DNA of 64,000 nucleotides, taken from positions 1 through 64,000 of the IMG/VR virus record IMGVR_UViG_3300020034_000006; one strand, written 5' to 3'. Below, one piece after another: positions 1-64,000 of the stretch; within the stretch, counting starts at the first letter, position 1, and every line of letters starts with the position of its first letter. Origin of the DNA: a virus. Taxonomy: Duplodnaviria > Heunggongvirae > Uroviricota > Caudoviricetes. The notes under the pieces were generated by a model that saw only the letters and a list, made by a program, of their open reading frames with translations, searched no databases and had not been told where the DNA came from. A program made the translations under genes and the position numbers.

Positions 1-417
1 GTCTGTACCCCCCGGGGGTACCCCGGAACCTTTCGCGGCCCCCTACCCTCTGACCTGGGCATTAGCATCAGGATACTCGGTATCGTCCATACCCTACCCA
101 GGTATGTGACCTCGGATCGATATACGGGGGTGGGGTATGTGCACCGTGAGCATGCGCTCGCTCTGCATAAGTATGCAAGCCATCGAATAATGAGAGTGAC
201 TATCAACTAGATGACCACACAAATATGAGACGATGACTCATCATGCTGTGTACCCCATGTTGTCACTACCTGTCACGTACACCCTGTCCCACCTACTGGG
301 CCCAGCCGCGAGGCTTAGAGCCTGGCCCTGGTCAGTCGAGCTAGTCACTGTACTGTGCCGAGCCGAGGCAACTAAGTAGTTGACTGCGCAACTAACAAGT
401 ACCCGGGCGCGCAAGTA

Positions 418-441
418 GGGCCGGCCCCGAAGGGCCGGCCC
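418..441. terminator. Perfect 10-bp GC hairpin (GGGCCGGCCC-cgaa-GGGCCGGCCC) downstream of the last leftward gene
   Basis: Inverted repeat read directly from the sequence. It lies just past the stop of the 505..1032 gene. No U-tract, as is common for actinobacterial intrinsic terminators. Confidence 0.4.
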
Positions 442-504
442 TACGTAGAAGGGGCTTAGCTCTCTTAGGGGTTAGCGCTTAGGGGAAAGCCCTAGCGCTT
501 GCGA

Positions 505-1032
505 CTAGGGAGCAACCGCGACGGGGGAAGTCGTCGCATTGTCCCAAACGATGAGGCATGACGTTGCCCCCTCATTCGCACACTGGCCCGGAGTGGAGAT
601 GGGGGTATTGTCCCAGTACCACACTCCGGAGCGATAGGCGATCCCCTGTGCGGCCAGCGCTCCGTTGCCGTAGACGCACGTGCCACCGTTGCACGTCACG
701 TCCGAGAACCGACCGTCGTTGTCGGAGTCATCGCCATAGGGGGTGTCCCCCGTGCCGTCCCATGCTCCGAAGCGCTCCGCCTCGGTAGGTGTCATGGTGG
801 CAGGGTTGGTGCCAGGTGCACGCTCCGACGCGGTAGGAGCGATCGTAGGGGCCTGTGACGGGACGTCGGTACGATCGACCGCGGGTCCGTCGGTATCACC
901 CGCGGTCACGGGCGGAGTGTCGTAGCTCACTGCCGCGGGAGGGGGAGCGCTCGCTCCCTGGTCGTCAGGGTCGCACGCTCCGAGGGTTGCCACGATGATC
1001 GCGGCACCGATGAGGGGAAAGAACTTGCGCAT
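505..1032 (-). CDS. Putative secreted lipoprotein
   Basis: N-terminal MRKFFPLIGAAIIVATLGAC is a signal peptide with an LGAC lipobox. Pro/Ala/Thr-rich linker. RBS context ACAAAGGATGAAACCC upstream. Confidence 0.5.
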   Translation of the reverse strand: MRKFFPLIGAAIIVATLGACDPDDQGASAPPPAAVSYDTPPVTAGDTDGPAVDRTDVPSQAPTIAPTASERAPGTNPATMTPTEAERFGAWDGTGDTPYGDDSDNDGRFSDVTCNGGTCVYGNGALAAQGIAYRSGVWYWDNTPISTPGQCANEGATSCLIVWDNATTSPVAVAP

Positions 1033-1110
1033 TTGGGTTTCATCCTTTGTTTCGGGGTCAAGCGCTTAACGGTGCGCTCGGGTACCGGAGATCCTAGCGC
1101 CTACTAGCGA

Positions 1111-1608
1111 CTATCCGCACAGAAGGCAATTGCAATCGTGGTCTGTGTGCTCGCACGGTTCGTGGCCACCGTTGCAAGGCTTGCCATTGTCGCGTTCGCA
1201 GTTGCGCTCTATCCCGTGAACTAGATCGCGCAGCTCTACACAATCCATAGGCGTTTCGCCGCGGCCGTTGACGTACCCGCCGCGGGTTGGGTCGTCAGGG
1301 TCGACCCTTAGAGCGTACTGCGCTCCACACTGAAAGCATGACTCGTTCTCGTCCTCATGCGAGAAACGATGTCCGTAGGCGGACCAAACGACAGTAACGA
1401 GCGAAGTGCCCGCGGGTTCGTGACCGTTGTCATTGAACCCGCAAACAGACTGTGCACTAGGGCTAGCGATGGGATTGGTAACCCATAGCTCGACGTCATC
1501 CGCGGGCGGTAGCCCTGGCAACGGAGTAGGCGCGCCATACAGCACTAGCGCAATGCGCTCGCGGCAGTGAGCGCACCAATCGCGCTCTAGGACAGTAACT
1601 GTCGTCAC
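1111..1608 (-). CDS. Hypothetical Cys/His-rich protein
   Basis: 165-aa ORF with many Cys/His clusters (CAHCRER, CFQCG, CEHTDHDCNCLLCG). Confidence 0.4.
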   Translation of the reverse strand: MTTVTVLERDWCAHCRERIALVLYGAPTPLPGLPPADDVELWVTNPIASPSAQSVCGFNDNGHEPAGTSLVTVVWSAYGHRFSHEDENESCFQCGAQYALRVDPDDPTRGGYVNGRGETPMDCVELRDLVHGIERNCERDNGKPCNGGHEPCEHTDHDCNCLLCG

Positions 1609-1838
1609 TACGTCACTCCTTGCTCCGCGTAGTAGGCATCTAGCCTCGCCTCATGAGTCTTTAGGCACTTCTTCGTATGGCCTGTCCCGTCGCACTCGCG
1701 ACATGTCCAGTCGGTAGGAATCCAACGATTGGTGTCCTCATCGAATACCGCGCCGCGAATCATTCCGTTGTCGCATTCGCCGAAATCGGGATGTCGATAG
1801 GGGCAACATCCCCCGCGGCAGATAGGGCTAAGCAACAT
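1608..1838 (-). CDS. Hypothetical Cys-rich small protein (start probably the internal MLLSPICRGG)
   Basis: C-terminal 76 aa of the 1608..2018 ORF. Motifs CRGGCCPY and CRECDGTGH. The longer N-terminus overlaps the neighbouring gene. Confidence 0.3.
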   Translation of the reverse strand: MLLSPICRGGCCPYRHPDFGECDNGMIRGAVFDEDTNRWIPTDWTCRECDGTGHTKKCLKTHEARLDAYYAEQGVT

Positions 1839-2346
1839 GGTCGTTCCTTCCCTCGTTACCCCACCAGTAGTCCGGCCAGACATCATCGGACCGCGACTGC
1901 CACGGGACTGCGAAATACTGCAACTTGTCATGCGGCCGATGTCGCATGAATCGAGGCTTAAGGTTGACAGTCCACACAGGCCACACATAGAGACCTGACC
2001 GCACGTACTCACCATCAAACGAGAAGTGAGAGAAGTACTCTAGGACTAGGTCACGCTCGTAACGAGACATGCCTAAGCCTCCCGCGTGCTGATGTTCGCT
2101 CGCGTGATCCTTGAACCATGCCAGCGCTTTAGCCTCATGGTTCGCGGCAAGTCGGACAGGGCGAGCCTTGACGCGTCGGAAGAGCCTTAGGCGCTCATCC
2201 CCTGTCAGGGCTGACTCTCTTCCGCTCGAATCTTCGCCTACCGCCACGGTAGAGATAGCCGCGGCGAATTGGCGAATCTGAGACACAGTGAGAGTGTTTG
2301 TGCTCAAGCGCTCTAGCCACACGCGGTAAGCCCTAGTAGACGTCAT
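1828..2346 (-). CDS. Hypothetical protein
   Basis: ORF 1828..2361. The internal start MTSTRAY at 2346 gives an ATGA overlap with the upstream gene stop at 2343. Confidence 0.4.
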   Translation of the reverse strand: MTSTRAYRVWLERLSTNTLTVSQIRQFAAAISTVAVGEDSSGRESALTGDERLRLFRRVKARPVRLAANHEAKALAWFKDHASEHQHAGGLGMSRYERDLVLEYFSHFSFDGEYVRSGLYVWPVWTVNLKPRFMRHRPHDKLQYFAVPWQSRSDDVWPDYWWGNEGRNDHVA

Positions 2347-2891
2347 GGCGCGGCCCACCAATCAATAGCGGTACTACCCGCTTCCCGAACCGACGCGCCG
2401 TCAACGGGACCGTCGTTAGGGTCGACTACTGGCAAGTGATCTACGGTGCGCTCATCGCCAACACCAACACCCGCGGGATGGTGCTCATCGTGCACCTGGT
2501 CGCGAGCCTCGGTAAGTAGATCACTAAGGATCGTACCGAAGTAGTCGTTAGCGTTCCCTCGCGCCTTCTCGTTACGACAGTAGGTCTCACTGTCCCAAAC
2601 GTCTATTCCCCAAAGGGAAGCTCTTACAACGTTGTCGGGTTGTGAAGTGACGACTACCCCAACCTCTCCCCATTGCTTGCCATGCCTCGCACGCATAATC
2701 GCGTCTGTACGCACGGCGGAGCGGATCGCGGGATCGGGGTGGTTTATCTCGCTTGCACTCACGCCATCGTGACGACCGTCAAGATACGAGATGTCTTGAA
2801 CGTCGTCTACTTCAACGGTCACCACGAACCGAGCGATTGTGTGCGTAGTGCTCGTTTCGTACGTGATCGCTACTTCTGTCTCTTCCACCAT
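2343..2891 (-). CDS. Hypothetical protein
   Basis: 182-aa ORF in the leftward operon. 22 nt overlap with the FtsK-like gene. Confidence 0.4.
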   Translation of the reverse strand: MVEETEVAITYETSTTHTIARFVVTVEVDDVQDISYLDGRHDGVSASEINHPDPAIRSAVRTDAIMRARHGKQWGEVGVVVTSQPDNVVRASLWGIDVWDSETYCRNEKARGNANDYFGTILSDLLTEARDQVHDEHHPAGVGVGDERTVDHLPVVDPNDGPVDGASVREAGSTAIDWWAAP

Positions 2892-4066
2892 TGCACTACC
2901 TTTCCGATTTCGGAGTCTGTGACTAGTGCACCTTGTGCACGCGTCAGGGTCGGCCCGCCATCGCTATAGAGTAGATCACCCTTACCGGTAAGGTTCTCCG
3001 CTCCGATGGCATCTAGGATCACTCTGCTATCTGTGTTGCTCGATACTGCGAAAGCGACCTTTGACGGAATGTTCGCTTTCAAGTCTCCGGTAAGAACCTT
3101 GATACTTGGACGTTGGGTAGCTACCACTAGGTGAACACCAGCGGCCCGCCCTAGCTGCGCGATGCGCAGTAGGGCAGGCTCTACGTAAGCCTTAGCTTGC
3201 ATCATGAGGTCTGCAACCTCATCGATGATGACAATTAGGTAAGGCGTTTCCAAACCACTAGCCCTAGCCTCGCTGATGTTGCGAAAGCCCTTGCTCGCTA
3301 AGAACTTGTAACGCTTATCCATTTCGTCCACTACTTCCAAGAGCGAGCCGATAGCCTCACCCCCCTCGGTAACCACCGGTCGCCACAGATGGGGCAAGCC
3401 CTGGTATTGCGCTAGCTCTACCCGCTTCGGATCGATGAGCAGTAGTTGCAAGTCACGCGGGCTTGCTCCCATGAGCAGACTCACGATTAGCGAGTTAAGG
3501 AACGTTGACTTACCCGCTCCCGTCGCGCCAGCAATGACAACGTGCGGTAGCTCAGTGACGTTAGCGACCATCGGCGCACCATCGGCCGTAAGCCCTATCG
3601 CTATGTCCAGTAAGCGCAAGCGCTCGGAAGCTAGGACGCTTCCGAGCGTGACTAGTTGTCGATTGGGTCGCGGTATCTCGATTCCCATGACCGACCTACC
3701 GTCAACGGTGGTCAGGATGCGCGGGTTAGGCGCTCCGAGTATGTATCCGATATCCGCCTTAAGAGCGGTCAACCGTGACACTCGCTCCGAGAGACCTAGG
3801 GCCAGCTCAAACCGAACGACCGAAGGGCCCGCGACGATGTCGACCAGGGCCACGGATACGCCGCGGGAGGACAGGCCAGTAACCAGCCTGTCCGCATACC
3901 CGCCTAGATCGCTCCCTAAGGCTCTCGGAGCGCTTCCGAGGGTATGTAGGGGCGGAAGCTCCCACGCGCGGCCCCTACGACGTCTAGGGCCATCCCTCGC
4001 GGCGTGCGCTCGCCGCGCCTTGACGACCGCGGCGACACCCGCGCCCGCTAGGGCAAATTCAAGCAT
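2870..4066 (-). CDS. FtsK/SpoIIIE-family DNA translocase ATPase
   Basis: Walker A VIAGATGAGKSTFLNSL and Walker B LIVIIDEVADLM. VVATQRPS motif and motor-domain pattern VVRFELALGLSERVSRLTALKADIGY typical of FtsK. Confidence 0.85.
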   Translation of the reverse strand: MLEFALAGAGVAAVVKARRAHAARDGPRRRRGRAWELPPLHTLGSAPRALGSDLGGYADRLVTGLSSRGVSVALVDIVAGPSVVRFELALGLSERVSRLTALKADIGYILGAPNPRILTTVDGRSVMGIEIPRPNRQLVTLGSVLASERLRLLDIAIGLTADGAPMVANVTELPHVVIAGATGAGKSTFLNSLIVSLLMGASPRDLQLLLIDPKRVELAQYQGLPHLWRPVVTEGGEAIGSLLEVVDEMDKRYKFLASKGFRNISEARASGLETPYLIVIIDEVADLMMQAKAYVEPALLRIAQLGRAAGVHLVVATQRPSIKVLTGDLKANIPSKVAFAVSSNTDSRVILDAIGAENLTGKGDLLYSDGGPTLTRAQGALVTDSEIGKVVQWWKRQK

Positions 4067-4322
4067 TGTCGTTCGCGTCCAACATGTCTGCGATGTCGCT
4101 TAGCTCTTTGGGAGTGAGGTTAAGCGTGCGAGTCATCTCCTTACCGGCGAACCGAACGCGAAACCAGTCCTCATCATCCGCGGGACCCATGTCGACTACG
4201 CGGCGAATCTCGTTACGTCGGTAGTGGTCACTCATTCCGTCACGCTTTCCATGTCTTCCACCATGGCCTGTGTCGTTAGCCATGCCTCGATAGCGCGGCC
4301 CTGCTCGACTACTGCGCGCCAC
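4059..4322 (-). CDS. Hypothetical protein
   Basis: 87-aa ORF with tight spacing in the operon. Confidence 0.4.
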   Translation of the reverse strand: MARSSRAGPRYRGMANDTGHGGRHGKRDGMSDHYRRNEIRRVVDMGPADDEDWFRVRFAGKEMTRTLNLTPKELSDIADMLDANDNA

Positions 4323-4690
4323 GTGCGCTCTTGCTCGCGATACGCGGCGACCGTCATCGCTCCGACGTCGGAAAAGAAATCGGACAGGTAGTCATCAAAC
4401 TCTCGCTCACGATTGCGGAGACTGTCCGCGACGTTGTCGACAACTTCCGCGACAGTCTTGCTTGGAAGTAAGTCACTGCCACCGGTGAATTCGCCTACGT
4501 CCCAACCGATACCGACACTAAACGGGATGTCGATATCCGTTCCCTTGTGCGAAAGCCGGATATTGAAGTCGTAACCCTCCCAGCCATCGCGTTGGAACGC
4601 GTCCGGACCGCTGATCATTTCACCAGTTATCCGATACTTCTTGACAAACTCAATCGCTCGCATGTTCGTTGCCTCTTTCCGTAGTGCCAT
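4232..4690 (-). CDS. Hypothetical protein
   Basis: 152-aa ORF. Confidence 0.4.
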   Translation of the reverse strand: MALRKEATNMRAIEFVKKYRITGEMISGPDAFQRDGWEGYDFNIRLSHKGTDIDIPFSVGIGWDVGEFTGGSDLLPSKTVAEVVDNVADSLRNREREFDDYLSDFFSDVGAMTVAAYREQERTWRAVVEQGRAIEAWLTTQAMVEDMESVTE

Positions 4691-4731
4691 GACGCGTACC
4701 GAACCGAGTAGGGCCCGCTACGCGTGTAGGT

Positions 4732-5058
4732 CTACGAATTGGAGCGTTCGCGTCTTGCCTTCAACTGTTCGTCATTCTCTACCGAGAGAATGCCAGCCTT
4801 GACGTAAACGCGCTTACCGACGTCGGTAGCGAGAATACGGCCGATGAATCCGACGACCGACCACGATTCGCCGAACGCGTGAATTGAGCGCTTGCCAACG
4901 TCTTCGGGTTGCAGCTCGTAATACGAGCGCTCTTCGGTCGACCAATGAATAGCGCGCCGAACGTCGTTGTGATGTCCGTAGACCATCATTCGTCGGAGCG
5001 CTAGCCGCGCCTGATACGCGGTAAGCCCTTCAATGACATCACGCAAGTTGTCAGCCAT
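4732..5058 (-). CDS. Hypothetical protein
   Basis: 108-aa ORF. Confidence 0.4.
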   Translation of the reverse strand: MADNLRDVIEGLTAYQARLALRRMMVYGHHNDVRRAIHWSTEERSYYELQPEDVGKRSIHAFGESWSVVGFIGRILATDVGKRVYVKAGILSVENDEQLKARRERSNS

Positions 5059-5404
5059 CGGACTCCGGCCCGCCTTTCGCTAGTTTGTATCCCTCGTAAG
5101 CGTTCTCAAAGTTCGCGTGATCCCATCCGCGGTGATAGTCGGCACGCTCGCTCTTTGCGTAGAGAACGGCCGATGCTTTCTCGTCGTCTGTCATGAGCGG
5201 AGCATTGGCGAACATGTTGGCATCGGGATCAGGGTCAACTAGATCCCCGTCGTCAACCCATGAGTAGAAGTCGTCGTAGCCTTGCTGCCACGCCGCGGAC
5301 TGTTCATCGTAGGTAATGGTCACTTGTGGCACTCGCATTCGCACTTTGGCGCTTCCGGCCAATCGGTCGGGTTGGCGAGATGCGCATCGTATTTGGTGAC
5401 GCAC
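5051..5404 (-). CDS. Hypothetical protein (true start may be internal MRVPQV near 5338)
   Basis: 117-aa ORF. The N-terminus overlaps the upstream gene in another frame. Confidence 0.35.
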   Translation of the reverse strand: MRHQIRCASRQPDRLAGSAKVRMRVPQVTITYDEQSAAWQQGYDDFYSWVDDGDLVDPDPDANMFANAPLMTDDEKASAVLYAKSERADYHRGWDHANFENAYEGYKLAKGGPESDG

Positions 5405-5688
5405 TTGTCATGGTCCAAACGGAGACAATGCAACGAATGCGAGAACAGTTCTCCCGCGATACGCTTAGCCTCTTTGGCATCCTTCGCATGAGTCCGGCCC
5501 GGATACATTACGGGGTTGATGAAATAACCGCCAACCGCTGGCTTGAACGGTGCAGTGATGAACTTCAACTGTCCGTTCTGATATGGGCCCCATTGCACAG
5601 TGACCGTGACGTCGGTTAAGTCTTTCCCCTCATCAGGGAAAAAGTAGAGATCACCTAGACCCGCGTCAACCTTGCGAATCTTGCTCAT
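5320..5688 (-). CDS. Hypothetical protein
   Basis: ORF 5320..5724. The internal start MSKIRKV at 5688 gives an ATGA overlap with the stop at 5685. C-terminal CECECH. Confidence 0.4.
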   Translation of the reverse strand: MSKIRKVDAGLGDLYFFPDEGKDLTDVTVTVQWGPYQNGQLKFITAPFKPAVGGYFINPVMYPGRTHAKDAKEAKRIAGELFSHSLHCLRLDHDKCVTKYDAHLANPTDWPEAPKCECECHK

Positions 5689-6149
5689 GACTCCTCGCTT
5701 TCGATACCGATAGCCACGGTCCAACGCTCGCCATAGGACCGCGTCTCTTTGACAAGGTCCACACGGTAAAGGTGCTCATGTCCCATATAGGCGACTAGGT
5801 CGCGATCATCTCCGAGTGACGTACCGGTATCGCGAACCGCGTAGTAGAGCGTCATCTCGTCGCGCACGTGCTTGGCGAGCCAATGCGCATCGTGATAGAG
5901 ATCCGAGTGATAATGCTTCACTACCCCATCGGTCAGGGGGACCATGGCACCGAAGAGGAGCGCTAAGAGCGAATCCCATAACCCTTCGGTACGCGTGTCT
6001 TCGGTATCGGATCGCAAGAAGTGTCGACCGATGAAACGGAAGCCATCTTCTCGCATATTCTCCGCGAGGCTTTCGTTCTCTTGCTCCTCGCGCATCGCGA
6101 CGGTTTGCGCTTGCTCTTCCGCTGAGTCTCTTTCATCGTTGTTATTCAC
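5685..6149 (-). CDS. Hypothetical acidic protein
   Basis: 154-aa ORF with an acidic N-terminus. Confidence 0.4.
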   Translation of the reverse strand: MNNNDERDSAEEQAQTVAMREEQENESLAENMREDGFRFIGRHFLRSDTEDTRTEGLWDSLLALLFGAMVPLTDGVVKHYHSDLYHDAHWLAKHVRDEMTLYYAVRDTGTSLGDDRDLVAYMGHEHLYRVDLVKETRSYGERWTVAIGIESEES

Positions 6150-6275
6150 TGTCGTTCCCTTCCTACTGCCCTAGGTACGTCATGGTCTGAACGTTGCCCA
6201 GCCATGCAATTAGTTCGTAGACGACCCATACCGGAGTGATCACGATTGCCACGCGTCGCCAGTAGGTGCGCACAC

Positions 6276-6479
6276 TCATTCGATAACCTCCAAATAGGCA
6301 ATGCCACCGTTCTTAGATGGCACTTGCGCAACGCGGCCCGCCGCTATGGCCTGCTCTATCTCTGACATTAGCGCGGGATGGTGAGTCCGGTAATCCGAGC
6401 CAGAACGCTTTAGGTAAGTGCTGAGCGTCCACCTATGCATTTCCGACGCGGCAAGGTACCCGTCAAGTAGCTCGCTCAC
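6276..6479 (-). CDS. Hypothetical small protein
   Basis: 67-aa ORF. Confidence 0.3.
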   Translation of the reverse strand: MSELLDGYLAASEMHRWTLSTYLKRSGSDYRTHHPALMSEIEQAIAAGRVAQVPSKNGGIAYLEVIE

Positions 6480-6644
6480 TGCAACGTCTTACAACGGTGG
6501 TCGTAGTAGCTCACCAATCCGAGAACGCGACCCATGGTGTCAATCCGAGTGTCATCGGTCGGATTGCTTTCGTACTGAGTCATTAGCTCATGGACGCGGT
6601 TCCAAACGTTGGTGGTCAATTCCTCGATTGTCATAGCCATGGGT
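6480..6644 (-). CDS. Unlisted small ORF (54 aa, MAMTIEELTTNVWNRVHELMTQYESNPTDDTRIDTMGRVLGLVSYYDHRCKTLQ)
   Basis: Hand-translated from the minus strand. Preceded by AAAGGATGAACCC, the same RBS context as the 505..1032 gene, and by the conserved intergenic module. Confidence 0.35.
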
Positions 6645-6662
6645 TCATCCTTTGTCCCTAAT

Positions 6663-6714
6663 AACTAGGTGTCCGGACAGGAACAGTGTTCCTGTCCAGA
6701 GATCTAGCGACTAG
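6663..6714 (-). promoter_or_regulatory. Conserved intergenic module copy 2: TAACTAGGTGT - palindrome GGACAGGAACA-g-TGTTCCTGTCC - AGATCTAGCGACTAG
   Basis: Shares both flanks with the copies at 1085-1114, 7997-8046 and 8446-8495. Lies immediately upstream (minus sense) of a gene start. Confidence 0.45.
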
Positions 6715-7022
6715 TCCCCATCGTTGCCTTGCAAGGAAAGAGGCCAGCGCTTAGGCACCAATCCCTTAGCGCGATGCTCTTTGTCCGATTGACGCAAGTA
6801 ATTCGCGTAAAACTCCCCGTAGCTCGATTGGGCTTTCTCGTATCCCTCTTCGATGACACGCCCGTAAGCCTCTTCGGACATCCAACCCTCACCCGCGAGG
6901 CAAACACCACACATATCGCCAGAAAGCGCTAATGCCTCTCCGTTGTCGCGGTAGGCGATACCGGTGGGCAGGCCACCGGGCCGGACACTCTTACGGTTGC
7001 AGATTGAACATCGTCCGGCCAT
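6711..7022 (-). CDS. Hypothetical zinc-ribbon protein
   Basis: 103 aa with CSICNRK...CGVC Cys pairs. Confidence 0.4.
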   Translation of the reverse strand: MAGRCSICNRKSVRPGGLPTGIAYRDNGEALALSGDMCGVCLAGEGWMSEEAYGRVIEEGYEKAQSSYGEFYANYLRQSDKEHRAKGLVPKRWPLSLQGNDGD

Positions 7023-7025
7023 GAC

Positions 7026-7202
7026 TTAACCCCGTAGCTCGATTGTCTCGATGAACGGCACTTCGATATAGATAGCGTTCCCATCCTGGTCTTGACCGAC
7101 TTGAATCAATTTGATTCCGCCGTCATGCCCCATACAGAGCACGTACTCGCTATCGATACTGTGTTGCCTACGGTCAGGACATCGCACGTTTGTTGCTTCC
7201 AT
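7026..7202 (-). CDS. Unlisted small ORF (58 aa, MEATNVRCPDRRQHSIDSEYVLCMGHDGGIKLIQVGQDQDGNAIYIEVPFIETIELRG)
   Basis: Hand-translated. It fills an otherwise empty 180-nt gap. Codon usage is lower-GC than the neighbours. Confidence 0.3.
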   Translation of the reverse strand: MEATNVRCPDRRQHSIDSEYVLCMGHDGGIKLIQVGQDQDGNAIYIEVPFIETIELRG

Positions 7203-7206
7203 GTCG

Positions 7207-7911
7207 CTAGCCCTTCCTAAACGTGAGGTCGCACGTTTCGCATTTGATCTCGCTCTTTGGCATGGCGAGAATTCCGATTATCCCGAACATGGCACCAAAC
7301 GCTTTCGCACCCGCGGAGCGCTTAGCCTTGAACGACGAACCGTGGCACCGCGGGCAAGTGCCATCCGCGGCAGCTTCGCTAAAGCGGAGTAGCCCTAGAG
7401 CGGACAGGGCTGCAACGCGGCGGCGCGTCGAGCGCTCCGCCCTGGCACGTGCGTACTCAGCGGGAACCTGTCCGGAGTGAAGGATTGGGGACCCTGTCCG
7501 CGGCAGCTCACCGCGCTCGCTCGCGGTGTGGTCGTTCATCCTGTGTAGGTAGAGCGCACGTGCGCTAGCGAACTTGCGAGGACATCCCCCGATGTCGCAA
7601 GCGGTCACGGGGTCACCGCGTGAAAGGCGTTTGCCAGCCAATCCGCATAGAGCGCAAGCGCTCCGATGCGCCAAACGATGGCAACGGTTGCGAGCGCTCC
7701 GCTGGCAGCAAGGAACGCGGCTAGGCGTTCCCTCATCGTGCCGCGTCGACACTGAGAGCGGAGTCATCAACGTTGTAGTCAAAGTCCGCGAGAACAATGA
7801 CAAACGTTGAAACGTCTTCCACGTCCGACCAATCGCTAGCAGTCCGCTCTTCCACGATGGCGCGCAGCCTGGTCGGGTTGGAAGGCAGATAGCGATGCAT
7901 CGCCATATCAA
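7207..7911 (-). CDS. Hypothetical protein with a C2H2-type zinc-finger motif (true start probably internal, about 7767)
   Basis: CDIGGCPRKFASARALYLHRMNDH fits C-x4-C-x12-H-x4-H. C-terminal CPRCHG zinc ribbon plus a hydrophobic segment FGAMFGIIGILAM. Confidence 0.4.
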   Translation of the reverse strand: MIWRCIAICLPTRPGCAPSWKSGLLAIGRTWKTFQRLSLFSRTLTTTLMTPLSVSTRHDEGTPSRVPCCQRSARNRCHRLAHRSACALCGLAGKRLSRGDPVTACDIGGCPRKFASARALYLHRMNDHTASERGELPRTGSPILHSGQVPAEYARARAERSTRRRVAALSALGLLRFSEAAADGTCPRCHGSSFKAKRSAGAKAFGAMFGIIGILAMPKSEIKCETCDLTFRKG

Positions 7912-7987
7912 GAGCGGCGGAGGTCACGGTATGCGTACCGTGACCCTTAATGGTCACGTTGACGATATCGAGCATTGCGTTTCTCAC
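7733..7987 (-). CDS. Hypothetical protein
   Basis: 84-aa ORF. The conserved module lies directly upstream. Confidence 0.4.
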   Translation of the reverse strand: MRNAMLDIVNVTIKGHGTHTVTSAALDMAMHRYLPSNPTRLRAIVEERTASDWSDVEDVSTFVIVLADFDYNVDDSALSVDAAR

Positions 7988-7996
7988 TTTCGTCAG

Positions 7997-8046
7997 TAAC
8001 TAGGTGTAAACGCACTCCGGAGAGTGCGCTTAGATCTAGCGACTAG
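7997..8046 (-). promoter_or_regulatory. Conserved intergenic module copy 3 (TAACTAGGTGT - hairpin CGCACTC-cgga-GAGTGCG - AGATCTAGCGACTAG)
   Basis: Near-identical to copy 4, read directly from the sequence. Confidence 0.45.
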
Positions 8047-8130
8047 CGAGCATGTGTGCGATGGGTGGCCACCACGTAGCGTAGATCGCTACGGATACCA
8101 GCAAGCCGATTCCGCATTGCATGCGAGCGC

Positions 8131-8427
8131 TCATCCTAAGTCGTATTCGGGATGACCAGGGAAGCGCATTGAAACCGCTCCAGCGTCTTTCATTGCCCAC
8201 GCGAGAACGTCATAGGTCTCTTCTTCCGTGATCCCGTCGCGGTTGTCGGTAAAGAACCGTCCGGAGTAGTAACGCACGTTGTCGTCGTCCCACAGAGTGA
8301 ATCGCACGCTCTCGCGCTTCACTCCCGCGGGCGGAATCTCTCCGTACTCGTTACCGGACCTGTCCGGTAACCCCTCAATGGGCATTTCTTCCGCTAGATG
8401 GTCCTTGTCGATAACCCAACCGAACAT
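8131..8427 (-). CDS. Hypothetical protein
   Basis: 98-aa ORF with RBS GGAGGA upstream. Confidence 0.45.
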   Translation of the reverse strand: MFGWVIDKDHLAEEMPIEGLPDRSGNEYGEIPPAGVKRESVRFTLWDDDNVRYYSGRFFTDNRDGITEEETYDVLAWAMKDAGAVSMRFPGHPEYDLG

Positions 8428-8445
8428 GTCGTGTCCTCCGTTTAG

Positions 8446-8495
8446 TAACCAGGTGTAAGCGCACTCCAGAGAGTGCGCTTAGATCTAGCGACTAG
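8446..8495 (-). promoter_or_regulatory. Conserved intergenic module copy 4 (TAACCAGGTGT - 10-bp hairpin AAGCGCACTC-caga-GAGTGCGCTT - AGATCTAGCGACTAG)
   Basis: Read directly from the sequence. Upstream of the 8131..8427 start. Confidence 0.45.
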
Positions 8496-8751
8496 CGAAA
8501 GCGTCGATATCGAGCGACCAACTAGCAACGCTCCGACCATCGTGATCTACGGCCGGACGTTCCCCCTCGGACCATCCGCACCATGAGAGTGACTGCGCAA
8601 CATGGTGAACGATCCGAGCGACTTGCTCACGCTCTTCCACAGTAGGAAATTCGGTCTCGATGTCCGGAATATCGATGATGATTCGCACGTGCCTTGCCTC
8701 TTTCAATCGACCAGCGAGCCGCGACGTTCTGACGCGTTGAAGTGAGCGCAT
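8485..8751 (-). CDS. Hypothetical protein
   Basis: 88-aa ORF. First gene to the left of the 900-bp non-coding region. Confidence 0.45.
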   Translation of the reverse strand: MRSLQRVRTSRLAGRLKEARHVRIIIDIPDIETEFPTVEEREQVARIVHHVAQSLSWCGWSEGERPAVDHDGRSVASWSLDIDAFASR

Positions 8752-9523
8752 CGGTCAGACGACGTCCGACCTAGCCTCGCTAGCGCGGCCCGGGTATTCG
8801 GTCCCTGACGTATCGAGCTAGGTACTGGTCGCTCGCGTCGAATGGCGGTCAGGGGTGTTACTGGCCTGACCTACGCATTCCCGTAGACCCTTCGCGCCTC
8901 CGGTTAAGTGCTCCCTACTGCCCGCGTACGGGAAGAGCTGCCGAACCATCATCGGTCGCTAAGTCTGGCCTGCCCAATTTCCGGCTTGGCACTAGCCGTC
9001 ACCCCCTACGTCCCGTTTCGTGCGAGCGGAGCGCTCGCCGCGGGTGGAGTGATTCCCTGCCTATGTGCGGGCCCTTCGCCTCGCCCCCGGGTAGACCGAG
9101 CAAGCGTAGCGATCAGGGTGACTTACGGGACATCCAGAGAGTACCCCCGATGGCGTACCCCTGTGTCTAGAACCTGTGACGATTGGGTTACGAAACCGAG
9201 CGTTTCCCCTAGGTGCGTACTGCCCTAGACGTGGGATGGCCGGAGTACCCTCTAGAGCGTCCCCTAAGCGATTTCGTACGCTGGCGGCCCCTAGTACCCA
9301 TGGCGGAGGCTCGCGGGAGATCTCCGGCCAATCGCCTCTTGTCAAGAGGCTTGACCAGGGGATCTATAACCTGCACGTACGTACAACTACCGCTCATGGT
9401 GGTAGCGCGTCGACACAGAGTGCCGGAAACGTACGCGTGTTCGCATCGCACCTAGGCGAGCGCTTGCTTGGACCCTAGCGCTTGCTTGCAAGGCGAACGT
9501 GCGTTCTGTGACGGATTTCTCAA

Positions 9524-9552
9524 AGTTTCTACTTGACTTCCGCCGCGATCCG
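9524..9552 (+). promoter_or_regulatory. Candidate sigma-A-like promoter TTGACT-N17-TAGACT
   Basis: Hexamers read directly from the sequence with 17-nt spacing. Points rightward into an AT-rich non-coding stretch. Function unknown. Confidence 0.25.
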
Positions 9553-9607
9553 TAGTAGACTGGAGGGTTGGCCCCCTGGGCGAGGGTGGCCGGCGGAGCG
9601 GCGGCCC

Positions 9608-9680
9608 GATATAGGGTCGATATCGGGCGCCTAAATTATATAATATAATATATAATATTATAAGAAATTTCTAGCTAGCC
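9608..9680. other. Palindrome CCCGATAT-N-ATATCGGG followed by a ~45-bp pure A/T tract (TAAATTATATAATATAATATATAATATTATAAGAAATTT)
   Basis: This is an extreme local composition for a ~65% GC genome. Candidate origin/DNA-unwinding element or a strong promoter region. Confidence 0.4.
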
Positions 9681-10217
9681 GCGGAGCCCGGCGAGAGCCG
9701 GCTCGATGGCTTCGACTGCCGGGGCCAGGCCCAGGCGGACGTCGACCTCGACGCAAAGGTAGCCGGCTCGCCTAGATCGCTCGACCATGTCCTTCGTGCC
9801 ACGAGTGGACCACAGGGGCCTGTCCAGGACGGCCATGACGAACAGCGGGTGGTAGCGGTCGAGCATGAGCTGATTGCGCCGTAGACCGGCAGCAGGGCAG
9901 TAATCAGAGCCATTGCCGCGCCGGCGTCGATGGCCAGGGCTACACCAACCAGCCTCGAAGTCGCAGGGAGCCTGCCAACAGGCAGGCTCCGTAATGCAGG
10001 GGATGCGCAGAGCTGCACACGCAGCCTTCACGTAGCCATCTGAGCCGTGAGCGCCACCCTGCACGACATTGAGGCCAGGCCCTAGCACTAGGCGTAGGTG
10101 GCTCATCAAGGCGTTGATGGTGTCGCTCGGCTGGCAATCCCGAGGACCGGTGGTGACTACGGTCAGCTTTTCCAAATTCCCTCCCGGAGAATTCCGAAAA
10201 AACGAAAACACCCCCAT
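9675..10217 (-). CDS. Hypothetical protein (first ~40 codons are AT-rich and probably non-coding; real start likely internal near 10106)
   Basis: 180-aa ORF containing a GGAHGSDGYVKAACAAL motif. The N-terminal codons (ttttcgttttttcggaattct) do not match the genome's codon bias. Confidence 0.4.
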   Translation of the reverse strand: MGVFSFFRNSPGGNLEKLTVVTTGPRDCQPSDTINALMSHLRLVLGPGLNVVQGGAHGSDGYVKAACAALRIPCITEPACWQAPCDFEAGWCSPGHRRRRGNGSDYCPAAGLRRNQLMLDRYHPLFVMAVLDRPLWSTRGTKDMVERSRRAGYLCVEVDVRLGLAPAVEAIEPALAGLRG

Positions 10218-10235
10218 ACGGTTTCTGGGGGCGCG

Positions 10236-10309
10236 GCGACCCCCCTTAGGGGTCTTTTCAAATCCGGCTCGGCAGAATCCCGAAACCCTGGCGACCCCCC
10301 TTAGGGGTC
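10236..10309. repeat. Two direct copies of GCGACCCCCCTTAGGGGTCTT, 51 bp apart, with further copies at about 10541 and 10712
   Basis: Identical 21-mers at 10236-10258 and 10287-10309. The core palindrome CCCCTTAGGGG recurs at 10541-10553 and as a variant at 10710-10728. Confidence 0.5.
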
Positions 10310-10537
10310 TTCCACGAGACGCAGCCGGCGGGCATGACCGCCCATGCCACAGGCCTCGAACACCTCAGCATCGAACTCGGAGTGTTCCCACTCGTGATCA
10401 GCAGCATCACAGCAGTGCTCAAGTGAGCAGGCACGACCATCTTCGAGGATGATGAAGTCCCCGTCACGCTCGGCTATGCGAAGGTGTTGGTAGCGACAGT
10501 CACAGACGAGGTCGCCTACCTGAGGATCGAAGGGCAT
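10301..10537 (-). CDS. Hypothetical Cys-rich small protein
   Basis: 78 aa with CDCRYQHL...CSLEHCCDAADHEWEH. Confidence 0.4.
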   Translation of the reverse strand: MPFDPQVGDLVCDCRYQHLRIAERDGDFIILEDGRACSLEHCCDAADHEWEHSEFDAEVFEACGMGGHARRLRLVEDP

Positions 10538-10540
10538 CCC

Positions 10541-11113
10541 TTAGGGGTCCACTGTGATGTTGACCGTGCTCGACTCGCCGGCCATGCGAGCGACCGGCAT
10601 GGTGAACTCGCCGAACACCTTCGGCTCGCCCTCGACCATGGTCCCGACAACGACGGTCATGCTGTCCTTCACCGGTTCCCCGTCGCGAGTAACCACGAGG
10701 TCATCAGACCCCCCTAGGAGTCCGCCTAAGAGCCAGGGAATCCAGAAGGCGGCAGCTACACGCCTGATGTTCTGGCGGACCACACGCTCGAACTCAGCCA
10801 GCTCTAGGCGATTCTTGCGCCGTGCCCCCTCGATGTAGCACCAGATCGGCACCAGCTCCCGCAGGGAGGCAACGCTCGTGTTGGCCTGGCGCTGCCGGCC
10901 GATGAAGACCAGGAGATCGATGGACAGCACCGGCCATTGCCCTGGTCCGGTGCCGAAGCGGGCACCCTGAGGGAACACACCCTCGCCTATGATGCTTGTC
11001 AGTTGGCGCTCGGAGAGACCGGCGCCGCGATCGTTGGCCTGCCGAAGCAGCTCCTCTCTGCTCACTGCGGCAAGGCTGCCCTGGATCGTCAGTAATTCGG
11101 TTAACAGGTTCAC
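10541..11113 (-). CDS. Hypothetical protein
   Basis: 190-aa ORF. Confidence 0.45.
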   Translation of the reverse strand: MNLLTELLTIQGSLAAVSREELLRQANDRGAGLSERQLTSIIGEGVFPQGARFGTGPGQWPVLSIDLLVFIGRQRQANTSVASLRELVPIWCYIEGARRKNRLELAEFERVVRQNIRRVAAAFWIPWLLGGLLGGSDDLVVTRDGEPVKDSMTVVVGTMVEGEPKVFGEFTMPVARMAGESSTVNITVDP

Positions 11114-11428
11114 TTAGTGCTTGCCCTTCCGTGCGATGCTGAAGTTGGTCTTGACCCACTTACGGGCTGCGCTCAGCTTGTTCTTCGCCTCGCGCTCCGT
11201 GAGACCGCCACGTTCCATGAGCAGGTTAATAGCTGGACCGTTCAGCATCTGCCCGGTCCACGCCCTGTCATCATACAAGTAGATGGCATAGAGCCAGAAC
11301 AGGCCCTGCTCGTCCTCATAGGGATACGCCCTAACCCTCGGCCGTTGGACCTGGCTCATTGCTCGCGCCGTTCTCCATTGCTCGCACTTCAGACAGCATT
11401 TGCTCTTCGGTCTTCTTGTAGAACTCAA
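11114..11428 (-). CDS. Hypothetical protein (start probably the internal MSQVQRP)
   Basis: 104-aa ORF with a CCLKCEQW motif. Confidence 0.4.
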   Translation of the reverse strand: MSSTRRPKSKCCLKCEQWRTARAMSQVQRPRVRAYPYEDEQGLFWLYAIYLYDDRAWTGQMLNGPAINLLMERGGLTEREAKNKLSAARKWVKTNFSIARKGKH

Positions 11429-11735
11429 GCGATCGCTCGATCACGCCTACCGCCCACGGGGCGATGGCCTCTCGCCATGTCGACGCATCGACTCCCTCGG
11501 TACACAGAGCCACCACGTTGAGCACGATCCACCACGCGTCGATGCCCTTCTCAAGACAGCTAGCGCAGTACGCCTCGCTCACGGGTTGTTGAAGCATGCA
11601 GTTGCAGACACCTATGGCGTCCTCGCCACAGCACGAGCACTTCAGTTCAAGTGCCACGTCACCCGTCCCGGTTAACCCGACAGAAGAAGGGCACCACGTA
11701 GAAGTAGCCAGGTTCGGCGACCTGCACCTGGCCAT
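11331..11735 (-). CDS. Hypothetical Cys-rich protein
   Basis: 134 aa with CSCCGEDAIGVCNC and CASC. Confidence 0.4.
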   Translation of the reverse strand: MARCRSPNLATSTWCPSSVGLTGTGDVALELKCSCCGEDAIGVCNCMLQQPVSEAYCASCLEKGIDAWWIVLNVVALCTEGVDASTWREAIAPWAVGVIERSLEFYKKTEEQMLSEVRAMENGASNEPGPTAEG

Positions 11736-12027
11736 CGTTTAGCAGCTCGATGAAGCGTCGGCGTTGTTCCATGCTGAGGTGCTGGAAGTAGAACTTGACG
11801 TGCCCAGGGCCGGCGTAGGCCTTGTAGTTCTTGTCGGTGGGCACTATCTCGGCCCCGCCCTCGACCAGCTCCATGAACAGCTCGGGCTTCATCGAGCCAC
11901 AGAACGAGCAGCGCGGTGCTGGGTCGCCGTGGAACTGGGCCCACTTGTCCTGGCCCTCGACGCGGTCCCAGTCCCCGATCTCTTCCATCCGCCGGGGACA
12001 GGACTGGCGCTTACGCTTCGATATCAT
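11659..12027 (-). CDS. Hypothetical Cys-rich protein
   Basis: 122 aa with CSFCGS. Confidence 0.4.
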   Translation of the reverse strand: MISKRKRQSCPRRMEEIGDWDRVEGQDKWAQFHGDPAPRCSFCGSMKPELFMELVEGGAEIVPTDKNYKAYAGPGHVKFYFQHLSMEQRRRFIELLNDGQVQVAEPGYFYVVPFFCRVNRDG

Positions 12028-12577
12028 ATCGAGACTCTACGCCCTGGCTGCGGCGCACACGAGCGATGTAGTCGGACCGTGTCTCTCCGCGGTTCTTGGC
12101 CCGTGACCAGCCCCGATTGTGAGTCGGACAGAAGCCGTCCTTGATCCGGTTCTCCTCCCCGCCTGGCATCCACAGGTTGCAGGCCACGCAGTGGCCCGAG
12201 CCCGGAACCCGGGCCTCCTCCTCAAGGATGCGCTGAGCCTCGCGACGCTTGGCCCTGCCCATGATGTCCTCGTACACCCCGTCGACCCGCGTGAGGCTCA
12301 GGTCGAGGCCGGTGAGGGCCTTGGTGAACGAGTCGTACAGGGTGCCCTTGCGCATCGAGCGAGTGCACGCCACCGTGCCAGTCTGGTCGTTGTAGCCGGG
12401 GTCCTCTGCGGAGTGGTCGTGGCCACCATGAGCCCGGTCAGAGCTGTAGTGACGTCCCCTCAGGGGGGACTGCTGTTCCTTCGCCACACTCAAGGCGGTG
12501 TCTCCACCGTCGATCAGCTTCTTGGCCACCGTGATCAGATGCCGAGCGATGTGCTTCGGCCGGGGTGCTTGTTGCAT
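12011..12577 (-). CDS. Hypothetical protein
   Basis: 188 aa. The CVACNLW...CPTHNRGW spacing could reflect a metal-binding nuclease-like site, but this is not established. Confidence 0.4.
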   Translation of the reverse strand: MQQAPRPKHIARHLITVAKKLIDGGDTALSVAKEQQSPLRGRHYSSDRAHGGHDHSAEDPGYNDQTGTVACTRSMRKGTLYDSFTKALTGLDLSLTRVDGVYEDIMGRAKRREAQRILEEEARVPGSGHCVACNLWMPGGEENRIKDGFCPTHNRGWSRAKNRGETRSDYIARVRRSQGVESRYDIEA

Positions 12578-12580
12578 GGG

Positions 12581-12817
12581 CTAGCTCCAAGGGTGGAAGA
12601 CCAGTCGTCGGGGCCACTTCGATCTGCTGTTCACGCGATCCATGAACCTCTTGCATTGCTCGCACACAAGGAAAGGGTCGAGCTGTGTCGTGCGGTGGAA
12701 GTCGGGCTTCAGTCGACGCGTCAGGTACAGGTGCCAATAGACGTGCTCCCTGTCCGACAACGCCACCCATTTCGCCTCTCCCTTGCGGCAGAGCTGACAG
12801 ACGTCACGCAGTGCCAT
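12581..12817 (-). CDS. Hypothetical zinc-ribbon protein
   Basis: 78 aa with CQLCRKG ... CEQCKRF. Confidence 0.4.
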   Translation of the reverse strand: MALRDVCQLCRKGEAKWVALSDREHVYWHLYLTRRLKPDFHRTTQLDPFLVCEQCKRFMDRVNSRSKWPRRLVFHPWS

Positions 12818-13189
12818 CGAAAGAACTACAGAAATGTAAGAACATAGGTGTAACTTGGGAATGGATGGGGTAGTCTTATGGTTGTGGAGATCAAGCAGAG
12901 TTTCCCGAACGGTCGGGGAACGGTCATGCGGACCTCAGAGGTTTGGCCACCCGAGGTCGCTTCGCCCGTCAGAGGGGCTTCGAGCACCGCGGCTTTGGAG
13001 CTTGCTTCGAGGCCGAAGGGAAAGGGTGCTGGCTTAGCGAGAACGGCTATCCGAGGTCTCCGCAGTACGCTGCGATTCACTCGGTAAACGGTTCGGTGGG
13101 CCTCCCCAGGGCGGGGAAATCTGAGATCTCTTAGAGAGCTGGCGCCTCCGCTGGAGGCTCCGGCGCCAGCATTCGAGGAAGTCATCGAA

Positions 13190-13215
13190 GGTCGCCCGCC
13201 TTACGGCGGGCGACC
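13190..13215. terminator. Perfect 11-bp hairpin GGTCGCCCGCC-ttac-GGCGGGCGACC
   Basis: Read directly from the sequence. It sits 20 nt past the stop of the 13235..13570 gene at the edge of a 420-bp non-coding island. Confidence 0.45.
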
Positions 13216-13234
13216 TGCATAGCAGCCGCTTGCT

Positions 13235-13570
13235 TCAAGGACAGCAAGGAACATCCTCGATGGCGCTAGGGCAAGCTCTGCTCAGATCCTCATGGCAGTC
13301 GGGGCACAGCCCGAGGTCGTCGGCCAGAGCGGCCACCAGGATCACTCGATAGCTGTAGACCTTGATGTCCGAGGGGTGGAGAGAAAGCTTCTTCTCATCG
13401 AGCCAGGCGTACTGCGCTGGGTCAGCAGCTCGCACCTTGCTCTGAGCCTCAGCGACCGCCGGCAAGATCTCTCCGCACACCCAACAGAACACCGCCTCGG
13501 TCGTCGCCGTGTAGATAGGGCTCAACGTCGAGCCAGAACCACGCGATGGGCATGCCGCCGGCAGGTTCAC
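13235..13570 (-). CDS. Hypothetical Cys-rich protein
   Basis: 111-aa ORF. Confidence 0.4.
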   Translation of the reverse strand: MNLPAACPSRGSGSTLSPIYTATTEAVFCWVCGEILPAVAEAQSKVRAADPAQYAWLDEKKLSLHPSDIKVYSYRVILVAALADDLGLCPDCHEDLSRACPSAIEDVPCCP

Positions 13571-13815
13571 AGCTCGTCCTGTTCGTCTACCTCAAGGAGA
13601 TCTTGAGGCGTCTCATCGAAGTCCGTGAGACCACGCAGCTCCATGACGTAGCCGACGATCTGCGCTTCCATCACTCGCAGCTCTTTCGACGCAGCGTGGA
13701 GCGTCTTCAATACCTCAACGGCTTGCTCGTCGGACGGGCGTCCTCCGACCAGCCAAGCGACGTTGTCGGCGACAGCACTGCCAGAGCCGAGCCAACCTGT
13801 GGGTACCCAGCTCAT
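13567..13815 (-). CDS. Hypothetical protein
   Basis: ORF 13567..13932. The internal start MSWVPTGW at 13815 gives an ATGA overlap with the stop at 13812. Confidence 0.35.
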   Translation of the reverse strand: MSWVPTGWLGSGSAVADNVAWLVGGRPSDEQAVEVLKTLHAASKELRVMEAQIVGYVMELRGLTDFDETPQDLLEVDEQDEL

Positions 13816-14105
13816 GCGCTGCAATCCTTCATCACTCGTTGCTTCGCACGGCATATGTCGGCCTGGCCCAAGTAGAAGTGCTTGAGACACACGGGGAACT
13901 GGGCCTCGGACAGCTCTCGCGCTCGCCACCAATCCTCAGTGCCGTCGCTGCTTGCGCCGAGGTCTACCCAGCAGGTGTGAATGCCATCCTTGTGATGATG
14001 CACGATGACGTCACCGTCGGCACCGAGCTTGTATCCGGCTTCGCTCATGCACATGCGAAGCTTCTCCGCCATCGCCTCTGCCTCTTCGAGGGTGGCGTAG
14101 GTCAT
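13812..14105 (-). CDS. Hypothetical protein
   Basis: 97-aa ORF with a 4-nt overlap with the primase gene. Confidence 0.4.
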   Translation of the reverse strand: MTYATLEEAEAMAEKLRMCMSEAGYKLGADGDVIVHHHKDGIHTCWVDLGASSDGTEDWWRARELSEAQFPVCLKHFYLGQADICRAKQRVMKDCSA

Positions 14106-15874
14106 GCGTAGCTCCTGCGCAGCTCGAAGCGAATAGGGGAGTCCGACTCCTCACCCATTGCGTTCTGCACGCCGATGTTGAAATCGATTTGCCACTGGCT
14201 CCCGCCCCACTGGCGGGAGCCGAACTCGACATCGATGAAGAAGTCCCCGGTGTTGAGGTTCGCCGGTTCGCGTTCAGCGGTGAACATCCACGAGTCGACC
14301 CACTCACCCGAGCCCGCCATCGTGATGCGGTTCAGGCCCCTCGACTCCGCGCCCTTCTTGAAGTGGTTGACGATGAGCAGGTTGCTGCCGTGCTCGATGA
14401 ACGGAGCGGCCACTGCGGTGAGCAGTGCGCCCTCCTCGTGGATGTTGGCCGAGTTCGTCTCGGACCCGTGGTAGGCGTAGAACGGGTCAATGACCGTGAG
14501 CACCGGGTCTAGGTGTTCGAGGGCGTTCTCGATCGTTCCCTTGAACGCCGGGCTCAACAGCGGTGCTGTCTGGAACACCGAGTGGATAGGCACGTCACGG
14601 ATGTCACGGATGTCAACCGACTCGGCGATACGAGGCATGCGCCTCGTCCACGGAATGCGCCCACCCTCGCCGATGAACATCACCACGTTGCCTTGCTTCT
14701 CCACCGGGAACTGCCCGAGGAAGGGACTACCCGTCGCCACCGCCAGGGCGAGGTACTGGGACAGGTAGGTCTTCAAGGTTTTCTTCTCGCCTGCGATTTG
14801 ACCATAGGTCGGGATGCACACAACGTTGCGCACAAGCCAGTTCAACTTGAGGTCAGACGCCATCAGCTCTTGCATCGTCCACATGCGCAACCGTGGCTGC
14901 TCCATCGCCAGCACCTTCTCGACGTCATCCTCGTTCCCGCCGGCATCGAGGATGATCTGCTCGATGAAGGTTCGATCCTTGTCGCGCTCTTCGAGCCCGA
15001 CGCTGACGTTGGCCCTCACTCTTGTGCGTGCGCCTTCGAGCGCACGCCGGTACTCCCGCGTCGCCTTCACTGCGTCCGCCCGATCCCTCACAGCGCTCGT
15101 GAAGGCCATTTCGAGGCTCATCAGGGCCAGGGTCGCCCCGGCGTAGCCCAGCAGCTCGTGGCTGCACAGAGCGGCCACTGCGAGAGTCATGGAAGTGTGT
15201 CGGTCACCACGAGGGTCGAAGCTGTTGAAGGCCTCGGTCACCCGGGGGTGCCAGGCGTCCATGGGCTCAAGGCGAGCCTCAGGCGAAGCGTACGGATCAT
15301 CGAGCTTGGCCTCGGCCTCCGCTACCGCTGCGGTCCTGAGGCGTTGCATCACCCAGTCCGGCGCTTGGATCATTGCCGAGAAGTCATGGCCGTAGGCGTA
15401 GTAGTAGCCATCATTGTCTGGGGCCACCACATAGCCGGCGTCGCTGCGGACGTTGACTCCTTTGCAGAGATCATGGTTGCCGACGTGCTCCGAGCGATCG
15501 GGCTTGTTGAGGTAGATGTGAGAGCCACCGGATGGCGTGCGCACCATCGCCGTCCGCCCATCCCACAGTCCGCTCTTTGAGGAAGTAGCAGCGAAGCAAA
15601 CGGCTTCGAGGTTGTTGGGGCCGCTCACACCGCCCTTGACGTCAACATCGAGGACGATGTACCCAAGGCTCCCGGGCACCAGGCCAACCATCATCGTGTC
15701 CTCGTGCTCGAACCACCAGAGGTCGCGGGTCTCGCTTGAGGCGTCCTCGAACCCTCTCTTGACCAGGTGCGTGACCGGGCTCTTGTCGCCACGCAGGGGC
15801 AGCACCTTGCCTCCCATGACCATGAGGGACAGCGCTAGCTCACGAGGGATCATCGGGGTGGAACTCCCATGCAA
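14102..15874 (-). CDS. Bifunctional DNA primase/polymerase (PrimPol-like) domain protein
   Basis: The N-terminal region carries the acidic beta-strand motif GYIVLDVDVKGG and the surrounding pattern typical of the PrimPol N-terminal domain. 590 aa with a long C-terminal domain. No Walker A motif was recognised. Confidence 0.65.
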   Translation of the reverse strand: MHGSSTPMIPRELALSLMVMGGKVLPLRGDKSPVTHLVKRGFEDASSETRDLWWFEHEDTMMVGLVPGSLGYIVLDVDVKGGVSGPNNLEAVCFAATSSKSGLWDGRTAMVRTPSGGSHIYLNKPDRSEHVGNHDLCKGVNVRSDAGYVVAPDNDGYYYAYGHDFSAMIQAPDWVMQRLRTAAVAEAEAKLDDPYASPEARLEPMDAWHPRVTEAFNSFDPRGDRHTSMTLAVAALCSHELLGYAGATLALMSLEMAFTSAVRDRADAVKATREYRRALEGARTRVRANVSVGLEERDKDRTFIEQIILDAGGNEDDVEKVLAMEQPRLRMWTMQELMASDLKLNWLVRNVVCIPTYGQIAGEKKTLKTYLSQYLALAVATGSPFLGQFPVEKQGNVVMFIGEGGRIPWTRRMPRIAESVDIRDIRDVPIHSVFQTAPLLSPAFKGTIENALEHLDPVLTVIDPFYAYHGSETNSANIHEEGALLTAVAAPFIEHGSNLLIVNHFKKGAESRGLNRITMAGSGEWVDSWMFTAEREPANLNTGDFFIDVEFGSRQWGGSQWQIDFNIGVQNAMGEESDSPIRFELRRSYA

Positions 15875-15897
15875 GAGATGTCGTGTTGGCCGCTCAC

Positions 15898-16362
15898 CTA
15901 GTACGGGCCCTGGTAGACGTACAGCGCAGCGCGCTTGTCGTTGAAGACCCTCTTCAGCCTGTATTGGTGGTGATCCCAGATCGGCAGGTCAAGAGGATCG
16001 GGCCCCTTGCCGAGGAGGTACGGCAGGTAGTCCATGACCTCCGGTGTCTTCACGAGAACGATGGATTCCTCTAAGCGGTCGCCGTGCGCCTCTCTGATCT
16101 CGCCATGGAAGGGTCCATCGAAGAGGACCATTCGCATGGCCAGCGATTTGAACTGAGAGAGGTGAAAGGCCGAAGCGAAGTCCCTCATCGACACCGACGC
16201 AGCGGCGAAGGCCGCTGCGGATTGCCGGCCGATGCGAAGCTGGTCCTTGAGAGCACGCGTATTACCTGAGATGTTGATGTTGAGGGTGGGCTTCGGCGGC
16301 TCGATGAGAGCCTTGATGCCTTCCTTCTCCTTCTTCTTCCTCACCCCAGCGCCGCCTTCCAC
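15898..16362 (-). CDS. Hypothetical protein
   Basis: 154-aa ORF with a GTG start. Confidence 0.4.
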   Translation of the reverse strand: MEGGAGVRKKKEKEGIKALIEPPKPTLNINISGNTRALKDQLRIGRQSAAAFAAASVSMRDFASAFHLSQFKSLAMRMVLFDGPFHGEIREAHGDRLEESIVLVKTPEVMDYLPYLLGKGPDPLDLPIWDHHQYRLKRVFNDKRAALYVYQGPY

Positions 16363-16493
16363 AGAATGATCACGAGAGCGACGACACCGGAGATGACCAG
16401 CCCCGCGTAGACCAGCCAGATCAAGGCGCAGCCCCCTACGGCGCAGCCAGCGGCGTTCTCTTCATCGCTTCGTCGGGACGGCGGAACTCTCAT
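16341..16493 (-). CDS. Unlisted small membrane protein (50 aa)
   Basis: Hand-translated: MRVPPSRRSDEENAAGCAVGGCALIWLVYAGLVISGVVALVIILWKAALG. The ATG overlaps the methyltransferase stop (ATGA). One predicted TM helix. Confidence 0.35.
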   Translation of the reverse strand: MRVPPSRRSDEENAAGCAVGGCALIWLVYAGLVISGVVALVIILWKAALG

Positions 16494-17470
16494 TTCTTGT
16501 CCTCCTGGATTCGCTCGAACACCAACAACGTGGATGGACGCCCGTGGGCGTGCTTCTGTTTGCGACCGTTCATCGGCTGCGGTATGTGGTGACCCAACAT
16601 GTCGAAGCGATCAACCAGCCTGGCCTTCGGTACATGGCGCCAACCGGTGGGCTCGTCCTTCGACATGTAGATGCCCATCTCGGCGACGTTGGTCAGCGTG
16701 CGCGTCTGCCACCGCAACTGACCGCTCACCACCTGGTCCTGACACTTGACGAGGATCTTCCCGCCGGGTGCCGTGAGGCGGATGCACTCAAGTAGTCCGT
16801 CCACCATCATCAGCAGGCGGTCCTGCCACTTGGCGGGGACGTCGACTCCGTAGCGCTCGCTCAGCTCGGGCAATCCGTCGGGGTTGCCGTTGAACTTGTA
16901 GGGCGGGTCATAGGCGACGGTGTTGAAGGCTTCGTCGTTGTAGTAGGTCTCTCGGAAGTCGCGGCGCTCTCCATCACTTATGCCGTTGAGAGTGAGGCTG
17001 TCGATGCCATCAGCAACGTCGCCTTCAGGGGAGATCAGCCGGCGCCACCAGAGACCGTCATGGCCTGGCGTCGCGTCGTAGACGTGTCCCCTGACGTGGC
17101 CCATTCGCCATAGGTCGAAGATCAGATCTGAGTTGTTCGCCCAGGGGTAGGCGGCGAGCACTTCGTCGCGTCTCGGGAACAGGGCCTCGATGGCCGCATG
17201 AGCGGCCACGCTGGCGATCATCGGCAGATCGGGATGAGGCGGAGCCCACATCCCGCTGTTGCGCGTGCGTTCGAGGGCAGCGATGGCTTCTTTGATTGCC
17301 TTGGGCTCTCTCCACATCTTCATGGCGTCCATCCCGGGTAGGGCGGGTTCTCGGCTTCCATGCAATCGATAACGCTCTGGCCCAGCTCGTGAGTGAGTAT
17401 TTCTTCCTCCTGCTCCCCGGTGAAGTAGAAGCCGACGACCGAACCGTAAAGAGGGTCTGTCATCCACCAC
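16490..17470 (-). CDS. DNA amino-methyltransferase (N6-adenine or N4-cytosine), beta-class
   Basis: DPPY motif IV (DPPYKFNG) with a downstream AdoMet-binding-like LTAPGGKILVKCQD. That order (IV before I) defines the beta-class. Confidence 0.65.
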   Translation of the reverse strand: MVDDRPSLRFGRRLLLHRGAGGRNTHSRAGPERYRLHGSREPALPGMDAMKMWREPKAIKEAIAALERTRNSGMWAPPHPDLPMIASVAAHAAIEALFPRRDEVLAAYPWANNSDLIFDLWRMGHVRGHVYDATPGHDGLWWRRLISPEGDVADGIDSLTLNGISDGERRDFRETYYNDEAFNTVAYDPPYKFNGNPDGLPELSERYGVDVPAKWQDRLLMMVDGLLECIRLTAPGGKILVKCQDQVVSGQLRWQTRTLTNVAEMGIYMSKDEPTGWRHVPKARLVDRFDMLGHHIPQPMNGRKQKHAHGRPSTLLVFERIQEDKK

Positions 17471-17682
17471 TCGCCGGCATAGGGCCAGTGCTCGGGGAAT
17501 GCGAGCCCGTGAGGGCGGGCGGGGGCCTTGCGGCCCCCGCCCTTGACCTCAGCCACCTTGCTCCTGCCACTGCCACTGACCGGGCTGATCGCCCTTGCTG
17601 ATGGCGTACTCGCGGTAGGTCTTGCCGAGTCCGAACACGGCCAGGTCGACCGTGTCATCGTCTGGCAGCTCGTTGAGCACAC
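17320..17682 (-). CDS. Hypothetical protein
   Basis: 120-aa ORF. Confidence 0.35.
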   Translation of the reverse strand: MCSTSCQTMTRSTWPCSDSARPTASTPSARAISPVSGSGRSKVAEVKGGGRKAPARPHGLAFPEHWPYAGEWWMTDPLYGSVVGFYFTGEQEEEILTHELGQSVIDCMEAENPPYPGWTP

Positions 17683-17887
17683 CAGCGGGTCGAGCCGATG
17701 TCATGTGCTTCACGCTGCTGTCGGAGAGCGACACCACTTCGGTGGGGTCTGGGCCCCACTGCTCGATCACGGCTGGCACGTTCGTGTCCCGCGTCCTGAT
17801 GACAATCGCCGGGCAAACCACGTCGTTGCCGGGGCCGTTGTCGATCTTCGAGCGGTAGATGACGATGCGTCCGATGGTGGGCTTCAT
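17549..17887 (-). CDS. Hypothetical protein
   Basis: ORF 17549..18028. The internal start MKPTIGRIV at 17887 gives an ATGA overlap with the SPFH gene stop. Confidence 0.4.
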   Translation of the reverse strand: MKPTIGRIVIYRSKIDNGPGNDVVCPAIVIRTRDTNVPAVIEQWGPDPTEVVSLSDSSVKHMTSARPAGVLNELPDDDTVDLAVFGLGKTYREYAISKGDQPGQWQWQEQGG

Positions 17888-18891
17888 CACTCGCCGGCCG
17901 GGATCGGTAGCTGAAGGATCGAACTCGGGTCGTCCGGTACGACCACGACATTGCCGTTCTCGCTCATCTTGCTGAGTGCATCGATCCACTTGCTGATGAG
18001 CACCTGCGCGTTGAGGCGGTTCTGACACTTGTCGTTCGGAACCGGGATGACCTCGACCACCTCGACGTCCTCGCCGGCCACCTCCTGGGTAGCGGTGCGA
18101 GTGGTGGCACCACAGCGCTGGATCTGATCGGCGTCGGCCTGGGCCTGGGCCTCGGTCCTCGTGGTGTTGGCCTCGATGCGAGCCCGGTTCAGGTCAGCCC
18201 GAGCTTCCTCGACCAGCGCTTGGCTCTGGTTCACTCGGTCGAGCGATTCCTTCACCGAGGGCGGGAGGTTGATGTCGCCCACCTCGACCCGTTCGACGTC
18301 GACCTCGGTCAGCTCGGCGTCCAGGCGACGGGTCAGCTCTTCTTGCAGGTTGTCGCGCTGGGTGCTGATCTCGAAGGCGTTGTAGCCCGAGGCGACCGTG
18401 GCGGTGACGTCACGCAGCGCCAGGCGGAGGCGGTTGTCTTCGAGCTTGGTCTGATCGCGATGCTCGTTGTCGAGCGCAGCGATCTCCTTCTTGCCCCCAG
18501 GGATGTTGTAGACGAGCGCCACGTTGACCGAGGCGTCGTTGCCGAGGCTCGGCACGGGCACGGCAGGCCCATCGAGATCCTCGCCGTCGCCGGCCAGCTC
18601 GATGCGCTGAAGGCGGGTGTTCCAGGTCTCTCGCTTGTTCCACGGAGCGGTCCAACCGAAGCCCGGAGTGGTGTCGACATCGAGCACATCGCCGCCGGCT
18701 CCGCGGATGAGCACAGCCTCGCCGGTCGACTGGGTGTAGGAGCCGGATATGCCGATGAGCATCACGGCGAAGAACAAGATGATGAAGCCACCGAGGCGCA
18801 CCATCGTCTTGTCTCTGCTGGGTACACCAGGGGCAATCACACATACAGCCCCGATGAGGGCGACGAAGATTGCAAGTACGAACCAGAACAC
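17887..18891 (-). CDS. SPFH/band-7 (prohibitin/HflC-like) membrane protein
   Basis: N-terminal TM helix, then an SPFH-like core. Long Glu/Arg/Ala-rich coiled coil (EARADLNRARIEANTTRTEAQAQADADQIQR) and a C-terminal tail. Confidence 0.6.
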   Translation of the reverse strand: MFWFVLAIFVALIGAVCVIAPGVPSRDKTMVRLGGFIILFFAVMLIGISGSYTQSTGEAVLIRGAGGDVLDVDTTPGFGWTAPWNKRETWNTRLQRIELAGDGEDLDGPAVPVPSLGNDASVNVALVYNIPGGKKEIAALDNEHRDQTKLEDNRLRLALRDVTATVASGYNAFEISTQRDNLQEELTRRLDAELTEVDVERVEVGDINLPPSVKESLDRVNQSQALVEEARADLNRARIEANTTRTEAQAQADADQIQRCGATTRTATQEVAGEDVEVVEVIPVPNDKCQNRLNAQVLISKWIDALSKMSENGNVVVVPDDPSSILQLPIPAGE

Positions 18892-18896
18892 TTAGT

Positions 18897-19214
18897 TCAT
18901 TCTCCTCTTTCGTTGTAGAACGCCCTGACTAGGCGCTCCGCTTCAACCCGGTCCTCGATGGTGAGAATCGGGATGGCGCGGTCTTGTTGGAGGATTCGTT
19001 CGATCAGCCGCGTTGATTGCTGGGAGTGGCTGTAGAGAGCCAACAGCTCGGTTGGCCGAACTAGATCGGCACCGATCTTCACGAGGGTCTGACGCCTCCA
19101 TCTAGACCTGAACACCGACAACCACACAGATGCCAACCCACCAAGCACCAGGCAGGCGATAACCAGCTTCAACGTCATTCGCCGTACCCATCGTCTGTGG
19201 TGAGGTCGGCCCAC
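18897..19214 (-). CDS. Small single-TM membrane protein, possible partner of the SPFH protein
   Basis: 105 aa with TM LVIACLVLGGLASVWLSVF. Stops 6 nt before the SPFH start. Confidence 0.4.
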   Translation of the reverse strand: MGRPHHRRWVRRMTLKLVIACLVLGGLASVWLSVFRSRWRRQTLVKIGADLVRPTELLALYSHSQQSTRLIERILQQDRAIPILTIEDRVEAERLVRAFYNERGE

Positions 19215-19423
19215 GTGTCGCTGTTGAACAACGGTTCGTCCTCAACGAACAGGGCGTACAAGAGGTCTTCGACATCTACGCCCATGCCACCGGCCATTGT
19301 CTTGAGGTCTTCGACGTGGTTGCCGGTTGCCGGCACGCCGACTATCGCCAGCATGTCGGCCATTCCCTCGTCGCCGACCTCGGCATAGAGGATGGTGGCA
19401 ATGTCCTCGTCATCGAGGCTCAT
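19175..19423 (-). CDS. Hypothetical acidic protein
   Basis: 82-aa ORF, highly acidic. Confidence 0.4.
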   Translation of the reverse strand: MSLDDEDIATILYAEVGDEGMADMLAIVGVPATGNHVEDLKTMAGGMGVDVEDLLYALFVEDEPLFNSDTWADLTTDDGYGE

Positions 19424-19766
19424 CCGTCACCTCGATCACGCCGGCCAGCGCTAGTAGGCGGAGCCCGTCCTCGACGGTCATGATGAAGTAGTGCTCGCCG
19501 ACGTTCGTCTTCTTCGGCCGCTTGGCGATGACTGCTCCGAAGCGGGCACCACAGGCCCGCTTCTCTTCTTCCATCTGATCGACCCACTCACCAAGGCGCC
19601 ACGTGCGAGCGTTCTTGCACTCGGACACGAAGTCGGGGCTGGTGTGAACATCGCCGGAGTTGTTGCCGCGCTTGGCTCGACGGGCTCCATGGATGCCGAA
19701 GGCGACGCAGTACTTGGCATAGGCCCGTTCGTATTCGTCACCCTTGAGGCGCGACGTGTTGCTCAT
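19410..19766 (-). CDS. PD-(D/E)XK nuclease, Holliday-junction-resolvase-like (Hjc/RecU-type)
   Basis: GDEYERAYAKYCVAFG ... GDVHTSPDFVSECKNAR follows the E...D...E-x-K arrangement of archaeal-type resolvases. Confidence 0.5.
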   Translation of the reverse strand: MSNTSRLKGDEYERAYAKYCVAFGIHGARRAKRGNNSGDVHTSPDFVSECKNARTWRLGEWVDQMEEEKRACGARFGAVIAKRPKKTNVGEHYFIMTVEDGLRLLALAGVIEVTDEPR

Positions 19767-20419
19767 ACCGGAATCCCCAGTCGCGAGGAGACCCAGTGGC
19801 TCTCTGCCTCCCAGGCAACAGCGACGTGCTCGGCCTCGGTCAGTTCGAGGAGAGGGACCTCGTACGACTCCGCCAGTGCTTCCGCTTGAGCGGATAGCTG
19901 ATAGAAGGGCCTGAACTCGAAGTAGCGTTCATACCTGATGAACGTGTCTGGCCCATAGAGGCCAGCGATCTTGGCCTTCTCAGCGCGATAGCCGTTCTCG
20001 TGGGGCCATACCTTGCCTCCGAGCAACACCTTGCCCATGACGCAGTCGTGGCCCATGTTGGAGAGCGCACCGGTCAGGGACTTAAGGGCATAGATGCCGC
20101 AGCCGTGCCCAACCACGCCCGGGTTGGCGGACTTGTCACCTAGACATGGCGGGCCGTCGCAAGCCGGCATTGCCCGTTCATAGCCCCGTTGGAAGGAGTA
20201 GAGCTGGCCGCTCTCCATACATGGCAAAGCCGTCATCTCTGGTTCCCACGAGACACCGAACGACAGCGCTCCGAGAGTCAATGCGCGGTTGCCGACAGCA
20301 CCCCCAACTCGCCAGCACCGGTAGGCCTCGATGGGTTCGGCTAGGTCGTAGAACGTCGTCATTCCGGACACTTCTTCCCAAGAGGGCAACTGCTGTGCGT
20401 CTGGTTGAGCTGTTGGCAC
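19763..20419 (-). CDS. Hypothetical protein
   Basis: 218-aa ORF with no recognised motif. Confidence 0.45.
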   Translation of the reverse strand: MPTAQPDAQQLPSWEEVSGMTTFYDLAEPIEAYRCWRVGGAVGNRALTLGALSFGVSWEPEMTALPCMESGQLYSFQRGYERAMPACDGPPCLGDKSANPGVVGHGCGIYALKSLTGALSNMGHDCVMGKVLLGGKVWPHENGYRAEKAKIAGLYGPDTFIRYERYFEFRPFYQLSAQAEALAESYEVPLLELTEAEHVAVAWEAESHWVSSRLGIPV

Positions 20420-20580
20420 GTTGCGCAGAGAACGGCGTCGTCTCCGAGGACGATCCAGGACGCGCCGGTCATGTCCTCACCACAGAAGGCACGGTCCCCG
20501 TCGATGCAACAGACAAGGTGGACGAGGTCGTCATCCGCATCCGCATAGGCGTCGAGTGGTCTCTCTAGAGTCGCTGCCAA
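20359..20580 (-). CDS. Hypothetical Cys-rich small protein
   Basis: 73 aa with CCIDGDRAFCGED...CATCQQ...CPLGKKCPE. Confidence 0.35.
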   Translation of the reverse strand: MAATLERPLDAYADADDDLVHLVCCIDGDRAFCGEDMTGASWIVLGDDAVLCATCQQLNQTHSSCPLGKKCPE

Positions 20581-20771
20581 TTGAGTCCTCCTCTCGGTCC
20601 TCTGATCTGCACTTGCACGAACTCACGACGTATGACGTACAAGCCACCCGTGCGGTCATCTCTGATCGCAGCATCGGAGACGTCTTCGTCGTATCGGGCC
20701 CGGGGATTCATGATGAGCCCATAGCGCCAATGCTTGCCTTCGACCCCCGGTCGCTTGAAGCGCGCTCTCAC
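20565..20771 (-). CDS. Hypothetical small protein
   Basis: 68-aa ORF. Confidence 0.35.
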   Translation of the reverse strand: MRARFKRPGVEGKHWRYGLIMNPRARYDEDVSDAAIRDDRTGGLYVIRREFVQVQIRGPRGGLNWQRL

Positions 20772-21028
20772 TTCAGTTCGCCACTGATATAGAGAAGGTG
20801 TACGTCCTTCATCGCTTGGAGCAGGTCACCGGAGTCGAGGTAGTGCTTGGAGACAGCGATGCGCACAGGGTGAGCGTCTTGCGGGGAAACAACTGCCTTC
20901 AGCCGGCAGGCCTCTTCCTCGATCTCCATGTGCCGTTTGAACCCATCGAAGTGACTGCAAGCCAGGCTCGCTAACACCAGAGGCAAGCTGCTGATTTCAG
21001 ACCCCATGATCTGCCTCGACTTGGTCAC
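20768..21028 (-). CDS. Hypothetical small protein
   Basis: 86-aa ORF. Confidence 0.35.
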   Translation of the reverse strand: MTKSRQIMGSEISSLPLVLASLACSHFDGFKRHMEIEEEACRLKAVVSPQDAHPVRIAVSKHYLDSGDLLQAMKDVHLLYISGELK

Positions 21029-22379
21029 ACCACCCCTCGATCAAGTCGAGCTGGATGTTGGTGAGGCCGCCCTCGGTCAGCGTCGGCATGTTGCGCGGCC
21101 AGAGGGCAAGCAGCGCTTGCTTGGCGGGAGGGTCCTGCACGATGGAGGAGACCCGCTCGCGCAGGCCCTCTTCGCGATCGGCCGAAGGAGTCGGGACAGC
21201 GTCAGCGGTGATCTCAGTGAAGAGGTGCTTGCCCCTTCCCGAGCGGAGCTGACGCACTTCCATCGACTGGTTCAGGATGCGCCAACCTTCAGCGATGTTG
21301 ACCTTGTAGAGCTTTGGCTCTTCGTCGGTCTCTGCCGGCAACCACATCACGAGAGCGATCTCTCGGTTGAATGGCGGCAAGGGCAGCCACTTCTTGGCCT
21401 GCCTGTCCCAGACGTACTCCCCGTTGGCGTAGCCGGCGAGCTGCTGGGCGATCTTGACCTTGGCGTAGTCGAGCGAGCCGGTTTTGAGGTCGTAGATGAT
21501 CCGTTCCCGCGAGTGGGGCCACTCGGCCCCACGGTCTGTCGATCCGCAGAGACCAAGATCGGGCAGGCAGACAATCGCCTCGATCAGCTCCGGAGGGAAC
21601 TTCAACTGATGCTGAGCGACCGCCGTCTTGTAGCGAATGATCCGGTCACGGTGCTCGGGTGGGATGCGTACTCCGACGTCACCGCGGTCGACCTTCTGTG
21701 TCAGCTTGTGCAGCGTCGTCCCGATGTTCGCCTTGCGGGTAGCAGCGGCCCGCTGCTCGGCCTGTTTGATCACATCGTTGAGCGTGTCCTTGTCGTCAGC
21801 GTTCTCTGCTGACATGGCAAGGTTGACGAGGTCGGGGCTGATGGCGAGTCCATAGGCCACCATCCGCGACTTGTAATCAATGAGGCCGTACTTGTCTTCG
21901 AGAGCGTCCGCCGCTGTCGTCATCCGAGTCCAGTGCATCAACTTGCCGGTGATCGGATGCGGCAGTTCGTAGCGGTTCCATCTGTCTACGGGGATGTTCA
22001 CATCAACATTCCAAGGGTCCTTGAGATCAGCGGGTTCGAGATAAAGACTTGTGTTGCAGTCCTGGCAGGGACGCTCCTTGGTGGCTGGCCATTGCCACCC
22101 ACACGAGGGGCACCGGCAGCTACGGCAGGCGTTCGGGGGCGCGCCTAAGCCGTCCCACTGCCAAGCGCAGCGCTTACACGTTGGGATGTTGTGACGCGGA
22201 TTGACGCAGGCGTCCTGGTTCACGCACTCGGTAGTACCGATAGTGAACTGACACCAGGGCGTGCCATCGGGCGCGTAGGCGCGCTGATCCAATGGTCCTG
22301 GTCGTTTGGCTAGCTCTTCCTCTGCTCGCTGTATCCCGCGAGCCTCAGGGCTCGTGGTTGAAGAGGTAGAGCGGTCCAT
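20997..22379 (-). CDS. RecB/Cas4-family PD-(D/E)XK exonuclease with an N-terminal Cys cluster
   Basis: RIIYDLKTG is the (D/E)xK motif and QLAGYANGEY the QxxxY motif. The N-terminus (CKRCAWQW...CRSCRCPSCGWQW...CQDC) is a zinc-binding region. Confidence 0.65.
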   Translation of the reverse strand: MDRSTSSTTSPEARGIQRAEEELAKRPGPLDQRAYAPDGTPWCQFTIGTTECVNQDACVNPRHNIPTCKRCAWQWDGLGAPPNACRSCRCPSCGWQWPATKERPCQDCNTSLYLEPADLKDPWNVDVNIPVDRWNRYELPHPITGKLMHWTRMTTAADALEDKYGLIDYKSRMVAYGLAISPDLVNLAMSAENADDKDTLNDVIKQAEQRAAATRKANIGTTLHKLTQKVDRGDVGVRIPPEHRDRIIRYKTAVAQHQLKFPPELIEAIVCLPDLGLCGSTDRGAEWPHSRERIIYDLKTGSLDYAKVKIAQQLAGYANGEYVWDRQAKKWLPLPPFNREIALVMWLPAETDEEPKLYKVNIAEGWRILNQSMEVRQLRSGRGKHLFTEITADAVPTPSADREEGLRERVSSIVQDPPAKQALLALWPRNMPTLTEGGLTNIQLDLIEGWCDQVEADHGV

Positions 22380-22430
22380 CGCAGACTGCGTCTGCGAGTG
22401 CCGTTGGCGTTAGAGCATTCGCAAGAACAC

Positions 22431-22565
22431 TCAGACGGGCGTCGGCACTCGCTCCGGCTCGCGCTCGGGCTGCTGAACCGGCACTTCTTCCTTCTTCGGC
22501 TCAGGGAACTCCCACGTGGCTGGCACCGAGATGGGCTCTGCCGCGGGCTTACCGATCTGCGTCAT
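22431..22565 (-). CDS. Unlisted small ORF (44 aa, Pro/Glu-rich) with an AAAGAGG RBS
   Basis: Hand-translated: MTQIGKPAAEPISVPATWEFPEPKKEEVPVQQPEREPERVPTPV. Alternative coding in the 345-bp gap between the exonuclease and HicA-like genes. Speculative. Confidence 0.2.
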   Translation of the reverse strand: MTQIGKPAAEPISVPATWEFPEPKKEEVPVQQPEREPERVPTPV

Positions 22566-22724
22566 GGCTGGCCTCTTTCAGTAGAAGTCGTTCGATCAGA
22601 AGGCGGGCGCTGCGCATTACCTTCCTGCACGAGCTACAGCTCGCATGGTCAGCGCCATCAAGTAACCCGGCGACGATGACCCCAGGGTCATCGCCGTACA
22701 GCTCTGATGCGTCTACCGTCATGC

Positions 22725-23216
22725 TCATCGCCTCACCTTCTCGTGTGAGCGAAGTGATCCCCGAGCACGCCCCGCAGCGTCTCGGACACGCCGGTAAACA
22801 ACAGGGTCACGATCGCCGTTGCAGATGGTGTCCTTGAGTACTCGTGCTTCTCCGATAAGCTGGTCGAGGGAGGCCAACGCCTCCTTCTTGGTCACGACCC
22901 GCTGGGAATGCGTCTGGGTCCTGAACCGAGGTCTGTTCCTCTTCTGGATCGGAGCGATTTGAGACCGCAGCGCCGCGTACGTCATCCCGAGCACCTTGGC
23001 GTTCCAGCGCATGAGAACCTTGGTGACCAGGGTTCTGTCATCCATGCAGCGCAGGACGCGGCCGTCGGGCATCTCCATCGAGACATGCGAGCCGGTCTGC
23101 CTGACGAACCGAGCCCCGTACTCGCGCTCGAAGTAGCGGCGCAGCTCGGCTCCGGTGAACGGCTCGACCCCGTCGCTCACGACCCCACCTTGAACAGGCG
23201 GAACCAGCCACCACAT
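22725..23216 (-). CDS. HicA-fold (YcfA-family, mRNA-interferase-like) domain protein with a basic C-terminal extension
   Basis: ELRRYFEREYGARFVRQTGSHVSMEMPDGRVLRCMDDRTLVTKVLMRWNAKVLGM matches the HicA pattern (G-f-x-v-RQ-GSH ... dl-x-g-tl-x-IlkqAGl). About 70 extra C-terminal residues are rich in R/K. First gene of the leftward operon, divergent from the repressor. Confidence 0.5.
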   Translation of the reverse strand: MWWLVPPVQGGVVSDGVEPFTGAELRRYFEREYGARFVRQTGSHVSMEMPDGRVLRCMDDRTLVTKVLMRWNAKVLGMTYAALRSQIAPIQKRNRPRFRTQTHSQRVVTKKEALASLDQLIGEARVLKDTICNGDRDPVVYRRVRDAAGRARGSLRSHEKVRR

Positions 23217-23415
23217 CCCTTGTGGCGGCCGTCCTCGATCGGCAGGTACGTCGTGGGACCTCTAGGAGTGAGGCGCGCTGTACCTGTTGCCTTGCAACGC
23301 CTGCATTGGGCGAGCAGGGACGCGGTGGGAACTCCCCCGGAGCCACGGGGTCGGCGGCGACGCACAGACGGCACTGCTGTTCCCCTCCTCCCAGGTTCGG
23401 TCTCATCGGTACGAT

Positions 23416-23430
23416 GCGATACCGTATCAT
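23416..23430. promoter_or_regulatory. Operator copy a (GCGATACCGTATCAT)
   Basis: 12-bp core CGATACCGTATC (GATAC-N-GTATC inverted repeat) in the divergent HicA-like/repressor intergenic region. Confidence 0.5.
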
Positions 23431-23520
23431 GGCGATTTTCCCTGGTCAAACGCTACGGCCACGGTATGCGGTCGATGTTTTGGCGGAGAGAACGGTGACA
23501 TCGGGCTCGTTGCAAAGCTC

Positions 23521-23537
23521 GATGCGATACCGTATGT
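23521..23537. promoter_or_regulatory. Operator copy b (GATGCGATACCGTATGT), 12 nt upstream of the repressor ATG
   Basis: Same core with one substitution. It shares the extended GATGCGATACCGTAT with copy a. Confidence 0.5.
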
Positions 23538-23548
23538 TGGATCACGAT

Positions 23549-23977
23549 ATGACCATCTCTGAAATGGAGTCCGCGGCAATGACGCTCGACCCGACGCTCG
23601 ACCCGAGTGCTCGCATTACTCAGCGCGGCTTGGAGCTGTCGGAAGCACTAGGCGCGCTTATCGCCGAAGAGCGCAGGGCGCGCAAGTGGAGTCAGACAGA
23701 ACTAGCCGACAAGCTCGGCATGCGTCAGTCCACCCTCGCCACCTACGAGAGTGGAAGCCGTCAGCTCGGGCATCTGCACGTGCACATCATCGAGGCGCTT
23801 GGTGTCGCCTTGGAGATGCCACGGGGCTCGATCCTGGAACGGCTCGGCTTGGTCGAACGCGACATCGACTTCATCACCTTCGTGATGTCTCGACCAGAGC
23901 TGGACAAACGCATGCAGATGGCGTTCTGCGATCTCTACGTGCTCTTCACGGAGAAGGGCGAGTTGCCAGAGGGCTAG
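23549..23977 (+). CDS. XRE-family HTH transcriptional regulator, candidate immunity repressor
   Basis: HTH segment RKWSQTELADKLGMRQSTLATYESGSR. The ATG at 23549 is in frame with the 23222 ORF and lies immediately after operator b. 142 aa. Confidence 0.65.
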   Translation: MTISEMESAAMTLDPTLDPSARITQRGLELSEALGALIAEERRARKWSQTELADKLGMRQSTLATYESGSRQLGHLHVHIIEALGVALEMPRGSILERLGLVERDIDFITFVMSRPELDKRMQMAFCDLYVLFTEKGELPEG

Positions 23978-24046
23978 CGAGAGAGTAGGGTCGCTCGTTA
24001 CCAGCCCTCGCGGGCGGGTTTCGTGAGGCTGGGGTGGCTGGTCATT

Positions 24047-24113
24047 GGCGGCCCTCTCACCAGAGAACTTTGGACTTACTCATCCTTTGTCCCAGGGGTC
24101 TCTCTCGGTGAGA
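24047..24113. terminator. Long-range 13-bp inverted repeat CGGCCCTCTCACC ... GGTGAGAGGGCCG between convergent genes
   Basis: Read directly from the sequence. It sits after the repressor stop and after the stop of the 24129..24377 minus-strand gene. Confidence 0.4.
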
Positions 24114-24128
24114 GGGCCGCTGCTGCTG

Positions 24129-24377
24129 TCAAGGCAGGAACACGTCCACCATGGACATGAGGTTGCCGGCTTGACGGAAGAGCGAGAAAGCCCTCCGCAT
24201 CATCTCGTTCTGGGAGCGCAGGTTCTCGACGTGCTCTTCGAGCATGCCAACGCGTATGCCCTCCGCTTTCAATAGCAGTTCGAGCGCGTCGACACGCTCG
24301 GCGAGTTCCAGTTCGTCCGCCGCCATCGCCTCTGGGGCGGGGGCGTGTCGTACATCATTGTCCACCACGGCCACCAT
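24129..24377 (-). CDS. Hypothetical small coiled-coil protein
   Basis: 82-aa ORF. Plausible but weak RBS. Confidence 0.3.
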   Translation of the reverse strand: MVAVVDNDVRHAPAPEAMAADELELAERVDALELLLKAEGIRVGMLEEHVENLRSQNEMMRRAFSLFRQAGNLMSMVDVFLP

Positions 24378-24532
24378 CTTCGGTCCACCCTCAGGTCAAG
24401 ATCAGGTTTCCCCCAGGTGGCTCAGTCTGCCAGCGGCCATTCTAAGAGTCAAGCGATTGCGATGACGAACGTTCTCCCAGCTCAGGGCACAAGTTACCCG
24501 GTGGTTGCAAGAGCCCCGGCTATTACGATACG

Positions 24533-24937
24533 GTGTCGCTCGTGAGCGCTGCTCGGTCGCCTCTAGGTGAGGCCATCCGCTGGGCCTACCAGCAGGCCGG
24601 CCTGAAGCAGAGTGATGTGGCCAAGGCCCTGCACGTCCATCAGACGATGGTCTCGCAGTGGACGGTCGGCAGGGTCGAGCCGAGCCTCGATCAGATCCGC
24701 CTAATCGAGCAATTCTGCCGAGTCCAGATCGGAGCAGTCCTCGCTCGGGCTGGCTACATCTCCGTCGAGGCAGCCCTCGATCACGTCAAGGAGGTCTTCC
24801 GCGCTGGCAGTGTCGTCCCCGATCTCAGCCGCCAGGATGTTCGCGAGATCATGAACCTCGCCCTCCCCGAACACACCAAACTGAACCTCGTCGCCCACCT
24901 GCAAGGCGATAAGGATCTGACCCAGGCTGTCGGGTAG
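24533..24937 (+). CDS. XRE-family HTH DNA-binding protein
   Basis: LKQSDVAKALHVHQTMVSQWTVGRVEPSLDQIRLIEQF is a canonical HTH_XRE pattern. 134 aa. Confidence 0.6.
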   Translation: MSLVSAARSPLGEAIRWAYQQAGLKQSDVAKALHVHQTMVSQWTVGRVEPSLDQIRLIEQFCRVQIGAVLARAGYISVEAALDHVKEVFRAGSVVPDLSRQDVREIMNLALPEHTKLNLVAHLQGDKDLTQAVG

Positions 24938-25492
24938 GGGTGCTGTCGTAGGGGGCGCGGTCGTAGTAGGCTGCGTCGCAGTTACCGGAGGCCGCGTGGG
25001 TGTGGCAGTCGGGGGAGCCTTCGCCGGGGGCTCCCCCGCTCCGGTCAGAGAGGTCGTAGTCGGCAGTGTGGGGGGTGTCGTGGTTGTTGGCGCGGTCGTG
25101 GCCACAGCAGAAGCGGTAGGCGGGCTCGGCCGGGGCTCGGAGCTGTCGGGCCAGTCGTTGACCACAGCGGCCGAGCCGATGAGCGCCAGGGCCACGACGA
25201 CCCCGGTGATCCGCCTGTCTCGCCCAGCCTGGTTGGCGACCCAGCGAGCGGCAGGAACGACGTACACGGTCCGATCCCGAGGCTCGACCTCGGAGAGGAT
25301 GCGCTTGGCCTCGGTGGCCGCGCCAACCTCGGCATCGAGCACGTCGAGCGCCGACAGCACCCGCTCTTCGAGGGCCTGGACATCCCGAGCCGCCGCTTCG
25401 GCGGCTCGCATCGCCCGCGCAGCTATGAGGGCCGCCACAACCGCCACAGTGACCGCAACTACCACGGCGAGTGAAGCTACTACGTGCAGCAT
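24701..25492 (-). CDS. Membrane protein with a Pro/Thr-rich low-complexity region (the 3' 240 nt overlap the convergent HTH gene and may be a non-coding readthrough of the ORF)
   Basis: N-terminal TM LHVVASLAVVVAVTVAVVAALIAA, a coiled segment, a second hydrophobic stretch, then PT-repeats. The antisense frames here look like junk. Confidence 0.4.
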   Translation of the reverse strand: MLHVVASLAVVVAVTVAVVAALIAARAMRAAEAAARDVQALEERVLSALDVLDAEVGAATEAKRILSEVEPRDRTVYVVPAARWVANQAGRDRRITGVVVALALIGSAAVVNDWPDSSEPRPSPPTASAVATTAPTTTTPPTLPTTTSLTGAGEPPAKAPPTATPTRPPVTATQPTTTAPPTTAPLPDSLGQILIALQVGDEVQFGVFGEGEVHDLANILAAEIGDDTASAEDLLDVIEGCLDGDVASPSEDCSDLDSAELLD

Positions 25493-25770
25493 CGGTGGGC
25501 TAGGTGTCGGTCGAATGCCTCGCACCGCTTCTCGCAGGCGCAGCCCGTTCGGAACTCACAGGCGTGGAACGGACCGTTCCAGCCTTCGAGCGGCTTGCAC
25601 GTGCTGCACGGGTGGAGGCCAATGCCGGGCATGGCGATCGCCGCCTCGATGTCGGTCCGATCCTTGTTCTCGGCCCACCGCCAGGGCGTGGCCTTGGAGC
25701 GCAGTTGCGGGCACTCAGCCTTGTGGATCGTTCCCGCGCCCTTGCCCGAGCGGACTAGACGAGTCTCCAT
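25480..25770 (-). CDS. Hypothetical Cys-rich protein
   Basis: 96 aa with CPQLRS...CSTCKPLEGW...CEFRTGCACEKRC. Confidence 0.35.
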   Translation of the reverse strand: METRLVRSGKGAGTIHKAECPQLRSKATPWRWAENKDRTDIEAAIAMPGIGLHPCSTCKPLEGWNGPFHACEFRTGCACEKRCEAFDRHLAHRCCT

Positions 25771-26075
25771 TACGTGTGATTCCTTGAATCGTTGGCGTGC
25801 AAGAACGCACCGGCCAATCCGATATCAACGAGCTGTTCCCACATGCGAATCGCCGTAGACCTGTAAGGGCAATTCGGGCTGTGATCAAGATGCTCGAACA
25901 GCCCTACGAGCATCGCGTCGGCGACCTGCTCTTGGTGGAGTGGACAGAAGCCGGCCCTCGCCGTCATGGAGATCTTGGCGCGCATCTTGATGGCCACCTG
26001 ATCGCCGTCAGAGGCGGCCGGGCTCAGGGCCCGGAACATCGTCGCTGCTCGGCTCTGTCTCACCGCTGTCTCCAT
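25770..26075 (-). CDS. Hypothetical protein
   Basis: 101-aa ORF. Operator copy c lies about 20 nt upstream of its start. Confidence 0.4.
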   Translation of the reverse strand: METAVRQSRAATMFRALSPAASDGDQVAIKMRAKISMTARAGFCPLHQEQVADAMLVGLFEHLDHSPNCPYRSTAIRMWEQLVDIGLAGAFLHANDSRNHT

Positions 26076-26091
26076 CCTGGTCGCGTACGGC

Positions 26092-26103
26092 TCGATACCG
26101 TAT
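26092..26103. promoter_or_regulatory. Operator copy c (GGCTCGATACCGTATCACGGCG)
   Basis: Same 12-bp core. It shares the upstream CGGCTCGATAC with copy d and sits in a divergent promoter region. Confidence 0.5.
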
Positions 26104-26281
26104 CACGGCGTCGATCGGAGTGTCCGGTGGACTATCGAGCCCCTGGACAGGCGGCAAGGACGGCCGGTACTCTGGCGCTCGTGCGAGCGGAGGTTTTACT
26201 CGCCGACCGAAGCTCGCTATTTACCGGGGGCCGTGGGTTCGCCCACGGCCCCCTCGCCTTTCCTCCCCGCGAAGGAAGCCG

Positions 26282-26449
26282 ATGCAGGCCCCGCCCTCTC
26301 AAGCTCCCAGCATGCCGAACCCTGACGCGGTGCCCGCTCCGTACCTGGGGTTCATCGTGGTGGCCCTCGGCGTCGTCACGGCTCTCCTGGGGCTCTTGTA
26401 CGTGTGTTGGCTGGTTCGAGAGCGTCTTGACCGTCATCGCGAAAGCTGA
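26282..26449 (+). CDS. Small membrane protein (55 aa)
   Basis: Internal start of ORF 26120..26449 with RBS GAAGGAAG. Hydrophobic LGFIVVALGVVTALLGLLYVCWLV. Confidence 0.35.
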   Translation: MQAPPSQAPSMPNPDAVPAPYLGFIVVALGVVTALLGLLYVCWLVRERLDRHRES

Positions 26450-26741
26450 TAGACCATCGAACAAGCGATACTGAACGAGCCGCCCTCCTGATCCCTGTTC
26501 CATTGGGGCGAGCTTCCGCTGCTGCCTTCCGCCGATCGTTAGTCAGCGAATGCCACTGGTAACGGCTCAATCGGATCGCCCACCAGGAGATGCCCCGCCT
26601 GAGCGGGGCATCTCCGCGTTCTCCCCTTGTCAAGTCGGGAACTGTGTGGCACGCTGAAAGTTGCGAAAACCTGCACGGTGCGCCCTGGGCACCGCGGGCA
26701 CGGCACCCAGGGCCTGTCGGACCTATTAGGAGGTCGACAGT

Positions 26742-27002
26742 ATGAGCAAGCCTACTGATGCTCCCCGGGGGGGTTGCGTCACGGTCACGGGGTTCGGCGG
26801 GGTGGGATTCCAAGTCGCTCCGCTCGCTGGTCGAGCCGGGTGGTACCGGATGCTCCATCCGGAGTGCGCCGCTGAACTACACCTGACGAACCCGACCGAG
26901 CACAGGGTCACCCACTTCGCCGACATCCACGACTGTGACGCTCGGGAGTGGTGGACCCGCGAGGGATTGGCGTCGAGGTCGGACTCATCTGGGCCCAACT
27001 AG
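26742..27002 (+). CDS. Hypothetical protein
   Basis: 86 aa, preceded by a strong AGGAGG RBS 7 nt upstream. Confidence 0.5.
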   Translation: MSKPTDAPRGGCVTVTGFGGVGFQVAPLAGRAGWYRMLHPECAAELHLTNPTEHRVTHFADIHDCDAREWWTREGLASRSDSSGPN

Positions 27003-27007
27003 CGCTG

Positions 27008-27229
27008 CGGGTGCGGGCCTGGTGCCGCAGTTCGAGGTGTGAGTTCCCTCGATGCACCAGGCCCGTCACGGAGTACGACGCTGCGCTCGACGCTCGGACC
27101 TGTCGCCGGCACTCGGAGTTGGCCGGGGTGGTGGACCTCACGGTCGCCGTCTCGGGCGATCCAGTCATGGTCGAGGCCGCTCGCGTGGTGCTCGACGCCC
27201 TACTTGCTGAGCGTCGCAAGAGCGCATAG
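27008..27229 (+). CDS. Hypothetical small Cys-rich protein
   Basis: GTG-start sub-ORF of 26948..27229 with CRSSRCEFPRCTRP...CRRH. Confidence 0.3.
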   Translation, partial: RVRAWCRSSRCEFPRCTRPVTEYDAALDARTCRRHSELAGVVDLTVAVSGDPVMVEAARVVLDALLAERRKSA

Positions 27230-27665
27230 GGTCACCGTCGTGTTCCCGCTCCGTGGCGAATCGGGCGGGTACACACTCCGAGTGATGTGACGGCTCTCCC
27301 CATAAAGCAGGTCCATCACGAGGGCAGCGGTGGAGAGGCCCGGGGGGCGGCCCCCGGGCCTCTCCTATTTGCTACGCTCGCAGTGCCCACCTCAGGTCGG
27401 GGTTGGCATCTGAACAACGTTGTGACTTCGGGCCCGGCCTATTGAAGGGCTGGATGGTCGCACGGGGTTCTTTCATCAGGAAACGGCCCCCGCGCTGCGA
27501 TCGGGGGCCGTTTCTGTGTTATGCTGCCGGCGTTGCCTGAGGCAGGAGCCCCCTCCTCCAACGGAAACAAAAGGTAATTGCGACGGTTTCTAGGTCGCGG
27601 CCTAGACCTGAATCCAAAGTCAATGCCCATCAGGAAGCGGGGCGATACCCCTCGCCCCGCTTCCT

Positions 27666-27738
27666 GCGTTTTGGGGCCCTCGTAGCTCAGGGGACAGAGC
27701 GGTCGCCTCCTAAGCGACAGGCCGCAGGTTCGAGTCCT
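27666..27738 (+). tRNA. tRNA-Arg (anticodon CCU, reads AGG)
   Basis: Hand-folded cloverleaf. Acceptor GCCCTCG/CGAGGGC, D-arm GCTC-AGGGGACA-GAGC, anticodon stem GTCGC/GCGAC with loop CTCCTAA, T-arm GCAGG-TTCGAGT-CCTGC, discriminator G. No encoded CCA. Confidence 0.8.
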
Positions 27739-27782
27739 GCCGAGGGCGCTGTGACAATTGTCTTGCCTCTCGGCGGACGGCT

Positions 27783-27795
27783 CGATACGGTATCG
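27783..27795. promoter_or_regulatory. Operator copy d (CGATACGGTATCG, perfect 6-N-6 palindrome), 5 nt upstream of the GTG at 27800
   Basis: Opposite orientation to copies a-c. It shares the GGCTCGATAC flank with copy c. Confidence 0.5.
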
Positions 27796-27799
27796 CATC

Positions 27800-28534
27800 G
27801 TGACGAGACTCAACCAGCTCCTAGGCGTCGAAGCCGGCGTCCGAGACCGCGCTGAACAGGCCCTCGCCGCTGCCAGGTCGGACGTCACCAAGGACGGTCC
27901 CCTCAGCGGCCTCGCTCGCAAGTACGAGCCCCGACAGGAGGGCGGCGAGCAGGTGCCGCCTCAGAGCACGCAGGTGCAGTTGACGGTGAACCACATCACC
28001 GATCAGCTTGCCAAGCACCTCAGCCGCCTGTGGGACGTCACAGCGACGAAGGACTTGACCAACACCGAGGCCAGGGCCGACATCGTCGTTGAGGGCCGCA
28101 CCCTGGTTCCCCAGGTTCCCGCCAGCTACCTGGTGTGGTTCGAGAAGCAGCTCACAGCGCTGCGAGGCGTGCTGGCCAAGCTGCCGGTGCTCGACCCTGC
28201 CGAGATCTGGACCTACGATGAGGCGACCGGGGTCTACCGCACGGAGCCGACGGTCAGCATCCGCCCCAAGAAGGTCTTCAAGAACCACGTCATCGCCGAA
28301 GCGACCCAGTACCACCCCGCCCAGGTGCAGGTCTACAGCATCGATGAGCCCGAGGGTGAGTGGACGACCACCAAGTTCTCCGGCGCCATCTTCGCGACCC
28401 GTCGCCGGCTCCTGGTCGAGCGGATTGACACGCTCATCGAGGCTGTCGCTTTCGCAAGAGGAGAGGCCAACGGGACCACGGTGACTGACCTCGAAGTCGG
28501 TGCCGCGGTGTTCGATTACCTCTTCGCCACCTAG
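27800..28534 (+). CDS. Hypothetical protein (operator-controlled, between the two tRNA genes)
   Basis: 245 aa from the in-frame GTG at 27800. The ORF track's ATG at 27758 would place the operator inside the coding sequence. No recognised motif. Confidence 0.5.
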   Translation: MTRLNQLLGVEAGVRDRAEQALAAARSDVTKDGPLSGLARKYEPRQEGGEQVPPQSTQVQLTVNHITDQLAKHLSRLWDVTATKDLTNTEARADIVVEGRTLVPQVPASYLVWFEKQLTALRGVLAKLPVLDPAEIWTYDEATGVYRTEPTVSIRPKKVFKNHVIAEATQYHPAQVQVYSIDEPEGEWTTTKFSGAIFATRRRLLVERIDTLIEAVAFARGEANGTTVTDLEVGAAVFDYLFAT

Positions 28535-28779
28535 ATCTCCCGAAAGGGAGCGGAGCAAAAGTTGAAGTTGAAGCTGAAGCTAACCTGGCCAACAAATCAG
28601 GTCGGTGAAGCTAAGACTCTCGCTCCTAAGCTAAAGCTCAAGCTAAACCTTCGGATAGAGCGCAGATCAAACCACCGCAATGCGGGTTCGATTCCCGTTC
28701 CGGCCTCCACATGGCTGGATGGTCCAATGGCAAGACTCGGTGGCTCATAACGAGCCTGTGCTCATACGTCCGAACCTAG

Positions 28780-28853
28780 TGTGATGTAGCTCAGTTGGAT
28801 AGAGCACTCGCCTTCTAAGCGAGAAGTCACGGGTTCGACTCCCGTCATCTTCA
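28780..28853 (+). tRNA. tRNA-Arg (anticodon UCU, reads AGA)
   Basis: Canonical D-arm TAGCTCAGTTGGATAGAGCA, anticodon stem CTCGC/GCGAG with loop CTTCTAA, T-arm ACGGG-TTCGACT-CCCGT. The acceptor stem shows two mismatches (positions 1-72 and 3-70) as read, hence the reduced confidence. Confidence 0.55.
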
Positions 28854-28924
28854 AACACTTTCACCGGACCGGGGGGCAAGGGTATGTCCCCCGGTCCACT
28901 TAACGTTTGTGAGCGAATTCAAGA

Positions 28925-29395
28925 ATGAGAAAGATCAACTGGGCTTACGTCTTCGTTTTCGTTCCGATATCGGCACTGGCACTCATCAACCTTGCCCTCG
29001 GCAACTACGGCGGCGCCCTCATCGACCTGCTGGCCCTGACTGGGTTCCTGCTCTACGCCCGCTACGTCAGATCCCATTCCCGTCGAGCGAAGTCTTTCGA
29101 CGCCGAGCTAGCAGCCGAGCTAGAGGCGGCTCCGCCGCCTCCCAGGGACTGGCATCTGACGGTCCGAGGCGAGCGCTACTCGAACCTAGAGTTCACGTAC
29201 CTGGGCTTGGTCATGGGACCAGACGGCATGACGCCGTGTCACCACTGGGTGGTCTTGCGTCCCGTCGACTTGCCGGCCGACGTGGACCCGAGTGAGATCA
29301 ACTTGGTCGGCCACGCCACGGTGGGGGTCAACCCTGACGGTGGCGTGGGGCTCGGCGTGCTCATCAGTGTCGCGTGGGCTGACGGCCCGAGCTGA
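28925..29395 (+). CDS. Membrane protein, first gene of the rightward integrase-side operon
   Basis: 156 aa with two N-terminal TM helices (VFVFVPISALALINLALG and LIDLLALTGFLLYARYV). Confidence 0.5.
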   Translation: MRKINWAYVFVFVPISALALINLALGNYGGALIDLLALTGFLLYARYVRSHSRRAKSFDAELAAELEAAPPPPRDWHLTVRGERYSNLEFTYLGLVMGPDGMTPCHHWVVLRPVDLPADVDPSEINLVGHATVGVNPDGGVGLGVLISVAWADGPS

Positions 29396-29422
29396 AGGGC
29401 GTATCATCCCGGCCATGGGAGC

Positions 29423-29674
29423 ATGGACCGAGGAAGCGTGAGCGTCGAGACCCTGAAGGCCGAACTCCACCAGGCGGCGGACGACCCGAATAGCCCGCTA
29501 GCCACTCTCCCCGAGGGCGATCCTCACCGGCCCACGCCAGAGGCCTTGGCCGAGAAGCACGGGATATCCATGGAGCAGTTCTACGTCGCTGTTGATGAGG
29601 TGATCGCCAGCAGGCTTCCGCTGGCGGGGTCGACGTTCTATCAACGCTGGGTCAAGGAACAGGGGCTTGAGTGA
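29423..29674 (+). CDS. Hypothetical protein
   Basis: 83-aa ORF. Confidence 0.45.
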   Translation: MDRGSVSVETLKAELHQAADDPNSPLATLPEGDPHRPTPEALAEKHGISMEQFYVAVDEVIASRLPLAGSTFYQRWVKEQGLE

Positions 29675-29704
29675 GCTTCATCCACCTCTGGAACCTGGCG
29701 CTCT

Positions 29705-29977
29705 TTGAGCGGGGAGATGGAACCGATGACCAGAGAGCTACCGGCAGCGAGGGACGAGTTCATCATCATCGAGGCCCTTCGCAGCTACGCCAACCACTGC
29801 CTGAACGACCTCCCGATGCACCGCCACACCGACCACGGGTTGGAGCTGGCTCGCCGGGCAAGGCGCGTCCGCGTGTTGGCTGACGAGTACGAGCGAAGCT
29901 TGCCCAGCGACGTCCACGCCAGTCTCGGCCGAGCACGTCCAGCGTCGCTTACCCGCCTCTCGCGGCCCTCGACATGA
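29705..29977 (+). CDS. Hypothetical protein
   Basis: 90-aa ORF. Confidence 0.45.
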   Translation: MSGEMEPMTRELPAARDEFIIIEALRSYANHCLNDLPMHRHTDHGLELARRARRVRVLADEYERSLPSDVHASLGRARPASLTRLSRPST

Positions 29978-30186
29978 CAGACCGTCCCCGCTACGTCTCC
30001 GAGGCTCCGTTGGCCGAAGTACTCGAAGAGCTGCGCGACTACGCCAACGCAGGGCAAGCGGTCAGCAGAGCCGCCTGTGGGCGGATAGTGGTCGAGCTGG
30101 ACAAGCTGCAAGAGGCAGCCGATTCGACCGACCCCATCGCCCTGGCGGGTGTCTATGACGTCCTGGCTCGGTCCCTCGATGAGTGA
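29974..30186 (+). CDS. Hypothetical protein
   Basis: 70 aa with an ATGA overlap with the upstream gene. Confidence 0.45.
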   Translation: MTDRPRYVSEAPLAEVLEELRDYANAGQAVSRAACGRIVVELDKLQEAADSTDPIALAGVYDVLARSLDE

Positions 30187-30429
30187 CAGAACGGGGACCC
30201 CACAGGGTCCCCGTTCACACGCCCGATCCGCAGCTCACGCCATGGCACTGACATCCGGTGTCCCTGCGAAAGGCCGAAGCTCGTGACGCCCTGGGACGGT
30301 GGACCGTTGAAGGAGGCTCAGAGACCGGTTTAAGAACCTGTGCCGGTTACTACGTGCTGTCGAGGTGCACTTTGGCGCCTCGACCTCGCCAAAGTCAATA
30401 TGACCTTCGTCACAAAGGTGATCTCATAG

Positions 30430-30624
30430 GTGAGATGCAAGTTTGCGATCAAGTTCGGCACGACACTCCACACGCGGTGCATGTTCGAGCACGAAGTGAC
30501 GCCCACGTCGCACATCGGCAAGGGGCTCGAAGAGTTCCCGTTTCAGCGCATCGAGTGGTTCTCCGGTGATCGACGCGAGTACGAGACCGACCGTGATGAC
30601 GAGTTCGCTTGGGAAGCTCCCTAG
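30430..30624 (+). CDS. Hypothetical protein
   Basis: 64-aa ORF. Confidence 0.4.
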   Translation: MRCKFAIKFGTTLHTRCMFEHEVTPTSHIGKGLEEFPFQRIEWFSGDRREYETDRDDEFAWEAP

Positions 30625-30795
30625 ATGGCCTGGATAACCCGCAAAGACCCAACGACGCGACTCGACTTCGATTTGCTTAAACGCGGCAGCCTGACCATCG
30701 AGGGGTGCGTCATCCAGGGCCCGGTGGGTGACGTAGTCGCTGTTCTGCTCGAACTGATGGGCGAGTCACGAGATGGAAAGAAGGACGAGTCATGA
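30625..30795 (+). CDS. Unlisted small ORF (56 aa, MAWITRKDPTTRLDFDLLKRGSLTIEGCVIQGPVGDVVAVLLELMGESRDGKKDES)
   Basis: Hand-translated. The ATG directly follows the TAG of the upstream gene, and the TGA overlaps the ATG of the next gene. Confidence 0.35.
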   Translation: MAWITRKDPTTRLDFDLLKRGSLTIEGCVIQGPVGDVVAVLLELMGESRDGKKDES

Positions 30796-31037
30796 GCGAA
30801 ACCCCGACAGAACGCAATCGACGCATCTTCGAGGAAGCAACCGGTAGCGGCGAACCAGTGTTCGTCATCCGAGCCAAGGACATCCTCGGCCCCGCTGCGA
30901 TCCTCGCCTACGCGAGTCTGGCCGACGACACAGCTACTCCCGAGTTCATGGAAGCCCTCCATGACCTTGAGGGCGAGTTCCATGCTTGGAGAGCGGCGAA
31001 TCCTGATGAGATCAAGGTCCCCGATCTCAGGAAGTGA
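30792..31037 (+). CDS. Hypothetical protein
   Basis: 81-aa ORF. Confidence 0.45.
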   Translation: MSETPTERNRRIFEEATGSGEPVFVIRAKDILGPAAILAYASLADDTATPEFMEALHDLEGEFHAWRAANPDEIKVPDLRK

Positions 31038-31231
31038 ACGTGACAAGGTCCGTTGAGGTCATCGAGGGCGACCCACTCACGGGCTTCAAGGACTGCTTCC
31101 TGACCCTGCACGGCTACGACGACGGGACCGTGAGTCTCGTCATCGAGTCGCCCTACGACGACAGAGCAGTCATCCGGCTTGATCCCGAGGGGACGCAACT
31201 ACTCGTGAACTTCGTCACACGACCCCAGTGA
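31034..31231 (+). CDS. Hypothetical protein
   Basis: 65 aa with a GTGA overlap. Confidence 0.45.
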   Translation: MNVTRSVEVIEGDPLTGFKDCFLTLHGYDDGTVSLVIESPYDDRAVIRLDPEGTQLLVNFVTRPQ

Positions 31232-31271
31232 ATGCCCTGGTCAGAGCAGTCGTACCATTCGAGGGTCGCCG

Positions 31272-31796
31272 TTGGGCGAGGTGCGAATGGTACGACCCCT
31301 GTACGCTGGGGTTATGACCGATACCGACACCAACACCACCACCTACTACGCCGCCTACTCCAACCACGGAGGCAAGCGAGTCCATGCCTCCACGGTGCTC
31401 GGTGGCAGCAGCCTCGACAAGGTCGTCGCTGTCTGCGGGGCCGATGTCCACACCACTCGCAAGGGCATGCACTTCGACACACCGGACCTTACGTCCCCGC
31501 GTTGCCGCTCCTGTGCCCAGGTGACGGGGTTCCAGACGGCGCCCCCTCCGGGTCCTCCCGCTGCGCTCAGGATCTGGCGACTCTTCGGCCAGCTTCCGCA
31601 TTGCGGCGGAACGCTGCCCCACTACGACGATCTCGACATGGAGGACGTGGCCGACAAGCTCGACGCACTGGTGAAGTGGTTCGAGTCCAGCCGAGATCAC
31701 CAGGCCGCCCGCGACGCCGAGCTGGTCCGTCACCAGACCGCCGTGCAGGGCCTCCGTTCGTTCCTGTCGCTGCTCAAGGAAGGCGACGAGCTGTGA
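31272..31796 (+). CDS. Hypothetical protein (start possibly the internal MTDTDTN)
   Basis: 174-aa ORF with CRSCAQ...HCGG. Confidence 0.45.
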   Translation: MGEVRMVRPLYAGVMTDTDTNTTTYYAAYSNHGGKRVHASTVLGGSSLDKVVAVCGADVHTTRKGMHFDTPDLTSPRCRSCAQVTGFQTAPPPGPPAALRIWRLFGQLPHCGGTLPHYDDLDMEDVADKLDALVKWFESSRDHQAARDAELVRHQTAVQGLRSFLSLLKEGDEL

Positions 31797-32098
31797 GCCC
31801 CCGCCACCCCCATCATCCCGGAACGATGGACATCGGCTTGGTTGTTAGAGAGATGAACGACGCCTGCAACAGCGTCAGTGGCAAGTCCGGCTGGGCCCTG
31901 CTCGTGTCCCCCACAGAGGACGGCACTGTCAAGTTCAGGGTCTCGGGCAGCGTCCTCCCTCTCCGCCCTCTTCGCTCTGATGGTGAGCGCTACCGGCGGG
32001 GCCATGTCCCGTTCTACGGCGATCAGCACGCCGACGTCTTTCAAGCTCTCCGGTCCGGTCTGGTCGACATGCGCAAGGCACAGGAGTCGCGGCGATGA
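31793..32098 (+). CDS. Hypothetical protein
   Basis: GTG-start sub-ORF of 31232..32098 (101 aa) with a GTGA overlap. The longer 288-aa reading overlaps real genes in other frames. Confidence 0.4.
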   Translation: MSPRHPHHPGTMDIGLVVREMNDACNSVSGKSGWALLVSPTEDGTVKFRVSGSVLPLRPLRSDGERYRRGHVPFYGDQHADVFQALRSGLVDMRKAQESRR

Positions 32099-32457
32099 GT
32101 CCCCGCCCCATGCTCGTCTACGGCGGCTGGGTCATCCGCCAGGTCCCGGGTCACCGCAACCAGGTCCGCGCAGTGGTTGCCACGACCACGAAGAAGGCGG
32201 CGATGGAAGCGCTCGGCGTCACCCGCGGCCATTTCGCTGACTTCTTCAGCGACACCAGCCACGAGCTGGATGTCGAGGCGGCGATGAGCAGCCCCGGCGA
32301 TGTGTTCTGGATGCCGATGGATCTCAAGTTCACCGATCGCAGGTTCATCCCATGGGGTCAGGACTGGAAAGACGACCCTCGGACCACTGATCCCGACGCG
32401 GTCAACCGTGGCTACGAGCGGCGGGCCAAGGAGCTGAAGGGGCAAGGCAATGGCTGA
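32095..32457 (+). CDS. Hypothetical protein
   Basis: 120 aa with an ATGA overlap. Confidence 0.45.
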   Translation: MSPRPMLVYGGWVIRQVPGHRNQVRAVVATTTKKAAMEALGVTRGHFADFFSDTSHELDVEAAMSSPGDVFWMPMDLKFTDRRFIPWGQDWKDDPRTTDPDAVNRGYERRAKELKGQGNG

Positions 32458-32767
32458 GCACGAGATGATCATCCGGGTCAAGGTCAGCGACGACATCGAC
32501 CCGACCACCATCGACCCCGAGGACATCGCGGCCGACGTCATCGACACCTTCACCGACGACCTGCGGCACCGGATCTCCACCGACATCGGTGGGGTCAAGC
32601 TGCTCGGCGCCGAGTGGGTCGCTGAGTGGGACAAGGCTGACACGGTCGCCCAGGCAGAGGCCAGGCGCCTCAGAGGCGTCCTCCACAACCACCCGAGGTC
32701 CGAGCACGTCCGGATGGCCCGAGGCCCTGCCGAGTTCGTGATCGCCGCTCTGCTGGGAGAGAAGTGA
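32450..32767 (+). CDS. Hypothetical acidic protein
   Basis: 105-aa ORF. Confidence 0.45.
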   Translation: MAEHEMIIRVKVSDDIDPTTIDPEDIAADVIDTFTDDLRHRISTDIGGVKLLGAEWVAEWDKADTVAQAEARRLRGVLHNHPRSEHVRMARGPAEFVIAALLGEK

Positions 32768-33096
32768 TGACGTCACCCACCCGCCGCCCCCGGTTCACCG
32801 AGATCGACACCCACGCCGTCATCGGCCGGCTGGTCTTGGACACTACCGAGAGCCTTCGCCTCTGGTCCGACGGGCTGATGAAGATCGAAGACATGTTCGA
32901 TGAGGGCAACGGGGACGAGATCGAGATGACCGTTGAGAACCGAGGCGCCGTGGTGCGCATCGGTCGGCGCCAGCGCCTTACCTGGACCCCGCCGAATGGC
33001 GACCCGGAGGTCTGGTTCGGCATCAACACCCGCGAGGTGTATCTCCGGGTGTGGCACGACGGTTCCGTCAGCATCGAAGGCCAGGTCGACCGATGA
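32764..33096 (+). CDS. Hypothetical protein
   Basis: 110 aa with an ATGA overlap. Confidence 0.45.
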   Translation: MMTSPTRRPRFTEIDTHAVIGRLVLDTTESLRLWSDGLMKIEDMFDEGNGDEIEMTVENRGAVVRIGRRQRLTWTPPNGDPEVWFGINTREVYLRVWHDGSVSIEGQVDR

Positions 33097-33389
33097 GCGG
33101 CAACATCGAGCTGTCGATCCGTCTTCCGGACGCAGCCCGCAACCACGAAGTTGAGCAGTTGATGTTGAGCAAGCCTGGCCTGACGCCCGCTCAGGCATGG
33201 GCGGAGGTCGTCAAGAGGCTGACCGGCGGATGGGCCACCGTCACCATCATCAAGGACCCGACGGTGCCCTTTGCGCACCGTCGGGGTCGCCCCCTCCTGC
33301 ACGGGCTGATCAAGTTCGATACGGATCGGCTCTGCTCGGACGGCCAGTGCGGCGAGTGCTGGGGTTGCCGCCAGCTTGGGCAGGACTGA
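33093..33389 (+). CDS. Hypothetical protein with a C-terminal CxxxxCxxCxxC cluster, immediately upstream of the integrase
   Basis: ATG at 33093 (ATGA overlap). 98 aa ending CSDGQCGECWGCRQLGQD. 3-nt gap to the integrase start. Confidence 0.45.
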   Translation: MSGNIELSIRLPDAARNHEVEQLMLSKPGLTPAQAWAEVVKRLTGGWATVTIIKDPTVPFAHRRGRPLLHGLIKFDTDRLCSDGQCGECWGCRQLGQD

Positions 33390-33392
33390 ACC

Positions 33393-34919
33393 ATGGCTGA
33401 TCTCATCGGTTTCAAGAGGGTGTCCCGCATGGGTAACCGGGACAAGGACGACGACGACTTTCGCTCGGATCAGGAGCAGGAAGACTCGGGCGAGGCCTAT
33501 GCGAAGGCCAACGGCCACCGCATCCTCTACTGGATCGATGAGACCAACTCCGTCTCAGGCAAGACGCTCGATCGCAAGGGCCTGCAAGAGGGCCTGGGGG
33601 ACATCTACGCCGGCAATGCGGACGGCGCCATCGTCATGAAGATGAGTCGCTTCGGGCGTGACGCCGTCGCCGCCATCTCCGAGATCCGCAAGCTAAAGGA
33701 CGCCGGGAAGATCTTCATCGCCGTCAAGGACGGCATCGACACCACCAACGACAGCATCGCCACCCGCATCCTGATGTGGTTCATCGCCACCATGGATGAG
33801 TGGTTCCTCGAAGACATCACCAAGAACTGGGACGACATCACCCGTATCCGGGTGATGGTCGACGGCATCAACACCACCGAGCCCTACGGCTACCGCAAGG
33901 ACCAGATCTTCGATGACCACGGCAAGCGCGTCGGCGGTACCCGCCTCCTGGTGCCCGTGGCGGAGGAGGCTGAGTGGGTCGTCAAGATGTTCAAGAAGCG
34001 CAAGCTCAAGATGTCGTGGCAGAAGATCGCCGACTACCTGAACGAAGAGGGCGTCCGCACCCGGGCGGGGAAGCACTGGACTCACAACAGCGTCAGCGGC
34101 GTCGTCAGCTGCCGCACCTACCTCGGTGAGGTGCGCTCGGGCGACTACGTCAAGGAAGGGGCCCACGATGCGATCGTGGGCCTGGCCCTGTGGACCGCGG
34201 CGAACGCCCACCAGCACACCAACCCTCGCTTCGAGAATATGGACTACCCGCTGTCGGGCATCATTCGCTGCTCGTCCTGCGGAGTGAAGATGGTGGGCCG
34301 CACCAACCGTAAGGCCAACAAGACCTACCGCTACTACGACTGCCGACGTAAGCACGGCTTCGGCAAGTGCCCCAACCCCATGCGGGTGCGGGCAGACATC
34401 GTAGAGGCGGAGATCGACTCGATATTTGTCGAGCGGTTCATCAACGCCTGCTGTGACGTTACGGCCGAGGGCAGCACCACCGGCGTCGACCTAGAGGCCG
34501 CTGTGTTGGTCCTAGAGGACGCCGACGCCGACCTGCACGACTTCCTCACGTCGGAGACCACGGCGGAGCTGAGGCGGGAGCTGGGCCAGAAATACGTGAA
34601 CGAGGGGACGCGGGCTCGCATGGATCGCGTCAAGGTGGCCCGCAAGGCCGTCACCGAGGCGCAGAACGCCATGCTCGGCGTCGAGCTGCCCGAGAACCTG
34701 GCCGAGATCTGGGAGACGCTGGGAGCCCAGGAGCGCCACGTCTTCCTAGACGCTGCCTTCGCCATCATCGCCGCCCACCCCGGCAACGTCGTTAGCTTCT
34801 GGACCGTCAACGAGCCCGGCACCCCCGATGGCCTCCCTACCAGGGGCTTTGAGGTCAGTGAGGCGACACCGATCCCGATGCGTAATGCGCCAGCGGGTGC
34901 CCGGGTGACGACGGGCTAG
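33393..34919 (+). CDS. Large serine recombinase (serine integrase)
   Basis: Resolvase-like N-terminal domain with catalytic-Ser motif FKRVSRMG and VMKMSRFGRD. Recombinase domain. Zinc ribbon CSSCGVKMVGRTN...YYDCRRKHGFGKC. Long coiled-coil C-terminal region. Confidence 0.85.
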   Translation: MADLIGFKRVSRMGNRDKDDDDFRSDQEQEDSGEAYAKANGHRILYWIDETNSVSGKTLDRKGLQEGLGDIYAGNADGAIVMKMSRFGRDAVAAISEIRKLKDAGKIFIAVKDGIDTTNDSIATRILMWFIATMDEWFLEDITKNWDDITRIRVMVDGINTTEPYGYRKDQIFDDHGKRVGGTRLLVPVAEEAEWVVKMFKKRKLKMSWQKIADYLNEEGVRTRAGKHWTHNSVSGVVSCRTYLGEVRSGDYVKEGAHDAIVGLALWTAANAHQHTNPRFENMDYPLSGIIRCSSCGVKMVGRTNRKANKTYRYYDCRRKHGFGKCPNPMRVRADIVEAEIDSIFVERFINACCDVTAEGSTTGVDLEAAVLVLEDADADLHDFLTSETTAELRRELGQKYVNEGTRARMDRVKVARKAVTEAQNAMLGVELPENLAEIWETLGAQERHVFLDAAFAIIAAHPGNVVSFWTVNEPGTPDGLPTRGFEVSEATPIPMRNAPAGARVTTG

Positions 34920-34957
34920 GAGTTCGCAGAAGAGCTGAAAGACCGCCTCTTGAGGAT

Positions 34958-34983
34958 CGGGCCGGCTCCTGTGGGAGCCGGCC
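34958..34983 (+). terminator. Intrinsic terminator hairpin GGGCCGGCTCC-tgtg-GGAGCCGGCCC followed by TTCC
   Basis: 11-bp perfect stem 39 nt after the integrase stop. Confidence 0.5.
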
Positions 34984-35064
34984 CTTCCGCGTCTGTGACG
35001 ACTTTTCTCCTCTATTTCGTCACTATCCATTGCGTTCATCTCCTATAGCGCTAGAGTCGCCCGC

Positions 35065-35658
35065 ATGGTCAAAACCACCACCACCCCCGCACCCGATGCC
35101 GAAGACACCGTCCGCCGCTTCATGCTCTTCATCGAGGACCCGAGCCAGCTCATCGACCAGGCCGCGGTCGACAAGTACACGAAGGCCGTCGCCGACGCCA
35201 CGGACCCGATCGACAAGCTGAAGGCCATGGCCGACCTGGACAAGGCCAAGAACATCGATGAGGGCCCACTGCGCGACGGCTTCGTCAAGGTCGCCAAGGC
35301 CTACGCCGACGCCGAGGGCCTGCCGACGACGGTCTTCCAGCACATGAAGGTGTCGGACGACGTCCTCAAGGACGCCGGCTTCGAGATCACCACGCCGACC
35401 AAGACGCTCCGGACGAGGAACGGCACCGAGCGCCAGCGAGCCAAGTCCGTGCCCCTGGACGACATCAAGGCCTGGATCGGCAAGACGACCAGCACCTTCA
35501 TCCTGAACGACGTGATCAGCGGCATCGGCGGCAGCCCCGCCACCGTGCGCCTGGCGATCACCGAGATGACCGCCGATGGCAAGGTCGAGAACCTGGGTGT
35601 CCTGCCCAACTACACGGGTCGAGGCCGGGCTCCCTTGCACTACCAGCTCAAGAAGTGA
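35065..35658 (+). CDS. Hypothetical protein, possible winged-helix DNA-binding C-terminus
   Basis: 197 aa. The C-terminal STFILNDVISGIGGSPATVRLAITEMTADGKVENLGVL resembles a wHTH. Last rightward gene before the convergent terminator. Confidence 0.45.
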   Translation: MVKTTTTPAPDAEDTVRRFMLFIEDPSQLIDQAAVDKYTKAVADATDPIDKLKAMADLDKAKNIDEGPLRDGFVKVAKAYADAEGLPTTVFQHMKVSDDVLKDAGFEITTPTKTLRTRNGTERQRAKSVPLDDIKAWIGKTTSTFILNDVISGIGGSPATVRLAITEMTADGKVENLGVLPNYTGRGRAPLHYQLKK

Positions 35659-35681
35659 GCCTTAGCTCCCGGAACAACAAA

Positions 35682-35707
35682 GGAGCCCGCCCCAAGGGGC
35701 GGGCTCC
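35682..35707. terminator. Bidirectional terminator GGAGCCCGCCCC-aa-GGGGCGGGCTCC between convergent operons
   Basis: Near-perfect 12-bp inverted repeat where plus-strand and minus-strand operons meet. Confidence 0.55.
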
Positions 35708-35792
35708 TTCGCGTCTGGCGAGACATGTGGGGGACGATCCCGTTCCGGGACGGGCGTGTCGGCGGAAAAGGACCGCCCCCACGACCGAGATC

Positions 35793-35927
35793 TTACAGCA
35801 CGGCGTTGGCCGCGAGCATGCCGGCGACGAAGCCGATCAGCAGGCCGCCGACCAGGAAGTGCAGGAACATCCACTTCCCCGGCAGGGCTACGGATACCTT
35901 GGACTCGCCCAGGCGCCGGTCAATCAT
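35793..35927 (-). CDS. Small membrane protein (44 aa)
   Basis: Internal start MIDRRLGE of ORF 35793..36044, with an ATGA overlap with the upstream gene. Hydrophobic WMFLHFLVGGLLIGFVAGMLAANAVL. Confidence 0.35.
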   Translation of the reverse strand: MIDRRLGESKVSVALPGKWMFLHFLVGGLLIGFVAGMLAANAVL

Positions 35928-36069
35928 CGCGCTAGCGCTTGCTCTCGCTTGCGCAGCTCGTAGGCACGCTGCTTGTGGGAGGGGCAGCAGAACTTCGGCT
36001 TGCGCCCCCGCTTGTTCGTCGGCGTGAAGGGGTCGCCGCACCACTCGCAGATCAGCTTGACCACGAGCG
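35924..36069 (-). CDS. Small zinc-ribbon protein (about 48 aa)
   Basis: C-terminal segment of ORF 35924..36391: ICEWCGDPFTPTNKRGRKPKFCCPSHKQRAYELRK. GTG start overlapping the upstream stop (GTGA). Confidence 0.35.
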
Positions 36070-36519
36070 TCACTCCGACCTCACGCCCTCGAAGCGGCCG
36101 TCCTGGCCGAGCGGATGGTCGTAGTACGCCTCCCACTGCCCCCGACGGTCGACGTAGCCCCAGGTGCGGCGCACCGGACCCGCCAACAGCAGTGACCGGG
36201 TTGGGTGCCTGTGGAAGTGGGCGATGTAGTGCGCGTCGGTGGCGTGCTTGAAGTTGAACCAGCGCATCGAATGGCGCATGTGTCCGTACGACCTGCACTC
36301 GTCGTAGCCGCCCAGGTAGATGAAGGAGAGGAAGCCACGGGGGTGGTCGTGCAGGACGCCCGCGTCGGCTTCGTAGTGCGTGTGATGCCACAGGGCGAAC
36401 CAGGGCGTCTCGATGAGCCGCCGTCGTCTGAACGTGATCTCGTGGGTCTCGACGTCACGAATGACCGTGAGGTCCCAGAGCCGCCACTGCTTGGTCTTCG
36501 GTCCACTGCCTAGCTTCAT
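36070..36519 (-). CDS. Hypothetical His-rich protein (possible metal-binding)
   Basis: 149 aa with WHHTHYEADAGVLHDHPRGF and HYIAHFHRHP His clusters. Confidence 0.45.
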   Translation of the reverse strand: MKLGSGPKTKQWRLWDLTVIRDVETHEITFRRRRLIETPWFALWHHTHYEADAGVLHDHPRGFLSFIYLGGYDECRSYGHMRHSMRWFNFKHATDAHYIAHFHRHPTRSLLLAGPVRRTWGYVDRRGQWEAYYDHPLGQDGRFEGVRSE

Positions 36520-36533
36520 TTCTCTTCTCCGCC

Positions 36534-36809
36534 TTACGACCGCGGCAACCGCGGTGGTTTGCTTCGGTCACGTGGTAGTCGAGCCCGACGTTCCATCGTG
36601 CGGTTGACCGCAGCCTCGATACGGTCGAAGACCCAGTCGATCAGCCGGTGGGTGAGCACCCAGAATGCGACGCAGAAGACGACGCAGAGGGCGAGCACGA
36701 GGATGGCCGTGTCGAGGGCTATCTGAGCAGCGGTCAACAACGGAACTCGCCCGCTATCCAGTCGCCGCGCTTGATCCAGCCGACCATCGTGGAGGTGCAC
36801 TTGCGACAC
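36534..36809 (-). CDS. Small membrane protein (start probably downstream of the 36734 overlap)
   Basis: Hydrophobic ILVLALCVVFCVAFWVL. Confidence 0.35.
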   Translation of the reverse strand: MSQVHLHDGRLDQARRLDSGRVPLLTAAQIALDTAILVLALCVVFCVAFWVLTHRLIDWVFDRIEAAVNRTMERRARLPRDRSKPPRLPRS

Positions 36810-37054
36810 GGGAGATGCCGGCGCATGTCTTGCGAGTCCGCCGGCCTGTAGTAGTCGATCTCTATCTTGCCGAGCTTGCAGAGCGGGACATATGGATTCT
36901 TGGCGGTCGCTCCGTGCACGCGGGCTTCATCTACGTGGACCGCGCTCGGGTCTACGACGATGATCGGCGAAAGGCCTCGTTCCTCAAACCAGGCAGAGAT
37001 CTGATCAGCGACGTAGGGAGCCCACCGGGGCCCGAAGTACACAGCTCCCATCAT
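36734..37054 (-). CDS. Hypothetical protein
   Basis: 106 aa with a CRKC motif. Confidence 0.4.
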   Translation of the reverse strand: MMGAVYFGPRWAPYVADQISAWFEERGLSPIIVVDPSAVHVDEARVHGATAKNPYVPLCKLGKIEIDYYRPADSQDMRRHLPCRKCTSTMVGWIKRGDWIAGEFRC

Positions 37055-37503
37055 TCGCCCCTCAGGGCCGCTCTGGCGGCCTCGTAGGCGATGGTGAGCC
37101 GTCGCCCCGCGGAGTTCATCTGCATGGCCCCCAGGATGCCCTCAGGGGTCGCCTCGGAGATCCCCGCGATGGGGTTCTTCTCGACTAGAGCGGTCATCTC
37201 GTCGTGGACCGAGACCAGCCTGCTCAGCAGCTCTCGGAAGTCCGTGGCCGCGCGCATGGCGACGACAAGAGCGGCCACCGCTGACTCCCCAGCTTTCGTC
37301 AGCTCGGGGTCGATGTCGCGAGTGATGTACTCCCACTCCTCGAACTCCCACCAGGCGAGCGCCGGGGCTGTCGCCCACAGACCGTCGATGCGGTCATGGT
37401 CATGGACCTTCCGGGCCACTGCCCACAGGTACTCGGCAGTGGGATCGTCCATGCTTAGGCCGGCGGGCAACCCCGCCGGCCTCGGAGGCTGATCGGCCAT
37501 CAC
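37051..37503 (-). CDS. Hypothetical protein
   Basis: 150 aa with an ATGA overlap. Confidence 0.45.
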   Translation of the reverse strand: MMADQPPRPAGLPAGLSMDDPTAEYLWAVARKVHDHDRIDGLWATAPALAWWEFEEWEYITRDIDPELTKAGESAVAALVVAMRAATDFRELLSRLVSVHDEMTALVEKNPIAGISEATPEGILGAMQMNSAGRRLTIAYEAARAALRGE

Positions 37504-37853
37504 TTGTTGTTCAGCCTCATCTCGCGGTAGATCGTGTGGATCTCCTCGCGGGTGTACCCGATCTCAAGGCCGTCGAGGCAGTCCCGCATCAGCTTGTCGT
37601 GGTCCCAGCCCGGAGGGGCGAGCCCGTCATCCCACTCGCCCTGACACCACTCCTGGTTCGTGCCGGCGTTGCGCGGGGCGTCGCCTCCACCTCCATCGTC
37701 GTGGCACGCCACGATCGTAAGCATGCTGATGACCAGCACTGCTATCCGCCTTCTCATCGCCACTCTCCTTTGGCATGTCGGTGCACAGCACGTGCACCAC
37801 GACTGCTGCTCCCAGCATCGTGCCGACAGTACGCCGGTTGTCGGGCTCGACAC
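37500..37853 (-). CDS. Putative small lipoprotein
   Basis: MRRRIAVLVISMLTIVAC is a signal peptide with an IVAC lipobox. Confidence 0.45.
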   Translation of the reverse strand: MSSPTTGVLSARCWEQQSWCTCCAPTCQRRVAMRRRIAVLVISMLTIVACHDDGGGGDAPRNAGTNQEWCQGEWDDGLAPPGWDHDKLMRDCLDGLEIGYTREEIHTIYREMRLNNK

Positions 37854-38006
37854 CGACGTAAACGAGCACTAATGGCTCGAATCCGTTGCGCTTCCCGCAG
37901 ACGGGGCAATCGCGCCTGAAGAAGGGGTGCGCCTTGTTGACGCGGAACACCTGGCCCACGCTGTGAACCTCGGCGTCGGCCGGGACCCTGACGGGCTCGG
38001 GGGTGG

Positions 38007-38423
38007 TCAACCCCCAGCTCCGTTCCCGGACTCGCTGACTTCGATGGGCGCCGGCACGAGCACGGTCTCGCCCGAGTGGGAGTGGCTGCCGTTCGTCGCC
38101 CGGCGTATCACGGCGCCTGTGTAGTGCCGGTGGATCGCTTCTTGGAGATCGTCTTGCAGGCCGCTGAAGGCGGCCAGCAAGTCGTCGCGTTCCTCCCTCA
38201 GGGAGGCGATCTCGCCGTCCTTGACCTCGACAGCGACACGCATCGCCTCGAACCGCCGCTCCCACTCCAACAGCAGGCGCTCTAGATCTTCCGCCTCGGG
38301 GCTCAGTGCCCCGTAGTCGCGGCGGAGGATCTTCCGCACTTCTGCGACTCGCCTCTGCTCGTCGTCCGCCTCGGTCAACTCCACCTCCCCCGGGTCCGCC
38401 TCATCGTCTCGATGCGATATCAC
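38007..38423 (-). CDS. Hypothetical acidic coiled-coil protein (start may be downstream of the GTG overlapping the promoter-like motif)
   Basis: 138-aa ORF. Confidence 0.4.
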   Translation of the reverse strand: MISHRDDEADPGEVELTEADDEQRRVAEVRKILRRDYGALSPEAEDLERLLLEWERRFEAMRVAVEVKDGEIASLREERDDLLAAFSGLQDDLQEAIHRHYTGAVIRRATNGSHSHSGETVLVPAPIEVSESGNGAGG

Positions 38424-38468
38424 ACCGCGCGACCGTAGCAGCCCCTCCCGCTCGGGGGAAGGGGCTGC
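38415..38468 (-). promoter_or_regulatory. Terminator-promoter module: imperfect hairpin GCAGCCCCTCCC...GGGAAGGGGCTGC, then CGCGCGGTGTGATATCG (minus sense)
   Basis: The 17-mer is nearly identical to the copy at 41600-41616 and resembles an extended -10 (TGnGATAT). Confidence 0.4.
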
Positions 38469-38478
38469 TACTTGCCTT

Positions 38479-38649
38479 CTACTTGCCCGTCAGCAGGCGC
38501 TCGATCTTCCCCAGTAGATCCCGGCTGAAGGGCGTGTTCGCCCTCTTCAGGGCCGTCACGAGGCCGTCGACCTCGGCGTCACGGACGACGACCTTGATCT
38601 CTCGCCGACCACCGACCAGCCACGTGGGAGCCTTGCTGACGTCGGCCAT
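38479..38649 (-). CDS. Hypothetical small protein (56 aa from MADVSKAP)
   Basis: Internal start of ORF 38479..38805. TGATG overlap with the upstream gene. Confidence 0.35.
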   Translation of the reverse strand: MADVSKAPTWLVGGRREIKVVVRDAEVDGLVTALKRANTPFSRDLLGKIERLLTGK

Positions 38650-38858
38650 CAGTCTCTCCGTTCGCTGCGCTTGCCGAGCCGGGTCCGCTTGCACGAGCCC
38701 TTGTCCTCGCACACCGGGCCGACGCCGTTGGCGTCGACCTCGAACCTGTAGGGCCGAGCCCGGCAGGGGCCGGTCCTGCCGACCGGCCGCGAGCACCGAG
38801 TGCACGTCAGCTCGGGCACCCGGGCGCTCTCCTCTACTGACCGCCTATCCGCCATCAC
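38649..38858 (-). CDS. Hypothetical zinc-ribbon protein (about 69 aa from MADRRSV)
   Basis: CTRCSRPVGRTGPC ... CEDKGSC within ORF 38649..38942. Confidence 0.35.
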   Translation of the reverse strand: MMADRRSVEESARVPELTCTRCSRPVGRTGPCRARPYRFEVDANGVGPVCEDKGSCKRTRLGKRSERRD

Positions 38859-39091
38859 CCACCTCTTGACCAGTCGACGTCTCGATAGCACGGGACGACG
38901 ACACCGTTGACGCGATTGGGATTGCCAATCTCCTCGACCCACTTGTCAACCTCAGCGAGGTTTGCAAACGGTCCGAAGGTGAGCACGTCGCCAGCTCGAT
39001 AGTGCATGATGACAAAGCCACTGGCGCCGGCCCAAGGATGCGTTGCTTCAGCCACCATCGACTCTTCCAACTTCCGTCCGCATGCGATCAT
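38855..39091 (-). CDS. Hypothetical protein
   Basis: 78-aa ORF. Confidence 0.4.
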   Translation of the reverse strand: MIACGRKLEESMVAEATHPWAGASGFVIMHYRAGDVLTFGPFANLAEVDKWVEEIGNPNRVNGVVVPCYRDVDWSRGG

Positions 39092-39329
39092 CGATCGTAG
39101 ACTGGCGTACCTCGGTCAACATGTCGAGCATGTCCTCGCGAGCAAAGACGACGTAGACCGTGCGGCCGACCATGGACGGGGGCTGAACACAAGCGCATTC
39201 GACCACGAGTGCCCCGTCGCTATTGGGGATCGTGACAAGGTCGTCACCACGGCGCTTTGGCACAACGTTCATGGTGTCGCCTCCGCCTCCGTCGGGCGCC
39301 AGGTCGTGAACACGGAATCCGTTCCCCAT
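39048..39329 (-). CDS. Hypothetical protein
   Basis: 93-aa ORF. Confidence 0.35.
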   Translation of the reverse strand: MGNGFRVHDLAPDGGGGDTMNVVPKRRGDDLVTIPNSDGALVVECACVQPPSMVGRTVYVVFAREDMLDMLTEVRQSTIDDRMRTEVGRVDGG

Positions 39330-39678
39330 GTGAACTTGATGCCGGGGCCTTCGGCGTCGCGGAAGATCAGGCCCACCAACTGGCCTCGACGCCCTAGAGC
39401 CCGGTCGGTGAAGTAGCCACGCAGCAGTAGAGCTTCGTCGCTGTCGGTGTCCTCGGAGTCCTTGCGGCAGCGGGCGATGATCGAGCGCACCTCAGCGAAA
39501 GAGGTGAACGGCAGGCCATCGAGGCTGACCTTGAACCCTGGCTCGATCTCATCGACGCCGAGCGCCTGCACGGCGTAGGCGATGCCGTCAGCGAACTCGC
39601 CGCGACCCTCGCCCCTGTACTCGGCCACCGAGTTGATGATGTGGAACAGGAGGGATTCTCGCTCGGAGTCGGTCACTC
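39269..39678 (-). CDS. Hypothetical protein
   Basis: C-terminal 136 aa (from VTDSERES) of ORF 39269..39964. The upstream part of that ORF is antisense-like and Arg-rich. Confidence 0.4.
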
Positions 39679-40077
39679 CGTCACCTCGTCGGTGTCGCTG
39701 TCCTCGGGGAAGTCCTGTCGATCGGCCCGAGCCATGTCCTTGAGGGCACTCTCGTTGCTGGCAGCCTTCGCTGCGCAGGCTTCCTTGTCGTTGCAGTACC
39801 AGTAGACGGCCCCGCCGTGCTCGCCCGCCCACATCGTGGCCTCGGGGTGGGATCGGAGGCAGTTCGTGCAGATGCGACGGGGGGTCAGGTAGGCATCGAG
39901 GGCTTCCCTGCACTCGCTGATCTTGACCATGTGGCCACCCATGGCAAGCCGCACACTGAGCCACTGAGCGGACAGTTGACGATCACCCTCGTGGCCCTCG
40001 GGGTTGGCCAGCATGGGCGAGTCCGGCGAGCAGTCGGCCAGCTCGATCAGTTCGAGGTATCGCTGCTTGGTGCTCAT
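39673..40077 (-). CDS. Hypothetical Cys-rich protein
   Basis: 134 aa from MSTKQRY, with an ATGA overlap with the upstream gene. CSPDSP...CREALD...CTNC...WYCNDKEAC. Confidence 0.45.
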   Translation of the reverse strand: MSTKQRYLELIELADCSPDSPMLANPEGHEGDRQLSAQWLSVRLAMGGHMVKISECREALDAYLTPRRICTNCLRSHPEATMWAGEHGGAVYWYCNDKEACAAKAASNESALKDMARADRQDFPEDSDTDEVTE

Positions 40078-40523
40078 TCCGCCACCGCCTTCGGCATGAC
40101 CTTGCGCACCCAGAGGACGCCCATGGTGTTGAGGCTGTTGCCGGTGCTCGACATGACCTTGATGGTGTCGCGGAGGATGATCTCGAAGTAGGCCCCGTTG
40201 TTCTCCGCCGGGTAACCGCTCTTCGGTCCGAACGCCTTGACCAGGTCTCGGGCGACGTTGGCCCTGACGATGGCCTGCTCGCTCTCGGGATAGGTGATCC
40301 AAGGTCCGACCGTGGCTTCCTTGCCGCGGATCACCTCGACCTGGGTCTCCTTGCTGGCCCTCTCGTCGGCCATGACGACGTAGGCCACCCACTTCGACGG
40401 GCGTCGCTCTCGTCGCGATCGGCCGTGGGTCGGCGGCGGGTCGAAGCCGACCTTGACGCTGTCCCGATCGATCTCGGCCGGGTCGACCATACCGAGATCG
40501 CCGGGCTCGATGGTTCGTGCCAC
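40074..40523 (-). CDS. Hypothetical protein
   Basis: 149-aa ORF. Confidence 0.45.
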   Translation of the reverse strand: MARTIEPGDLGMVDPAEIDRDSVKVGFDPPPTHGRSRRERRPSKWVAYVVMADERASKETQVEVIRGKEATVGPWITYPESEQAIVRANVARDLVKAFGPKSGYPAENNGAYFEIILRDTIKVMSSTGNSLNTMGVLWVRKVMPKAVAE

Positions 40524-40597
40524 TAGTGTCTCCTCTCATAGGTTCCTGAGGAGAGCGTACCACCAATGTCAATCAACGCTGGCTTACCCCGGTGTCC

Positions 40598-40837
40598 TTA
40601 GTTCTCGACGGCATCTGCTTCACGCACCCACTTAACGTGCGGGAACTCGTGTCCCCCGGAAGTCGCTGTTCCGTCCTGTTCGCACTCCACCCAGCGGCAT
40701 CGAGCGACAAAGAAGACATCGCCGGCCTTGGCCTCGGTTAGCCACTTCTCGAAGTTTCTGAGCGCGATCGTCTCGTTGGCGGACCCATCGGCGCGTTCGC
40801 GCCTATAGAGATAGACGTTCCTATTCTCCGCCGCCAC
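40598..40837 (-). CDS. Hypothetical protein
   Basis: 79-aa ORF. Confidence 0.4.
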   Translation of the reverse strand: MAAENRNVYLYRRERADGSANETIALRNFEKWLTEAKAGDVFFVARCRWVECEQDGTATSGGHEFPHVKWVREADAVEN

Positions 40838-41105
40838 GTCTGTTCAGATCTCTCATAGCTCGCAAGCTGCATCGGCACAGCTCGTTCAGTGCAAGTGGCC
40901 ACAGGAGTGGGCTTACACTCATGAAGATCCTCGCCACTGCCAGGATGGCGCGATAGGTCCTAGGATCTTCGGGGTTGGCGCCACAGGTGCCGAGAGCGTC
41001 ATGGAGGGCAACGACGCCATCCTCCAAGCCTTCCGTGTCAAGGTCGCCAGCCCGGTCGAACTGTTGCAATACAGCATCGACGTCTTCTGGACGTTCGATT
41101 CCCAA
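40821..41105 (-). CDS. Hypothetical protein
   Basis: 94-aa ORF. Confidence 0.4.
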   Translation of the reverse strand: MGIERPEDVDAVLQQFDRAGDLDTEGLEDGVVALHDALGTCGANPEDPRTYRAILAVARIFMSVSPLLWPLALNELCRCSLRAMRDLNRRGGGE

Positions 41106-41117
41106 GTCTAAAACTCC

Positions 41118-41516
41118 CTAGTCGCCAAAGTGGGGCTTCCACGTGTCAGGGAAACTGCAATTGCCAGGCGCCCCTATGAACATCGGGGCGATCTCACTAG
41201 GCGCATAGCCGGCGAATCCACAACCGATCGAGGTCACGAAGAACCTCGTGCTGAGCACTCGGAGCCTGGCGAAGACAATGAAGCCGCTCACCCATGGCCT
41301 GATCTCGGCGAGAGTGAGCGGCGTGCGGACGTCGCGGTCCTTGGTGGGGATGGCGTAGGCCTGGCCCCTGAGACCGCTGTTCACGAACATGGGGAACCCG
41401 TACTCAGAGCAGGCGACCCGGGCCGCTCCTGCGCCGTGGCGCCCGGCCAGGTTGCTGCCGAACACGAAGATCTCTCCATGCTGGGGCAGCGTGCCATCCC
41501 TGTGGTACGTCCTCAT
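41118..41516 (-). CDS. Hypothetical protein, possible Rossmann-like (SLOG/DprA-like) nucleotide-binding fold
   Basis: GEIFVFGSNLAGRHGAGAARVA...GQAYAIPTKD glycine-rich pattern. Assignment is tentative. Confidence 0.4.
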   Translation of the reverse strand: MRTYHRDGTLPQHGEIFVFGSNLAGRHGAGAARVACSEYGFPMFVNSGLRGQAYAIPTKDRDVRTPLTLAEIRPWVSGFIVFARLRVLSTRFFVTSIGCGFAGYAPSEIAPMFIGAPGNCSFPDTWKPHFGD

Positions 41517-41544
41517 GGTTCGTCTACCTTCTCCGGGCGCGAGA

Positions 41545-41616
41545 AGAGCCCTCGGCCCGGGGGGAGAGGCCGAGGGCTCTGGGTCCCGTCAATGCGGTAC
41601 GATATCACACCGCACG
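41545..41616 (-). promoter_or_regulatory. Terminator-promoter module: 13-bp hairpin AGAGCCCTCGGCC...GGCCGAGGGCTCT, then CGTGCGGTGTGATATCG (minus sense), 84 nt upstream of the 41516 start
   Basis: Read directly from the sequence and paired with the copy at 38415-38468. Confidence 0.45.
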
Positions 41617-41634
41617 CCAGGGTCAAGCCGCTGA

Positions 41635-41820
41635 TCAGGCTCGGTTCTTGGGCGACAGCGCCACGCCAGCGGCCACGAGGACCGCCAGCGCAGCCGCCTT
41701 GAGCAGGTTCACCTCGTCCAGCGAGATGGCATCGTCCGCCAGGACGAGGCCCAGGGTGGCCACGAAGGTCGACGCCGCTGCGGCGATCGCCTTGCTGTAT
41801 CGAAGAATGTTTTCAAGCAT
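41635..41820 (-). CDS. Small membrane protein (61 aa)
   Basis: Internal start MLENILRYSK with a strong RBS GAGAAGGAG. Hydrophobic AAASTFVATLGLVLA and AALAVLVAAGVAL. Confidence 0.45.
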   Translation of the reverse strand: MLENILRYSKAIAAAASTFVATLGLVLADDAISLDEVNLLKAAALAVLVAAGVALSPKNRA

Positions 41821-41837
41821 CTTTGACTCCTTCTCAA

Positions 41838-43790
41838 TCAGGCGATCTTGTCGACCACCGCGCGTACAAACCTGATCGCTCCTGTAGTTGATGTCTTGCG
41901 AATGACGAGTGGGCACCACCCCGCTATCTCGTTGACCACGGTCGTTGACAGACGAGTCGTGACCACAGTCGGGCTGCCCGCGACATTCGCCTTGGTCCCA
42001 CAAGAGACGAGGGATTGAGTTGCGCCGAGCCAACGGCCCAGAAGCGCCTCGATCGTGCCGAGCCCGGTGTCTTCTTGAGTGGTGACTGTCACGCGGTAGG
42101 TGCCAGGGTCGAGCCAGATGCGATGGCGCCGTTCACCCACTGTCGTGCCGCCGCCTGATTGGTCATAACCGCCAATTCCACCCGTCAGAGCGGTCCATGC
42201 TTCTGTCCAGGAGGACCGGAATGTGGGGAAGCGTGACGAGTCGATGATCAACTGGGTCGGCGTCACTGGCTGTTGAGAGATCGGTGTCGGATCGAGCACC
42301 TGTCCCATGGCGTCAGCGAACCAAATGTTGCCAGCCTCGTTGGGATGAACGGTATCGGTCGTCAGATCCGCACTCCACAGGCGGTCTGGCCGCATCGCTC
42401 CGAGGTCATAGACCGAAGCTCGGTCGGTCCCGAGCTGCACCGCTGCCGCTCGTGCGGCATTGACATAGGTCAGATCGGTGCCGGGCACCATAACGAACAG
42501 GACACCTGCGTCGGTGCTGCTGACCCGAGCGTCGATCCGGTTGACGATCGTCACCAAATCGTTCTGGAATTGCGTCGGCGTCCGACCGGTCTGATCGTCG
42601 TTGTAGCCAAGGAGGATGACGATGCCTCCAAGGAACAGGTCGCTGCCCGCTAGCATTGCCGACCACGCATTGGTCGCCTGCCCGGCCCAGGCGTCAGCGC
42701 CGAAGCCCGCGTGGGTGCCGTCGAGCAGGATCACGCTGTTGTTGCTCAGGAACGCGAGATCCCCGTCGTACCACTCGACACCTTCGAGGATGAACGTGCC
42801 GGAGTTTGGCGTCATCACCAACGTGTGGAACCCGTATTGTGCGTTTGTTCCAAACGTCGCCGATTGCCCCGGAAGCTCAGCACCGTTGGCGTTGATCACC
42901 GTCTGAGAAACACCATCCAGCGTGACAGCGCAAGCGGTGGGTCCGCCGGTCGAGCGGGTGTAGAAGACAGAGATCTTGTCGCCGAAGTACGAGATGGTCG
43001 CGCTGCCGGCCCCGGCGCTCGGGATGTTGGCAGCATGGAAGCCGAGGCCGTGGTCAATGTTGCCGGTGACCGAGCCAGTGAACGTCCAAGGATCGTCTGC
43101 GCCTGGCCAGTTGGCATCTCCGACCTGCGAGAAGACGTTGGCCGATGCTGGCAGTAGTCCGTGAGTTCCGGGCTGGTTACCCATGAAGCGTCGCCGCAGT
43201 CGGTCCATCATCCGGTTGCGGTACTTGCCTCCACCGAAGCCTTCGGTCATCGAGTCGCCGATCATCACGAGCTGGACCGAGAGACCACCCGTGCTTCGAG
43301 CGATGGCGAGCTTCTGCCGCCAGCGCATGACGGCTGCCTGATGCTCCAGGAACTCGATGCGCGGGATGTGTTCCAGACGGCTTGCCGCGTGTGCGATGAC
43401 TGAAGCCTGACCACTGCTGACGTCAACGGTGACGGTCACTGCTCCAGCAGAAACGTCGAAAGACGTTGGAGCGGTAAGTGTCTCCCTGGCCTTGTCCGAC
43501 GGAGTCCACTTGCCGATGATGAGCGGTTCCATGGTCCCATCGATGTCCTCGTTCAAGAAGAACTGGGCGATCGTATGGAGGAAGTTGTCAGTGATTGTGT
43601 CGTCGGCGATCACGGTCATGACATCGCCGTTGATCGTCAGGTCGAGAAACTCGGAGCCCAGCTTCGCCTCGAACGCACGGCCGGCGAGCGAGCCCGCAGG
43701 CCACCCCGTGATCGTGAACGTGATCGTGGTGCCCGGCCGGAACGTGAGGTTAAGGCCAGGCGGTCGGACATCATTCGTCATGATTGCCAC
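41838..43790 (-). CDS. SGNH/GDSL-hydrolase-domain protein (650 aa), putative virion-associated esterase
   Basis: Block I VQLVMIGDSMTEGFGG, block III LLGYNDDQT and block V DTVHPNEAGN (DxxH). About 250-aa non-catalytic regions flank the catalytic domain on both sides. Confidence 0.7.
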   Translation of the reverse strand: MAIMTNDVRPPGLNLTFRPGTTITFTITGWPAGSLAGRAFEAKLGSEFLDLTINGDVMTVIADDTITDNFLHTIAQFFLNEDIDGTMEPLIIGKWTPSDKARETLTAPTSFDVSAGAVTVTVDVSSGQASVIAHAASRLEHIPRIEFLEHQAAVMRWRQKLAIARSTGGLSVQLVMIGDSMTEGFGGGKYRNRMMDRLRRRFMGNQPGTHGLLPASANVFSQVGDANWPGADDPWTFTGSVTGNIDHGLGFHAANIPSAGAGSATISYFGDKISVFYTRSTGGPTACAVTLDGVSQTVINANGAELPGQSATFGTNAQYGFHTLVMTPNSGTFILEGVEWYDGDLAFLSNNSVILLDGTHAGFGADAWAGQATNAWSAMLAGSDLFLGGIVILLGYNDDQTGRTPTQFQNDLVTIVNRIDARVSSTDAGVLFVMVPGTDLTYVNAARAAAVQLGTDRASVYDLGAMRPDRLWSADLTTDTVHPNEAGNIWFADAMGQVLDPTPISQQPVTPTQLIIDSSRFPTFRSSWTEAWTALTGGIGGYDQSGGGTTVGERRHRIWLDPGTYRVTVTTQEDTGLGTIEALLGRWLGATQSLVSCGTKANVAGSPTVVTTRLSTTVVNEIAGWCPLVIRKTSTTGAIRFVRAVVDKIA

Positions 43791-44007
43791 CCATCTCTTC
43801 GAGTACGTGTATGACCTGATTCGTCAACCACTCAGCCGCTTCCACTCTGCGGTCGGGATGTGAGATATCCCAGTCGGCGTAGAGCGTGTAGTGGATCGAA
43901 TCGAGATAGCGCTCAGCGGCGCTTCGGATCTTCCGGCGGTCGCGAATATCCCTCACGAGGTGTGCTCGCCGGGATACCTCTTTCCGCAAGTTGTTGAGCA
44001 TGATCAC
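43771..44007 (-). CDS. Hypothetical small protein
   Basis: 78-aa ORF. Confidence 0.35.
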   Translation of the reverse strand: MIMLNNLRKEVSRRAHLVRDIRDRRKIRSAAERYLDSIHYTLYADWDISHPDRRVEAAEWLTNQVIHVLEEMGGNHDE

Positions 44008-44058
44008 GCCTGTGTTGGTCGCGGATGAAGATCTCTTCGAGGACTTCTCTGGTCGGGA

Positions 44059-45099
44059 TCATTTGTGTTGCTCCTTGACTGCATCAGCCCATGCCTCGAT
44101 CCATCGCATGGCGTTGCCTTCGATGGTGTTCAACTTCGCTATCGCTCTGCCGGCGTCGGCCATCTCGTCGCGCAGAAAGCGATCGCACACGAGAGACCAC
44201 AGGTGGGTCTCCCATTCCTCAGGAGTCGAAGCGAGCAGGCCAACTCCAAGGTCGTGGAACTTCTTGTAATCCGCCGTTGGCGATGCCACCCAGGGAACGC
44301 CCACAGCGGAGTACTCCAACGGCCTCAGTCGAGACTTCGACGCGTTGAACTCCGACAGCAGGAGTGGAGCAATGCCAATGCCGAGCTTGCTCAACTCGGT
44401 GGGCCAGTAGGTGAGCGGGACCCCGTCGGTGGCGAAGGGTTCTTCTTTCAGCTTCAACACCCGAGCTAAGCCACCCTTCGGCCCAACAACCTTGAAGGTG
44501 ACGCCTTGAGTGACGATGTTCGCTATCGCGTGTCCGAGGACTTCGAGATCGCCAGGGTGGGTCCTGACCGCTCCGCCCCAGCCGACCACTCCACTGTCCC
44601 GGTGCGGGATCTTGAGATAGGACCGGGGGACGCAGTTGGGGAGGATGCGGAAGCGCCCGTGGGGCGCATAGCGCTTGGCGAGTGCTTCGGTAGTGACAGT
44701 GACGAGGCTGGCTTGAGCGCAGGCCTTGACGGCGAACTCGTTGTACTCCCGAGCCCAGCAGAACGCTGCGTTGTCCACGTGGACGCAGGACAGGTCGTCG
44801 TCCATGTCCACCACGACAGCGATGCCCCGAGCCCGGAGCTTGGGCACTGCGTCCACCGTGGCTTGCGTGGCCGGGCGCTGGATGACCACGACGTCAGCGT
44901 CTTTGACGGTGAGGTAGTTGATGTAGTTGTCCATCCGCCAGCCGACGTAGCGATCATCGGCGACTTCGACCTGGGCCTCACCGGTAGCGCCTGCGGCGCG
45001 ACCGGGCCAGATCAGGCGGTAGAACCCGCACGGTCCACTGTCACCCGGCGAGATGAAGACCTTCACAGCACCATCGGGGCGGGGATCGGAACGATCCAC
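44059..45099 (-). CDS. GT-B fold glycosyltransferase (GT4/GT1-like)
   Basis: C-terminal LRPLEYSAVGVPWVASPTADY resembles the E-x7-E / G-x-P-V-V-A motif of GT4 enzymes. 346 aa. Confidence 0.55.
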   Translation of the reverse strand: MDRSDPRPDGAVKVFISPGDSGPCGFYRLIWPGRAAGATGEAQVEVADDRYVGWRMDNYINYLTVKDADVVVIQRPATQATVDAVPKLRARGIAVVVDMDDDLSCVHVDNAAFCWAREYNEFAVKACAQASLVTVTTEALAKRYAPHGRFRILPNCVPRSYLKIPHRDSGVVGWGGAVRTHPGDLEVLGHAIANIVTQGVTFKVVGPKGGLARVLKLKEEPFATDGVPLTYWPTELSKLGIGIAPLLLSEFNASKSRLRPLEYSAVGVPWVASPTADYKKFHDLGVGLLASTPEEWETHLWSLVCDRFLRDEMADAGRAIAKLNTIEGNAMRWIEAWADAVKEQHK

Positions 45100-46343
45100 C
45101 GCCCCTTGAAGTCAGGGTGGTTCCTGATGATCGCGGGTGCGTAGTTCCAAGCCAGCACGAGGATGTCATCGACCCCGCTGAGGTCTTCTCGCGGAGGGAT
45201 GATCTTGATTCCCGTGCCAGGGACGAACCGGCCCTGCTTGGCAGGAGTCGAGTCGATGATCGAGGCGAGGTCGTAGCTGTCGAGCCCGCAGTAGTTCAGG
45301 AGCGTTGTTGCCTTGGCTGGTGCTCCATAGCCGATGGTCGTGCCGCCCTCCGGCCCCGTGTACAGCAGCTCGACCAGGCGATCGCGGATGCGCTCGATAC
45401 GCCCCTGGAAGCCCCTGTAAACGCCTGGCTGACACAGCCAGGTCTCCTTGGCCACCACGGCGTCCTGTGCCCTCTGGTTGGGTCCTAGGGGCCGCTTGGT
45501 GGCAGTGACCCGAAGGGAGCCGCCCTGGCGGTCGGTCAGCTCGACCCGAGCGACGTTCAGGCCCCATTGAGCCAGGGCGCTGCGCAGGCTCGTGAGCGAG
45601 AAGAAGTTGCGGTGCTCGTGGTAGACGAGATCGAACGCGTTGTTGACCAAGAGGTCTGGGAGGTACTGCACCTCGATGAACGCAGCGCCGTCGTCGGCCA
45701 GGAGATGGGCAATCCCTCGAACGACCTCGCTGACCGACTCGACATGAGCGAGGACGTGGTTCGCCACGATGACGCCAGCAGGGCCAAGCTGCTCCCGGAT
45801 GTCGTGAGCCACGTCCATGTTGAACGGCTCTTCAGTGACGTCAAGGCCTCGCTCGCGTGCCACTGCCACCGGGCCCGAGGCCGGGTCTACTCCGACCGCC
45901 TTGCAGCCGGCCTTGGCAAAGTGGCGGAGCATGTCGCCGTCGTTGCAACCGATCTCGACCGTCAGCCGCTTCGCTTCAGGCTTGTGGTAGTCGAGGATGA
46001 AGCCGGCGTAGCGCTCGTGGTAGTCAGACAGCGGCGCCGAGGCCGAGCTGTAGAAGGAGTAGCCGGTGCCGAACAGCGTCTCGTGGTCTACGACCTCAAG
46101 GAGCTGAACGAGCCAGCATCCGGTGCAGACAGCGACTTGCAACGGGTAGCGGGGGCTGACCTCGCCGTGGGTTGACGTGTACGCATCAGCGATTGGCGAC
46201 AACCCCAGATCGAGGAACATCTCAAGGTCGTCGTAACCACAGGCGGCACAGGTGGTGCGCTTCATCCGTTGAACCCCAATCTCGATGCGATGGCTTGGAC
46301 TGTCCCCCTCAGGACTGCGTCGAAGACGTAGGGCGGCGTCCAC
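45063..46343 (-). CDS. SAM-dependent sugar C-methyltransferase-like (zinc-finger + MTase + C-methyltransferase C-terminal architecture)
   Basis: N-terminal CAACGYDD...CTGCW Cys4. Motif I VEIGCNDGDML. The three-domain layout matches TylCIII/NovU-type deoxysugar C-methyltransferases. Confidence 0.65.
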   Translation of the reverse strand: MDAALRLRRSPEGDSPSHRIEIGVQRMKRTTCAACGYDDLEMFLDLGLSPIADAYTSTHGEVSPRYPLQVAVCTGCWLVQLLEVVDHETLFGTGYSFYSSASAPLSDYHERYAGFILDYHKPEAKRLTVEIGCNDGDMLRHFAKAGCKAVGVDPASGPVAVARERGLDVTEEPFNMDVAHDIREQLGPAGVIVANHVLAHVESVSEVVRGIAHLLADDGAAFIEVQYLPDLLVNNAFDLVYHEHRNFFSLTSLRSALAQWGLNVARVELTDRQGGSLRVTATKRPLGPNQRAQDAVVAKETWLCQPGVYRGFQGRIERIRDRLVELLYTGPEGGTTIGYGAPAKATTLLNYCGLDSYDLASIIDSTPAKQGRFVPGTGIKIIPPREDLSGVDDILVLAWNYAPAIIRNHPDFKGRWIVPIPAPMVL

Positions 46344-47284
46344 CCGGCGTCAGTGATCTTCGAGGTGTCGAGCGCGTAGCGCAGCTCGTGCCCCGGGCGG
46401 GCGTCGTTGCTCTCAATCCAGTTGAGAGTTGGCTGCTTACCCATGTAGTGCCCAATGGCGATGATCAGCTCTCGGCAAGAGACTTCTGGGCCGGCGATGT
46501 TCCAGCGCGAAGGCTTGGTGAAACGCGGCCAGCGCTGCGGAGGCTCGCCGAGTAACCACCTGAGGGCGTCGGCATAGTTGCGAACGTGGGTCCAACACCG
46601 GCTAGCCGAGATCCAGTCGCCCTCGCTGTTGCGCTTGCCGTAGACGTCGACAGGCTCGTTGGCGGCAATCCGTTGCACGACGCTGGGGATGAAGCGCTCG
46701 GCGGGCTGGTCGAGGCCGAAGAGCTGCATGGTGTTGGTGATCACCAGGGGCACCCCATAGGTCCGCCACCACGCGATGGCAAGAGCCTCTTGAGCTGCCT
46801 TGCTCCCCGAGTAGGGAGTGGGCGGCGCAATCGCCGACCACTCCATCTCGCCACCCGTGAACATCGAGGGTCCGTAGACCTCGTTGGTGGAAGCGAGAAC
46901 AAAGTGAGTGAGGTTGCGCCGCTCTCGGGCCCATTCGAGCATCGTGAGGATGCTGTTGATGTTATTGAGGACGTGGTTGACTGGGCCTTCCTTGAGAAAG
47001 GCGTGGACGTCTGCCGACGCGGCTAGATGGAGCACGCAATCGACTTCGCCGATGGCCTCATCGAGCTGCCAGGAGATCGGTGCTCTGAGGTCGTGATACA
47101 GCCGGGTGACGCGTTCGCGGTTGGCCGAGTTACCACGGGGCGAATCGAGAGCGACGATCTCCCAGTCGGTGGTTTCGAGTAGGTGGTCGATCGTGTGGCG
47201 GCCGGCGAAGCCCCGGCCGCCCGTGATCAGGACTCGCACGGCTTTCCCCATTTCGACTCGAATAGGAGTTCGGATCGATCCCAC
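46262..47284 (-). CDS. NAD-dependent epimerase/dehydratase (extended SDR; nucleotide-sugar 4,6-dehydratase/epimerase family)
   Basis: Rossmann motif VLITGGRGFAGRH and catalytic YSGSK (YxxxK). Confidence 0.75.
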   Translation of the reverse strand: MGSIRTPIRVEMGKAVRVLITGGRGFAGRHTIDHLLETTDWEIVALDSPRGNSANRERVTRLYHDLRAPISWQLDEAIGEVDCVLHLAASADVHAFLKEGPVNHVLNNINSILTMLEWARERRNLTHFVLASTNEVYGPSMFTGGEMEWSAIAPPTPYSGSKAAQEALAIAWWRTYGVPLVITNTMQLFGLDQPAERFIPSVVQRIAANEPVDVYGKRNSEGDWISASRCWTHVRNYADALRWLLGEPPQRWPRFTKPSRWNIAGPEVSCRELIIAIGHYMGKQPTLNWIESNDARPGHELRYALDTSKITDAGWTPPYVFDAVLRGTVQAIASRLGFNG

Positions 47285-47886
47285 ATCGCCTTGACCTCTT
47301 CGGACTTGAAGCCAAGCGTCGAGTGGTGATGGGTGTGGATGTCGGCGACGACCACGCGCATGCCCATGTTGCGGGCCTCCATGCAGACATCGTCGTAACC
47401 CAGGAACTCGTACCGAGCGTCAAAGCGAAGATCCCTGATCGCCCATGGCGTGAACACCATGAAGCTGCCTTCGATCATGTCGACGTCGCCAACGCGCTGT
47501 TCACCGAATGCCACCATCCGCGTATCGGTCATCTGATGCCCGATGGGATCGTGGTTCCACCACCAGAGACTCGGACCGCCGCCTGCCACGCCGATGAGTC
47601 CTACGCCTGGCTCGATGGCAGCCCGGATCTTGTCCTCGATGTCCGGATCGATCATCTCAAGGTCGTCGTGCAGCAGCACGACGGCCTCAAGTTGGTCTAG
47701 ATCGTTGGGTCCTTGGTATCCGGCATACGCATTCAAGATCTTGTTGTAGGCGACGCTGATCGACTTCTGTCCGGAGATGGCGATGAAGGGTCGCTGCTTG
47801 ATGTTGGGAGCGACGAACCGGCCGAACTTCTCCCACGAACCTACGCAGCACCCATACGCGATCATGGGTGGCCCATCGACTGCCAC
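47227..47886 (-). CDS. Glycosyltransferase-like (GT-A fold) protein
   Basis: VLLHDDLEMIDPD is a DxD-like acidic motif. 219 aa. Confidence 0.4.
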   Translation of the reverse strand: MAVDGPPMIAYGCCVGSWEKFGRFVAPNIKQRPFIAISGQKSISVAYNKILNAYAGYQGPNDLDQLEAVVLLHDDLEMIDPDIEDKIRAAIEPGVGLIGVAGGGPSLWWWNHDPIGHQMTDTRMVAFGEQRVGDVDMIEGSFMVFTPWAIRDLRFDARYEFLGYDDVCMEARNMGMRVVVADIHTHHHSTLGFKSEEVKAMWDRSELLFESKWGKPCES

Positions 47887-48506
47887 AGCTTCATGTCGTT
47901 GGCCGTAGCTTCACCGACACCCGGTATGGAGTTGAGGGTGTGAGACCAGAGGTGTTTGGCACTGACGCCTTCGAGCGTCGCTACCACCTTGCCGTTCCTT
48001 TCGATCTTGCGAACAAGGTCATCGTCGCCACACCAGAACTGGAACCGCTCATCGATCGCACGCCAACAACCGCTCTTGACCATGAACACCCAGGAGTTGA
48101 TTCCCCCGAGACGAACAGTCCCAGAGGTGCGCCTCACCCGTCGCGGCTGGCAGCGGGTGTTCTGGTTGTCTCGATCGACGGAGATCAGACCGAGATCGAC
48201 GTTGCCATCAAGCTCGGCGGCGAGGGCGTCGAGGCTGCCAGGCGCAAGCTCGATGTCGTCGTTCAGGAACGCCAGGTGCGCGTGGGTGTTCCACTCATCA
48301 CCGAACTCGTTGAACTCCTGATAGATGGTCTGACCGGGGCGATGCTTGGAGTACTTGATGTGGCACGTCGCATCGTCGCTGTTGTCGTAGACGCCGATGT
48401 AGACCACTCGGCGCTCGTTGAGGCAAACCTCGATCAGGTCATCGAGCATCTTCCCCGAGCGGCCGATGGACGGGATGCAAACCGCTATGTACTTCATCGC
48501 AGCCAC
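47862..48506 (-). CDS. Family-2-like glycosyltransferase
   Basis: YIAVCIPSIGR N-terminus with AFLNDDIEL and CGDDDL acidic motifs. Confidence 0.5.
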   Translation of the reverse strand: MAAMKYIAVCIPSIGRSGKMLDDLIEVCLNERRVVYIGVYDNSDDATCHIKYSKHRPGQTIYQEFNEFGDEWNTHAHLAFLNDDIELAPGSLDALAAELDGNVDLGLISVDRDNQNTRCQPRRVRRTSGTVRLGGINSWVFMVKSGCWRAIDERFQFWCGDDDLVRKIERNGKVVATLEGVSAKHLWSHTLNSIPGVGEATANDMKLWQSMGHP

Positions 48507-49117
48507 AACGTGTCGTGCTCGTGCGTGTAGCCAGCAGGCGGTTCAGGTGAAGAGAAGTAACCGGCGGCGCTGTAGCGCCACCGGTCAGCCGGCAGGGGAT
48601 GCCCGTGCCAAGCCCTGTCGCTGGCCTCCAATACAACCGTCCGGTTGAACTCGGGAGCGATGCGGATCTCCTGCGGGGGCTCGACACCTTCGAGGTGCAG
48701 ACGACCGCCCTCATCCGTCCACCCCTCGTTGAGGTAGACGAGCACGTTCAACCGCCGATAGAGCTTGGTCACCTGACTGCGGTTCCAGTCGGTGTGAACA
48801 TCGAGGTAGCCGCCTGGCGGGATCAGATGGCACCCGCTGTTCTCTTCCATCGTCAGATCCGGGACACCGAAGGCCTCGCTGAGTACAGGAGTCAGCGCAC
48901 GAATGCCATCGAAGAGAACGCTCGTCTGAGGACCAAACAGGTCAGCCGGCGCGTCGAACTTGTTCTCGCGGTCGTTGTCGTATTGGCGACAGTGAGAGAC
49001 ATCGATGAGACCGACCTCTTCACGCACGGCTTTGAGGACATCCTGATCCCAGTAGCCATCGACAACGGCGTGGGGGAAGGGCTGCTGGTTGACTTCCAGC
49101 ACCAGGGACTTCGTCAC
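48494..49117 (-). CDS. 2OG-Fe(II) oxygenase superfamily protein (prolyl-4-hydroxylase-like)
   Basis: GTG start at 49117 (GTGA overlap). HLIPPGGYLDVHTDW gives H-x-D, and a distal WHGHP...R completes the facial triad. Confidence 0.5.
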   Translation of the reverse strand: MTKSLVLEVNQQPFPHAVVDGYWDQDVLKAVREEVGLIDVSHCRQYDNDRENKFDAPADLFGPQTSVLFDGIRALTPVLSEAFGVPDLTMEENSGCHLIPPGGYLDVHTDWNRSQVTKLYRRLNVLVYLNEGWTDEGGRLHLEGVEPPQEIRIAPEFNRTVVLEASDRAWHGHPLPADRWRYSAAGYFSSPEPPAGYTHEHDTLWLR

Positions 49118-49770
49118 TTGCTGTCTCCTCTCGCGTCGTAGGCCCACTGCTTCGTCCCGATGTGTTCCCTCCAAGAAAGACCGGCCGTGTTCTCGCCATT
49201 GCGGACAGCCGCCCACGTCTTGTGTGGGCAATGCGCGAAAGTCGCTCCGGCGCGGAGCAGCTTTCGCCAAGCGTCGAGTACTTCGCAGTAGCGAGGGTCC
49301 CATCGTTCGAGCCTGAAGTCGTGAAAGCCGCCAATGCTCTGCATCAGCCTGCGTCGCACGAGCACCGGAATGGGGATGAAGTTGCCGTAGTCGAGGATCT
49401 GGCGTCGAGCATCTAGATCGAAGGGACGCTTGAACGGGTCCTTGCCTCTAATGGCAAGTGGGTTCTTGGCGGGTGGCAGGATGTCGTGCCACGGATAGAC
49501 GAGGTCGGCCCCGGTCTTCTGCTGCGTGCGTTCGAGCTGTTCGAGATGACGCGGGTACATCTCGTCATCGTCATCAAAGAAAGCGATGAAGTCGGACGTG
49601 GCCCAACCGATACCGGCATTGCGGGTCACGGCGGCACCCTTGCCTTCCCTGTCCGTGACGACGATGACCTCATCTGGCTGTCGCGTCTGAGCGTCGATCT
49701 GACGACGCACGGCCTCGACCGCCTCGGCCCTCGGTGGGATCGTCGGGATGACAACAGCGATGCTCACCAT
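49114..49770 (-). CDS. Family-2 glycosyltransferase
   Basis: SIAVVIPTIPPR N-terminus and FFDDDDEMYP DxD. Confidence 0.65.
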   Translation of the reverse strand: MVSIAVVIPTIPPRAEAVEAVRRQIDAQTRQPDEVIVVTDREGKGAAVTRNAGIGWATSDFIAFFDDDDEMYPRHLEQLERTQQKTGADLVYPWHDILPPAKNPLAIRGKDPFKRPFDLDARRQILDYGNFIPIPVLVRRRLMQSIGGFHDFRLERWDPRYCEVLDAWRKLLRAGATFAHCPHKTWAAVRNGENTAGLSWREHIGTKQWAYDARGDSK

Positions 49771-50366
49771 CGGTCGCCTCGGCCGCTGGTGTTACCGGCA
49801 TGGGCGGAGTAGTGCCACGTCACCCGCGGGTCGTGCGCCCACTGGCTCGGCTCGGTGAGCTTGATCAGTTGCAGGAGGAAGATGTAGTCCTCGTTGCCGT
49901 AGAACTCTTCGCCCGGAGCGGGCCCCGGGAAGTAGCACTGCTGGGCCAACTCGGTGTTCACCAAGTACGTGATGCCGAAGAGGTGCGGATGCTCGAAGTC
50001 CATCGCCTTGTGGCGATGGCACCTATCGGGGCATCGCTGTTGCTCGCACTCGTAGTCCCAAACCGGGTTACCATCCCACCACGACCAACAGACCAAAGCC
50101 CCGGTCTGCTCTTGCACCTTCATGAGCGTGTCGAGGTGGCTCGGGTAGAGGTAGTCGTCGTCGTCTAGGAACGCTGTCCACTCCGTAGAGACGTTGCGGA
50201 GGGCTCGGGTCCTGGTGGGCCCCGCTCCCTCGTGGCGGAGGTCTAGGGCGACGCTGATGGCCTCTGGGGGCCTTACCTGGTCGAGGGCCGAGCTGATCGC
50301 TCGATTGAGCATGTCCACCCGCGGAGGGATCGACGGGATGGCGACGGTGACGCCGGGTGTCATCAC
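49764..50366 (-). CDS. Family-2 glycosyltransferase
   Basis: VTVAIPSIPPR N-terminus and FLDDDDYLYP DxD. Paralogous to the 49114..49770 gene. Confidence 0.65.
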   Translation of the reverse strand: MMTPGVTVAIPSIPPRVDMLNRAISSALDQVRPPEAISVALDLRHEGAGPTRTRALRNVSTEWTAFLDDDDYLYPSHLDTLMKVQEQTGALVCWSWWDGNPVWDYECEQQRCPDRCHRHKAMDFEHPHLFGITYLVNTELAQQCYFPGPAPGEEFYGNEDYIFLLQLIKLTEPSQWAHDPRVTWHYSAHAGNTSGRGDRW

Positions 50367-50644
50367 TCGCTCCCTGCCTTCTCGAACTCGACCACCTGGA
50401 TGTCGATGTTGCTGGTAAGAACGAGAACCCGGCAGTCTTCCGGGAAGTGCCTTTTGACATGCTTCGAGATCTCGTGGAACTGCTTGGCGCTCGCGTTCTC
50501 AGGCAGCGTGATGACGAGAATGTCATCGGGTCCGACGACGAGGCGCCTGACGTCCTCGATCTTGATGTCACTCACGGGTGCCACTTCCGTAAGGGCACTC
50601 GGTGCAGACCTCGTCTTCTTTGCCGGGCCAGACGATGTGACCAA
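50363..50644 (-). CDS. Hypothetical protein
   Basis: 93-aa ORF. Confidence 0.4.
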   Translation of the reverse strand: MVTSSGPAKKTRSAPSALTEVAPVSDIKIEDVRRLVVGPDDILVITLPENASAKQFHEISKHVKRHFPEDCRVLVLTSNIDIQVVEFEKAGSE

Positions 50645-50954
50645 CCGTCCAGGTGCTCACGGATGCAAGTCCGGTGTCGCCGGCCATCCGCTCGACGTGG
50701 CGGCGGTACTCGTCGCTCCACGGAGCTACCGAGTCGTCCTGCTCATCGAGCCGACGTCCCCACTGCTCCGCGTGGGTCTCCTCGATCCGTACGAAGCCGT
50801 TCCGCTGGATGTCATCGACGTACTCGCCTGGCACCTTGATGCCATGGCTGTAGTCGGAGAACCGCCAGGGGCGTCCTTGGCTGTCCGTATCGGCGTAGCT
50901 CTCCCGCTCGTAACGCGTGATGTGGGTGGGGTTGGGCTTACGTGACCCTGCCAT
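50568..50954 (-). CDS. Hypothetical protein
   Basis: 128 aa with CTECPYGSG. Confidence 0.4.
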   Translation of the reverse strand: MAGSRKPNPTHITRYERESYADTDSQGRPWRFSDYSHGIKVPGEYVDDIQRNGFVRIEETHAEQWGRRLDEQDDSVAPWSDEYRRHVERMAGDTGLASVSTWTVGHIVWPGKEDEVCTECPYGSGTRE

Positions 50955-51222
50955 CGGCTTCCTTCTTGTGAGGTTCGAGTTCGGTCCGGGTGACAGTCAC
51001 TTCGCTGCCGAAGCGAGAATGGAACTCGCTCAAGCGGCCGGCGACTAGCGCCTTCATGCAGGTGCCACAGAGCAAGATCTGTTCTCGATAGGGGTCACGT
51101 TGAGTGCCCTGCTGCCCCCCGACCGGACAGGAGAAGATCTCGCCAAATGCCATGCAGTTAGTGCAGAGGCCTCTCACTAGTGCCACTCCTCTGTCGGTCG
51201 TCGTAGTGCGCATATTGCTCAA
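50938..51222 (-). CDS. Hypothetical zinc-ribbon protein
   Basis: 94 aa with CTNCMAFGEIFSCP...CGTC. Confidence 0.35.
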   Translation of the reverse strand: MSNMRTTTTDRGVALVRGLCTNCMAFGEIFSCPVGGQQGTQRDPYREQILLCGTCMKALVAGRLSEFHSRFGSEVTVTRTELEPHKKEADGRVT

Positions 51223-52081
51223 GGTCTCCGCCGTAGGTCATCAACGTGAAGCAATGGAACGTGGCGTGGGCGAGATGGTGCAGGCCGCTCTGATCATCGA
51301 AGTCATGCCCAGCCCAGAAAGCGTTGACGTGCCGCATGAGGGCATCGTGCGAGAGATGCCACGAGTAGCCCCTGCGCCAGTTGTCGCGGTCGTACTTGTC
51401 AGCACCAAAGCCGTAGACCCGGGCCACCTCTGCCAAAGCGGCCACAGGGATCATCGAGTACTGCTCGGGCTTCGAGCCCTTCTGTCCGCCGGTTGGCGAG
51501 GTCTGGCGGACCTCGCCACCGATGTGTGAATCAGCGGTATACGCACTTCGATGCATCACGAGGTCAACGAACTCGGTCCAGGTCGACACCCGAGGCGTCC
51601 ACTCGAACTCAGCGTTCCAAGGCCTAGTCATCAACACGCACGGCACACCCGACTCAACAACGTCGTTAGCGTTGTCGATGTTGTCCTCGATGCAGATATC
51701 GACCGGGTAGCCCGCCTTGTCCTCGCTGAAGGTCAACGTGTCATGAGGAACGTCGTTCGCCGCCAGCCAGCCAATGGTGCTCGTCTGGGCGGCTGGGCGA
51801 GTCCGGTGGGTGATGATATGAATCGAGTGATCAGCGTCCTTGAGGCTCTGCAAGGCGGCGATCGCACCTTCGTACGCCTGCCCCTGGTGGAACAGGCCAG
51901 CGGCTTCTGCCTCCAACATCGACTCCATGAACTCGGCCTGGCTGATGCCCCAGGACTGCCACAGCTCCCACATCAAAGGCTCGGGCATCGACTCGAAGGG
52001 GATGCCCCTAGAGACGCGGTAGTTGCGAAGAGCGGCAACGAAGTTGTAGACGCAGCCATCGAGGTCTATGCCGATTCGCAT
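51158..52081 (-). CDS. HAD-superfamily 5'(3')-deoxyribonucleotidase-like domain fused to a C-terminal domain of unknown function
   Basis: Start MRIGIDLDGCVYNF at 52081 (HAD motif I DxDG). C-terminal segment YGFGADKYDRDNWRRGYSWH...HHLAHATFHCF. Confidence 0.5.
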   Translation of the reverse strand: MRIGIDLDGCVYNFVAALRNYRVSRGIPFESMPEPLMWELWQSWGISQAEFMESMLEAEAAGLFHQGQAYEGAIAALQSLKDADHSIHIITHRTRPAAQTSTIGWLAANDVPHDTLTFSEDKAGYPVDICIEDNIDNANDVVESGVPCVLMTRPWNAEFEWTPRVSTWTEFVDLVMHRSAYTADSHIGGEVRQTSPTGGQKGSKPEQYSMIPVAALAEVARVYGFGADKYDRDNWRRGYSWHLSHDALMRHVNAFWAGHDFDDQSGLHHLAHATFHCFTLMTYGGDLEQYAHYDDRQRSGTSERPLH

Positions 52082-52266
52082 CACGTCTCCTCGCCTAGAT
52101 CGCAGGTCGGACAGGCTCGAAAGCCCATGTTGAGAATCCAGAAGGTCTTGCTGCACCAGCCACATCGCTTGATGTACTTCGGCGGACTCTCGCGGAATGC
52201 CTTGGGGTGCTTGAAGAGCCAGGAGACCGGCGGCAGAGCGCTGGATGGATCGAGTTGTCTCGGCAC
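52081..52266 (-). CDS. Hypothetical small Cys-rich protein
   Basis: 61 aa with CGWCSKTF...CPTC. Confidence 0.3.
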   Translation of the reverse strand: MPRQLDPSSALPPVSWLFKHPKAFRESPPKYIKRCGWCSKTFWILNMGFRACPTCDLGEET

Positions 52267-53366
52267 TACCAGCCCTCTGCGCCGCGGTCGATGCGGCCGT
52301 CGGGCAGCATGGGTGCGCAGAAGATGGGTGTATGGCCGAAGGGTCCGTAGTCGGCCGTCTCAAGCCAGAGCGCTTGCTTCGGTGCCTCGATGCCGAAAGA
52401 GCGGCTATAGGCGTACTCGTCGGTTCCCTTGAGCGAGCCGTTCAGGACGAACTCGCCTCCGGTGCGGTAGGTGTGCCAGTGACCGACAAGCAGGATGTCG
52501 TAAACCTCGCCGGCAGCGCCCTCGCGCTGCCGGCGTCGGAGGTCCCCTCGAACGATCGGTGTCCAGGCCCCAGCAATGCCACCACCGCCACCAAACCCGA
52601 GGTTGCCATGCGTCAGGAGATAGCGAGTGTTTTGCACCTGTACCCGAGCGTCCGTCTCCTCCGGAATCTGCCAAGTGACACCGGGGGCCGAGCCGGCCCT
52701 TTGTGTCATATGAGCAAGCAGCCAGTCGTAGTTGTCACGGGCACGGAGCTTCGCTCGCTCTTTGCCCGTGCGACGACCGTGATTGCCGCAAACGCTGACG
52801 ATGTGTACGTTGCCGTAGAACTCCGCGAGCATGTCGAAGCCGGCGGCCAATTGCTCAGACCAGTAGAGGCACGTCCCGAGGATCGTGTCCTCGTTCGTCT
52901 GCTGAAGTTCTTCATGGATGTCGCCAGAGATCGAGTCGCCAGCCATGAAGATCACGGCGCCCTGATACTCGTGACCACCGAAGTGGTCACGAGGCAGAGA
53001 GATGACCTTGTCGAAGAATCGGCGTAGCCGCTGTGTGCCGATCTCACGGTTGTAGGCATTGATGCCATTGACCTCGCGAGGGTTGACGACCTCATCGAAG
53101 TGCATGTCCGACAACATGGCGCAGACGGTGACGTCCCTAGTCCGCAGCGCCGGCTTCTCGGTGATCCAGGTGGGAGGCTTCGGGCTCGCTGTGAAGAACG
53201 CTTCGTTGAAGCTGACGTGTCGCTCTAGCTCGGTCAGCTTCTTCGAGGCCAGACGGAAGGCAGCGCTCTTCGCTGCGAGCTTGGCCTTCTGCTGTTCAAG
53301 CTGAAGCTCAAGTTCGGCAACACGTTGCCCGTATTGCATGTCTGCGATCTCATCAGCTACACCCAC
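52266..53366 (-). CDS. Calcineurin-like metallophosphoesterase
   Basis: MPE motifs D-x-H (LSDMHFD), GD (FMAGDS), GNH (VCGNHGRR) and GHxH (VGHWHTYR). Confidence 0.75.
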   Translation of the reverse strand: MGVADEIADMQYGQRVAELELQLEQQKAKLAAKSAAFRLASKKLTELERHVSFNEAFFTASPKPPTWITEKPALRTRDVTVCAMLSDMHFDEVVNPREVNGINAYNREIGTQRLRRFFDKVISLPRDHFGGHEYQGAVIFMAGDSISGDIHEELQQTNEDTILGTCLYWSEQLAAGFDMLAEFYGNVHIVSVCGNHGRRTGKERAKLRARDNYDWLLAHMTQRAGSAPGVTWQIPEETDARVQVQNTRYLLTHGNLGFGGGGGIAGAWTPIVRGDLRRRQREGAAGEVYDILLVGHWHTYRTGGEFVLNGSLKGTDEYAYSRSFGIEAPKQALWLETADYGPFGHTPIFCAPMLPDGRIDRGAEGW

Positions 53367-53550
53367 AGAGTCCTCTCCGATGGCTAGTCACGGCCGATGC
53401 CGTGATACCGGGGATTTCGCGCTTGTCCGTGAACCAGACAGCGATGATGTGAGAGGCGATGCCGTTGGCGAGAATGGCCCGCATCTCTTCGCGTTCTCGC
53501 TCGGTTAACTGCTGCATCGCTTTGCCGACCGAGCAAGGTCCGCTTGTCAC
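53353..53550 (-). CDS. Hypothetical small protein
   Basis: 65-aa ORF. Confidence 0.3.
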   Translation of the reverse strand: MTSGPCSVGKAMQQLTEREREEMRAILANGIASHIIAVWFTDKREIPGITASAVTSHRRGLCGCS

Positions 53551-53957
53551 TGAGGCTCCAATGAACGTGGCGCTTCTAGCTTGGACTGCGCCTTGTATCG
53601 ATCCCTCAACTGCGCCGTCAGTTCGCTGATACGAGCCTCGATGACTTCTACCGTCGGATCGACGGCTGTCTCGCCGGTCAGCGCCGACAGCTTGTTCATC
53701 AGAGCGAGCTGGCCTTGTAGCGAGTTCAGCTCGGACTGCATCGCAGCGGTCAAGTTGCTGTTGACGAGAACGTGGATCTCATCGAGCTTGTGGTCTGTCA
53801 CCGCGTTGGCCTTAACAAGGCGAGCAGCGACTTCGTCTTGTCGGCGCCAGTCCTCACGCTTCTCGACCATGCGCTGCCGTCCTGTCAGGTACGCCAGGAA
53901 CACGGCGCCAAGTGGGCTGGCGAAGGCAACGATGGCCGCCACAACGATGGTGCTCAT
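53547..53957 (-). CDS. Single-TM coiled-coil protein, lysis-associated (holin/spanin-like candidate)
   Basis: N-terminal TM IVVAAIVAFASPLGAVFLAYL then a long coiled coil. Downstream of the endolysin. Confidence 0.4.
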   Translation of the reverse strand: MSTIVVAAIVAFASPLGAVFLAYLTGRQRMVEKREDWRRQDEVAARLVKANAVTDHKLDEIHVLVNSNLTAAMQSELNSLQGQLALMNKLSALTGETAVDPTVEVIEARISELTAQLRDRYKAQSKLEAPRSLEPQ

Positions 53958-54313
53958 CCCTCTCGCACCCTCGCCCGAGCCGCTTCGAGATCGCAGGTTG
54001 GATCGGGATAGATCGCGAGAACTTGGCGTTGTACCGACTCACGAAACACCCGGACCACCTCCGGATCAATGCGGGGAATCGCTTCGATGATCGCCTCGCC
54101 TGGGACAGCGATCGCCTCACGGATCTGACGCCGGCTCTCCCAAGAAGTCACGCATCGCCGAGCCTCGTCCAGCTCGGCCCCTTGCTGGTTGTCCTCGGTC
54201 AACGTTCGGGTTTCCAGCAGCGTGTAAGCCCCCCCTCCCATCAGTACGGCCTGGATGATCGCCATGGCGACGAACCCCTTGGTGATCCAACCGGGTGTCC
54301 GTTCACCGTTCAT
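53954..54313 (-). CDS. Single-TM membrane protein, holin candidate
   Basis: TM FVAMAIIQAVLMGGGAYTLL. Immediately follows the endolysin gene. Confidence 0.4.
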   Translation of the reverse strand: MNGERTPGWITKGFVAMAIIQAVLMGGGAYTLLETRTLTEDNQQGAELDEARRCVTSWESRRQIREAIAVPGEAIIEAIPRIDPEVVRVFRESVQRQVLAIYPDPTCDLEAARARVREG

Positions 54314-54314
54314 C

Positions 54315-55190
54315 TCAAGTAGCCAGCCGTGCGCTCAGCAGGTTGAGCACTTCAACGGCGATGGAGTCATCGAGAGCGTTGGCGATCGCCTGGGGAGTGA
54401 GCACGGCAAGCATCCTCGACGCCACCTCGGCCTCGTCCACGGAGTCCACAGCCGCTACAGCCCCCGCGAGGGCGTTCAGCTTGTTCGAGTTGACCTGCAC
54501 GGTGCCGAGGATTGCCTTCTCGGTGCCGGCCCAGGTGCTTTGCCCCTTGCCGGTGCCCTCGTTCATGACCTTGCGAACGACTGCTTCGATCTCTTCCTTT
54601 GTTGCCATCTCGTCCCACTCCTTTGGTACCGCCGCAGCGGAAGTAGACCCGGGAATCAATTGCGACTTGATGTCCTCGATCCGATTGTCGCCAGGACAAA
54701 CCTTGCCGGCAGAGCTTGAGAACCTGGTGCAGTCGGGGAAGCGCCAAGGGTCGATCCCGAGGCGGTGGTAGCTGATGCCATTCCGTTCGCAGGAGTCCTT
54801 GAGTAGATGCCGGCGAATGCTGAACCTGGCGCACAGCCAGGTCAGCAGCTTGTCGAGAGCCATGAGCTGAGCTGGCGTGAAGCTGGGCACGTTCGATCCC
54901 GTCCACCTGGGAAAGCTCGCACTGCTGTCTTCACACTCGATAGAGATGCAGAAGGGGTTGCCGTTGAGGTCAGAAGCCGCTCGGTAGCGGAGGTCTTGCC
55001 ATTGCCGCACGGCACCTGAACCACCGACACCGAAGTGCGAGTAGGCGCGCCCGCTAGGAGTGAACCACGACTCCGTTCCAGCGAGAGTGCCGACCATCGT
55101 GTGGATGTTGATGACAAGCGGGGTGAGCAGGGTCGTGGACTTGCCCCGGAGCTGGCGATACTCAGCGCCGGGATAGACGACGGCCGTCAC
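54315..55190 (-). CDS. N-acetylmuramoyl-L-alanine amidase (Amidase_2/PGRP) endolysin
   Basis: Pattern INIHTMVGT...SHFGVGGSG...NPFCISIECED resembles T7-lysozyme-type amidases. The C-terminal half may be a cell-wall-binding region. Confidence 0.6.
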   Translation of the reverse strand: MTAVVYPGAEYRQLRGKSTTLLTPLVINIHTMVGTLAGTESWFTPSGRAYSHFGVGGSGAVRQWQDLRYRAASDLNGNPFCISIECEDSSASFPRWTGSNVPSFTPAQLMALDKLLTWLCARFSIRRHLLKDSCERNGISYHRLGIDPWRFPDCTRFSSSAGKVCPGDNRIEDIKSQLIPGSTSAAAVPKEWDEMATKEEIEAVVRKVMNEGTGKGQSTWAGTEKAILGTVQVNSNKLNALAGAVAAVDSVDEAEVASRMLAVLTPQAIANALDDSIAVEVLNLLSARLAT

Positions 55191-55558
55191 GGCTTGTCCT
55201 CAGTCGGGCCGCGTTCACAGGAGATGCCGTTCGTCACCGGATCAAAAGCGTCTTCCCACCGCGCGACCTCGGCGACCACGCTCGGGTCGCCGAGTCGTGA
55301 CAGGTCGTGGTGCGCAGCTTCCTGGGCGTCGCTGACCGCCTCGTGGAGGTCAAACTTCAGCGCTCGATTCAGCCGCTTCCGCAGCCAGTTGGCGATATCC
55401 ATAAGCCCTCCTAAGTTGTGCAGGGGAGTGAGCGCAGGCGTTGTCAAGCGATAGACCGAAGGTCGCCCCGGCCTTCCCGCAGAACCAACAATTGGACGAG
55501 TTACGCCAAAGCACCATGCAGTCAATGCAGATCTTGGTGGGGTCCACCTAGTAGCCAT
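55187..55558 (-). CDS. Hypothetical protein
   Basis: 123-aa ORF. Confidence 0.35.
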   Translation of the reverse strand: MATRWTPPRSALTAWCFGVTRPIVGSAGRPGRPSVYRLTTPALTPLHNLGGLMDIANWLRKRLNRALKFDLHEAVSDAQEAAHHDLSRLGDPSVVAEVARWEDAFDPVTNGISCERGPTEDKP

Positions 55559-57470
55559 AGAGGTAAACGCGGGAGCCGGCTGCGAATAGGTGCGAGCCGC
55601 TATTCACCTCGATCGTCAGTCGGTTGATAGCGGAGCCCGAGTATTGGCCACTTAGCAGTCCGTTGCGAAGGTTGATGCCAGCATCGGATGCCCAGAACTC
55701 ATGCCCAAGCATGATCTTGCGGCTTCCGGTTCGGGAGTACCCGAGAATGTTGAACTGAGCGCTTGATGCAGCGCCATTGACCGCCGACAGACCGCCTAGC
55801 AGTATGCGGTCGGTGATGAGCGCAGCAGCGGCGGTGTTGATCGCCGCTACGTTGCTCTGTACATCGAAGAGTTGGTAGAAGTAGTTGTTGCCCGTGTCCG
55901 CGTTGTAGCGAAGCCGGATTCTGACGTTGCCAACTCCACCGTTCTGGACAGATAGCGAGTCGTAGATGACTTCGAGGTTGTCGTAGCTCTGAGGGATGTT
56001 CTGGAAGTCACAGAGCGTCGCTGAGTTCGCTGGCAATTCAACGAAGTCGAGCAGCCGGCGAATGGGGTGCCCCGCGAGACGGATCTGCACGCCACCGTCA
56101 ACCAAGAAGGGGTCCTGGACTGCCACCATCGTGCCCTGGATGGCCTTTAGACCAGCCGGAAGGTTGATGGTTGTGCTGTAGTCGGTGGGCTCCGATGCGC
56201 CGGCCAGCTTGGCCCAGACGCCCACTGCGAGGGTCGAGGCCGTCGCTCCCGCACCTGAGGTGTTGAACGTCGCGCCCAAGAAGACGAAGCCATCGGGGGT
56301 GGTCCACCCTGTTGGCACCAAGCCACCGCTGGTACCCATGGTCACGAAGATGATCAGTGCGTCACCTTGAGCAGTACCGGCCGGCTTCGGAATGGTCACC
56401 GTGGCTATCGCCCCGGCAAGGGCGGTGTCGGCCACCGAGATCGAGCGGTACGAAGGAGAGGAAGCGCCTCCGCCCTTGATGACGACGTGAGTACCAACGC
56501 CGTGCTGCCAGTTCGTCTGCGTGCTGGTGAAGGTGCCAGCCGTGCCGGTAGCGACATCCCGCGTGGCTACCGAGGTCTGAAGGGTTCCGGCGTCGCTCGT
56601 GTCGTTCTCGTCTGAGCGCTCGGTCCACGTTGCCGGTGGCGTCATGGTCGCCGCTTGGTTGGTCACCCTGAGCCAAGCGGCCACGTGGGCGATCTCGATG
56701 TCGTCGGCTGGCGTAGTGAAGAGAGGGGCGGACGGAGCGACTAGCGAGCCCCCGGGGCTGGTCTCAACCGCCTGCCGCGACGCCGGGTTCGGCAGGGTGC
56801 CGTCCGAGCTGGTGACGATCTCGACATCGTCAACACCGTTGGGGTCAACGATGCGTAGCGAGCCTGGCTTGATCTCGGCCGTGACGATGCCGGTCTCCTG
56901 GTCCCTCAGCGTGTAGCCCTGTTGGTCCACGATCGTGACGAGCTGATCTGAGGCATCCCTGATGCGGAAGCCACCGATGGGATCGAGCGTGACCCTGGCC
57001 CCCGTGTTGCCCACGTCACCGATCTGCCATTGCGAGCCATCGAGGAGGCCGACCAACTCGCCGTTCTCGTCATAGAAGGCGATGAAGCCTGGATCGCCAC
57101 CTTCCAGAACGACGCGCTGGCCGTCCTCCGCACCGAACGGGAGCACCACTCGCGTTTGTGCGCTCGTGCGCATGGCGCTAGCTCCGGCAGAACCGTCGAA
57201 CTCGACTCGCACCTCTTCATCGGTGAACGTCTCGCCGAGGCGCGTGGCGGGGATGACGCCAGGGTCCTCGTAGTTCATGCTCAGCGCCGGGTTGCCGCTG
57301 ATGACCTCGTCATCCATTCGCACGAACACGACATCGAGGTCTTCGTTGTCCAACTGCTCGACCGTGCCCGAGAGCAGCTTGGATGTCCGCGTCTGCTTGA
57401 CGCCTTCAGTGATCGCGGACTTGACCGCACGTCGGATGATCCGAGACAGCGCTTCCTCAGATAGTTGCAT
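55548..57470 (-). CDS. Minor tail / tail-fibre protein (Gly-rich)
   Basis: 640 aa, Gly/Thr/Ser/Ala-rich with beta-rich repeats. Position between the tail and lysis genes. Confidence 0.55.
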   Translation of the reverse strand: MQLSEEALSRIIRRAVKSAITEGVKQTRTSKLLSGTVEQLDNEDLDVVFVRMDDEVISGNPALSMNYEDPGVIPATRLGETFTDEEVRVEFDGSAGASAMRTSAQTRVVLPFGAEDGQRVVLEGGDPGFIAFYDENGELVGLLDGSQWQIGDVGNTGARVTLDPIGGFRIRDASDQLVTIVDQQGYTLRDQETGIVTAEIKPGSLRIVDPNGVDDVEIVTSSDGTLPNPASRQAVETSPGGSLVAPSAPLFTTPADDIEIAHVAAWLRVTNQAATMTPPATWTERSDENDTSDAGTLQTSVATRDVATGTAGTFTSTQTNWQHGVGTHVVIKGGGASSPSYRSISVADTALAGAIATVTIPKPAGTAQGDALIIFVTMGTSGGLVPTGWTTPDGFVFLGATFNTSGAGATASTLAVGVWAKLAGASEPTDYSTTINLPAGLKAIQGTMVAVQDPFLVDGGVQIRLAGHPIRRLLDFVELPANSATLCDFQNIPQSYDNLEVIYDSLSVQNGGVGNVRIRLRYNADTGNNYFYQLFDVQSNVAAINTAAAALITDRILLGGLSAVNGAASSAQFNILGYSRTGSRKIMLGHEFWASDAGINLRNGLLSGQYSGSAINRLTIEVNSGSHLFAAGSRVYLYGY

Positions 57471-58551
57471 AGGACACTCGCTTCATCGTGTGCTGCATCT
57501 GGCCACCGGAGCGAAGTTCGAGAGACCATGCGGTTTCGAGCCATCGTTCGCCGAAGGCGTCAACGACGTCCAAGGTCTCATGGCGGGGGTCGGCTGTTGA
57601 GTTGAATGTCAGCCACTCGAAGGCAGCGCCACTACGGGCAAGGTTCTTCGCAGCTCGATTGGCCAACGTCTGGTTGTCGATGCCCTGTACCGATTCCACC
57701 TGAGCGATCTCGAAGCCGCGTTTGGCGTAGCTGTGCGGCGCCGATGATGGGATGTCGTAGCGCCCGGATCGAAGCCGGTCCGTGCCCGAGTCGTAGACGG
57801 AGAAGACGTTGGGGGCAGAGAGCATGTCGTCCGAGTGCACGATCGAATCGGCGATCACGCGGGTGCCGGCTTCATACGCCGGCACTGTCGGTTCATCGAG
57901 ATCAGGGTCGGGCGGTTGGTCGAAGTGGCAGCGACCGTTTCTGTCAAACCACGGGGAGATGAAGCCCACGAGCCCGCCGAGGTCGGTGAGCATCTGCATC
58001 CACGTCGTGCCTGGCTCCCATGCCTTTGCGTCAGCCAGCCCACGGGCGGCCTCGTCGCCAAGCACCGCGATGTCATTCAGCTCGAACCCGGCACGGAACA
58101 TCAGGAAGAAGATGATCAGCATGATGTTGGCGCCCTTGCTAAAGCCATAGGCGTTGGCGGAGGGCTGGTTGAGGATGTAGCTGAAGTCGACTAGCTCTGC
58201 ATTCTGCTCGATGCCCCATGATCTCTGCGGCCGACTGTCGTCGGCCCAGAGGAAAGTGCCAAGCAGGAAGTCGGCGCCGTTCTGCAATTGCATGTAGACC
58301 CGGACCCGGTCGCTCAGCGTGTTGACATCAGCCGACTCGTCTGGTGTGAGCTTGAGCCCTGTCAGCCGCCGGGAGGTGTTGTCCGAGGTGTCGTTCTGGA
58401 TCTGGGGCGTGGATGCCGAGTCGGGGTGAAGCTGACCGATCGGGCTCAGCTCGCGGTCCATCAGGTAGAACTTGAACTTGTCGATCCGGTGGCGGACACC
58501 ATCGAGATCGAGGATCTGATCAGTTGTCGGCTCCCAAATCGTCGTCGGCAT
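57457..58551 (-). CDS. Minor tail protein
   Basis: 364 aa. Position and composition only. Confidence 0.5.
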   Translation of the reverse strand: MPTTIWEPTTDQILDLDGVRHRIDKFKFYLMDRELSPIGQLHPDSASTPQIQNDTSDNTSRRLTGLKLTPDESADVNTLSDRVRVYMQLQNGADFLLGTFLWADDSRPQRSWGIEQNAELVDFSYILNQPSANAYGFSKGANIMLIIFFLMFRAGFELNDIAVLGDEAARGLADAKAWEPGTTWMQMLTDLGGLVGFISPWFDRNGRCHFDQPPDPDLDEPTVPAYEAGTRVIADSIVHSDDMLSAPNVFSVYDSGTDRLRSGRYDIPSSAPHSYAKRGFEIAQVESVQGIDNQTLANRAAKNLARSGAAFEWLTFNSTADPRHETLDVVDAFGERWLETAWSLELRSGGQMQHTMKRVSYATI

Positions 58552-60992
58552 CAGGCCTCCACCTCGACAGGGACTTCAACGCTGTGAGTTGGCGTGACTT
58601 CGATCGACGCGGTGTAACGGTGGCCGGGCTCTTGCTGCTGAGCGTCCGACGGCCGCACGTGGCCGAGGATGCGAGTGCCCTGGAAGTCCATGGCACAGAC
58701 AAAGGGGATATCCATCGACCGGGTGATGCTGAGCAGGTCGGTGAAGAGCCGCTGTCCGGAGGACACCACTGGCGTCTCGTTGCCGAAGTTGAGTTCGATG
58801 CTGGCTTGCCAGCCAACGCCTCGGTCCTCGGACTCAGTGAAGACAACCTGGTAGTCCGCACCGTGCAGGAGAACCACCTCATCGCGCTCGGGCGAGAGGA
58901 ACGTGTAGGCCGAGCCCTGATCGGGGATGTCGAACACGACTTCGAGGCTGGGGTCGTGATTCGACGTCAGGACGATGTCGTAATCGCCCTGCTCGGGCGT
59001 GACCGCGTTGGAGAGCGCCCAGCCGCTCACTCGACCGTCGAGGGCTGCTGAGCGCACTCGATAGGTGGCCTCGAAGCCGCGGGGCACGAGGTGGTCAACG
59101 AAGGAGAGCAGGGACTCGTCGTTGAGGTGAGCCACCCGAGTCCAGGTCGACTCGCTGCTGAACTGACGCTCCAACTCGAAACGCCTGAACGCAGCGCTCA
59201 GCGGTGAAGCCGGAGCCACCCACTCGATCTCTGCGTGCTCGACCTCGCGAGTGGACTCATCCGGCATGGTCGCCAACGTCTGTGTCACCGACGCGGTAAC
59301 ACCCGTCGCCGGGTCGGGCTGCTTCACCAGAGTGACGGCCATGTCGCGACCGGTCTGGTGAACACCAGCGACCATCGCTCCATTGGTGAGACCACCGAAG
59401 CTGTTGACCGGGCTCAGCGAACAGTCCGGGCCGAAGATGATCCAGTCCTGTCCGGTGACGTTGGTGGTGAACCGGATCTCGTATTGCGTCAAGCCGGTGA
59501 GTGCGACGCTTGAGGAGAAGACGCCTTCGACGTAGCGCACGCCCTCGGACGACGCCGGCAGTGCTCGAACCGTGTCGGCGCTGATGACGAAGCTCCCGCC
59601 GACCTGAGCCCCACCAGAGACCGCATGGACGGCAACCGTGAGGTTGCCGTCTCTACTAGCCGGCGGGATGATCGGGAACCTGGCGCCGATGTAGGTCTGC
59701 GTCGAGGCAGGCGTGAGGCGCTGGCCCGTGGTACCAGTGCCCGACCGGAAGAGGACAAGGTCGGAGAGATCGAGGCGGTAGGGATAGCTGTCAACGCTGT
59801 CGATCGAGAGGCTGCCGACCTGGCTCACAAGAGCGATGGCGTAGGCGGCGCGTGAGTCGCCCACGAAAGCCTCCTGAGGCCGCCCGTACTGGTCATAGGC
59901 GATGGTCTGGCTAGCAAGGCCCGTAGCAGCCGGCGGGAACTCTCCTGAGGTCGAGAGAGGGAAGACGATGCCAGGTGGATGACCACCAGGGCCCAGCTCT
60001 TGGTATGCGCCGTTCCAGCGAACATCGGCGGAGACCACTGGGCCGTATTCGCTTGGGCTGACTGTCTGACGCCAGTAGAAGAGGTAGTTCTTAGCACTAG
60101 CCTTGTTCCAGTTGGCAGTTCCCGCCGGCAGCTTCCGCAAGGCGTCAGTGGTGACGTTCACCAAACCCGCTTCGCCGATGTCCTCAGGGCGGCGCCAGAC
60201 GCCCACGGCAGCGCGGTTCTCGGTCTCGGAGTAGGCGACATTGAGGCTGAGCGCCACCACGGTTGGATAGTGCGCCGTCGTGGCCGCTGTGCCCGAGCGG
60301 ACACGGATGCCCCAGTCGGCTTGCGTGTCAAAGTTGGCGATGTCGGCCGGCGTCCAAGGCAAGCTCGTAGCGGGGTTGATCTCACCCCACCAGAAGTCGT
60401 AGATGTTGCCGAAGCCATGGACGTCGCGCGTTGCACCCGCGGCCGGGTCGTAGAGGTTGCCGTCGATCAGGAGCTTGACGGACAGCTTGCGGTAGCCGGT
60501 ATTGGCTTGGAGGATTGCGCCGACGCCGACCCAGAAGATGCGCCCACTGGCTGCTGCTCCACCGTTGAACAGAGCGGCGTTGACGCCACAGGCGTAGGCG
60601 GTACCCGGCGAGAAGGTGCGGATGTGGGTGACGTCTGCTGGATTCGGCCACTTCGTGGTGGCCTCATCGATCGAGTTGAAGAGGTTCGACCCACTCGCTG
60701 CCTCGGTCTCCCAGCCATCGTTGACGTTGTCGCTGTTCGGAAGGAGTCGAGCCAGCTTCGGGAGGCCAACGAACTCGTTGCCCTCCTCGATGACGTCAAT
60801 GAGGGTGGGGATGCTCGCATGCGACAGGGGGTCGACAGCAGCCGAGAGCTTCAACGCACTGATGGTTTCGGCCGCAGTCGACGGAATGCGCATCATCCGA
60901 GCTGGCGATCCCGCCCACACCCGGTTCTTCTGATCATGCGTCAGGAACAGCTCGTTGCCGAGCAGGTTTGAGAACCCCGGGTTGAAGTCCAC
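58551..60992 (-). CDS. Minor tail protein (large, 813 aa)
   Basis: Immediately follows the tape measure gene. Gly/Thr/Ser-rich. Confidence 0.55.
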   Translation of the reverse strand: MDFNPGFSNLLGNELFLTHDQKNRVWAGSPARMMRIPSTAAETISALKLSAAVDPLSHASIPTLIDVIEEGNEFVGLPKLARLLPNSDNVNDGWETEAASGSNLFNSIDEATTKWPNPADVTHIRTFSPGTAYACGVNAALFNGGAAASGRIFWVGVGAILQANTGYRKLSVKLLIDGNLYDPAAGATRDVHGFGNIYDFWWGEINPATSLPWTPADIANFDTQADWGIRVRSGTAATTAHYPTVVALSLNVAYSETENRAAVGVWRRPEDIGEAGLVNVTTDALRKLPAGTANWNKASAKNYLFYWRQTVSPSEYGPVVSADVRWNGAYQELGPGGHPPGIVFPLSTSGEFPPAATGLASQTIAYDQYGRPQEAFVGDSRAAYAIALVSQVGSLSIDSVDSYPYRLDLSDLVLFRSGTGTTGQRLTPASTQTYIGARFPIIPPASRDGNLTVAVHAVSGGAQVGGSFVISADTVRALPASSEGVRYVEGVFSSSVALTGLTQYEIRFTTNVTGQDWIIFGPDCSLSPVNSFGGLTNGAMVAGVHQTGRDMAVTLVKQPDPATGVTASVTQTLATMPDESTREVEHAEIEWVAPASPLSAAFRRFELERQFSSESTWTRVAHLNDESLLSFVDHLVPRGFEATYRVRSAALDGRVSGWALSNAVTPEQGDYDIVLTSNHDPSLEVVFDIPDQGSAYTFLSPERDEVVLLHGADYQVVFTESEDRGVGWQASIELNFGNETPVVSSGQRLFTDLLSITRSMDIPFVCAMDFQGTRILGHVRPSDAQQQEPGHRYTASIEVTPTHSVEVPVEVEA

Positions 60993-63931
60993 TATGAGAT
61001 CCTTGCGTCCGTCAGCACGCGCCGTTCCTCCAAGACACTTAGGAAGGCCTTGCCTGCGGCACGGGCCTTCCTGCGGGCGTCATCGATAGAGCCAGCTCCA
61101 TCGATGTTGATGTTGAAGTTCTCGATATGGACGGTCGTTCCCCCGCGCCCGCCACGGCCCTCCATGACGTCCCTCGTCGCATCGGCGGCATCCGCCGGCA
61201 GGACCATCTCCTTGCGATGCAACATCGCCGGGAAGTTGTCTGAAGGGACTTGGTAGAGCCCAGTGGCGAAGCTCGGAAGCAGACCGCCCATGCCGTACCA
61301 GTTGTGGGACCTCTTGAAGTTCCAGGCGGCGTTGGGGTTCCCATATCGGCTAGCGATATAGGCGAGCATGGCGAGGATCTGCGTCTGCGGATCGCTCGTC
61401 TTGCTGTAGCCGACACCGGCCCAGGTCGAGTTCAAGAACTGACCGATGCCGTAAGCCGTCGAGGTCGGGTTCTGGGCGTTGTTGTTCCAGCCCGACTCCG
61501 ACATCACCAGGGCGTCGAGGGCGTTCCACATGAACGCCCAGCCGCGGGCAGCATTGAGCTTCATGCCGAGGCGCCTGTTGGCCGCTGGGTTGCCACCAAG
61601 GCCAGCGCCCGTGCGCCCGACAGCGCCGCCGGGGCCAGCGCCGGCTGCTACCTCGGGGAAGCCACCATCAGCTCCCGTGATGACCTGCCACAACAGCTCT
61701 CGGAAGCCCTGGGCGATACCGCGAAGTCGCATTGCCTCGGGGACGGCGTTGAGCGCACCCTTAGCGGCTTCGTTGAAAGGCGAAAAGGCTGCCTTCAGTG
61801 CCCCACGAGAGAGGTCTTCGACAAACCCACCGGCCGCATCGATCGCACCCCTGATGCCATCTCCGACACTGTCGATGATCCCGCCGAACTGATAGCCAAT
61901 ACCGAGATCGCTAGCGAGCCCGGAGAACAGCGAGTTCGCCCGCCCTCGGAATCGAGGGTCGGTCGGGATGACGTATTCGGGATAACGCGGGTCGCCCTCG
62001 CCCACGATCGCCCGTGCTCCGTCCGTCTTGAACGGGCCACGCTTGGCGAGGTCGTAGGTGCCCATGGCGTGGTGGACCAGCGCTCCACCTTCGCCGGGGT
62101 TCTGCGCAGCGTTACTGCCACCACCGCCGATGAGGGGAATCGACGGGATCTTGGGGATAGCGACACCCGGGATCTTGTTGATCAGATCGATCACGGTGTT
62201 CATGCCGCTAATCAGGGAGTTGATGATGCGAATGATCGCGTTTACCGGCGTCTTCACGGCGCCGACGATCCCTCGCCAGATGGCGGCGGTATTTTCCTTG
62301 ATGCTGGCCCAGACGATGCTGATCCAATCAGCAAAGTCCGAGATCTTCGGCATGATGTGATCGGCCCAGTAGTTCGCTACCGGCTTGAGCACGTTGTCGC
62401 GAATCCAGTGCCACGATGACGAGAAGGCGACCTTCAGCGCATTCCAGATAACAACAGCGCCTCGCCAGAACGTTCGCAGCTTGGGCAGGATCAAGCCTTC
62501 CCAAACAACCGCAAAGGGCTTGATCACCCGATCACGAATCGCGTGCCAGCTAGCGAAAATAACCGCCTTGATCGCATTCCAAAGAAATGTGACTACCGCT
62601 CGCGCTATGCCGAACTGAATGCGCATGTATTGAACCGTCGCCTTGAGCCTCAAGACGATAAAGCGATAGATCAGATCCCAAACGAACTTGATTCGAGGCC
62701 AGATGATCTCATTCCACGTGAAGGTCGTTATCGTGACAATGGCCTTCCAGACTGACGAGATCACGCGCCAGATCTTCGGCCAGTTGGTGTCAAAGAACTT
62801 GATGAGCTGACGGACGATCGCGATGATGATGCCGGTCGAGATGATGAACGGAGCCAGCACGATTCCGAGTGCAACGCTGAAGATGACTTGAAGCACTCGC
62901 AGGAAAACTCGCAGCGGTCCTTCGACCGCGTGCCACACGCCCTTCCAGAATCGGGGGAACGTTTGGGTGAAGAAGCGGACGATCGGCATGACGAAGCCGC
63001 TATAGATGTCGTCCCAGAGGCGGACGAAGAAACGCCCCACAGCTTGAAGAGCATCAACGATCTCGGCTCGGAAGATGTAGATCGCTGCGACTACGGCGAT
63101 TACAGCAACGACGATGAGGAGCAACACGCCGACCGAGACTCCGAGGGCGGTGGCGAGGGCTTCAAGCACTGGAATGATGGCTGTGACGATGAAATAGCGG
63201 ACGGCGAAGAGGGCGAATCGCAGTTCGCCAAACACCATCGCCGCGAACTTGACGATTGCCACTAGCGGTGCGATGACCGTCGTGAAGATCTTGACCGCCT
63301 TTGAGCCCGCAATCATCACTAGAAGGAAGCCAGTGAGCGCAGACAGGAACTTGATCACCACCGGGTTGTCGAGTGCCTTCGCCATCTCGTCAAACGCGGG
63401 GCGAAGCTCGTCGCGAACAAGGCTCGACACCTCAACGAGGGCCGGCATGAACTTGGTCTCGAACCACGGGAAGAAGACGTCGACAAGCCAGATGGCAATC
63501 GGCTCGCCAAAGTCGATCATCAGAACGTTCAGGCGGTTCTTGATCAGGTCGATCTTCGACCGCAGCGACTCCATCTGGTTGTCGGCGACGCTTTGCGTCG
63601 CCCCACCCGCGTTACGCAGAGCCATCTCGTAGCCCTTGATGGCGCCGCTGCCGCCCATCAACTGCCGGATGACGTCACCCACGGACCGAGTGAGGCCGAG
63701 CTGTTCGAGCGTGACTGCACGCTCCTTGTCGCTCATGGGGCCGAGCGCTCCCTCGAACTCACCGACCACGTCGGCGAGGTTCTTGAGGTTGCCGGAGGCG
63801 TCGAAGACCTCAATTCCGAACTTGCGGAAGGCGCCCTTGAAGGTGGGGTTACCCGCAGCACGCGAGACGTCACGAATGAAGATGGCCAGGGACTCGCCAG
63901 CTCGGGAACCACGGATGCCCTGCTCGGCCAA
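60992..63931 (-). CDS. Tape measure protein with a C-terminal lytic-transglycosylase-like motif (N-terminus may extend beyond the listed ATG)
   Basis: 979 aa. Hydrophobic/TM-rich central region with multiple Trp-containing repeats (WHAIRDRVIKP / WHWIRDNVLKP). Motif SESGWNNNAQNPTSTAYGIGQFLNSTW typical of SLT-type lysozyme domains in tape measure proteins. Confidence 0.8.
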   Translation of the reverse strand: MAEQGIRGSRAGESLAIFIRDVSRAAGNPTFKGAFRKFGIEVFDASGNLKNLADVVGEFEGALGPMSDKERAVTLEQLGLTRSVGDVIRQLMGGSGAIKGYEMALRNAGGATQSVADNQMESLRSKIDLIKNRLNVLMIDFGEPIAIWLVDVFFPWFETKFMPALVEVSSLVRDELRPAFDEMAKALDNPVVIKFLSALTGFLLVMIAGSKAVKIFTTVIAPLVAIVKFAAMVFGELRFALFAVRYFIVTAIIPVLEALATALGVSVGVLLLIVVAVIAVVAAIYIFRAEIVDALQAVGRFFVRLWDDIYSGFVMPIVRFFTQTFPRFWKGVWHAVEGPLRVFLRVLQVIFSVALGIVLAPFIISTGIIIAIVRQLIKFFDTNWPKIWRVISSVWKAIVTITTFTWNEIIWPRIKFVWDLIYRFIVLRLKATVQYMRIQFGIARAVVTFLWNAIKAVIFASWHAIRDRVIKPFAVVWEGLILPKLRTFWRGAVVIWNALKVAFSSSWHWIRDNVLKPVANYWADHIMPKISDFADWISIVWASIKENTAAIWRGIVGAVKTPVNAIIRIINSLISGMNTVIDLINKIPGVAIPKIPSIPLIGGGGSNAAQNPGEGGALVHHAMGTYDLAKRGPFKTDGARAIVGEGDPRYPEYVIPTDPRFRGRANSLFSGLASDLGIGYQFGGIIDSVGDGIRGAIDAAGGFVEDLSRGALKAAFSPFNEAAKGALNAVPEAMRLRGIAQGFRELLWQVITGADGGFPEVAAGAGPGGAVGRTGAGLGGNPAANRRLGMKLNAARGWAFMWNALDALVMSESGWNNNAQNPTSTAYGIGQFLNSTWAGVGYSKTSDPQTQILAMLAYIASRYGNPNAAWNFKRSHNWYGMGGLLPSFATGLYQVPSDNFPAMLHRKEMVLPADAADATRDVMEGRGGRGGTTVHIENFNINIDGAGSIDDARRKARAAGKAFLSVLEERRVLTDARIS

Positions 63932-64000
63932 GTAGGCCAGAGAAGCAGCGCCTTCCTCGATGTCCTTGCCGACCGTCTTGAGGGCACCACCAGCCTTGTG

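Follow-up and report, generated by a model that had tools for sequence, protein, structure and literature searches.

We found that three ~58-base cassettes lying between small genes in the window (the whole 64,000-nucleotide stretch of DNA analysed, which forms the right end of the genome of an uncultivated actinophage-like siphovirus) belong to a conserved family of intergenic hairpin elements. These cassettes most likely mark gene boundaries in messenger RNA, and they coincide with gene-swapping points. The original prediction had described four copies, each with conserved flanks around a swappable palindrome followed by a ribosome-binding site. This architecture was borne out as that of a conserved family, but only copies 2, 3 and 4 are members, copy 1 being a different conserved hairpin element. 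Copies 3 and 4 do share their hairpin and are 95% identical over 55 nt, and the palindrome of copy 2, GGACAGGAACA-g-TGTTCCTGTCC, is indeed unrelated to it. With a covariance model based on the 16 family members, the window copies reached 64-73 bits (E between about 1e-13 and 1e-15) and no further copy came up in the 64 kb, in agreement with the reported absence of the motif from the rest of the window. The flanks, previously taken as separate boxes, are partly complementary, making the whole unit an imperfect inverted repeat with 24-28-nt arms.

Positions of the cassettes, their parts and neighbouring features in the window (the minus strand is the sense strand of the cassettes)
Feature	Position	Strand	Remarks
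Left-arm-like CTAGTCGCAAGCGCTAG, without cassette hairpin	494-510	-	Directly at stop of last gene
Separate conserved intergenic hairpin element (former copy 1)	~1033-1113	-	Upstream of lipoprotein gene 505-1032
Gene downstream of copy 2, 54 aa	6476-6640	-	ATG at 6640, AAAGGA Shine-Dalgarno 7 nt upstream
Cassette copy 2	6656-6716	-	Covariance model 64 bits
Copy 2 right arm CACCTAGTTATTAG	6658-6671	-	
Copy 2 hairpin P3, UCUGGACAGGAAC/GUUCCUGUCCGGA	6672-6700	-	13 bp; unrelated to copies 3 and 4
Copy 2 left arm	6701-6714	-	
Gene upstream of copy 2, 103 aa	6711-7022	-	TAG stop = left-arm positions 2-4
Gene downstream of copy 3, 80 aa, phrog_34528	7733-7975	-	From ATG at 7975
Cassette copy 3	7991-8048	-	Covariance model 72 bits
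Copy 3 right arm CACCTAGTTACTGA	7993-8006	-	
Copy 3 hairpin P3	8007-8032	-	
Copy 3 left arm	8033-8046	-	
Probable 32-aa membrane-peptide ORF (MSARMQCGIGLLVSVAIYATWWPPIAHMLASR)	8036-8134	-	TAG stop = positions 9-11 of copy 3 left arm
Gene between copies 4 and 3, 98 aa, phrog_12268	8131-8427	-	
Cassette copy 4	8440-8497	-	Covariance model 73 bits, E 1.7e-15; first in transcription direction
Copy 4 right arm CACCTGGTTACTAA	8442-8455	-	
Copy 4 hairpin P3	8456-8481	-	Stem 11-12 bp, loop 2-4 nt
Copy 4 left arm CTAGTCGCTAGATC	8482-8495	-	
Gene upstream of copy 4, 88 aa, phrog_9027	8485-8751	-	TAG stop = left-arm positions 9-11
Exact 15-mer CTAGTCGCTAGATCT, three times	6700-6714, 8032-8046, 8481-8495	-	
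ACACCTRGTTAYT, three times	6660-6672, 7995-8007, 8444-8456		
TTGACA block	9340-9345	-	~590 nt upstream of the operon's first gene; conserved in five genomes

Sixteen full cassettes are present across seven related genomes (the window phage and six related metagenomic phages), with one to five per genome. Across these copies the left arm is nearly invariant and the right arm, CACCTAGTTACTAG, is less conserved. Hairpin-flank scores were bimodal, with a background mode of 12/26 and members at 22-26/26, and family members scored 62-77 bits with the covariance model on the sense strand versus 16-42 bits on the antisense strand. The arms persist between genomes whose gene products share only 64-76% identity, whereas the central hairpin, P3, turns over. 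In 185,579 reference bacterial genomes and in the rest of IMG/VR we detected no cassette outside the lineage; Rfam yielded no matching family, and the window showed no DNA homology to GenBank phages.

The position of the cassette relative to its neighbours follows strict rules. All 16 copies lie in the sense orientation just 5' of a Shine-Dalgarno sequence and start codon, and wherever upstream sequence is available (one copy lies at a contig start), the upstream open frame stops at the left-arm TAG(2-4) or TAG(9-11). The unit spans 54-61 nt and ends 5-35 nt before the next start codon, ahead of its Shine-Dalgarno sequence, placing that start 60-90 nt from the cassette start. The gene at 8131-8427, for example, starts 14 nt past the copy 4 right arm with a GGAGG Shine-Dalgarno sequence ahead of it, and its stop overlaps the start of the small membrane-peptide frame (ATGA). 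Two gene starts given earlier had to be moved: that at 6644 to the ATG at 6640, and that at 7987 most likely to the ATG at 7975. The supposedly unusual start context ACAAAGGATGAA(A)CCC turned out to be an ordinary Shine-Dalgarno sequence (AAAGGA) plus a 7-10-nt spacer before the true ATG; the ATG inside it is out of frame or starts a 5-codon ORF, and the same context is common in relatives, including on cassette-less genes.

Single-sequence folds gave a three-tier hairpin with z-scores of -4.1 to -5.6. Its lower stem is conserved (P1 CUAGU/AYUAG, P2 GCUAG/CURSU), as is a 3x3 internal loop (AUC/CAC), and on top of these stands P3, which varies in sequence but is always fully paired, is rich in G+C and measures 10-14 bp; a tetraloop frequently closes it, and loops range from 2 to 10 nt across the 16 copies. 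P3 comprises 175 Watson-Crick, 16 G·U and no A·C pairs over the 16 copies, which are not independent and represent an estimated ~7-8 independent G·U events. Compensatory changes on both sides occur at all 11 aligned P3 pairs, 99.4% of cells are paired, and the covariation score was 0.52, compared to 0.21 in shuffles and at most 0.10 in slid controls. Because compensatory changes and G·U pairs are present but A·C pairs are not, P3 folds on the sense strand, where it is also the more stable in 13 of 16 copies. Copy 3, for instance, has one G·U pair more than copy 4, and the opposite strand would mismatch there. P1 and P2 showed no double-sided covariation and include mismatches (C·C in five copies, G·G in three). 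The conserved A12 lies opposite C3', a combination that becomes G·U when the antisense strand folds; for this reason just 8 of the 16 full cassettes fold better on the sense strand.

The cassettes are concentrated in a hypervariable block of small genes, where they mark mosaic junctions. The operon that bears them is the rightmost in the genome and runs along the minus strand of the window. Compared with one relative (L011), the window cassettes are 87-96% identical while the sequence flanking them is not alignable and conserved genes reach only 70-80% nucleotide identity. The genes flanking cassettes differ between genomes, and in another relative (L030) the lipoprotein gene has been relocated from the genome end to a place between two cassettes. 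The cassettes are islands of identity between non-homologous flanking genes. A mosaic origin had been suggested for the left 8.7 kb; a recent mosaic insert is not supported, as the module, with its lower G+C and CTAG richness, is syntenic and common to all relatives. The integrase of the window is a large serine recombinase (33393-34919).

Two further elements resemble the cassette in part. The former copy 1, proposed as a member with a degenerate left flank, went unseen by both the motif search (up to three mismatches) and the covariance model. It has the form TCCGGTACC-GAGCGCxACCGTxAAGCGCTC, is conserved ahead of the lipoprotein gene in five of the seven genomes with that gene, and has only a TAGTCGCTAG-like 5' end (aTAGTCGCTAG, with the upstream stop codon) in common with the cassette. 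The sequence at 494-510 has a counterpart at position 6379 of L036 that reads like a hairpin-less cassette, CTAGTCGCTAGcgcTACACCTAtt; a second such "empty" version lies at position 12183 of L024.

We propose, at a probability of roughly 45%, that the cassette is a lineage-specific intercistronic RNA punctuation element that also gives portable homology for gene shuffling. On a polycistronic mRNA it would punctuate gene boundaries, its hairpin acting as a site of endonucleolytic processing and 3'-end stabilisation, or of partial attenuation. A close parallel would be the RNase III sites of the T7 early region, which are likewise intercistronic hairpins in a polycistronic early transcript, have an internal loop that separates an upper from a lower stem (each ~10 bp), and resemble one another within the phage. 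The arms of the cassette are under much tighter sequence constraint than RNase III imposes, and cleavage at the cassette is putative. Because RNase III does not normally require 14 invariant nucleotides, the strict conservation of the arms points to a factor, and a conserved host or phage factor may read the invariant arms and internal loop. Among the ~50 window proteins scanned, we recognised no RNase, no sigma factor and no RNA-binding protein. As a by-product, the ~28 conserved nt could serve recombination as portable homology where single genes enter, leave or move.

One reading offered in the original prediction is a promoter family with an operator of its own in every copy; the palindrome would then bind a copy-specific dimeric repressor. 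The palindromes are indeed perfect and differ between copy 2 and copies 3 and 4, but we found no sigma-70-type -35/-10 pair in or beside any cassette, and P3 behaves as a base-paired structure of the sense strand, drifting via compensatory changes and G·U intermediates with loops of 2 to 10 nt. That pattern marks a nucleic-acid helix rather than a sequence contacted by protein, and many distinct repressors would be needed for a few tiny ORFans; we regard this reading as highly improbable. Of the "terminator-promoter unit" offered beside it, the hairpin stood up, while the U-tract and the sigma-70 promoter are absent. In a version of it modelled on the promoter-early stem-loops (PeSLs) of T4-type phages, P3 would terminate or attenuate transcription and the arms would form a non-sigma-70 promoter for a phage-modified or alternative holoenzyme that restarts the next gene. 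This would suit the layout shared with PeSLs (PMC2839356), which runs from the upstream stop to the downstream Shine-Dalgarno sequence and ATG, sets a stem-loop amid conserved boxes and lies in a hypervariable stretch of ORFans; the very strong arm conservation would suit protein recognition of DNA. Tail-less terminators are also reported for the early region of actinophage phiC31, going by the listing of Ingham et al. 1995 in PMC3993855. It is nonetheless unlikely. In the best -10-like hexamers the invariant final T is missing, and three copies have G at position 2; the arms are 26 to 33 bp apart depending on the copy, which is incompatible with split promoter boxes. A start past the right arm would leave 5-35 nt to the start codon and fall on the Shine-Dalgarno sequence in some copies, and the scanned proteins yielded neither a phage RNA polymerase nor a sigma factor. 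Intrinsic termination by mycobacterial RNA polymerase, moreover, requires a U-tract (PMC3993855), and no U-tract terminator was called at the cassettes. With neither a sigma-70 promoter nor a U-tract terminator called there, transcription must cross the cassettes to reach conserved downstream genes (FtsK-like and others).

Other readings place the function at the DNA level. The arms might bind a lineage-specific DNA-binding protein, as proposed for the extended start-associated sequences (ESAS) of cluster K mycobacteriophages, in which the left arm is likewise invariant and the right looser and whose authors saw no support for RNA pairing of the arms (PMC3203893); P3 pairing, however, is unnecessary for a double-stranded binding site. 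Alternatively, the folded single strand might be a structured recombination site like integron attC, by which single-gene cassettes are taken up and moved. The strand-specific G·T tolerance would also fit folded single-stranded DNA. The cassette and attC both have two conserved paired boxes, an unpaired spacer, a variable terminal hairpin and strand-specific folding, and both lie in one orientation directly 3' of small, co-oriented, promoter-less ORFs, sometimes including the stop codon. The gene moved between two cassettes in L030 and the hairpin-less versions in L036 and L024 would also fit. Against this, the attC core consensus RYYYAAC...GTTRRRY is not matched (the right arm has GTTAYT and the left arm lacks AAC), some genes lack a cassette, unlike the attC arrangement, and there is no IntI-type recombinase, attI or Pc here. 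Neither the neighbourhood of the cassettes nor the set of scanned window proteins yielded a tyrosine recombinase, and the relatives with tyrosine integrases (L027, L028) have no cassettes in the stretches examined. Plain homologous recombination at ~55 bp of identity accounts for the mosaic junctions without dedicated machinery. Overall, we consider a DNA-level role rather unlikely. A selfish miniature palindromic repeat (REP/MITE-like), spread without function for the phage, would likewise be short, palindromic and multi-copy, with a copy number varying between relatives and P3 often common to copies in one genome (copies 3 and 4 here, a and e in L030, a and b in L035). Its absence outside the lineage from the reference bacterial genomes and IMG/VR, the uniform orientation ahead of the Shine-Dalgarno sequence and the exact placement at the stop codon make this very unlikely, and conserved arms with P3 turnover indicate long-term selection, not recent spread.

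The punctuation element that we prefer resembles, in layout, intergenic repeats already described in other phages, the closest analogues being PeSLs, ESAS and the cluster M repeats and stem-loops. PeSLs (Arbiol et al. 2010, PMC2839356; Comeau et al. 2014, PMC4122927) similarly place a stable stem-loop within conserved sequence, are concentrated in hypervariable small-ORFan blocks and form homology islands at insertion, deletion or replacement junctions between relatives. They occur in T4-like myoviruses and the cassette in a siphovirus-type, high-G+C phage, and the two have no sequence similarity. PeSLs have a consensus sigma-70 early promoter and an AT-rich UP region, which the cassette lacks, while only the cassette has mutually complementary arms and an embedded stop codon; terminator, promoter and mini-circle activities are demonstrated for PeSLs, whereas any activity of the cassette is putative. 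ESAS (Pope et al. 2011, PMC3203893) are also imperfect inverted repeats with a variable centre just 5' of translation starts, in a single orientation and with a lineage-specific consensus. However, their 17-bp arms flank a non-palindromic spacer of 4-13 bp where the cassette has a covarying hairpin, they accompany the SAS motif GGGATAGGAGCCC, which is missing here, and a left arm that contains the stop codon is a feature of the cassette. According to the account of cluster M mycobacteriophages (Pope et al. 2014, cited in PMC7953290), CR3/CR4 and their upstream stem-loops lie, like the cassettes, among numerous small, co-oriented genes in the rightmost block of an ~83-kb actinophage genome. There the conserved part is mainly the Shine-Dalgarno-containing repeat (ACACACGGAGAAGGGAA in phage Estes); this sequence and the cassette motif are each absent from the other phage. 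In the Estes intergenic regions, as in ours, variable hairpins with partly complementary conserved flanks precede a Shine-Dalgarno sequence and ATG, and in that account gene insertions bring a repeat copy with them, as with the cassettes.

The window carries three copies of a 54-61-nt intergenic unit, here termed the cassette, in which a left arm containing a TAG stop codon and a right arm flank a variable central hairpin (P3). Motif searches recovered the 15-mer CTAGTCGCTAGATCT exactly three times and ACACCTRGTTAYT three times, all on the minus strand and where the original prediction had placed them, and copies 3 and 4 do share their hairpin, as proposed, being 95% identical across 55 nt. 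An inverted-repeat search also revealed what that prediction had overlooked: the two conserved flanks can pair in part with one another, and the unit is therefore an imperfect inverted repeat with 24-28-nt arms around a perfect central palindrome. The fourth copy claimed originally (copy 1) was recovered neither by the motif search nor by a covariance model. It is a distinct hairpin element upstream of a lipoprotein gene, kept in five of the seven genomes carrying that gene, and it resembles the cassette only over the first ~10 nt (TAGTCGCTAG, upstream stop codon included). The start context described as unusual turned out to be an AAAGGA Shine-Dalgarno (SD) sequence plus spacer, with the true starts at 6640 and 1032; this ribosome-binding context is widespread among relatives.

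Coordinates of the cassettes and of other features in the window and in related metagenomic phage loci (L handles)
Feature	Locus	Position	Strand
Cassette copy 2	Window	6656-6716	minus
Cassette copy 3	Window	7991-8048	minus
Cassette copy 4	Window	8440-8497	minus
Hairpin element (former copy 1)	Window	~1033-1113	
Hairpin-less/degenerate cassette version	Window	494-510	
Hairpin-less/degenerate cassette version	L024	12183 (to 12230)	
Hairpin-less/degenerate cassette version	L036	6379	
Hairpin-less/degenerate cassette version	L031	8361	
Weak covariance-model match	Window	3605-3657	minus
Lipoprotein gene	Window	505-1032	
FtsK-like ATPase	Window	2870-4066	
PrimPol-helicase	Window	14102-15874	
Large serine integrase/recombinase	Window	33393-34919	
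Tape-measure protein	Window	60992-63931	
Non-coding spacer	Window	8752-9670	
Conserved spacer block	Window	9285-9384	minus
TTGACA in that block	Window	9340-9345	
Palindrome GGAGATCTCC	Window	9316-9325	
Second conserved spacer block	Window	8929-9004	
Rejected spacer ORFs	Window	8908-9478	plus
Intercistronic hairpin	Window	4691-4731	minus
Perfect hairpin past last operon gene	Window	415-444	minus
Lipase/sugar-enzyme cluster	Window	41838-47284	
Nucleotidase-diphosphohydrolase fusion	Window	51158-52363	minus
tRNA-Arg genes	Window	27676-27749, 28780-28853	
DUF7873 gene	Window	27758-28534	plus
tRNA-like 3' end	L024	about 12250-12330	
Promoter-like repeats	L028	14790-14832, 15337-15379, 18381-18423	
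Tandem repeats	L028	18830-19130	
AT-only stretch	L011	5330-5375	

Relatives were reached through PrimPol and FtsK-like homologues in a large protein collection, which led to at least six further related phages (PrimPol identity, 64-76%). GenBank phages had no DNA similarity to the window in near or distant search mode, tblastn with the PrimPol and FtsK-like proteins returned remote relatives only, and related-locus searches with the FtsK-like protein and a PrimPol alignment yielded one already known related contig and nothing more. An 83,385-bp metagenomic contig encodes an identical FtsK-like protein. DUF397/HTH_31 and DUF732 genes in the relatives make soil Actinobacteria candidate hosts. 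In all, seven genomes yielded 16 full cassettes (window, 3; L011, 1; L017 and L034, two contigs that join inside a cassette, 3; L031, 1; L030, 5; L024, 1; L035, 2), and their alignment, proposed originally as a check, showed a sharply bounded conserved unit. A descriptor scan combining a perfect hairpin with a flank score (maximum, 26) was cleanly bimodal, with a background mode of 12/26 and members at 22-26/26. No cassette was found in the stretches examined of the more distant relatives L027-L029 (PrimPol identity, 53-58%), and searches of IMG/VR, JGI metagenomes and 185,579 reference genomes recovered the cassette in this lineage alone, all other matches being attributable to chance. Eleven of the 12 loci from an exact 15-mer scan of IMG/VR were likewise chance matches, as were candidates in L013 and L038. 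A covariance model trained on the 16 copies recovered exactly those copies, at 62-77 bits, and none other in 316 kb that included the rest of the window and one cluster M mycobacteriophage, bearing out the claim that the family is absent from the rest of the window. One weak match to the model inside the FtsK-like gene (18.8 bits, E 0.11), consisting of CTAGTCAC followed by a 10-bp hairpin GCTCGGAAGC/GCTTCCGAGC, is probably chance or a relic.

The cassette edges are sharp, with no conservation among aligned copies in the sequence immediately outside the unit. The left arm reads C-T-A-G-T-C-G-C-T-A-G-A-T-C, with 9 positions invariant in all 16 copies and each of the other 5 altered in one or two copies only; the right arm, C-A-C-C-T-A-G-T-T-A-C-T-A-G, is less conserved. 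Between them lies P3, whose 10-14-bp stem is perfectly paired and whose loop spans 2-10 nt, with UUCG, UCCG and GCAA tetraloops among the variants. Single-sequence folding of the sense RNA predicts a lower stem P1 (CUAGU/AYUAG), a 1x1 mismatch, a second lower stem P2 (GCUAG/CURSU), a 3x3 internal loop (AUC/CAC) and P3, at -32 to -33 kcal/mol and with z-scores of -4.1 to -5.6. Two possible roles for the arms were rejected: the left arm closes two reading frames, not all three (whole cassettes close all three in 12 of 16 cases, which is weak evidence), and the anti-SD-like CACCU of the right arm pairs poorly with the downstream SD and is a poor candidate for sequestering the ribosome-binding site.

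Pairing in P3 has been maintained through extensive sequence change. All 11 aligned pairs have changed on both sides while 99.4% of cells remain paired, and the covariation score was 0.52, compared to 0.21 in shuffles and at most 0.10 with a slid partner. Among 191 P3 pairs, 175 are Watson-Crick, 16 are G·U (about 7-8 independent events, by our estimate) and none is A·C. On the complementary strand these G·U pairs become C·A mismatches; in 13 of 16 copies the sense strand gives the more stable P3. The double-sided changes, the presence of G·U without A·C and the sense stability therefore indicate selection for P3 to pair in a nucleic acid that is single-stranded and of sense polarity. The obvious candidate for this molecule is mRNA; it may otherwise be sense-strand single-stranded DNA. 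P1 and P2 show no covariation, as they are mostly invariant; six of their pairs have changes confined to one side, and two are disrupted in 3-5 copies. The internal loop holds a conserved A·C that would pair on the antisense strand, and the element as a whole accordingly has no strand preference (sense is better in 8 of 16 copies). The arms are therefore conserved primarily as sequence.

Placement of the cassette relative to genes is equally regular. All 16 copies lie in sense orientation, and in the 15 that could be counted (L035a, at a contig start, was left out) the upstream open frame ends at a left-arm TAG, the one at positions 2-4 in 10 copies and the one at positions 9-11 in 5. The next start codon, with an SD ahead of it, lies 60-90 nt from the cassette start. 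A probable 32-aa ORF for a membrane peptide precedes window copy 3; its start overlaps the stop of the gene before it (ATGA), which couples the two. A promoter scan of window positions 1-10000 called no sigma-70-type promoter at any cassette, and manual inspection of the 16 aligned copies found no TANNNT hexamer at a conserved position. No cassette was called by a terminator scan for a hairpin with an immediate 7-9-nt U-tract; the hairpin is present but its tail is CACCUAGUUACU, not a U-tract. A cmscan of window positions 1-10500 (E up to 1) gave no Rfam match at the cassettes and two weak unrelated hits elsewhere.

The cassettes belong to the rightmost co-oriented operon of the phage. The window is a tailed-phage genome in reverse orientation, with the majority of genes on the minus strand, and its position 1 lies near a genome end, as the syntenic relative IMG/VR UViG_3300021976_000008 (89 kb; loci L011, L015 and L016) stops there. 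The operon backbone common to the relatives runs from small genes through F7, the FtsK-like gene, F14 and F0 to the lipoprotein gene F2, which is last. Its FtsK-like gene is the sole Pfam match among the operon proteins, and no recombinase family was matched; a search of about 40 left-module and other proteins against Pfam and PHROGs found no nuclease, sigma factor, RNA polymerase or RNA-binding candidate. Ahead of the operon lies a ~0.9-kb non-coding spacer in which one block is conserved across five related genomes, with an invariant CTTGACA whose TTGACA lies about 590 nt upstream of the first operon gene; 17 nt after CTTGACA, an AGATCT/CAGCTG palindrome (GGAGATCTCC) replaces the canonical -10. 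This block may be the operon promoter and operator, followed by a ~590-nt leader, and fits a single upstream promoter with read-through of the cassettes. The spacer holds a second conserved block. Plus-strand ORFs in the spacer were rejected as genes, since their translated products do not look coding and the conservation seen is that of nucleotide sequence. Elsewhere, a hairpin of about -21 kcal/mol (ACGCGUAGCGGGCC...GGUACGCGU) separates two operon genes. The sequence flanking it shows no relation to the cassette, and the next start codon follows directly with no obvious SD. Past the last operon gene, near the genome end, lies a very strong perfect hairpin in sense orientation, GUAGGGCCGGCCC-UUCG-GGGCCGGCCCUAC, with equivalents at the same place in relatives, where it is followed by a conserved end sequence, TTGCGCGCCCGC...GATTAGTTGCGCAGTCAACTACTT.

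A mosaic origin had been proposed for this module, but a recent insertion was not borne out: a G+C content of 55-60% and CTAG richness are common to all relatives (the same shift occurs in L011, L017, L030, L031 and L035), and the module is therefore old and conserved. In the window, G+C and GC3 of positions 1-10000 fall below the remainder of the genome, and the first 10 kb hold 64 of its 145 CTAG sites, the FtsK-like gene interior included, with depletion in the rest.

A synteny map of eight related right-end regions places the cassettes at the 5' end of the operon, where small genes, most of them orphans, form a hypervariable block. Around the cassettes, L011 and the window are homologous over nothing but the 55-61 nt of the units themselves (87-96% identity); neighboring genes are unrelated, and DNA identity of the conserved genes reaches only 70-80%. 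Where L035 has its first cassette, L011 has a different hairpin ahead of the homologous gene, and the lipoprotein gene, found at the genome end in the six other genomes with this gene, lies between two canonical cassettes in L030. P3 is often common to copies of one genome (window copies 3 and 4, L030a/e and L035a/b); one type, TARGCGCAYY..., recurs across genomes, and other types are unrelated. Association with mosaic junctions would most simply be a consequence of the ~55 bp of shared sequence.

Among described elements, the nearest are the promoter-early stem-loops (PeSLs) of T4-type phages, the extended start-associated sequences (ESAS) of cluster K mycobacteriophages and the CR3/CR4 repeats with stem-loops of cluster M. 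Like PeSLs, for which a role of sequence homology at mosaic junctions has been argued and partly demonstrated (PMC2839356, PMC4122927), the cassette is an intergenic unit with a stable stem-loop between an upstream stop and a downstream SD and ATG, placed in hyperplastic regions, beside ORFans and at indel/replacement junctions of relatives. Unlike PeSLs, it contains no consensus sigma-70 early promoter (-35, -10 and AT-rich upstream region). ESAS are 17-bp imperfect inverted repeats with a variable 4-13-bp spacer, whereas the cassette arms are about 14 nt with a 26-33-nt self-complementary hairpin between them; the cluster K SAS consensus GGGATAGGAGCCC, allowing up to 2 mismatches, had no match in the window. 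Intergenic regions of the cluster M phage Estes were inspected directly; its ACACACGGAGAAGGGAA-type repeat, found upstream of starts, had no above-chance match in the window, and the cassette covariance model found nothing in Estes 62000-83601. The cassette is also unlike REP/MITE elements, as pattern scans of genomes, viruses and metagenomes did not find it dispersed through host chromosomes or unrelated replicons. The family shares its logic with PeSLs, ESAS and CR3/CR4 but none of their sequences; it is set apart by the stop codon inside an invariant arm, the mutually complementary arms and the covarying central hairpin with its strand signature.

What, then, does the cassette do? T7 R1.1-type RNase III sites are intercistronic, mostly double-helical hairpins of ~20 bp or more with an internal loop, and the three-tier hairpin of the cassette matches their proportions: its predicted fold stacks P1 and P2 (10 bp, which lack covariation support), the 3x3 loop and P3 (10-14 bp). 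With limited confidence, we find that the data fit best with a putative intercistronic RNA element, favored because of these RNase III-like proportions, the exact stop-to-RBS placement and the conservation of its internal loop and lower stem, both of which could be read by a factor of the host or phage. Alternatively, the outcome at the RNA level could be partial attenuation. Three observations contradict the promoter with a private operator proposed originally: promoter elements are missing, the spacing of the arms varies, and the palindromes evolve like a helix. A plain terminator was rejected, as the U-tract is missing and the downstream conserved genes would go untranscribed; mycobacterial RNA polymerase requires a U-tract (PMC3993855).

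Two alternatives place the function in DNA or in recombination. The cassette may be a DNA-level protein site, as has been proposed for cluster K ESAS (PMC3203893); however, no candidate protein was found. It could also be a structured recombination site, acting as folded single-stranded DNA or via RNA, that defines mobile single-gene cassettes in an integron-like capture without an IntI-type integrase, the arms serving as recognition/crossover boxes and the hairpin as the equivalent of the variable terminal structure of attC. We regard this as very improbable: the arms do not match the attC core RYYYAAC ... GTTRRRY (left arm, CTAGTCGCTAGATC; right arm, CACCTAGTTACTAG), no IntI tyrosine recombinase with attI and Pc is adjacent, the only recombinase found is of the large serine type, and here too a candidate protein is missing.

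Phage groups unrelated to one another carry conserved intergenic repeat or hairpin cassettes (PeSLs in T4, ESAS in cluster K and CRs in cluster M), and the present family is an unusually clean case, with sharp 54-61-nt units, an arm that doubles as stop codon, full hairpin covariation with a strand signature and a clear mosaic-junction association. It offers a compact testable model for how long phage operons in high-G+C hosts are punctuated without canonical terminators, and for ORFan shuffling promoted by short conserved boundary sequences. The arm motif is also a good marker for this uncultivated lineage and its gene boundaries.

Several further features were observed in the relatives and in the window. 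In a spacer of L024, a sequence ending GGTTCGAATCCTGCCTAGGCCACCA resembles a tRNA 3' end and adjoins the hairpin-less cassette-like sequence. The more distant L028, which has no cassette, carries three copies of another conserved repeat that resembles a sigma-70 promoter (TTGACA-N17-CATGAT, then GGGCATG), as well as a block of ~59-bp tandem repeats. The spacer region of L011 contains an AT-only low-complexity stretch, TTTTTTTTTTCTATTATGTATTATATATATATATATATAAAG, in an otherwise 60% G+C genome, which may reflect misassembly or resemble an origin. In the window, genes for a GDSL lipase-domain protein (650 aa), a glycosyltransferase, a C-methyltransferase and an NAD-dependent epimerase/dehydratase form a cluster that looks like a phage sugar-modification module. 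A fusion of a 5'-nucleotidase (NT5C) domain and a dATP/dGTP diphosphohydrolase N-terminal domain may be tied to nucleotide-pool manipulation or DNA base modification. Finally, two tRNA-Arg genes (CCT and TCT anticodons) lie on either side of the DUF7873 gene in a plus-strand block.

Follow-up and report, generated by a model that had tools for sequence, protein, structure and literature searches.

The window, i.e., the whole 64,000-nt stretch of DNA that was analysed, is phage-borne and carries tape measure, integrase, and PrimPol genes. The 590-aa PrimPol protein is a fusion of Prim-Pol and AAA_25 (RepA-like) domains, and about 4.4 kb downstream of it lies a gap that directly follows a YAcAr/SLOG-like gene and whose flanking genes are all on the minus strand (Table 1). 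A preliminary description had placed a non-coding hub at positions 8752–9670. The gap is real and free of genes, but it probably spans 9674 to about 8689; the left edge was moved past 8752 because the ATG at 8751 sits inside a conserved hairpin (Pb of the 3' junction). This ATG is probably a wrong start call, and the sequence suggests that the downstream gene probably begins instead where the gap ends, near 8689. In all six full-length examples of the element (6/6) the next gene starts ~20–50 nt past helix Pa, behind a purine-rich site. The element also attracts spurious genes from gene callers, as in L036 and L030, where calls lie inside it.

The statement that the gap holds no convincing ORF is borne out on both strands. 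ORFs inside it match no Pfam or PHROG family, codon-position GC signal is absent at 8800–9500, and no common reading frame was found among homologues of the element. The homologues keep near-constant spacing between anchors and have indels that are not multiples of three, which, with the lack of a shared frame or a family match, argues that the element is non-coding. A protein-coding gene or pseudogene was rejected on these grounds and for want of protein homologues, and the relatives do not present the region as simply a decayed gene, an outcome that the preliminary description had named as telling against a functional hub. It is highly improbable that the element is a decayed protein gene or, as taken up below, that it belongs in divergent form to an RNA family already known (GOLLD, ROOL, RNase P RNA, a group I/II intron, or a tRNA array). 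Decay could draw on a 252-codon antisense frame without stops in L034, set against the non-triplet indels; this frame was rejected as a gene, its translation being Arg/Pro/Gly-rich and its similarity weak and shifting in frame between relatives.

Table 1. Features of the element and its borders, listed in the minus-strand direction (window positions)
Feature	Position	Strand	Remarks
YAcAr/SLOG-like gene	9675–10217	minus	constant left-hand partner; PF10686 in homologues
Whole element	9674–8689	minus	non-coding
A/T tract	9632–9670	minus	32 nt pure A/T at 9632–9663; 39 nt with a single G
Interrupted inverted repeat	9605–9627	minus	sense CCCGATAT-CGACCCT-ATATCGGG; 8-nt arms, 7-nt spacer
Box CCTATATCG	9607–9615	minus	inside the inverted repeat
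Variable repeat region	9366–9604	minus	least conserved part of the element
GAACnnnnGTWCG 13-mers (two)	9494–9506, 9430–9442	minus
12-nt direct repeat	9459–9470, 9477–9488	minus
Core	9297–9360	minus	P1 around P2, with CGATT/CAG/CGCGAG patches
Helix P1	9356–9360 with 9297–9302	minus	one bulged U
Hairpin P2	9341–9355	minus	contains invariant TTGACA
Conserved block GTAACnnnATCGnnAnnnGTTCTAGAC	9165–9191	minus
Conserved CCGTAAG	9122–9128	minus	precedes H5
Hairpin H5	9072–9118	minus	base CCCU/AGGG; distal part of variable length
Conserved CGCACATAGGCAGGGAA	9053–9069	minus	followed by H6
Long hairpin H6	9000–9051	minus	judged by eye
Hairpin H7'	8994–8998 with 8982–8986	minus	CGGCU/AGCCG; invariant AGUGCC loop; unit 8963–8998
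GGCAGGCCAGAC	8963–8974	minus	nearly invariant; 3' of H7'
H9	8910–8938	minus	outer and inner stems flanking conserved CAGUAG internal loop
Conserved GCGAAGGGTCT	8885–8895	minus	between H9 and H10
Hairpin H10	8848–8870	minus
Three-way junction	8716–8791	minus	Pa closing Pb and Pc; then purine, CU
Pa	8784–8791 with 8716–8723	minus
Pb	base 8776–8781 with 8741–8746	minus	distal part of variable length
Pc	8735–8737 with 8724–8726	minus	abuts 3' strand of Pa
RBS AAAGAGG	8697–8703	minus	precedes the in-frame GTG
GTG, probable true start of downstream gene	8686–8688	minus	gene ends at 8485

Distribution and genomic setting

Homologues of the element, always in gene sense, were found with nhmmer in five other phage contigs, L030, L001, L002, L034, and L036 (E 5e-64 to 1.5e-9), in each case directly after a YAcAr/SLOG-like gene. 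These five and the window make up the full-length set of six, and a seventh contig, L037, holds a reduced version; comparisons thus rest on seven sequences in all, related by descent. Two more distant relatives, L037 and L041, have the core and junction but no A/T tract at all; core-like motifs are duplicated in L041. Nucleotide identity to the window is 60–67% for the core, 53–61% for the adjacent YAcAr coding sequence, and 69–76% for the PrimPol coding sequence.

All six full-length relatives retain the YAcAr-like gene upstream; its protein is 39–65% identical in amino acids among those that carry the element. More distant YAcAr phages (L023–L027) have no gap after this gene. The downstream genes compared (window, L001, and L002) are mutually unrelated. 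The idea of a mosaic joint is supported by this constant upstream and changing downstream neighbour. A compositional boundary is present as a modest GC step, from ~0.55–0.62 on the left to 0.60–0.66 on the right. The FtsK-like gene, which had been placed with the replication genes on the right, is instead found at 2870–4066 in the left, lower-GC module.

No DNA similarity was found between the window and 50,697 phage records. For the PrimPol, exonuclease, and FtsK proteins, the cultured relatives are all distant (≤ ~45% identity, in Streptomyces, Mycobacterium, and other phages), a tail protein has no match, and the flanking proteins have no exact sequences on record. A 21-mer from P2, scanned against viral, metagenome, and genome collections, had the L001 phage as its sole real match; 13 other loci were chance hits of a palindromic word. 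Scans of IMG/VR with GATATCG..CCCTATATCG, GTAAC..GTTCTAGAC, and the junction gave nothing new, the first of them yielding the L001 phage and otherwise chance or unrelated sites, and a PrimPol profile returned the L001 phage again and nothing else. The carriers are a small family of uncultured actinobacterial siphophages.

A succession of helices on the minus strand

The part of the element from 9360 to 8716, ~650 nt, contains at least seven helices in which sequence changes and pairing is kept. The arms of P1 are exactly 58 nt apart in all six genomes, and in L036 the helix stays paired although one G-C has become C-G. In P2, changes from A to G are absorbed as G-U pairs in L030, L034, and, judged by eye, L041; this hairpin is broken in L036. 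The base of H5 reads CCCU/AGGG, CUCC/GGAG, GACC/GGUC, GACC/GGUU, and GAUC/GGUC in five genomes. H6 is, by eye, a long hairpin with a sequence that differs in each genome. The arms of H7' appear as CGGCU/AGCCG, CGGUC/GACCG, CGGCC/GGCC, CGGGU/AUCCG, and (by eye) CCGGU/ACCGG in L037, and those of the H9 outer stem as GCUCU/GGAGC, GUCCU/GGGAC, GUCGU/ACGAC, and GUCGU/GCGAC, with an inner stem of varying length. Hairpin tips vary in length and always keep their pairing. The AGUGCC loop of H7' could form a pseudoknot with the GGCA of GGCAGGCCAGAC, a pairing we can only infer because both partners are invariant.

Double-sided changes were scored in two sets of helices, which both rest on few sequences; per test, 95–99% of cells are paired and 8–9 of 19 pairs are changed on both sides, as expected of a structured RNA. 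In P1, H5, H7', and H9, 98.9% of cells are paired, nine of 19 pairs changed on both sides, and none of 500 shuffles matched, in a test that leans towards structure, since all four of these mid-region helices were chosen and aligned manually. The junction in six sequences gives 95.6% paired cells and 8/19 pairs changed on both sides, with 0/500 shuffles as good. Adding the seventh sequence, with the identical 19 pairs scored, gives 94.7%, 9/19 pairs, and 24 cells changed on both sides. Slid controls reach at most 47% pairing for the junction and at most 52% across all helix tests. A covariance model built from the six junction sequences also found the unseen L037 (42.6 bits, E=4e-10), where the junction has new compensatory changes.

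Automated folding gave a mixed result. RNAalifold recovers the P1, P2, and H9 stems and the junction unaided, and yields a messy long-range fold for the whole core. When helices were sought strictly column by column in a MAFFT alignment, little emerged, since hairpins that differ in length are aligned out of register. Consistent helices could be derived neither in the interior of the 58-nt core nor in the CTAG-rich 110 nt ahead of GTAACnnnATCGnnAnnnGTTCTAGAC (9192–9296), and part of the conservation in these two places may be at the DNA level.

The predicted topology of the junction is that of a tRNA lacking the D arm, in which an 8-bp stem stacks on a 4–5-bp stem with a 7-nt loop of YUCG type and a purine follows. 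An actual tRNA was rejected, as ARAGORN and RF00005 are silent here in the window and its relatives and there are two hairpins only. A hammerhead-type junction was rejected as well, its conserved core being absent and the junction strands too short.

A non-coding RNA had been suggested for this region. This is supported, but on the opposite (minus) strand and with a different start, the plus-strand promoter proposed for it not being conserved. Covarying helices, G-U pairs, and gene orientation all indicate that the minus strand is the functional one. The tested helices hold 15 G-U cells versus two identified C-A cells, a pattern compatible with the minus (gene-sense) strand alone, and the fold z-score of the whole gap in the window is -4.8 for the minus strand versus -1.6 for the plus strand. 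Core z-scores in the six homologues are inconsistent (-3.2, -0.4, -3.3, +0.9, -1.5, and -0.4), with the antisense sometimes lower, and covariation by itself would look alike in RNA and in single-stranded DNA of that polarity. With modest confidence, we consider 9674–8689 to be one conserved non-coding element with a large structured minus-strand RNA as its main product.

The promoter-like string TTGACT-N17-TAGACT exists, but at 9533–9561 rather than 9524–9552, and is absent from the relatives; TTGTCA...TATAAC lies at 9339–9370 with a 20-nt spacer, and is the reverse complement of a conserved hairpin. Promoter-like hexamers are in excess (four observed versus 0.7 expected), mainly from the A/T tract itself, where they match on both strands in the window and L030; TATAAT-like hexamers end ~7 nt before the conserved 5' hairpin at 9627–9605. 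The invariant TTGACA was rejected as a -35 element for want of a -10 partner, and the CCTATAT box as a -10 element for its missing final T. No intrinsic terminator was found in a scan of window positions 8300–10300; the hairpin and A/T tract were rejected as a plus-strand terminator. L001 alone has a weak hairpin and T10 just ahead of its A/T tract (by eye).

These signals bear on the proposal that the element is purely a DNA-level hub, with a promoter and operator arrays at the boundary of two early modules and an RNA that has no function in itself. Such a hub would account for the invariant TTGACA, the excess of hexamers, the exact 58-nt spacing of patches with no consistent helices between them, the CTAG-rich repeated motifs (12 per kb versus 2.3 per kb in the whole window), and the duplicated motifs of L041. 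We regard it as quite unlikely: none of seven sequences has, by eye, a -10-like hexamer at a usable distance from the TTGACA, double-sided compensatory changes in seven helices are unexpected for protein-binding sites, and hairpin tips that vary in length nonetheless always pair.

The A/T tract and replication

The A/T tract had been described as 45 bp of pure A/T. It is exceptional, but measures 32 nt, or 39 nt with one G. It is the sole A/T run of at least 10 nt in the 64-kb window and the sole 40-nt stretch with at least 75% A+T; by our own arithmetic, ~2e-9 runs of 32 nt are expected in 64 kb at 62% GC. An A/T-rich tract of 35–70 nt occupies the same place in L001, L002, L030, L034, and L036, and the tract is a candidate promoter region or DNA-unwinding element. 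Beside it, where a 26-bp palindrome had been reported at 9608–9634, there is indeed an inverted repeat, but it is an interrupted one of 23 nt at 9605–9627. It holds two ATATCG direct repeats 11 nt apart, and GATATCG-N0-2-CCCTATATCG is found in the window, L001, L002, and L030. CCTATAT(C/G)G occurs in 6/6 genomes ~15–30 nt after the tract, the window copy lying in the hairpin with 8-bp arms. Further on, L001, L002, and L030 have six to eight of the 13-mers each, at 15–19-nt spacing and within these loci largely restricted to the element, while L034 and L036 have none and L036 carries other short repeats in their place. Compared across genomes, the A/T tract makes up a separable 5' module (9670–9366) together with the CCTATAT(C/G)G box and the repeats that differ by lineage, because two distant relatives carry the RNA core without it.

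The main rival to a structured RNA is that the element is an origin for the PrimPol/RepA-like helicase, a reading that we hold possible though less than probable and that could coexist with an RNA. The A/T tract would be the unwinding element, the CCTATAT(C/G)G box with the ATATCG repeats and 13-mers would be initiator sites, and some or all of the conserved hairpins would be priming signals on single-stranded DNA. A uniquely meltable tract is kept in six genomes with the conserved box adjoining it, followed in L001, L002, and L030 by six to eight partly palindromic 13-mers; the repeats are lineage-specific, as iterons are, and the Prim-Pol and AAA_25 gene is ~4.4 kb upstream. An RNA leaves the 32–70-nt A/T tract and the repeat arrays unexplained. 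Set against this, the window has only two 13-mers and L034 and L036 lack them, L037 and L041 retain the core and junction with no A/T tract, no initiator gene was identified, and the nested, branched helices, which extend over 650 nt of a single strand and include 15 G-U cells, go far beyond any known priming signal. GC skew, proposed as a check, gives no signal at the element; its cumulative minimum is elsewhere, near 41–42 kb.

Several known origins are informative here. To our knowledge, no origin has been mapped in actinobacterial phages of the PrimPol-helicase type. Lambda-type origins have iterons with internal dyad symmetry beside an A/T-rich region, much as L001, L002, and L030 have partly palindromic tandem repeats beside a 30–60-bp A/T-rich tract; unlike them, the element lies outside any initiator gene, its repeats are spaced ~16–17 bp apart, and they are nearly absent in the window. 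At the origins of IncQ (RSF1010) and of the plasmid pRN1, primases of archaeo-eukaryotic type act with RepA-type or SF3 helicases. RSF1010 oriV combines a RepC-bound origin with two 40-nt hairpin priming signals that serve the RepB' primase and the RepA helicase (PMC8567376). In pRN1, a ~100-nt stem-loop downstream of the PrimPol-helicase gene is conserved in structure and not in sequence, so that DNA too can keep structure despite sequence change, and pRN1-like origin features have been noted in phages (PMC4234260). The element resembles both in the fusion of the phage Prim-Pol to an AAA_25 (RepA-like) domain and in its A/T-rich tract, short repeats, and hairpins conserved in structure above sequence, and it resembles pRN1 in lying downstream of replication genes (PMC4234260; PMC8567376). 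It differs in that its repeats are not conserved across the family, some relatives lack the A/T tract, and the structured part is ~650 nt, branched, and on one strand, with no opposed pair of priming hairpins.

Relation to large phage RNAs

Among bacteria and phages, non-coding RNAs that are both large and structured are rare, and the known phage-borne ones, GOLLD and ROOL, form RNA-only cages. At the gathering threshold, Rfam finds nothing in the whole window except two tRNAs, and with E up to 10 it finds no match in window 8400–9900 or L030 16900–17640. Matches in L037 are all sub-threshold and include a tRNA-like one beside the element and junction. Size and phage location do recall GOLLD and ROOL, large ornate RNAs of phages and prophages without assigned function (PMC12286853), and by eye there are collinear motifs like those of the RNase P specificity domain: AUAGGCAGGG, CCAGUGC, a CCCGCG...CGCGGG hairpin, CAGUAGGG, and GCGAAGGGU. 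The covariance models of GOLLD, ROOL, OLE, and other large Rfam RNAs do not recognise the element, and membership in GOLLD or the introns was rejected for the lack of an Rfam match. Bacterial RNase P RNA was rejected in the same way; a GGAAGUCC-like string is present in L030 and L034 only and is, by eye, misordered relative to AUAGGCAGGG.

The element shares with GOLLD and ROOL that it is phage-borne, non-coding, and several hundred nucleotides long, with many helices and conserved junctions; as in GOLLD, the 5' part is variable and conservation is better towards the 3' end. Their association with tRNAs is echoed by the tRNA-like topology of the 3' junction and a degenerate tRNA-like element after it in L037. 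Unlike them, it has different motifs with no match to their Rfam models and comes from seven contigs only. GOLLD and ROOL are often beside tRNA genes, whereas the tRNA-Arg genes of the window, at 27.7 and 28.8 kb, are 18 kb from the element. It also lies inside an early operon, with a start codon immediately after it, and so could be a leader and not a free RNA. Judged from sequence, the best reading is a new large structured phage RNA or leader, unlike any catalogued family.

For such an RNA, transcription would enter from or start in the A/T tract, and the transcript would fold as it is made into a multi-domain particle, possibly with the AGUGCC/GGCA pseudoknot. The junction is proposed as a processing or insulating signal that would part the structured RNA from the downstream mRNA. 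Signals of tRNA-like kind for 3'-end processing include mascRNA, downstream of MALAT1, and the tRNA punctuation of transcripts. The likeness is that a long structured RNA ends on its 3' side in a compact junction, whose closing stem stacks on a short stem-loop with a 7-nt loop, 12–13 bp in total, and has a purine after it; the junction differs in having no D arm, no match to the tRNA model, and no equivalent of the conserved A58 in its loop. The RNA might then be a free particle, or it might act in cis by affecting the next module (its stability, translation, or read-through). Because the terminator scan found none, the existence of a free RNA that ends at a defined 3' position is conjectural.

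A bolder proposal, which we think unlikely, is an undescribed class of ~650–950-nt phage RNAs made beside the origin, cooperating with the A/T unwinding element, and released at the tRNA-like junction as a structured particle that associates with itself through its many palindromic CUAG motifs or serves as an organiser or primer for the PrimPol-helicase. If true, it would tie a structured RNA to replication initiation in actinobacterial phages. The element has a fixed place, with the replication genes on one side and a variable gene module on the other, and its last part is a tRNA-like junction; its A/T tract and repeats offer a concrete candidate origin for PrimPol-helicase phages. A new family unrelated to GOLLD and ROOL would add an independent example of a large phage RNA.

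A conserved element at a module boundary

A conserved, non-coding, strand-specific multi-helix structure is established at a fixed genomic position, and its main content is quite probably a conserved structured RNA on the minus strand. The window encodes a tape-measure protein, a serine integrase and tail proteins, which mark it as a temperate siphophage; its only cultured relatives are distant Streptomyces and Mycobacterium phages, and no DNA similarity between it and phage records was found. Between 1 and about 23 kb every gene lies on the minus strand.

Features of the window around the non-coding gap
Feature	Position	Strand	Remark
YAcAr/SLOG-like gene (180 aa)	9675-10217	minus	PF10686 in homologues; upstream of the gap
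Small ORF	ends 8485	minus	downstream of the gap
Prim-Pol + AAA_25 gene	14102-15874		replication genes, right of the gap
Band_7 gene and exonuclease gene			right of the gap, among replication genes
FtsK-like gene	2870-4066		left of the gap, low-GC side
Small unannotated ORFs			left of the gap
Two tRNA-Arg genes (anticodons CCT and TCT)	27676-27749 and 28780-28853	plus	18 kb from the element

The preliminary description saw no ORF in this gap, which holds: the codon-position GC signal is absent at 8800-9500, and the ORFs found there match neither Pfam nor PHROG. The ORF and frame checks also dispose of a decayed gene, the finding in relatives that the description had named as counting against it. 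Gene callers put minus-strand genes within the element in two relatives (L036 14832-15594, L030 16680-16937). For the 88-aa ORF downstream, the start as listed (ATG 8751) falls inside the conserved junction hairpin Pb; the likelier start is an in-frame GTG at 8688 behind AAAGAGG, an arrangement matching L030. This puts the length of the non-coding element at about 985 nt (9674-8689).

Two contigs were reached through YAcAr protein homologues: L001, a syntenic 89-kb contig identical to IMG/VR UViG_3300021976_000008, and the short L002. Both have a gene-free stretch of 840-1000 nt after the YAcAr gene. PrimPol homologues (97-48% identity among full-length hits) led to L030, L034/L035, L036, L037, L040 and L041. 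With nhmmer the element was matched in L030, L001, L002, L034 and L036, always in gene sense, and as a partial copy in L041. A YAcAr-like gene (39-65% amino-acid identity) is directly upstream in all six full-length cases, and a comparison of the genes downstream in the window, L001 and L002 showed them to be unrelated, so the element marks a mosaic boundary, as had been proposed. The GC step exists and is modest; the FtsK-like gene lies on its low-GC side. At the nucleotide level the 650-nt core has 60-67% identity to the window. It is thereby more conserved than the adjacent YAcAr coding sequence, at 53-61%, and comes close to the 69-76% of the PrimPol coding sequence.

CTAG density is 4-11 per kb across most of the left 10 kb (1-10000) and 0-4 per kb elsewhere in the window; the 985-nt element has 12 copies, about 7 being expected from trinucleotide content. 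Between minus-strand genes of the left module lies a 55-nt intergenic repeat (7995-8049 and 8444-8498, two full copies 95% identical), with shorter copies at 6700-6714 and at about 494-508. It holds a 10-bp hairpin (AAGCGCACTC/GAGTGCGCTT) plus AGATCTAGCGACTAG; its CTAGTCGCTAGATCTA motif recurs in L002 (1845-1871), 3' of the 80-aa gene with which that contig ends. The repeat probably corresponds to the left-module family mentioned previously and may serve as an intergenic terminator or a processing hairpin. An NT5C and dATP/dGTP diphosphohydrolase fusion and a glycosyltransferase and C-methyltransferase pair among the tail genes (51158-52363 and 44059-46343) hint at nucleotide-pool or virion-sugar modification.

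Helices of the 3' module

From 9360 on, the spacing between conserved anchors is nearly constant. The two strands of helix P1 are exactly 58 nt apart in 6/6 genomes, as are GTAAC and TTCTAGAC at 20 nt; length differences elsewhere in the module are not multiples of three. The sequences between anchors diverge yet fold into hairpins at corresponding positions, and the hairpin tips often differ in length.

The three-way junction (8791-8716; stems Pa, Pb and Pc) was scored on an unedited MAFFT alignment of six sequences. In this alignment 95.6% of cells are paired and 8/19 pairs are changed on both sides; neither the pairing nor the covariation score was equalled in any of 500 shuffles, and slid controls stayed at or below 47%. 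A covariance model from these six retrieved one further copy, in L037 (42.6 bits, E=4e-10), which sits in a 660-nt gap, was missed by nhmmer and has new compensatory changes in Pa. With all seven, 94.7% of cells are paired, 9/19 pairs and 24 cells are changed on both sides, and again 0/500 shuffles match.

The arms of helices P1, H5, H7' and H9, located by their fixed or almost fixed distance to invariant anchors and scored together, give 98.9% paired cells, 9/19 pairs changed on both sides and no match in 500 shuffles, on a hand-made alignment that leans towards structure. P1, P2, the H9 stems and the junction also come out of an independent RNAalifold prediction. The clearest case is H7', with arms CGGCU/AGCCG, CGGUC/GACCG, CGGCC/GGCC, CGGGU/AUCCG and, in L037, CCGGU/ACCGG. 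Its AGUGCC loop is invariant and is followed by a nearly invariant GGCAGGCC; the two could pair in a putative pseudoknot, whose partners do not vary enough to show covariation.

In topology the junction resembles a tRNA lacking the D arm, with an 8-bp stem stacked on one of 4-5 bp, a YUCG-type loop of 7 nt and a purine after the closing stem. Directly 3' of it in L037, before the next gene, is a degenerate tRNA-like element (12311-12373) with a GGTTCGAATCC T-loop and a ...CCACCA end, for which ARAGORN reported nothing; its RF00005 score is 19.6 bits, the gathering score being 29. L037 gave only sub-threshold Rfam matches, this one among them, and with a limit of E up to 10 no family matched the window or L030. 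A by-eye likeness to the RNase P specificity domain was rejected, since it gave no model match and the conserved P4 strands are absent. A scan of 8300-10300 found no standard terminator.

The A/T-rich 5' module

The features described earlier for this region are real, although several of their coordinates and sizes were wrong. The supposed 45-nt A/T tract measures 32 nt of uninterrupted A/T (39 nt if a single G is allowed) and is extreme: 9632-9663 is the sole A/T run of at least 10 nt, and the sole 40-nt window of at least 75% A+T, within 64 kb. The 26-bp palindrome proved to be a 23-nt interrupted inverted repeat (9605-9627). TTGACT-N17-TAGACT is present, at 9533-9561. An invariant TTGACA was rejected as a promoter -35 because it has no -10 partner in any relative.

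On the minus strand the stop codon is followed by the A/T tract (35-70 nt in relatives) and, about 15-30 nt 3' of it in 6/6 genomes, by a CCTATAT(C/G)G box, which in four of the six belongs to GATATCG-N0-2-CCCTATATCG, able to fold as a hairpin. The 200-270 nt beyond the box are poorly conserved. L001, L002 and L030 carry 6-8 partly palindromic 13-mers (GWACnnnnGYKCG) spaced 15-19 nt apart; the window has two, and L034 and L036 none, L036 having other repeats. Hairpin covariation was not found within the 13-mers. Tract, box and repeats make up a module of their own that is separable, since L037 and L041 keep the core and/or junction without it. This module may be a strong promoter region, a replication origin, or both.

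L041, a more distant relative (PrimPol 53% identical), has a short core of roughly 160 nt at 17790-17950, directly after a stop codon and without an A/T tract, a second core-like copy about 850 nt downstream (18640-18760), and then a tandem array of about five GCACAC-rich repeats of roughly 60 nt each (18800-19120). In L040 (13804-14154) the YAcAr-like gene is followed by a G/T-rich stretch with several GTTGAC repeats, then three AAAATTTTCC repeats and CCCAGGGAAAC (common to L036), where the contig stops. An unrelated high-GC viral contig (L018/L022; IMG/VR 3300005614_000046 and 3300026078_000279), retrieved solely through a shared 17-mer box, has a cluster of GATATC-containing repeats (GCCGATATCCGAGATATTGGGGATATCTGCGATATCGCC...GATATCGCCCTATATCG).

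Nature of the folded strand and likeness to known systems

The strand that folds is also the one on which all neighbouring genes are transcribed. Among the tested helices there are 15 G-U cells, each an A-C mismatch if read on the opposite strand, and only two C-A cells were identified; in P2, A-to-G changes are absorbed as G-U in L030, L034 and L041 (the last by eye). Fold z-scores against shuffles in the window are -4.8 for the minus strand and -1.6 for the plus strand. Those of the core across homologues are inconsistent (-3.3 to +0.9), which counts against a strand-specific RNA.

The helices could also be modelled as single-stranded DNA of the same polarity, and covariation is compatible with both. 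A direct precedent is the origin of pRN1: located downstream of a PrimPol-helicase gene, it is a DNA stem-loop whose structure, not its sequence, is conserved (PMC4234260). By analogy with the IncQ and pRN1 primase-helicase replicons the element may be a replication origin; GC skew in the window is uninformative for an origin at the element. RNA is favoured by the length of the structure (about 650 nt), by its nested and branched form in gene sense, and by its ending about 20-50 nt 5' of a ribosome-binding site in every genome. The earlier suggestion of a non-coding RNA is supported, on the strand opposite to the one implied.

For such an RNA, transcription would enter from, or begin in, the A/T tract, the RNA would fold while being made, and the terminal junction would be a processing or insulating signal separating it from the mRNA of the next module. 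This explanation as a whole, including the full mechanism, is held with a confidence slightly above even. The nearest known kind are GOLLD and ROOL, large structured phage RNAs that are phage-borne, often near tRNAs and of unknown function, GOLLD having a conserved 3' part and a variable 5' part (PMC12286853). Membership of either was tested, and the element has no Rfam match to them. The element is rated a new family of that kind, so far of seven metagenomic contigs, and is physically joined to an origin-like A/T-repeat module.

Follow-up and report, generated by a model that had tools for sequence, protein, structure and literature searches.

The phage genome analysed here joins the RNase fold of HicA toxins to a previously undescribed C-terminal domain, and the gene for this protein has two small partners with cysteine motifs. 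The cassette, which recurs in a family of actinophage-like elements without cultured members, appears to be controlled directly by a prophage repressor and to open the lytic programme. HicA is generally treated as a toxin of bacterial defence or addiction whose partner is HicB. Tentatively, and with a confidence slightly short of even, we read the protein described here as an active HicA-type endoribonuclease of early phage development, in which a C-terminal hairpin would serve dimerisation or docking and the small neighbouring proteins would replace HicB as modulators. The window, meaning the whole stretch of DNA that was analysed, comprises 64,000 nucleotides (positions 1 to 64,000 of the IMG/VR record IMGVR_UViG_3300020034_000006).

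Start and domain architecture of the HicA-like protein

The open reading frame that a first-pass annotation of the window placed at 22725..23216 on the minus strand is present in the sequence, and inspection confirmed that it carries the peptide quoted there. The start at 23216 did not survive comparison with homologues. Eight close homologues (60–100% identity) are 150–153 residues long and start at the residue equivalent to GTG 23180; this GTG is preceded by a Shine-Dalgarno sequence, AGGTGGGG, and ATG 23216 falls within a conserved upstream gene that is read in another frame. For these reasons the true start is almost certainly GTG 23180, which gives a protein of 151 rather than 163 residues (22725..23180, minus strand; TGA stop at 22725–22727). 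Residues are numbered from this GTG throughout; adding 12 gives the numbering of the first-pass annotation. The protein is basic (pI 11). Its gene has a mean dN/dS of 0.24, with 0.26 in the N-terminal half and 0.21 in the C-terminal half, indicating purifying selection on both.

Residues 5–75 (22956..23168, minus strand) form a HicA (dsRBD-like) domain made of a strand, a helix, three strands with a further short one, and two helices. On its own, the window protein reached 20.5 bits (E 5e-4) with the Pfam HicA_toxin model (PF07927), short of the gathering threshold of 27 bits, and the match spanned only positions 2–32 of the profile, its first half. Within the protein family, 37 of the 70 aligned members matched the same model, the best with an E-value of 1.7e-6. 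When the family profile was compared by hhalign with 15 canonical Class 1 HicAs (Gerdes Table S1), the probability was 94% (E 1e-7), and the RQ-x-GSH segment of the family aligned on the RQKGSH of the canonical proteins. The corresponding comparison with Class 6 HicAs gave a probability of 84%, with the N-terminal domains alone aligning. A profile search of PDB sequences returned 1WHZ at an E-value of 0.0012 and several HicA entries at 0.02–0.13.

Structure prediction, which the first-pass annotation had proposed as a check on both parts of the protein, returned a dsRBD-like HicA fold for the N-terminal part. The AF2 model, built from the 70-sequence alignment, had a mean pLDDT of 92.7 and reached about 98 over residues 10–70. 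Foldseek searches, which used an earlier AF2 model from a 9-sequence alignment, placed 1WHZ, 6G26_E, 6G26_F and 5YRZ_B as the top four matches among solved structures, each with a probability of at least 0.99. Among viral models the best matches were proteins named RNA-binding, Toxin or HicA. Because the Pfam matches of the family, the profile alignments, the AF2 model and the Foldseek matches agree, we regard the predicted N-terminal HicA fold as secure. A weak Foldseek match to a 155-residue 'HicA family toxin' of mycobacteriophage Henu3 was also seen.

The putative catalytic motif is Gly30-Ser31-His32 (23085..23093, minus strand), assigned from conservation in the family and from the alignment to canonical HicA, where GSH falls on GSH. 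The earlier claim of a HicA/YcfA fold with Gly-Ser-His retained is thus upheld by profile evidence at the level of the family and by the AF2 and Foldseek results. Gly30 is kept in 67 of the 70 members (96%), Ser31 in 48 and His32 in 60 (86%). The Gly and His are equivalent to the motif that was mutated in Adephagia gp91 to test its role in toxicity, and they are termed catalytically important in HicA toxins with reference to Butt 2014 on B. pseudomallei HicA (PMC11373665).

The long basic C-terminal extension noted in the first-pass annotation is also real, with about 75 residues following the HicA domain. It begins with a basic, proline-containing linker (residues 76–97; 22890..22955, minus strand; pI 12.0) that has no regular structure in the AF2 model (pLDDT 71–84) and in which P77 is conserved in 64 and G76 in 57 of the 70 members. 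The remainder, residues 98–150 (22731..22889, minus strand; pI 10.5), was predicted by AF2 to be an antiparallel two-helix hairpin with helices at 98–121 and 126–150. Its pLDDT is 93–97 over most of the length and drops to 89 and then 64 in the last two blocks. The loop between the helices carries the motif G122-x-R124-D125-P126-x-x-Y129 (22794..22817, minus strand), conserved at about 90% (G in 61, R in 63, D in 64 and Y in 64 of 70 members), and the hairpin is found in essentially all members of the family. By hhalign the C-terminal region was unrelated to the Shared Domains of 13 Class 6 HicAs (probability 2%), and the C-terminal domain had no similarity to 20 small HicBs (probability 1.2%). 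The GxRDPxxY helical hairpin is a previously undescribed domain. The pTM of the AF2 model was 0.57, with two confident domains and a less confident linker between them, and the mutual orientation of the domains is accordingly undefined in the model.

Distribution of the family

An exhaustive HMM search recovered a family that, clustered at 50% identity, has about 64 representatives; for 41 the E-value was 1e-10 or better. Nearly all are 133–216 residues long, and most align end to end over both domains; one match to a protein of 2,575 residues (P0071) was judged spurious and left out of the family. Searching proteins a second time with the profile of the family made almost no additions. All occurrences found are on metagenomic phage-like contigs. 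Searches by tblastn of 50,697 phage records returned no match to the window protein at an E-value of 1e-3 or better and none to two distant family members at 1e-2 or better, and a megablast comparison of phages with 20 kb of the window likewise gave no match. No relative of the close family was found among the GTDB species representatives. In IMG/VR we found a single contig with a relative, of the same phage type as locus L001, and four further IMG/VR scans with distant family members found nothing. PHROGs, PADLOC and NCBIfam gave no meaningful match for the HicA-like protein or its small neighbours.

A conserved cassette at the predicted start of the lytic operon

The gene directly upstream of the HicA-like gene (23177..23374, minus strand) encodes a 65-residue basic CCHC zinc-ribbon protein with a pI of 11.8. 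Its GTG start at 23374 is preceded by a Shine-Dalgarno sequence, GGAGGAGGGG, and its stop overlaps the start of the HicA-like gene by 4 bp (GTGA). Independent gene calls put its homologues at 65 and 64 residues. The four zinc-ribbon residues, C24, C27, H51 and C54 (C-x2-C...H-x2-C), are invariant over seven loci, and the core has a dN/dS of 0.10. Neither Pfam nor profile-profile comparison gave a Phd/YefM or HicB signal for this basic protein, which could bind DNA. A homologue occurs in the loci L010/L011, which have no HicA-like gene; the zinc-ribbon gene may therefore be an independent early gene and not a partner.

Beyond the zinc-ribbon gene lies an intergenic region with two copies of an operator-like repeat. 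Copy 1 (23412..23432, minus strand) lies about 40 bp upstream of the zinc-ribbon start, and copy 2 (23520..23540, minus strand) adjoins the start of the repressor gene. The exact 16-mer ATACGGTATCGCATCG has three copies in the window, two of which fall between the zinc-ribbon start and the divergent HTH gene; with up to three mismatches allowed there were five matches, against 0.39 expected in the window. The core of the repeat is the palindrome GATACgGTATC. The divergent gene (23579..23977, plus strand; start uncertain, between 23549 and 23579) encodes a candidate repressor of the Cro/CI type, with matches to Pfam HTH_3 (9e-9) and HTH_31 (1e-8) and to a PHROG transcriptional repressor, and a divergent HTH gene occupies the same position in L001, L002 and L003. 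A crude consensus search for promoters found no separate one inside the cassette. A 14-nt inverted repeat that links the zinc-ribbon coding region with the HicA-like start was considered as a regulatory structure and rejected, because it is not conserved in L001–L003.

Since the operator-bearing intergenic region ends at the zinc-ribbon start, the zinc-ribbon gene is first in the predicted early lytic operon. The HicA-like gene is second and, through the 4-bp overlap, translationally coupled to the zinc-ribbon gene. The first-pass annotation had called the HicA-like gene the first of the operon and had put it where a Cro protein would be expected; the conserved zinc-ribbon gene precedes it, and the Cro position is held by that very basic CCHC protein.

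On the other side, a gene for a 59-residue acidic CxxC protein (22549..22728, minus strand; pI 5.1) begins with an ATG that overlaps the HicA-like stop (ATGA), as had been noted before. The protein is 72% identical to its counterpart in L001 and has no Pfam or HicB match. The end of this gene is overlapped in turn by one for a 44-residue Pro/Glu-rich protein (22431..22565, minus strand). Both had been described as speculative open reading frames. Both are in fact conserved in L001–L003 (the 44-residue protein with the segment VPAPWEWPEP) and under purifying selection, with dN/dS values of 0.39 for the 59-residue gene and 0.20 for the 44-residue gene. The next gene encodes a 460-residue exonuclease (phrog_466, E 2.5e-63) whose relatives are found in Streptomyces, Mycobacterium and Gordonia phages at less than 34% identity. 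Elsewhere the window encodes a large serine recombinase (serine integrase), and Rfam found two tRNAs and nothing else. The serine recombinase, together with the relatives of the exonuclease, points to a temperate phage whose host is of a high-GC, actinobacterial type.

We compared the gene order across nine independent loci, namely the window itself, L001 (whose phage type L004 and L012 share), L002, L003, L005, L006/L007, L008/L009, L015 and L016. In all nine, a zinc-ribbon gene with the same Cys/His pattern immediately precedes the HicA-like gene, and in eight it overlaps or abuts the HicA-like start; in L016 it had been missed by the gene finder. A small CxxC protein is encoded downstream in eight of the nine, and in L008 its place is taken by a 187-residue membrane-type protein. 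An HTH repressor or Cro-like regulators are found just upstream in every locus, and an integrase in five. The description of the HicA-like gene as a 'solo' gene therefore gives way to that of a conserved three-gene cassette.

The downstream CxxC proteins are homologous within the close group. Of one set of six whose charge was calculated, five are acidic, with a pI of 5.1 in the window and 4.3–5.5 at four other loci, L005 and L006 among them, and that of L002 is near-neutral (6.7); the L016 counterpart, with a pI of 7.8, is not acidic. At L005, L006, L015 and L016 the small protein shares no more than the pattern C-[LIV]-[IV]-C-[EQ]-L and an end rich in His, and homology with the 59-residue protein of the window, with which a CxxC is the sole common feature, is not established. 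In the window, the charge and position of the 59-residue protein would suit an antitoxin-like partner.

Search for a HicB partner

The overlapping partner genes, with GTGA upstream and ATGA downstream and the same in related loci, recall the organisation of HicAB and HicBA modules. The cassette as a whole is part of a long early operon, with its genes all in one direction, that lies behind the operator-like repeats. We looked for HicB among the neighbours in several ways. The flanking open reading frames had no match to any Pfam family, those of HicB included. Profile-profile comparison by hhalign of the 59-residue family and the zinc-ribbon family with 20 small HicBs gave probabilities of 0.15% and 0.13%, respectively. 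A home-made HicB HMM found nothing among all open reading frames of the window; its power was low, since the matching HicA HMM also missed the HicA-like frame. The earlier statement that no RNase-H-fold HicB lies next to the gene thus stands at the sequence level, by Pfam and by profile-profile comparison, and the HicA-like gene has no recognisable HicB adjoining it. Our literature search found no paper linking HicA with a zinc-ribbon antitoxin.

Proposed function and alternatives

Its domains, the catalytic motif it retains and the place of its gene behind the operators all suggest that the protein targets RNA and would be produced only on infection or once the prophage is derepressed. We infer its RNase activity, targets and timing, and the roles of its partners, along the following lines. 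Infection or induction would derepress the early operon, and the HicA-like protein would be made. It would work as an endoribonuclease of the HicA type and cleave transcripts of the host, of the early phage genes or of both, and this cleavage would redirect gene expression in a role comparable, by analogy, to that of T4 RegB. The hairpin would supply dimerisation or a docking site for partners, and the small proteins translated along with it, above all the acidic one encoded downstream, might restrain or time the activity in place of HicB. Several points weigh against this picture. The His of the GSH motif is absent in 10 of the 70 members, so catalysis may not be essential to the function of the family; the orphan phage HicA LeBron gp82 is non-toxic (PMC13148394); the zinc-ribbon gene is also present in L010/L011, with no HicA-like gene beside it; the 59-residue protein has just a CxxC in common with the small downstream proteins of distant loci; and the window protein by itself stays below the Pfam threshold for HicA.

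The same observations admit other readings. We think it unlikely that the cassette is a prophage toxin-antitoxin or abortive-infection/addiction module, in which a HicA-like toxin would be paired with a labile non-HicB antitoxin, likeliest the 59-residue protein, in the service of prophage maintenance or of defence against other phages. Such a module would fit the 4-bp gene overlaps, which are typical of hicAB and hicBA (PMC10865869), the occurrence of a basic toxin (pI 11) followed by an acidic protein (pI 5.1 in the window) and the retained GSH motif, and phage HicBA systems do exist and matter for lysogeny, as Adephagia gp90/gp91 illustrates (PMC11373665). However, the cassette lies inside a repressor-controlled early lytic operon, directly after the operator-bearing region, and would therefore be silent in a lysogen. 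Nor did the crude consensus scan reveal a separate promoter, neither a DNA-binding antitoxin nor HicB was detected, PADLOC returned no matches and L008 lacks the small CxxC downstream partner. The absence of His in 10 of 70 members fits a non-catalytic RNA-binding regulator, for instance an early antiterminator or translational regulator that works together with the zinc-ribbon protein. Its HicA/dsRBD fold would bind structured RNA, and its hairpin would make contact with some factor such as RNA polymerase or the ribosome. The dsRBD-like fold itself, the very basic linker and tail, the early-operon place beside a basic zinc-ribbon protein in the Cro position and the precedent that an orphan phage HicA can be non-toxic (PMC13148394) all favour this reading. 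We nevertheless hold it to be improbable, since the Gly (96%) and His (86%) of the motif are kept beyond the need of RNA binding alone and no known antiterminator or regulator family was matched in Pfam, NCBIfam or PHROGs.

We consider it very unlikely that the protein is a solo toxin inhibited in cis, the second option of the first-pass annotation, with the C-terminal hairpin folded back on the active face of the HicA domain until some trigger releases it. Conservation of the tail extends to the whole family, a linker of this length would allow a fold-back, and fused single-chain HicA-HicB forms are known (Gerdes Classes 11–13; PMC10865869), but the tail resembles the toxin domain in being basic (pI 10.5), not acidic, has no similarity to HicB (probability 1%) and, with a pTM of 0.57 and two separately confident domains, gives no indication of a fixed docked arrangement in the AF2 model; the conserved flanking partner genes also argue against a solo system. 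Finally, that the window protein falls below the Pfam gathering threshold and has no PHROGs, NCBIfam or PADLOC match might suggest a chance open reading frame or a chance resemblance to HicA. This is refuted by the 64 homologous cluster representatives, the purifying selection seen in dN/dS, the confident AF2 model and the agreement of sequence-profile and structure matches to HicA.

Comparison with known systems

With canonical HicA (PF07927; 1WHZ, 6G26, 5YRZ, 4P78) the window protein shares the dsRBD-like fold, the position of the GSH motif and the basic charge, and its gene likewise overlaps small neighbours. It differs in its length, over double the norm, in its additional linker and helical hairpin, and in being encoded in a phage early lytic operon instead of a self-regulated two-gene operon, with HicB not detected.

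Gerdes (2024) catalogued 14 genetic contexts of HicA domains (PMC10865869). None of them matches the zinc-ribbon/HicA-hairpin/CxxC cassette, and Class 6 is the nearest (PMC10865869). This class of 'extended HicA', found mostly in Actinomycetes, has a hicBA gene order and a C-terminal Shared Domain that also occurs on some RelE toxins (PMC10865869). Like the window protein, Class 6 proteins are two-domain HicAs of about 140–150 residues in which the linker contains proline and the C-terminal domain is helical; they too have an upstream partner gene with a 4-bp overlap and an actinobacterial affinity. However, the Shared Domain has three helices, where the window protein has two helices and the GxRDPxxY loop; the upstream partner in Class 6 is a Phd/YefM-HicB protein of about 135–157 residues, compared with a 65-residue CCHC zinc ribbon; and the window cassette stands in a phage early-gene context. 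Tests for both defining features of Class 6, the Shared Domain and the upstream Phd/YefM-HicB, found neither at the window locus. The cassette thus adds one context to the 14 of Gerdes (PMC10865869). It seems rather doubtful to us, but conceivable, that this fifteenth, phage-specific context is an early-lytic cassette whose HicA RNase carries the hairpin as a targeting domain, is controlled by zinc-binding partners and not by HicB, and is used offensively, for host shut-off or for a RegB-like switch from early to late expression, and not for defence or addiction.

HicA-like proteins have been described in phages before. [quoted passage not shown] LeBron gp82 is an orphan phage HicA, also short and single-domain, that was non-toxic on overexpression (PMC13148394). 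Both share with the window protein the HicA fold, the conserved Gly and His of the motif and an origin in temperate actinobacteriophages, whereas the window family has two domains.

If the HicA-like protein is an active RNase, as we tentatively prefer, it would reveal non-HicB ways of restraining HicA, and the GxRDPxxY loop and His32 are ready targets for mutagenesis. It would also give T4 RegB an independent counterpart, as the second instance in which a phage turns the RNase fold of a toxin to the reprogramming of gene expression. RegB is an endoribonuclease expressed from an early promoter, has the RelE/YoeB toxin-antitoxin fold and inactivates early mRNAs (PMC3014915). Like the window protein, it is a phage early-operon protein with a toxin-antitoxin RNase fold. 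The likeness would be that of a functional analogue only, since the RegB fold is RelE/YoeB-like and unrelated to HicA, and the phage and host lineages of T4 are unrelated to those of the window phage.

Operator-like repeats and the repressor side

The 16-nt sequence ATACGGTATCGCATCG, whose palindromic core is GATACgGTATC, has three exact copies in the window. Two of them lie on the minus strand in the intergenic region between the repressor and lytic genes (23412-23427 and 23520-23535). The third is on the plus strand (27785-27800), between a tRNA-Arg gene and the GTG start of the DUF7873 gene (27801..28534), which it abuts. The HTH repressor probably uses these copies as its operators, and the DUF7873 gene would therefore be under the same regulation.

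On the repressor side, a second HTH_3 protein of 134 aa (24533-24937, plus strand) is oriented like the repressor candidate, and the related contig L003 likewise has two HTH genes there. The lytic strand of the window has no HTH Cro-like gene. The N-terminal part of the repressor candidate contains a perfect 12-nt tandem duplication (GACGCTCGACCC twice, 23581-23604), which at the protein level repeats the LDPT unit (TLDPTLDP).

The DUF7873 gene is flanked by two tRNA-Arg genes, with anticodons CCT (27676-27749) and TCT (28780-28853). Both read AGG/AGA codons, of which high-GC hosts make little use. An attachment region could also be marked by either tRNA gene. A large serine recombinase with Resolvase, Recombinase and Zn_ribbon_recom domains (33393-34919, plus strand) is likely the integrase of the element.

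Composition of the HicA-like cassette

Homologues of the CCHC zinc-ribbon protein encoded directly upstream of the HicA-like gene were found after an HTH_17 gene in two contigs, L010 (1628-1978) and L011 (1352-1702). In both, no HicA-like gene comes next; its place is taken by a protein of 78 aa, rich in Ala, and by a Prim-Pol region. The zinc-ribbon gene is thus not strictly bound to the HicA-like gene. In the window, a 14-nt inverted repeat (23165-23178 and 23340-23353, 93% complementary, arms 161 nt apart) has one arm at the start of the HicA-like coding sequence, within its first codons, and the other in the zinc-ribbon coding region. It is probably fortuitous, since a search of contigs L001-L003 gave no equivalent pairing.

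Downstream, contig L001 has an additional ORF (10619-10906) between the 59-aa and 44-aa genes, as do L004 and L012, which are of the same phage type; this ORF encodes 95 aa and includes several CxxC pairs. It has no counterpart in the window, and its insertion is an example of mosaicism within the cassette. In L015, a small ORF (...DPECIICQLRAAV...FPHYT; 8495-8730) lies in a stretch where the gene caller predicted nothing and is a member of the downstream CxxC small-protein group of L005, L006 and L016.

The window also encodes a conserved 44-aa Pro/Glu-rich protein (22431-22565, minus strand), with the 59-aa gene on one side of it and the exonuclease gene on the other. It has no family match, its dN/dS is 0.20, and VPAPWEWPEP forms its core in relatives. 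The 460-aa exonuclease itself (20997-22379, minus strand) belongs to phrog_466. Its N-terminal ~120 residues contain many Cys pairs and are mostly uncovered by its relatives in Streptomyces and Mycobacterium phages, which share <34% identity with it and are annotated as exonuclease or Cas4 family.
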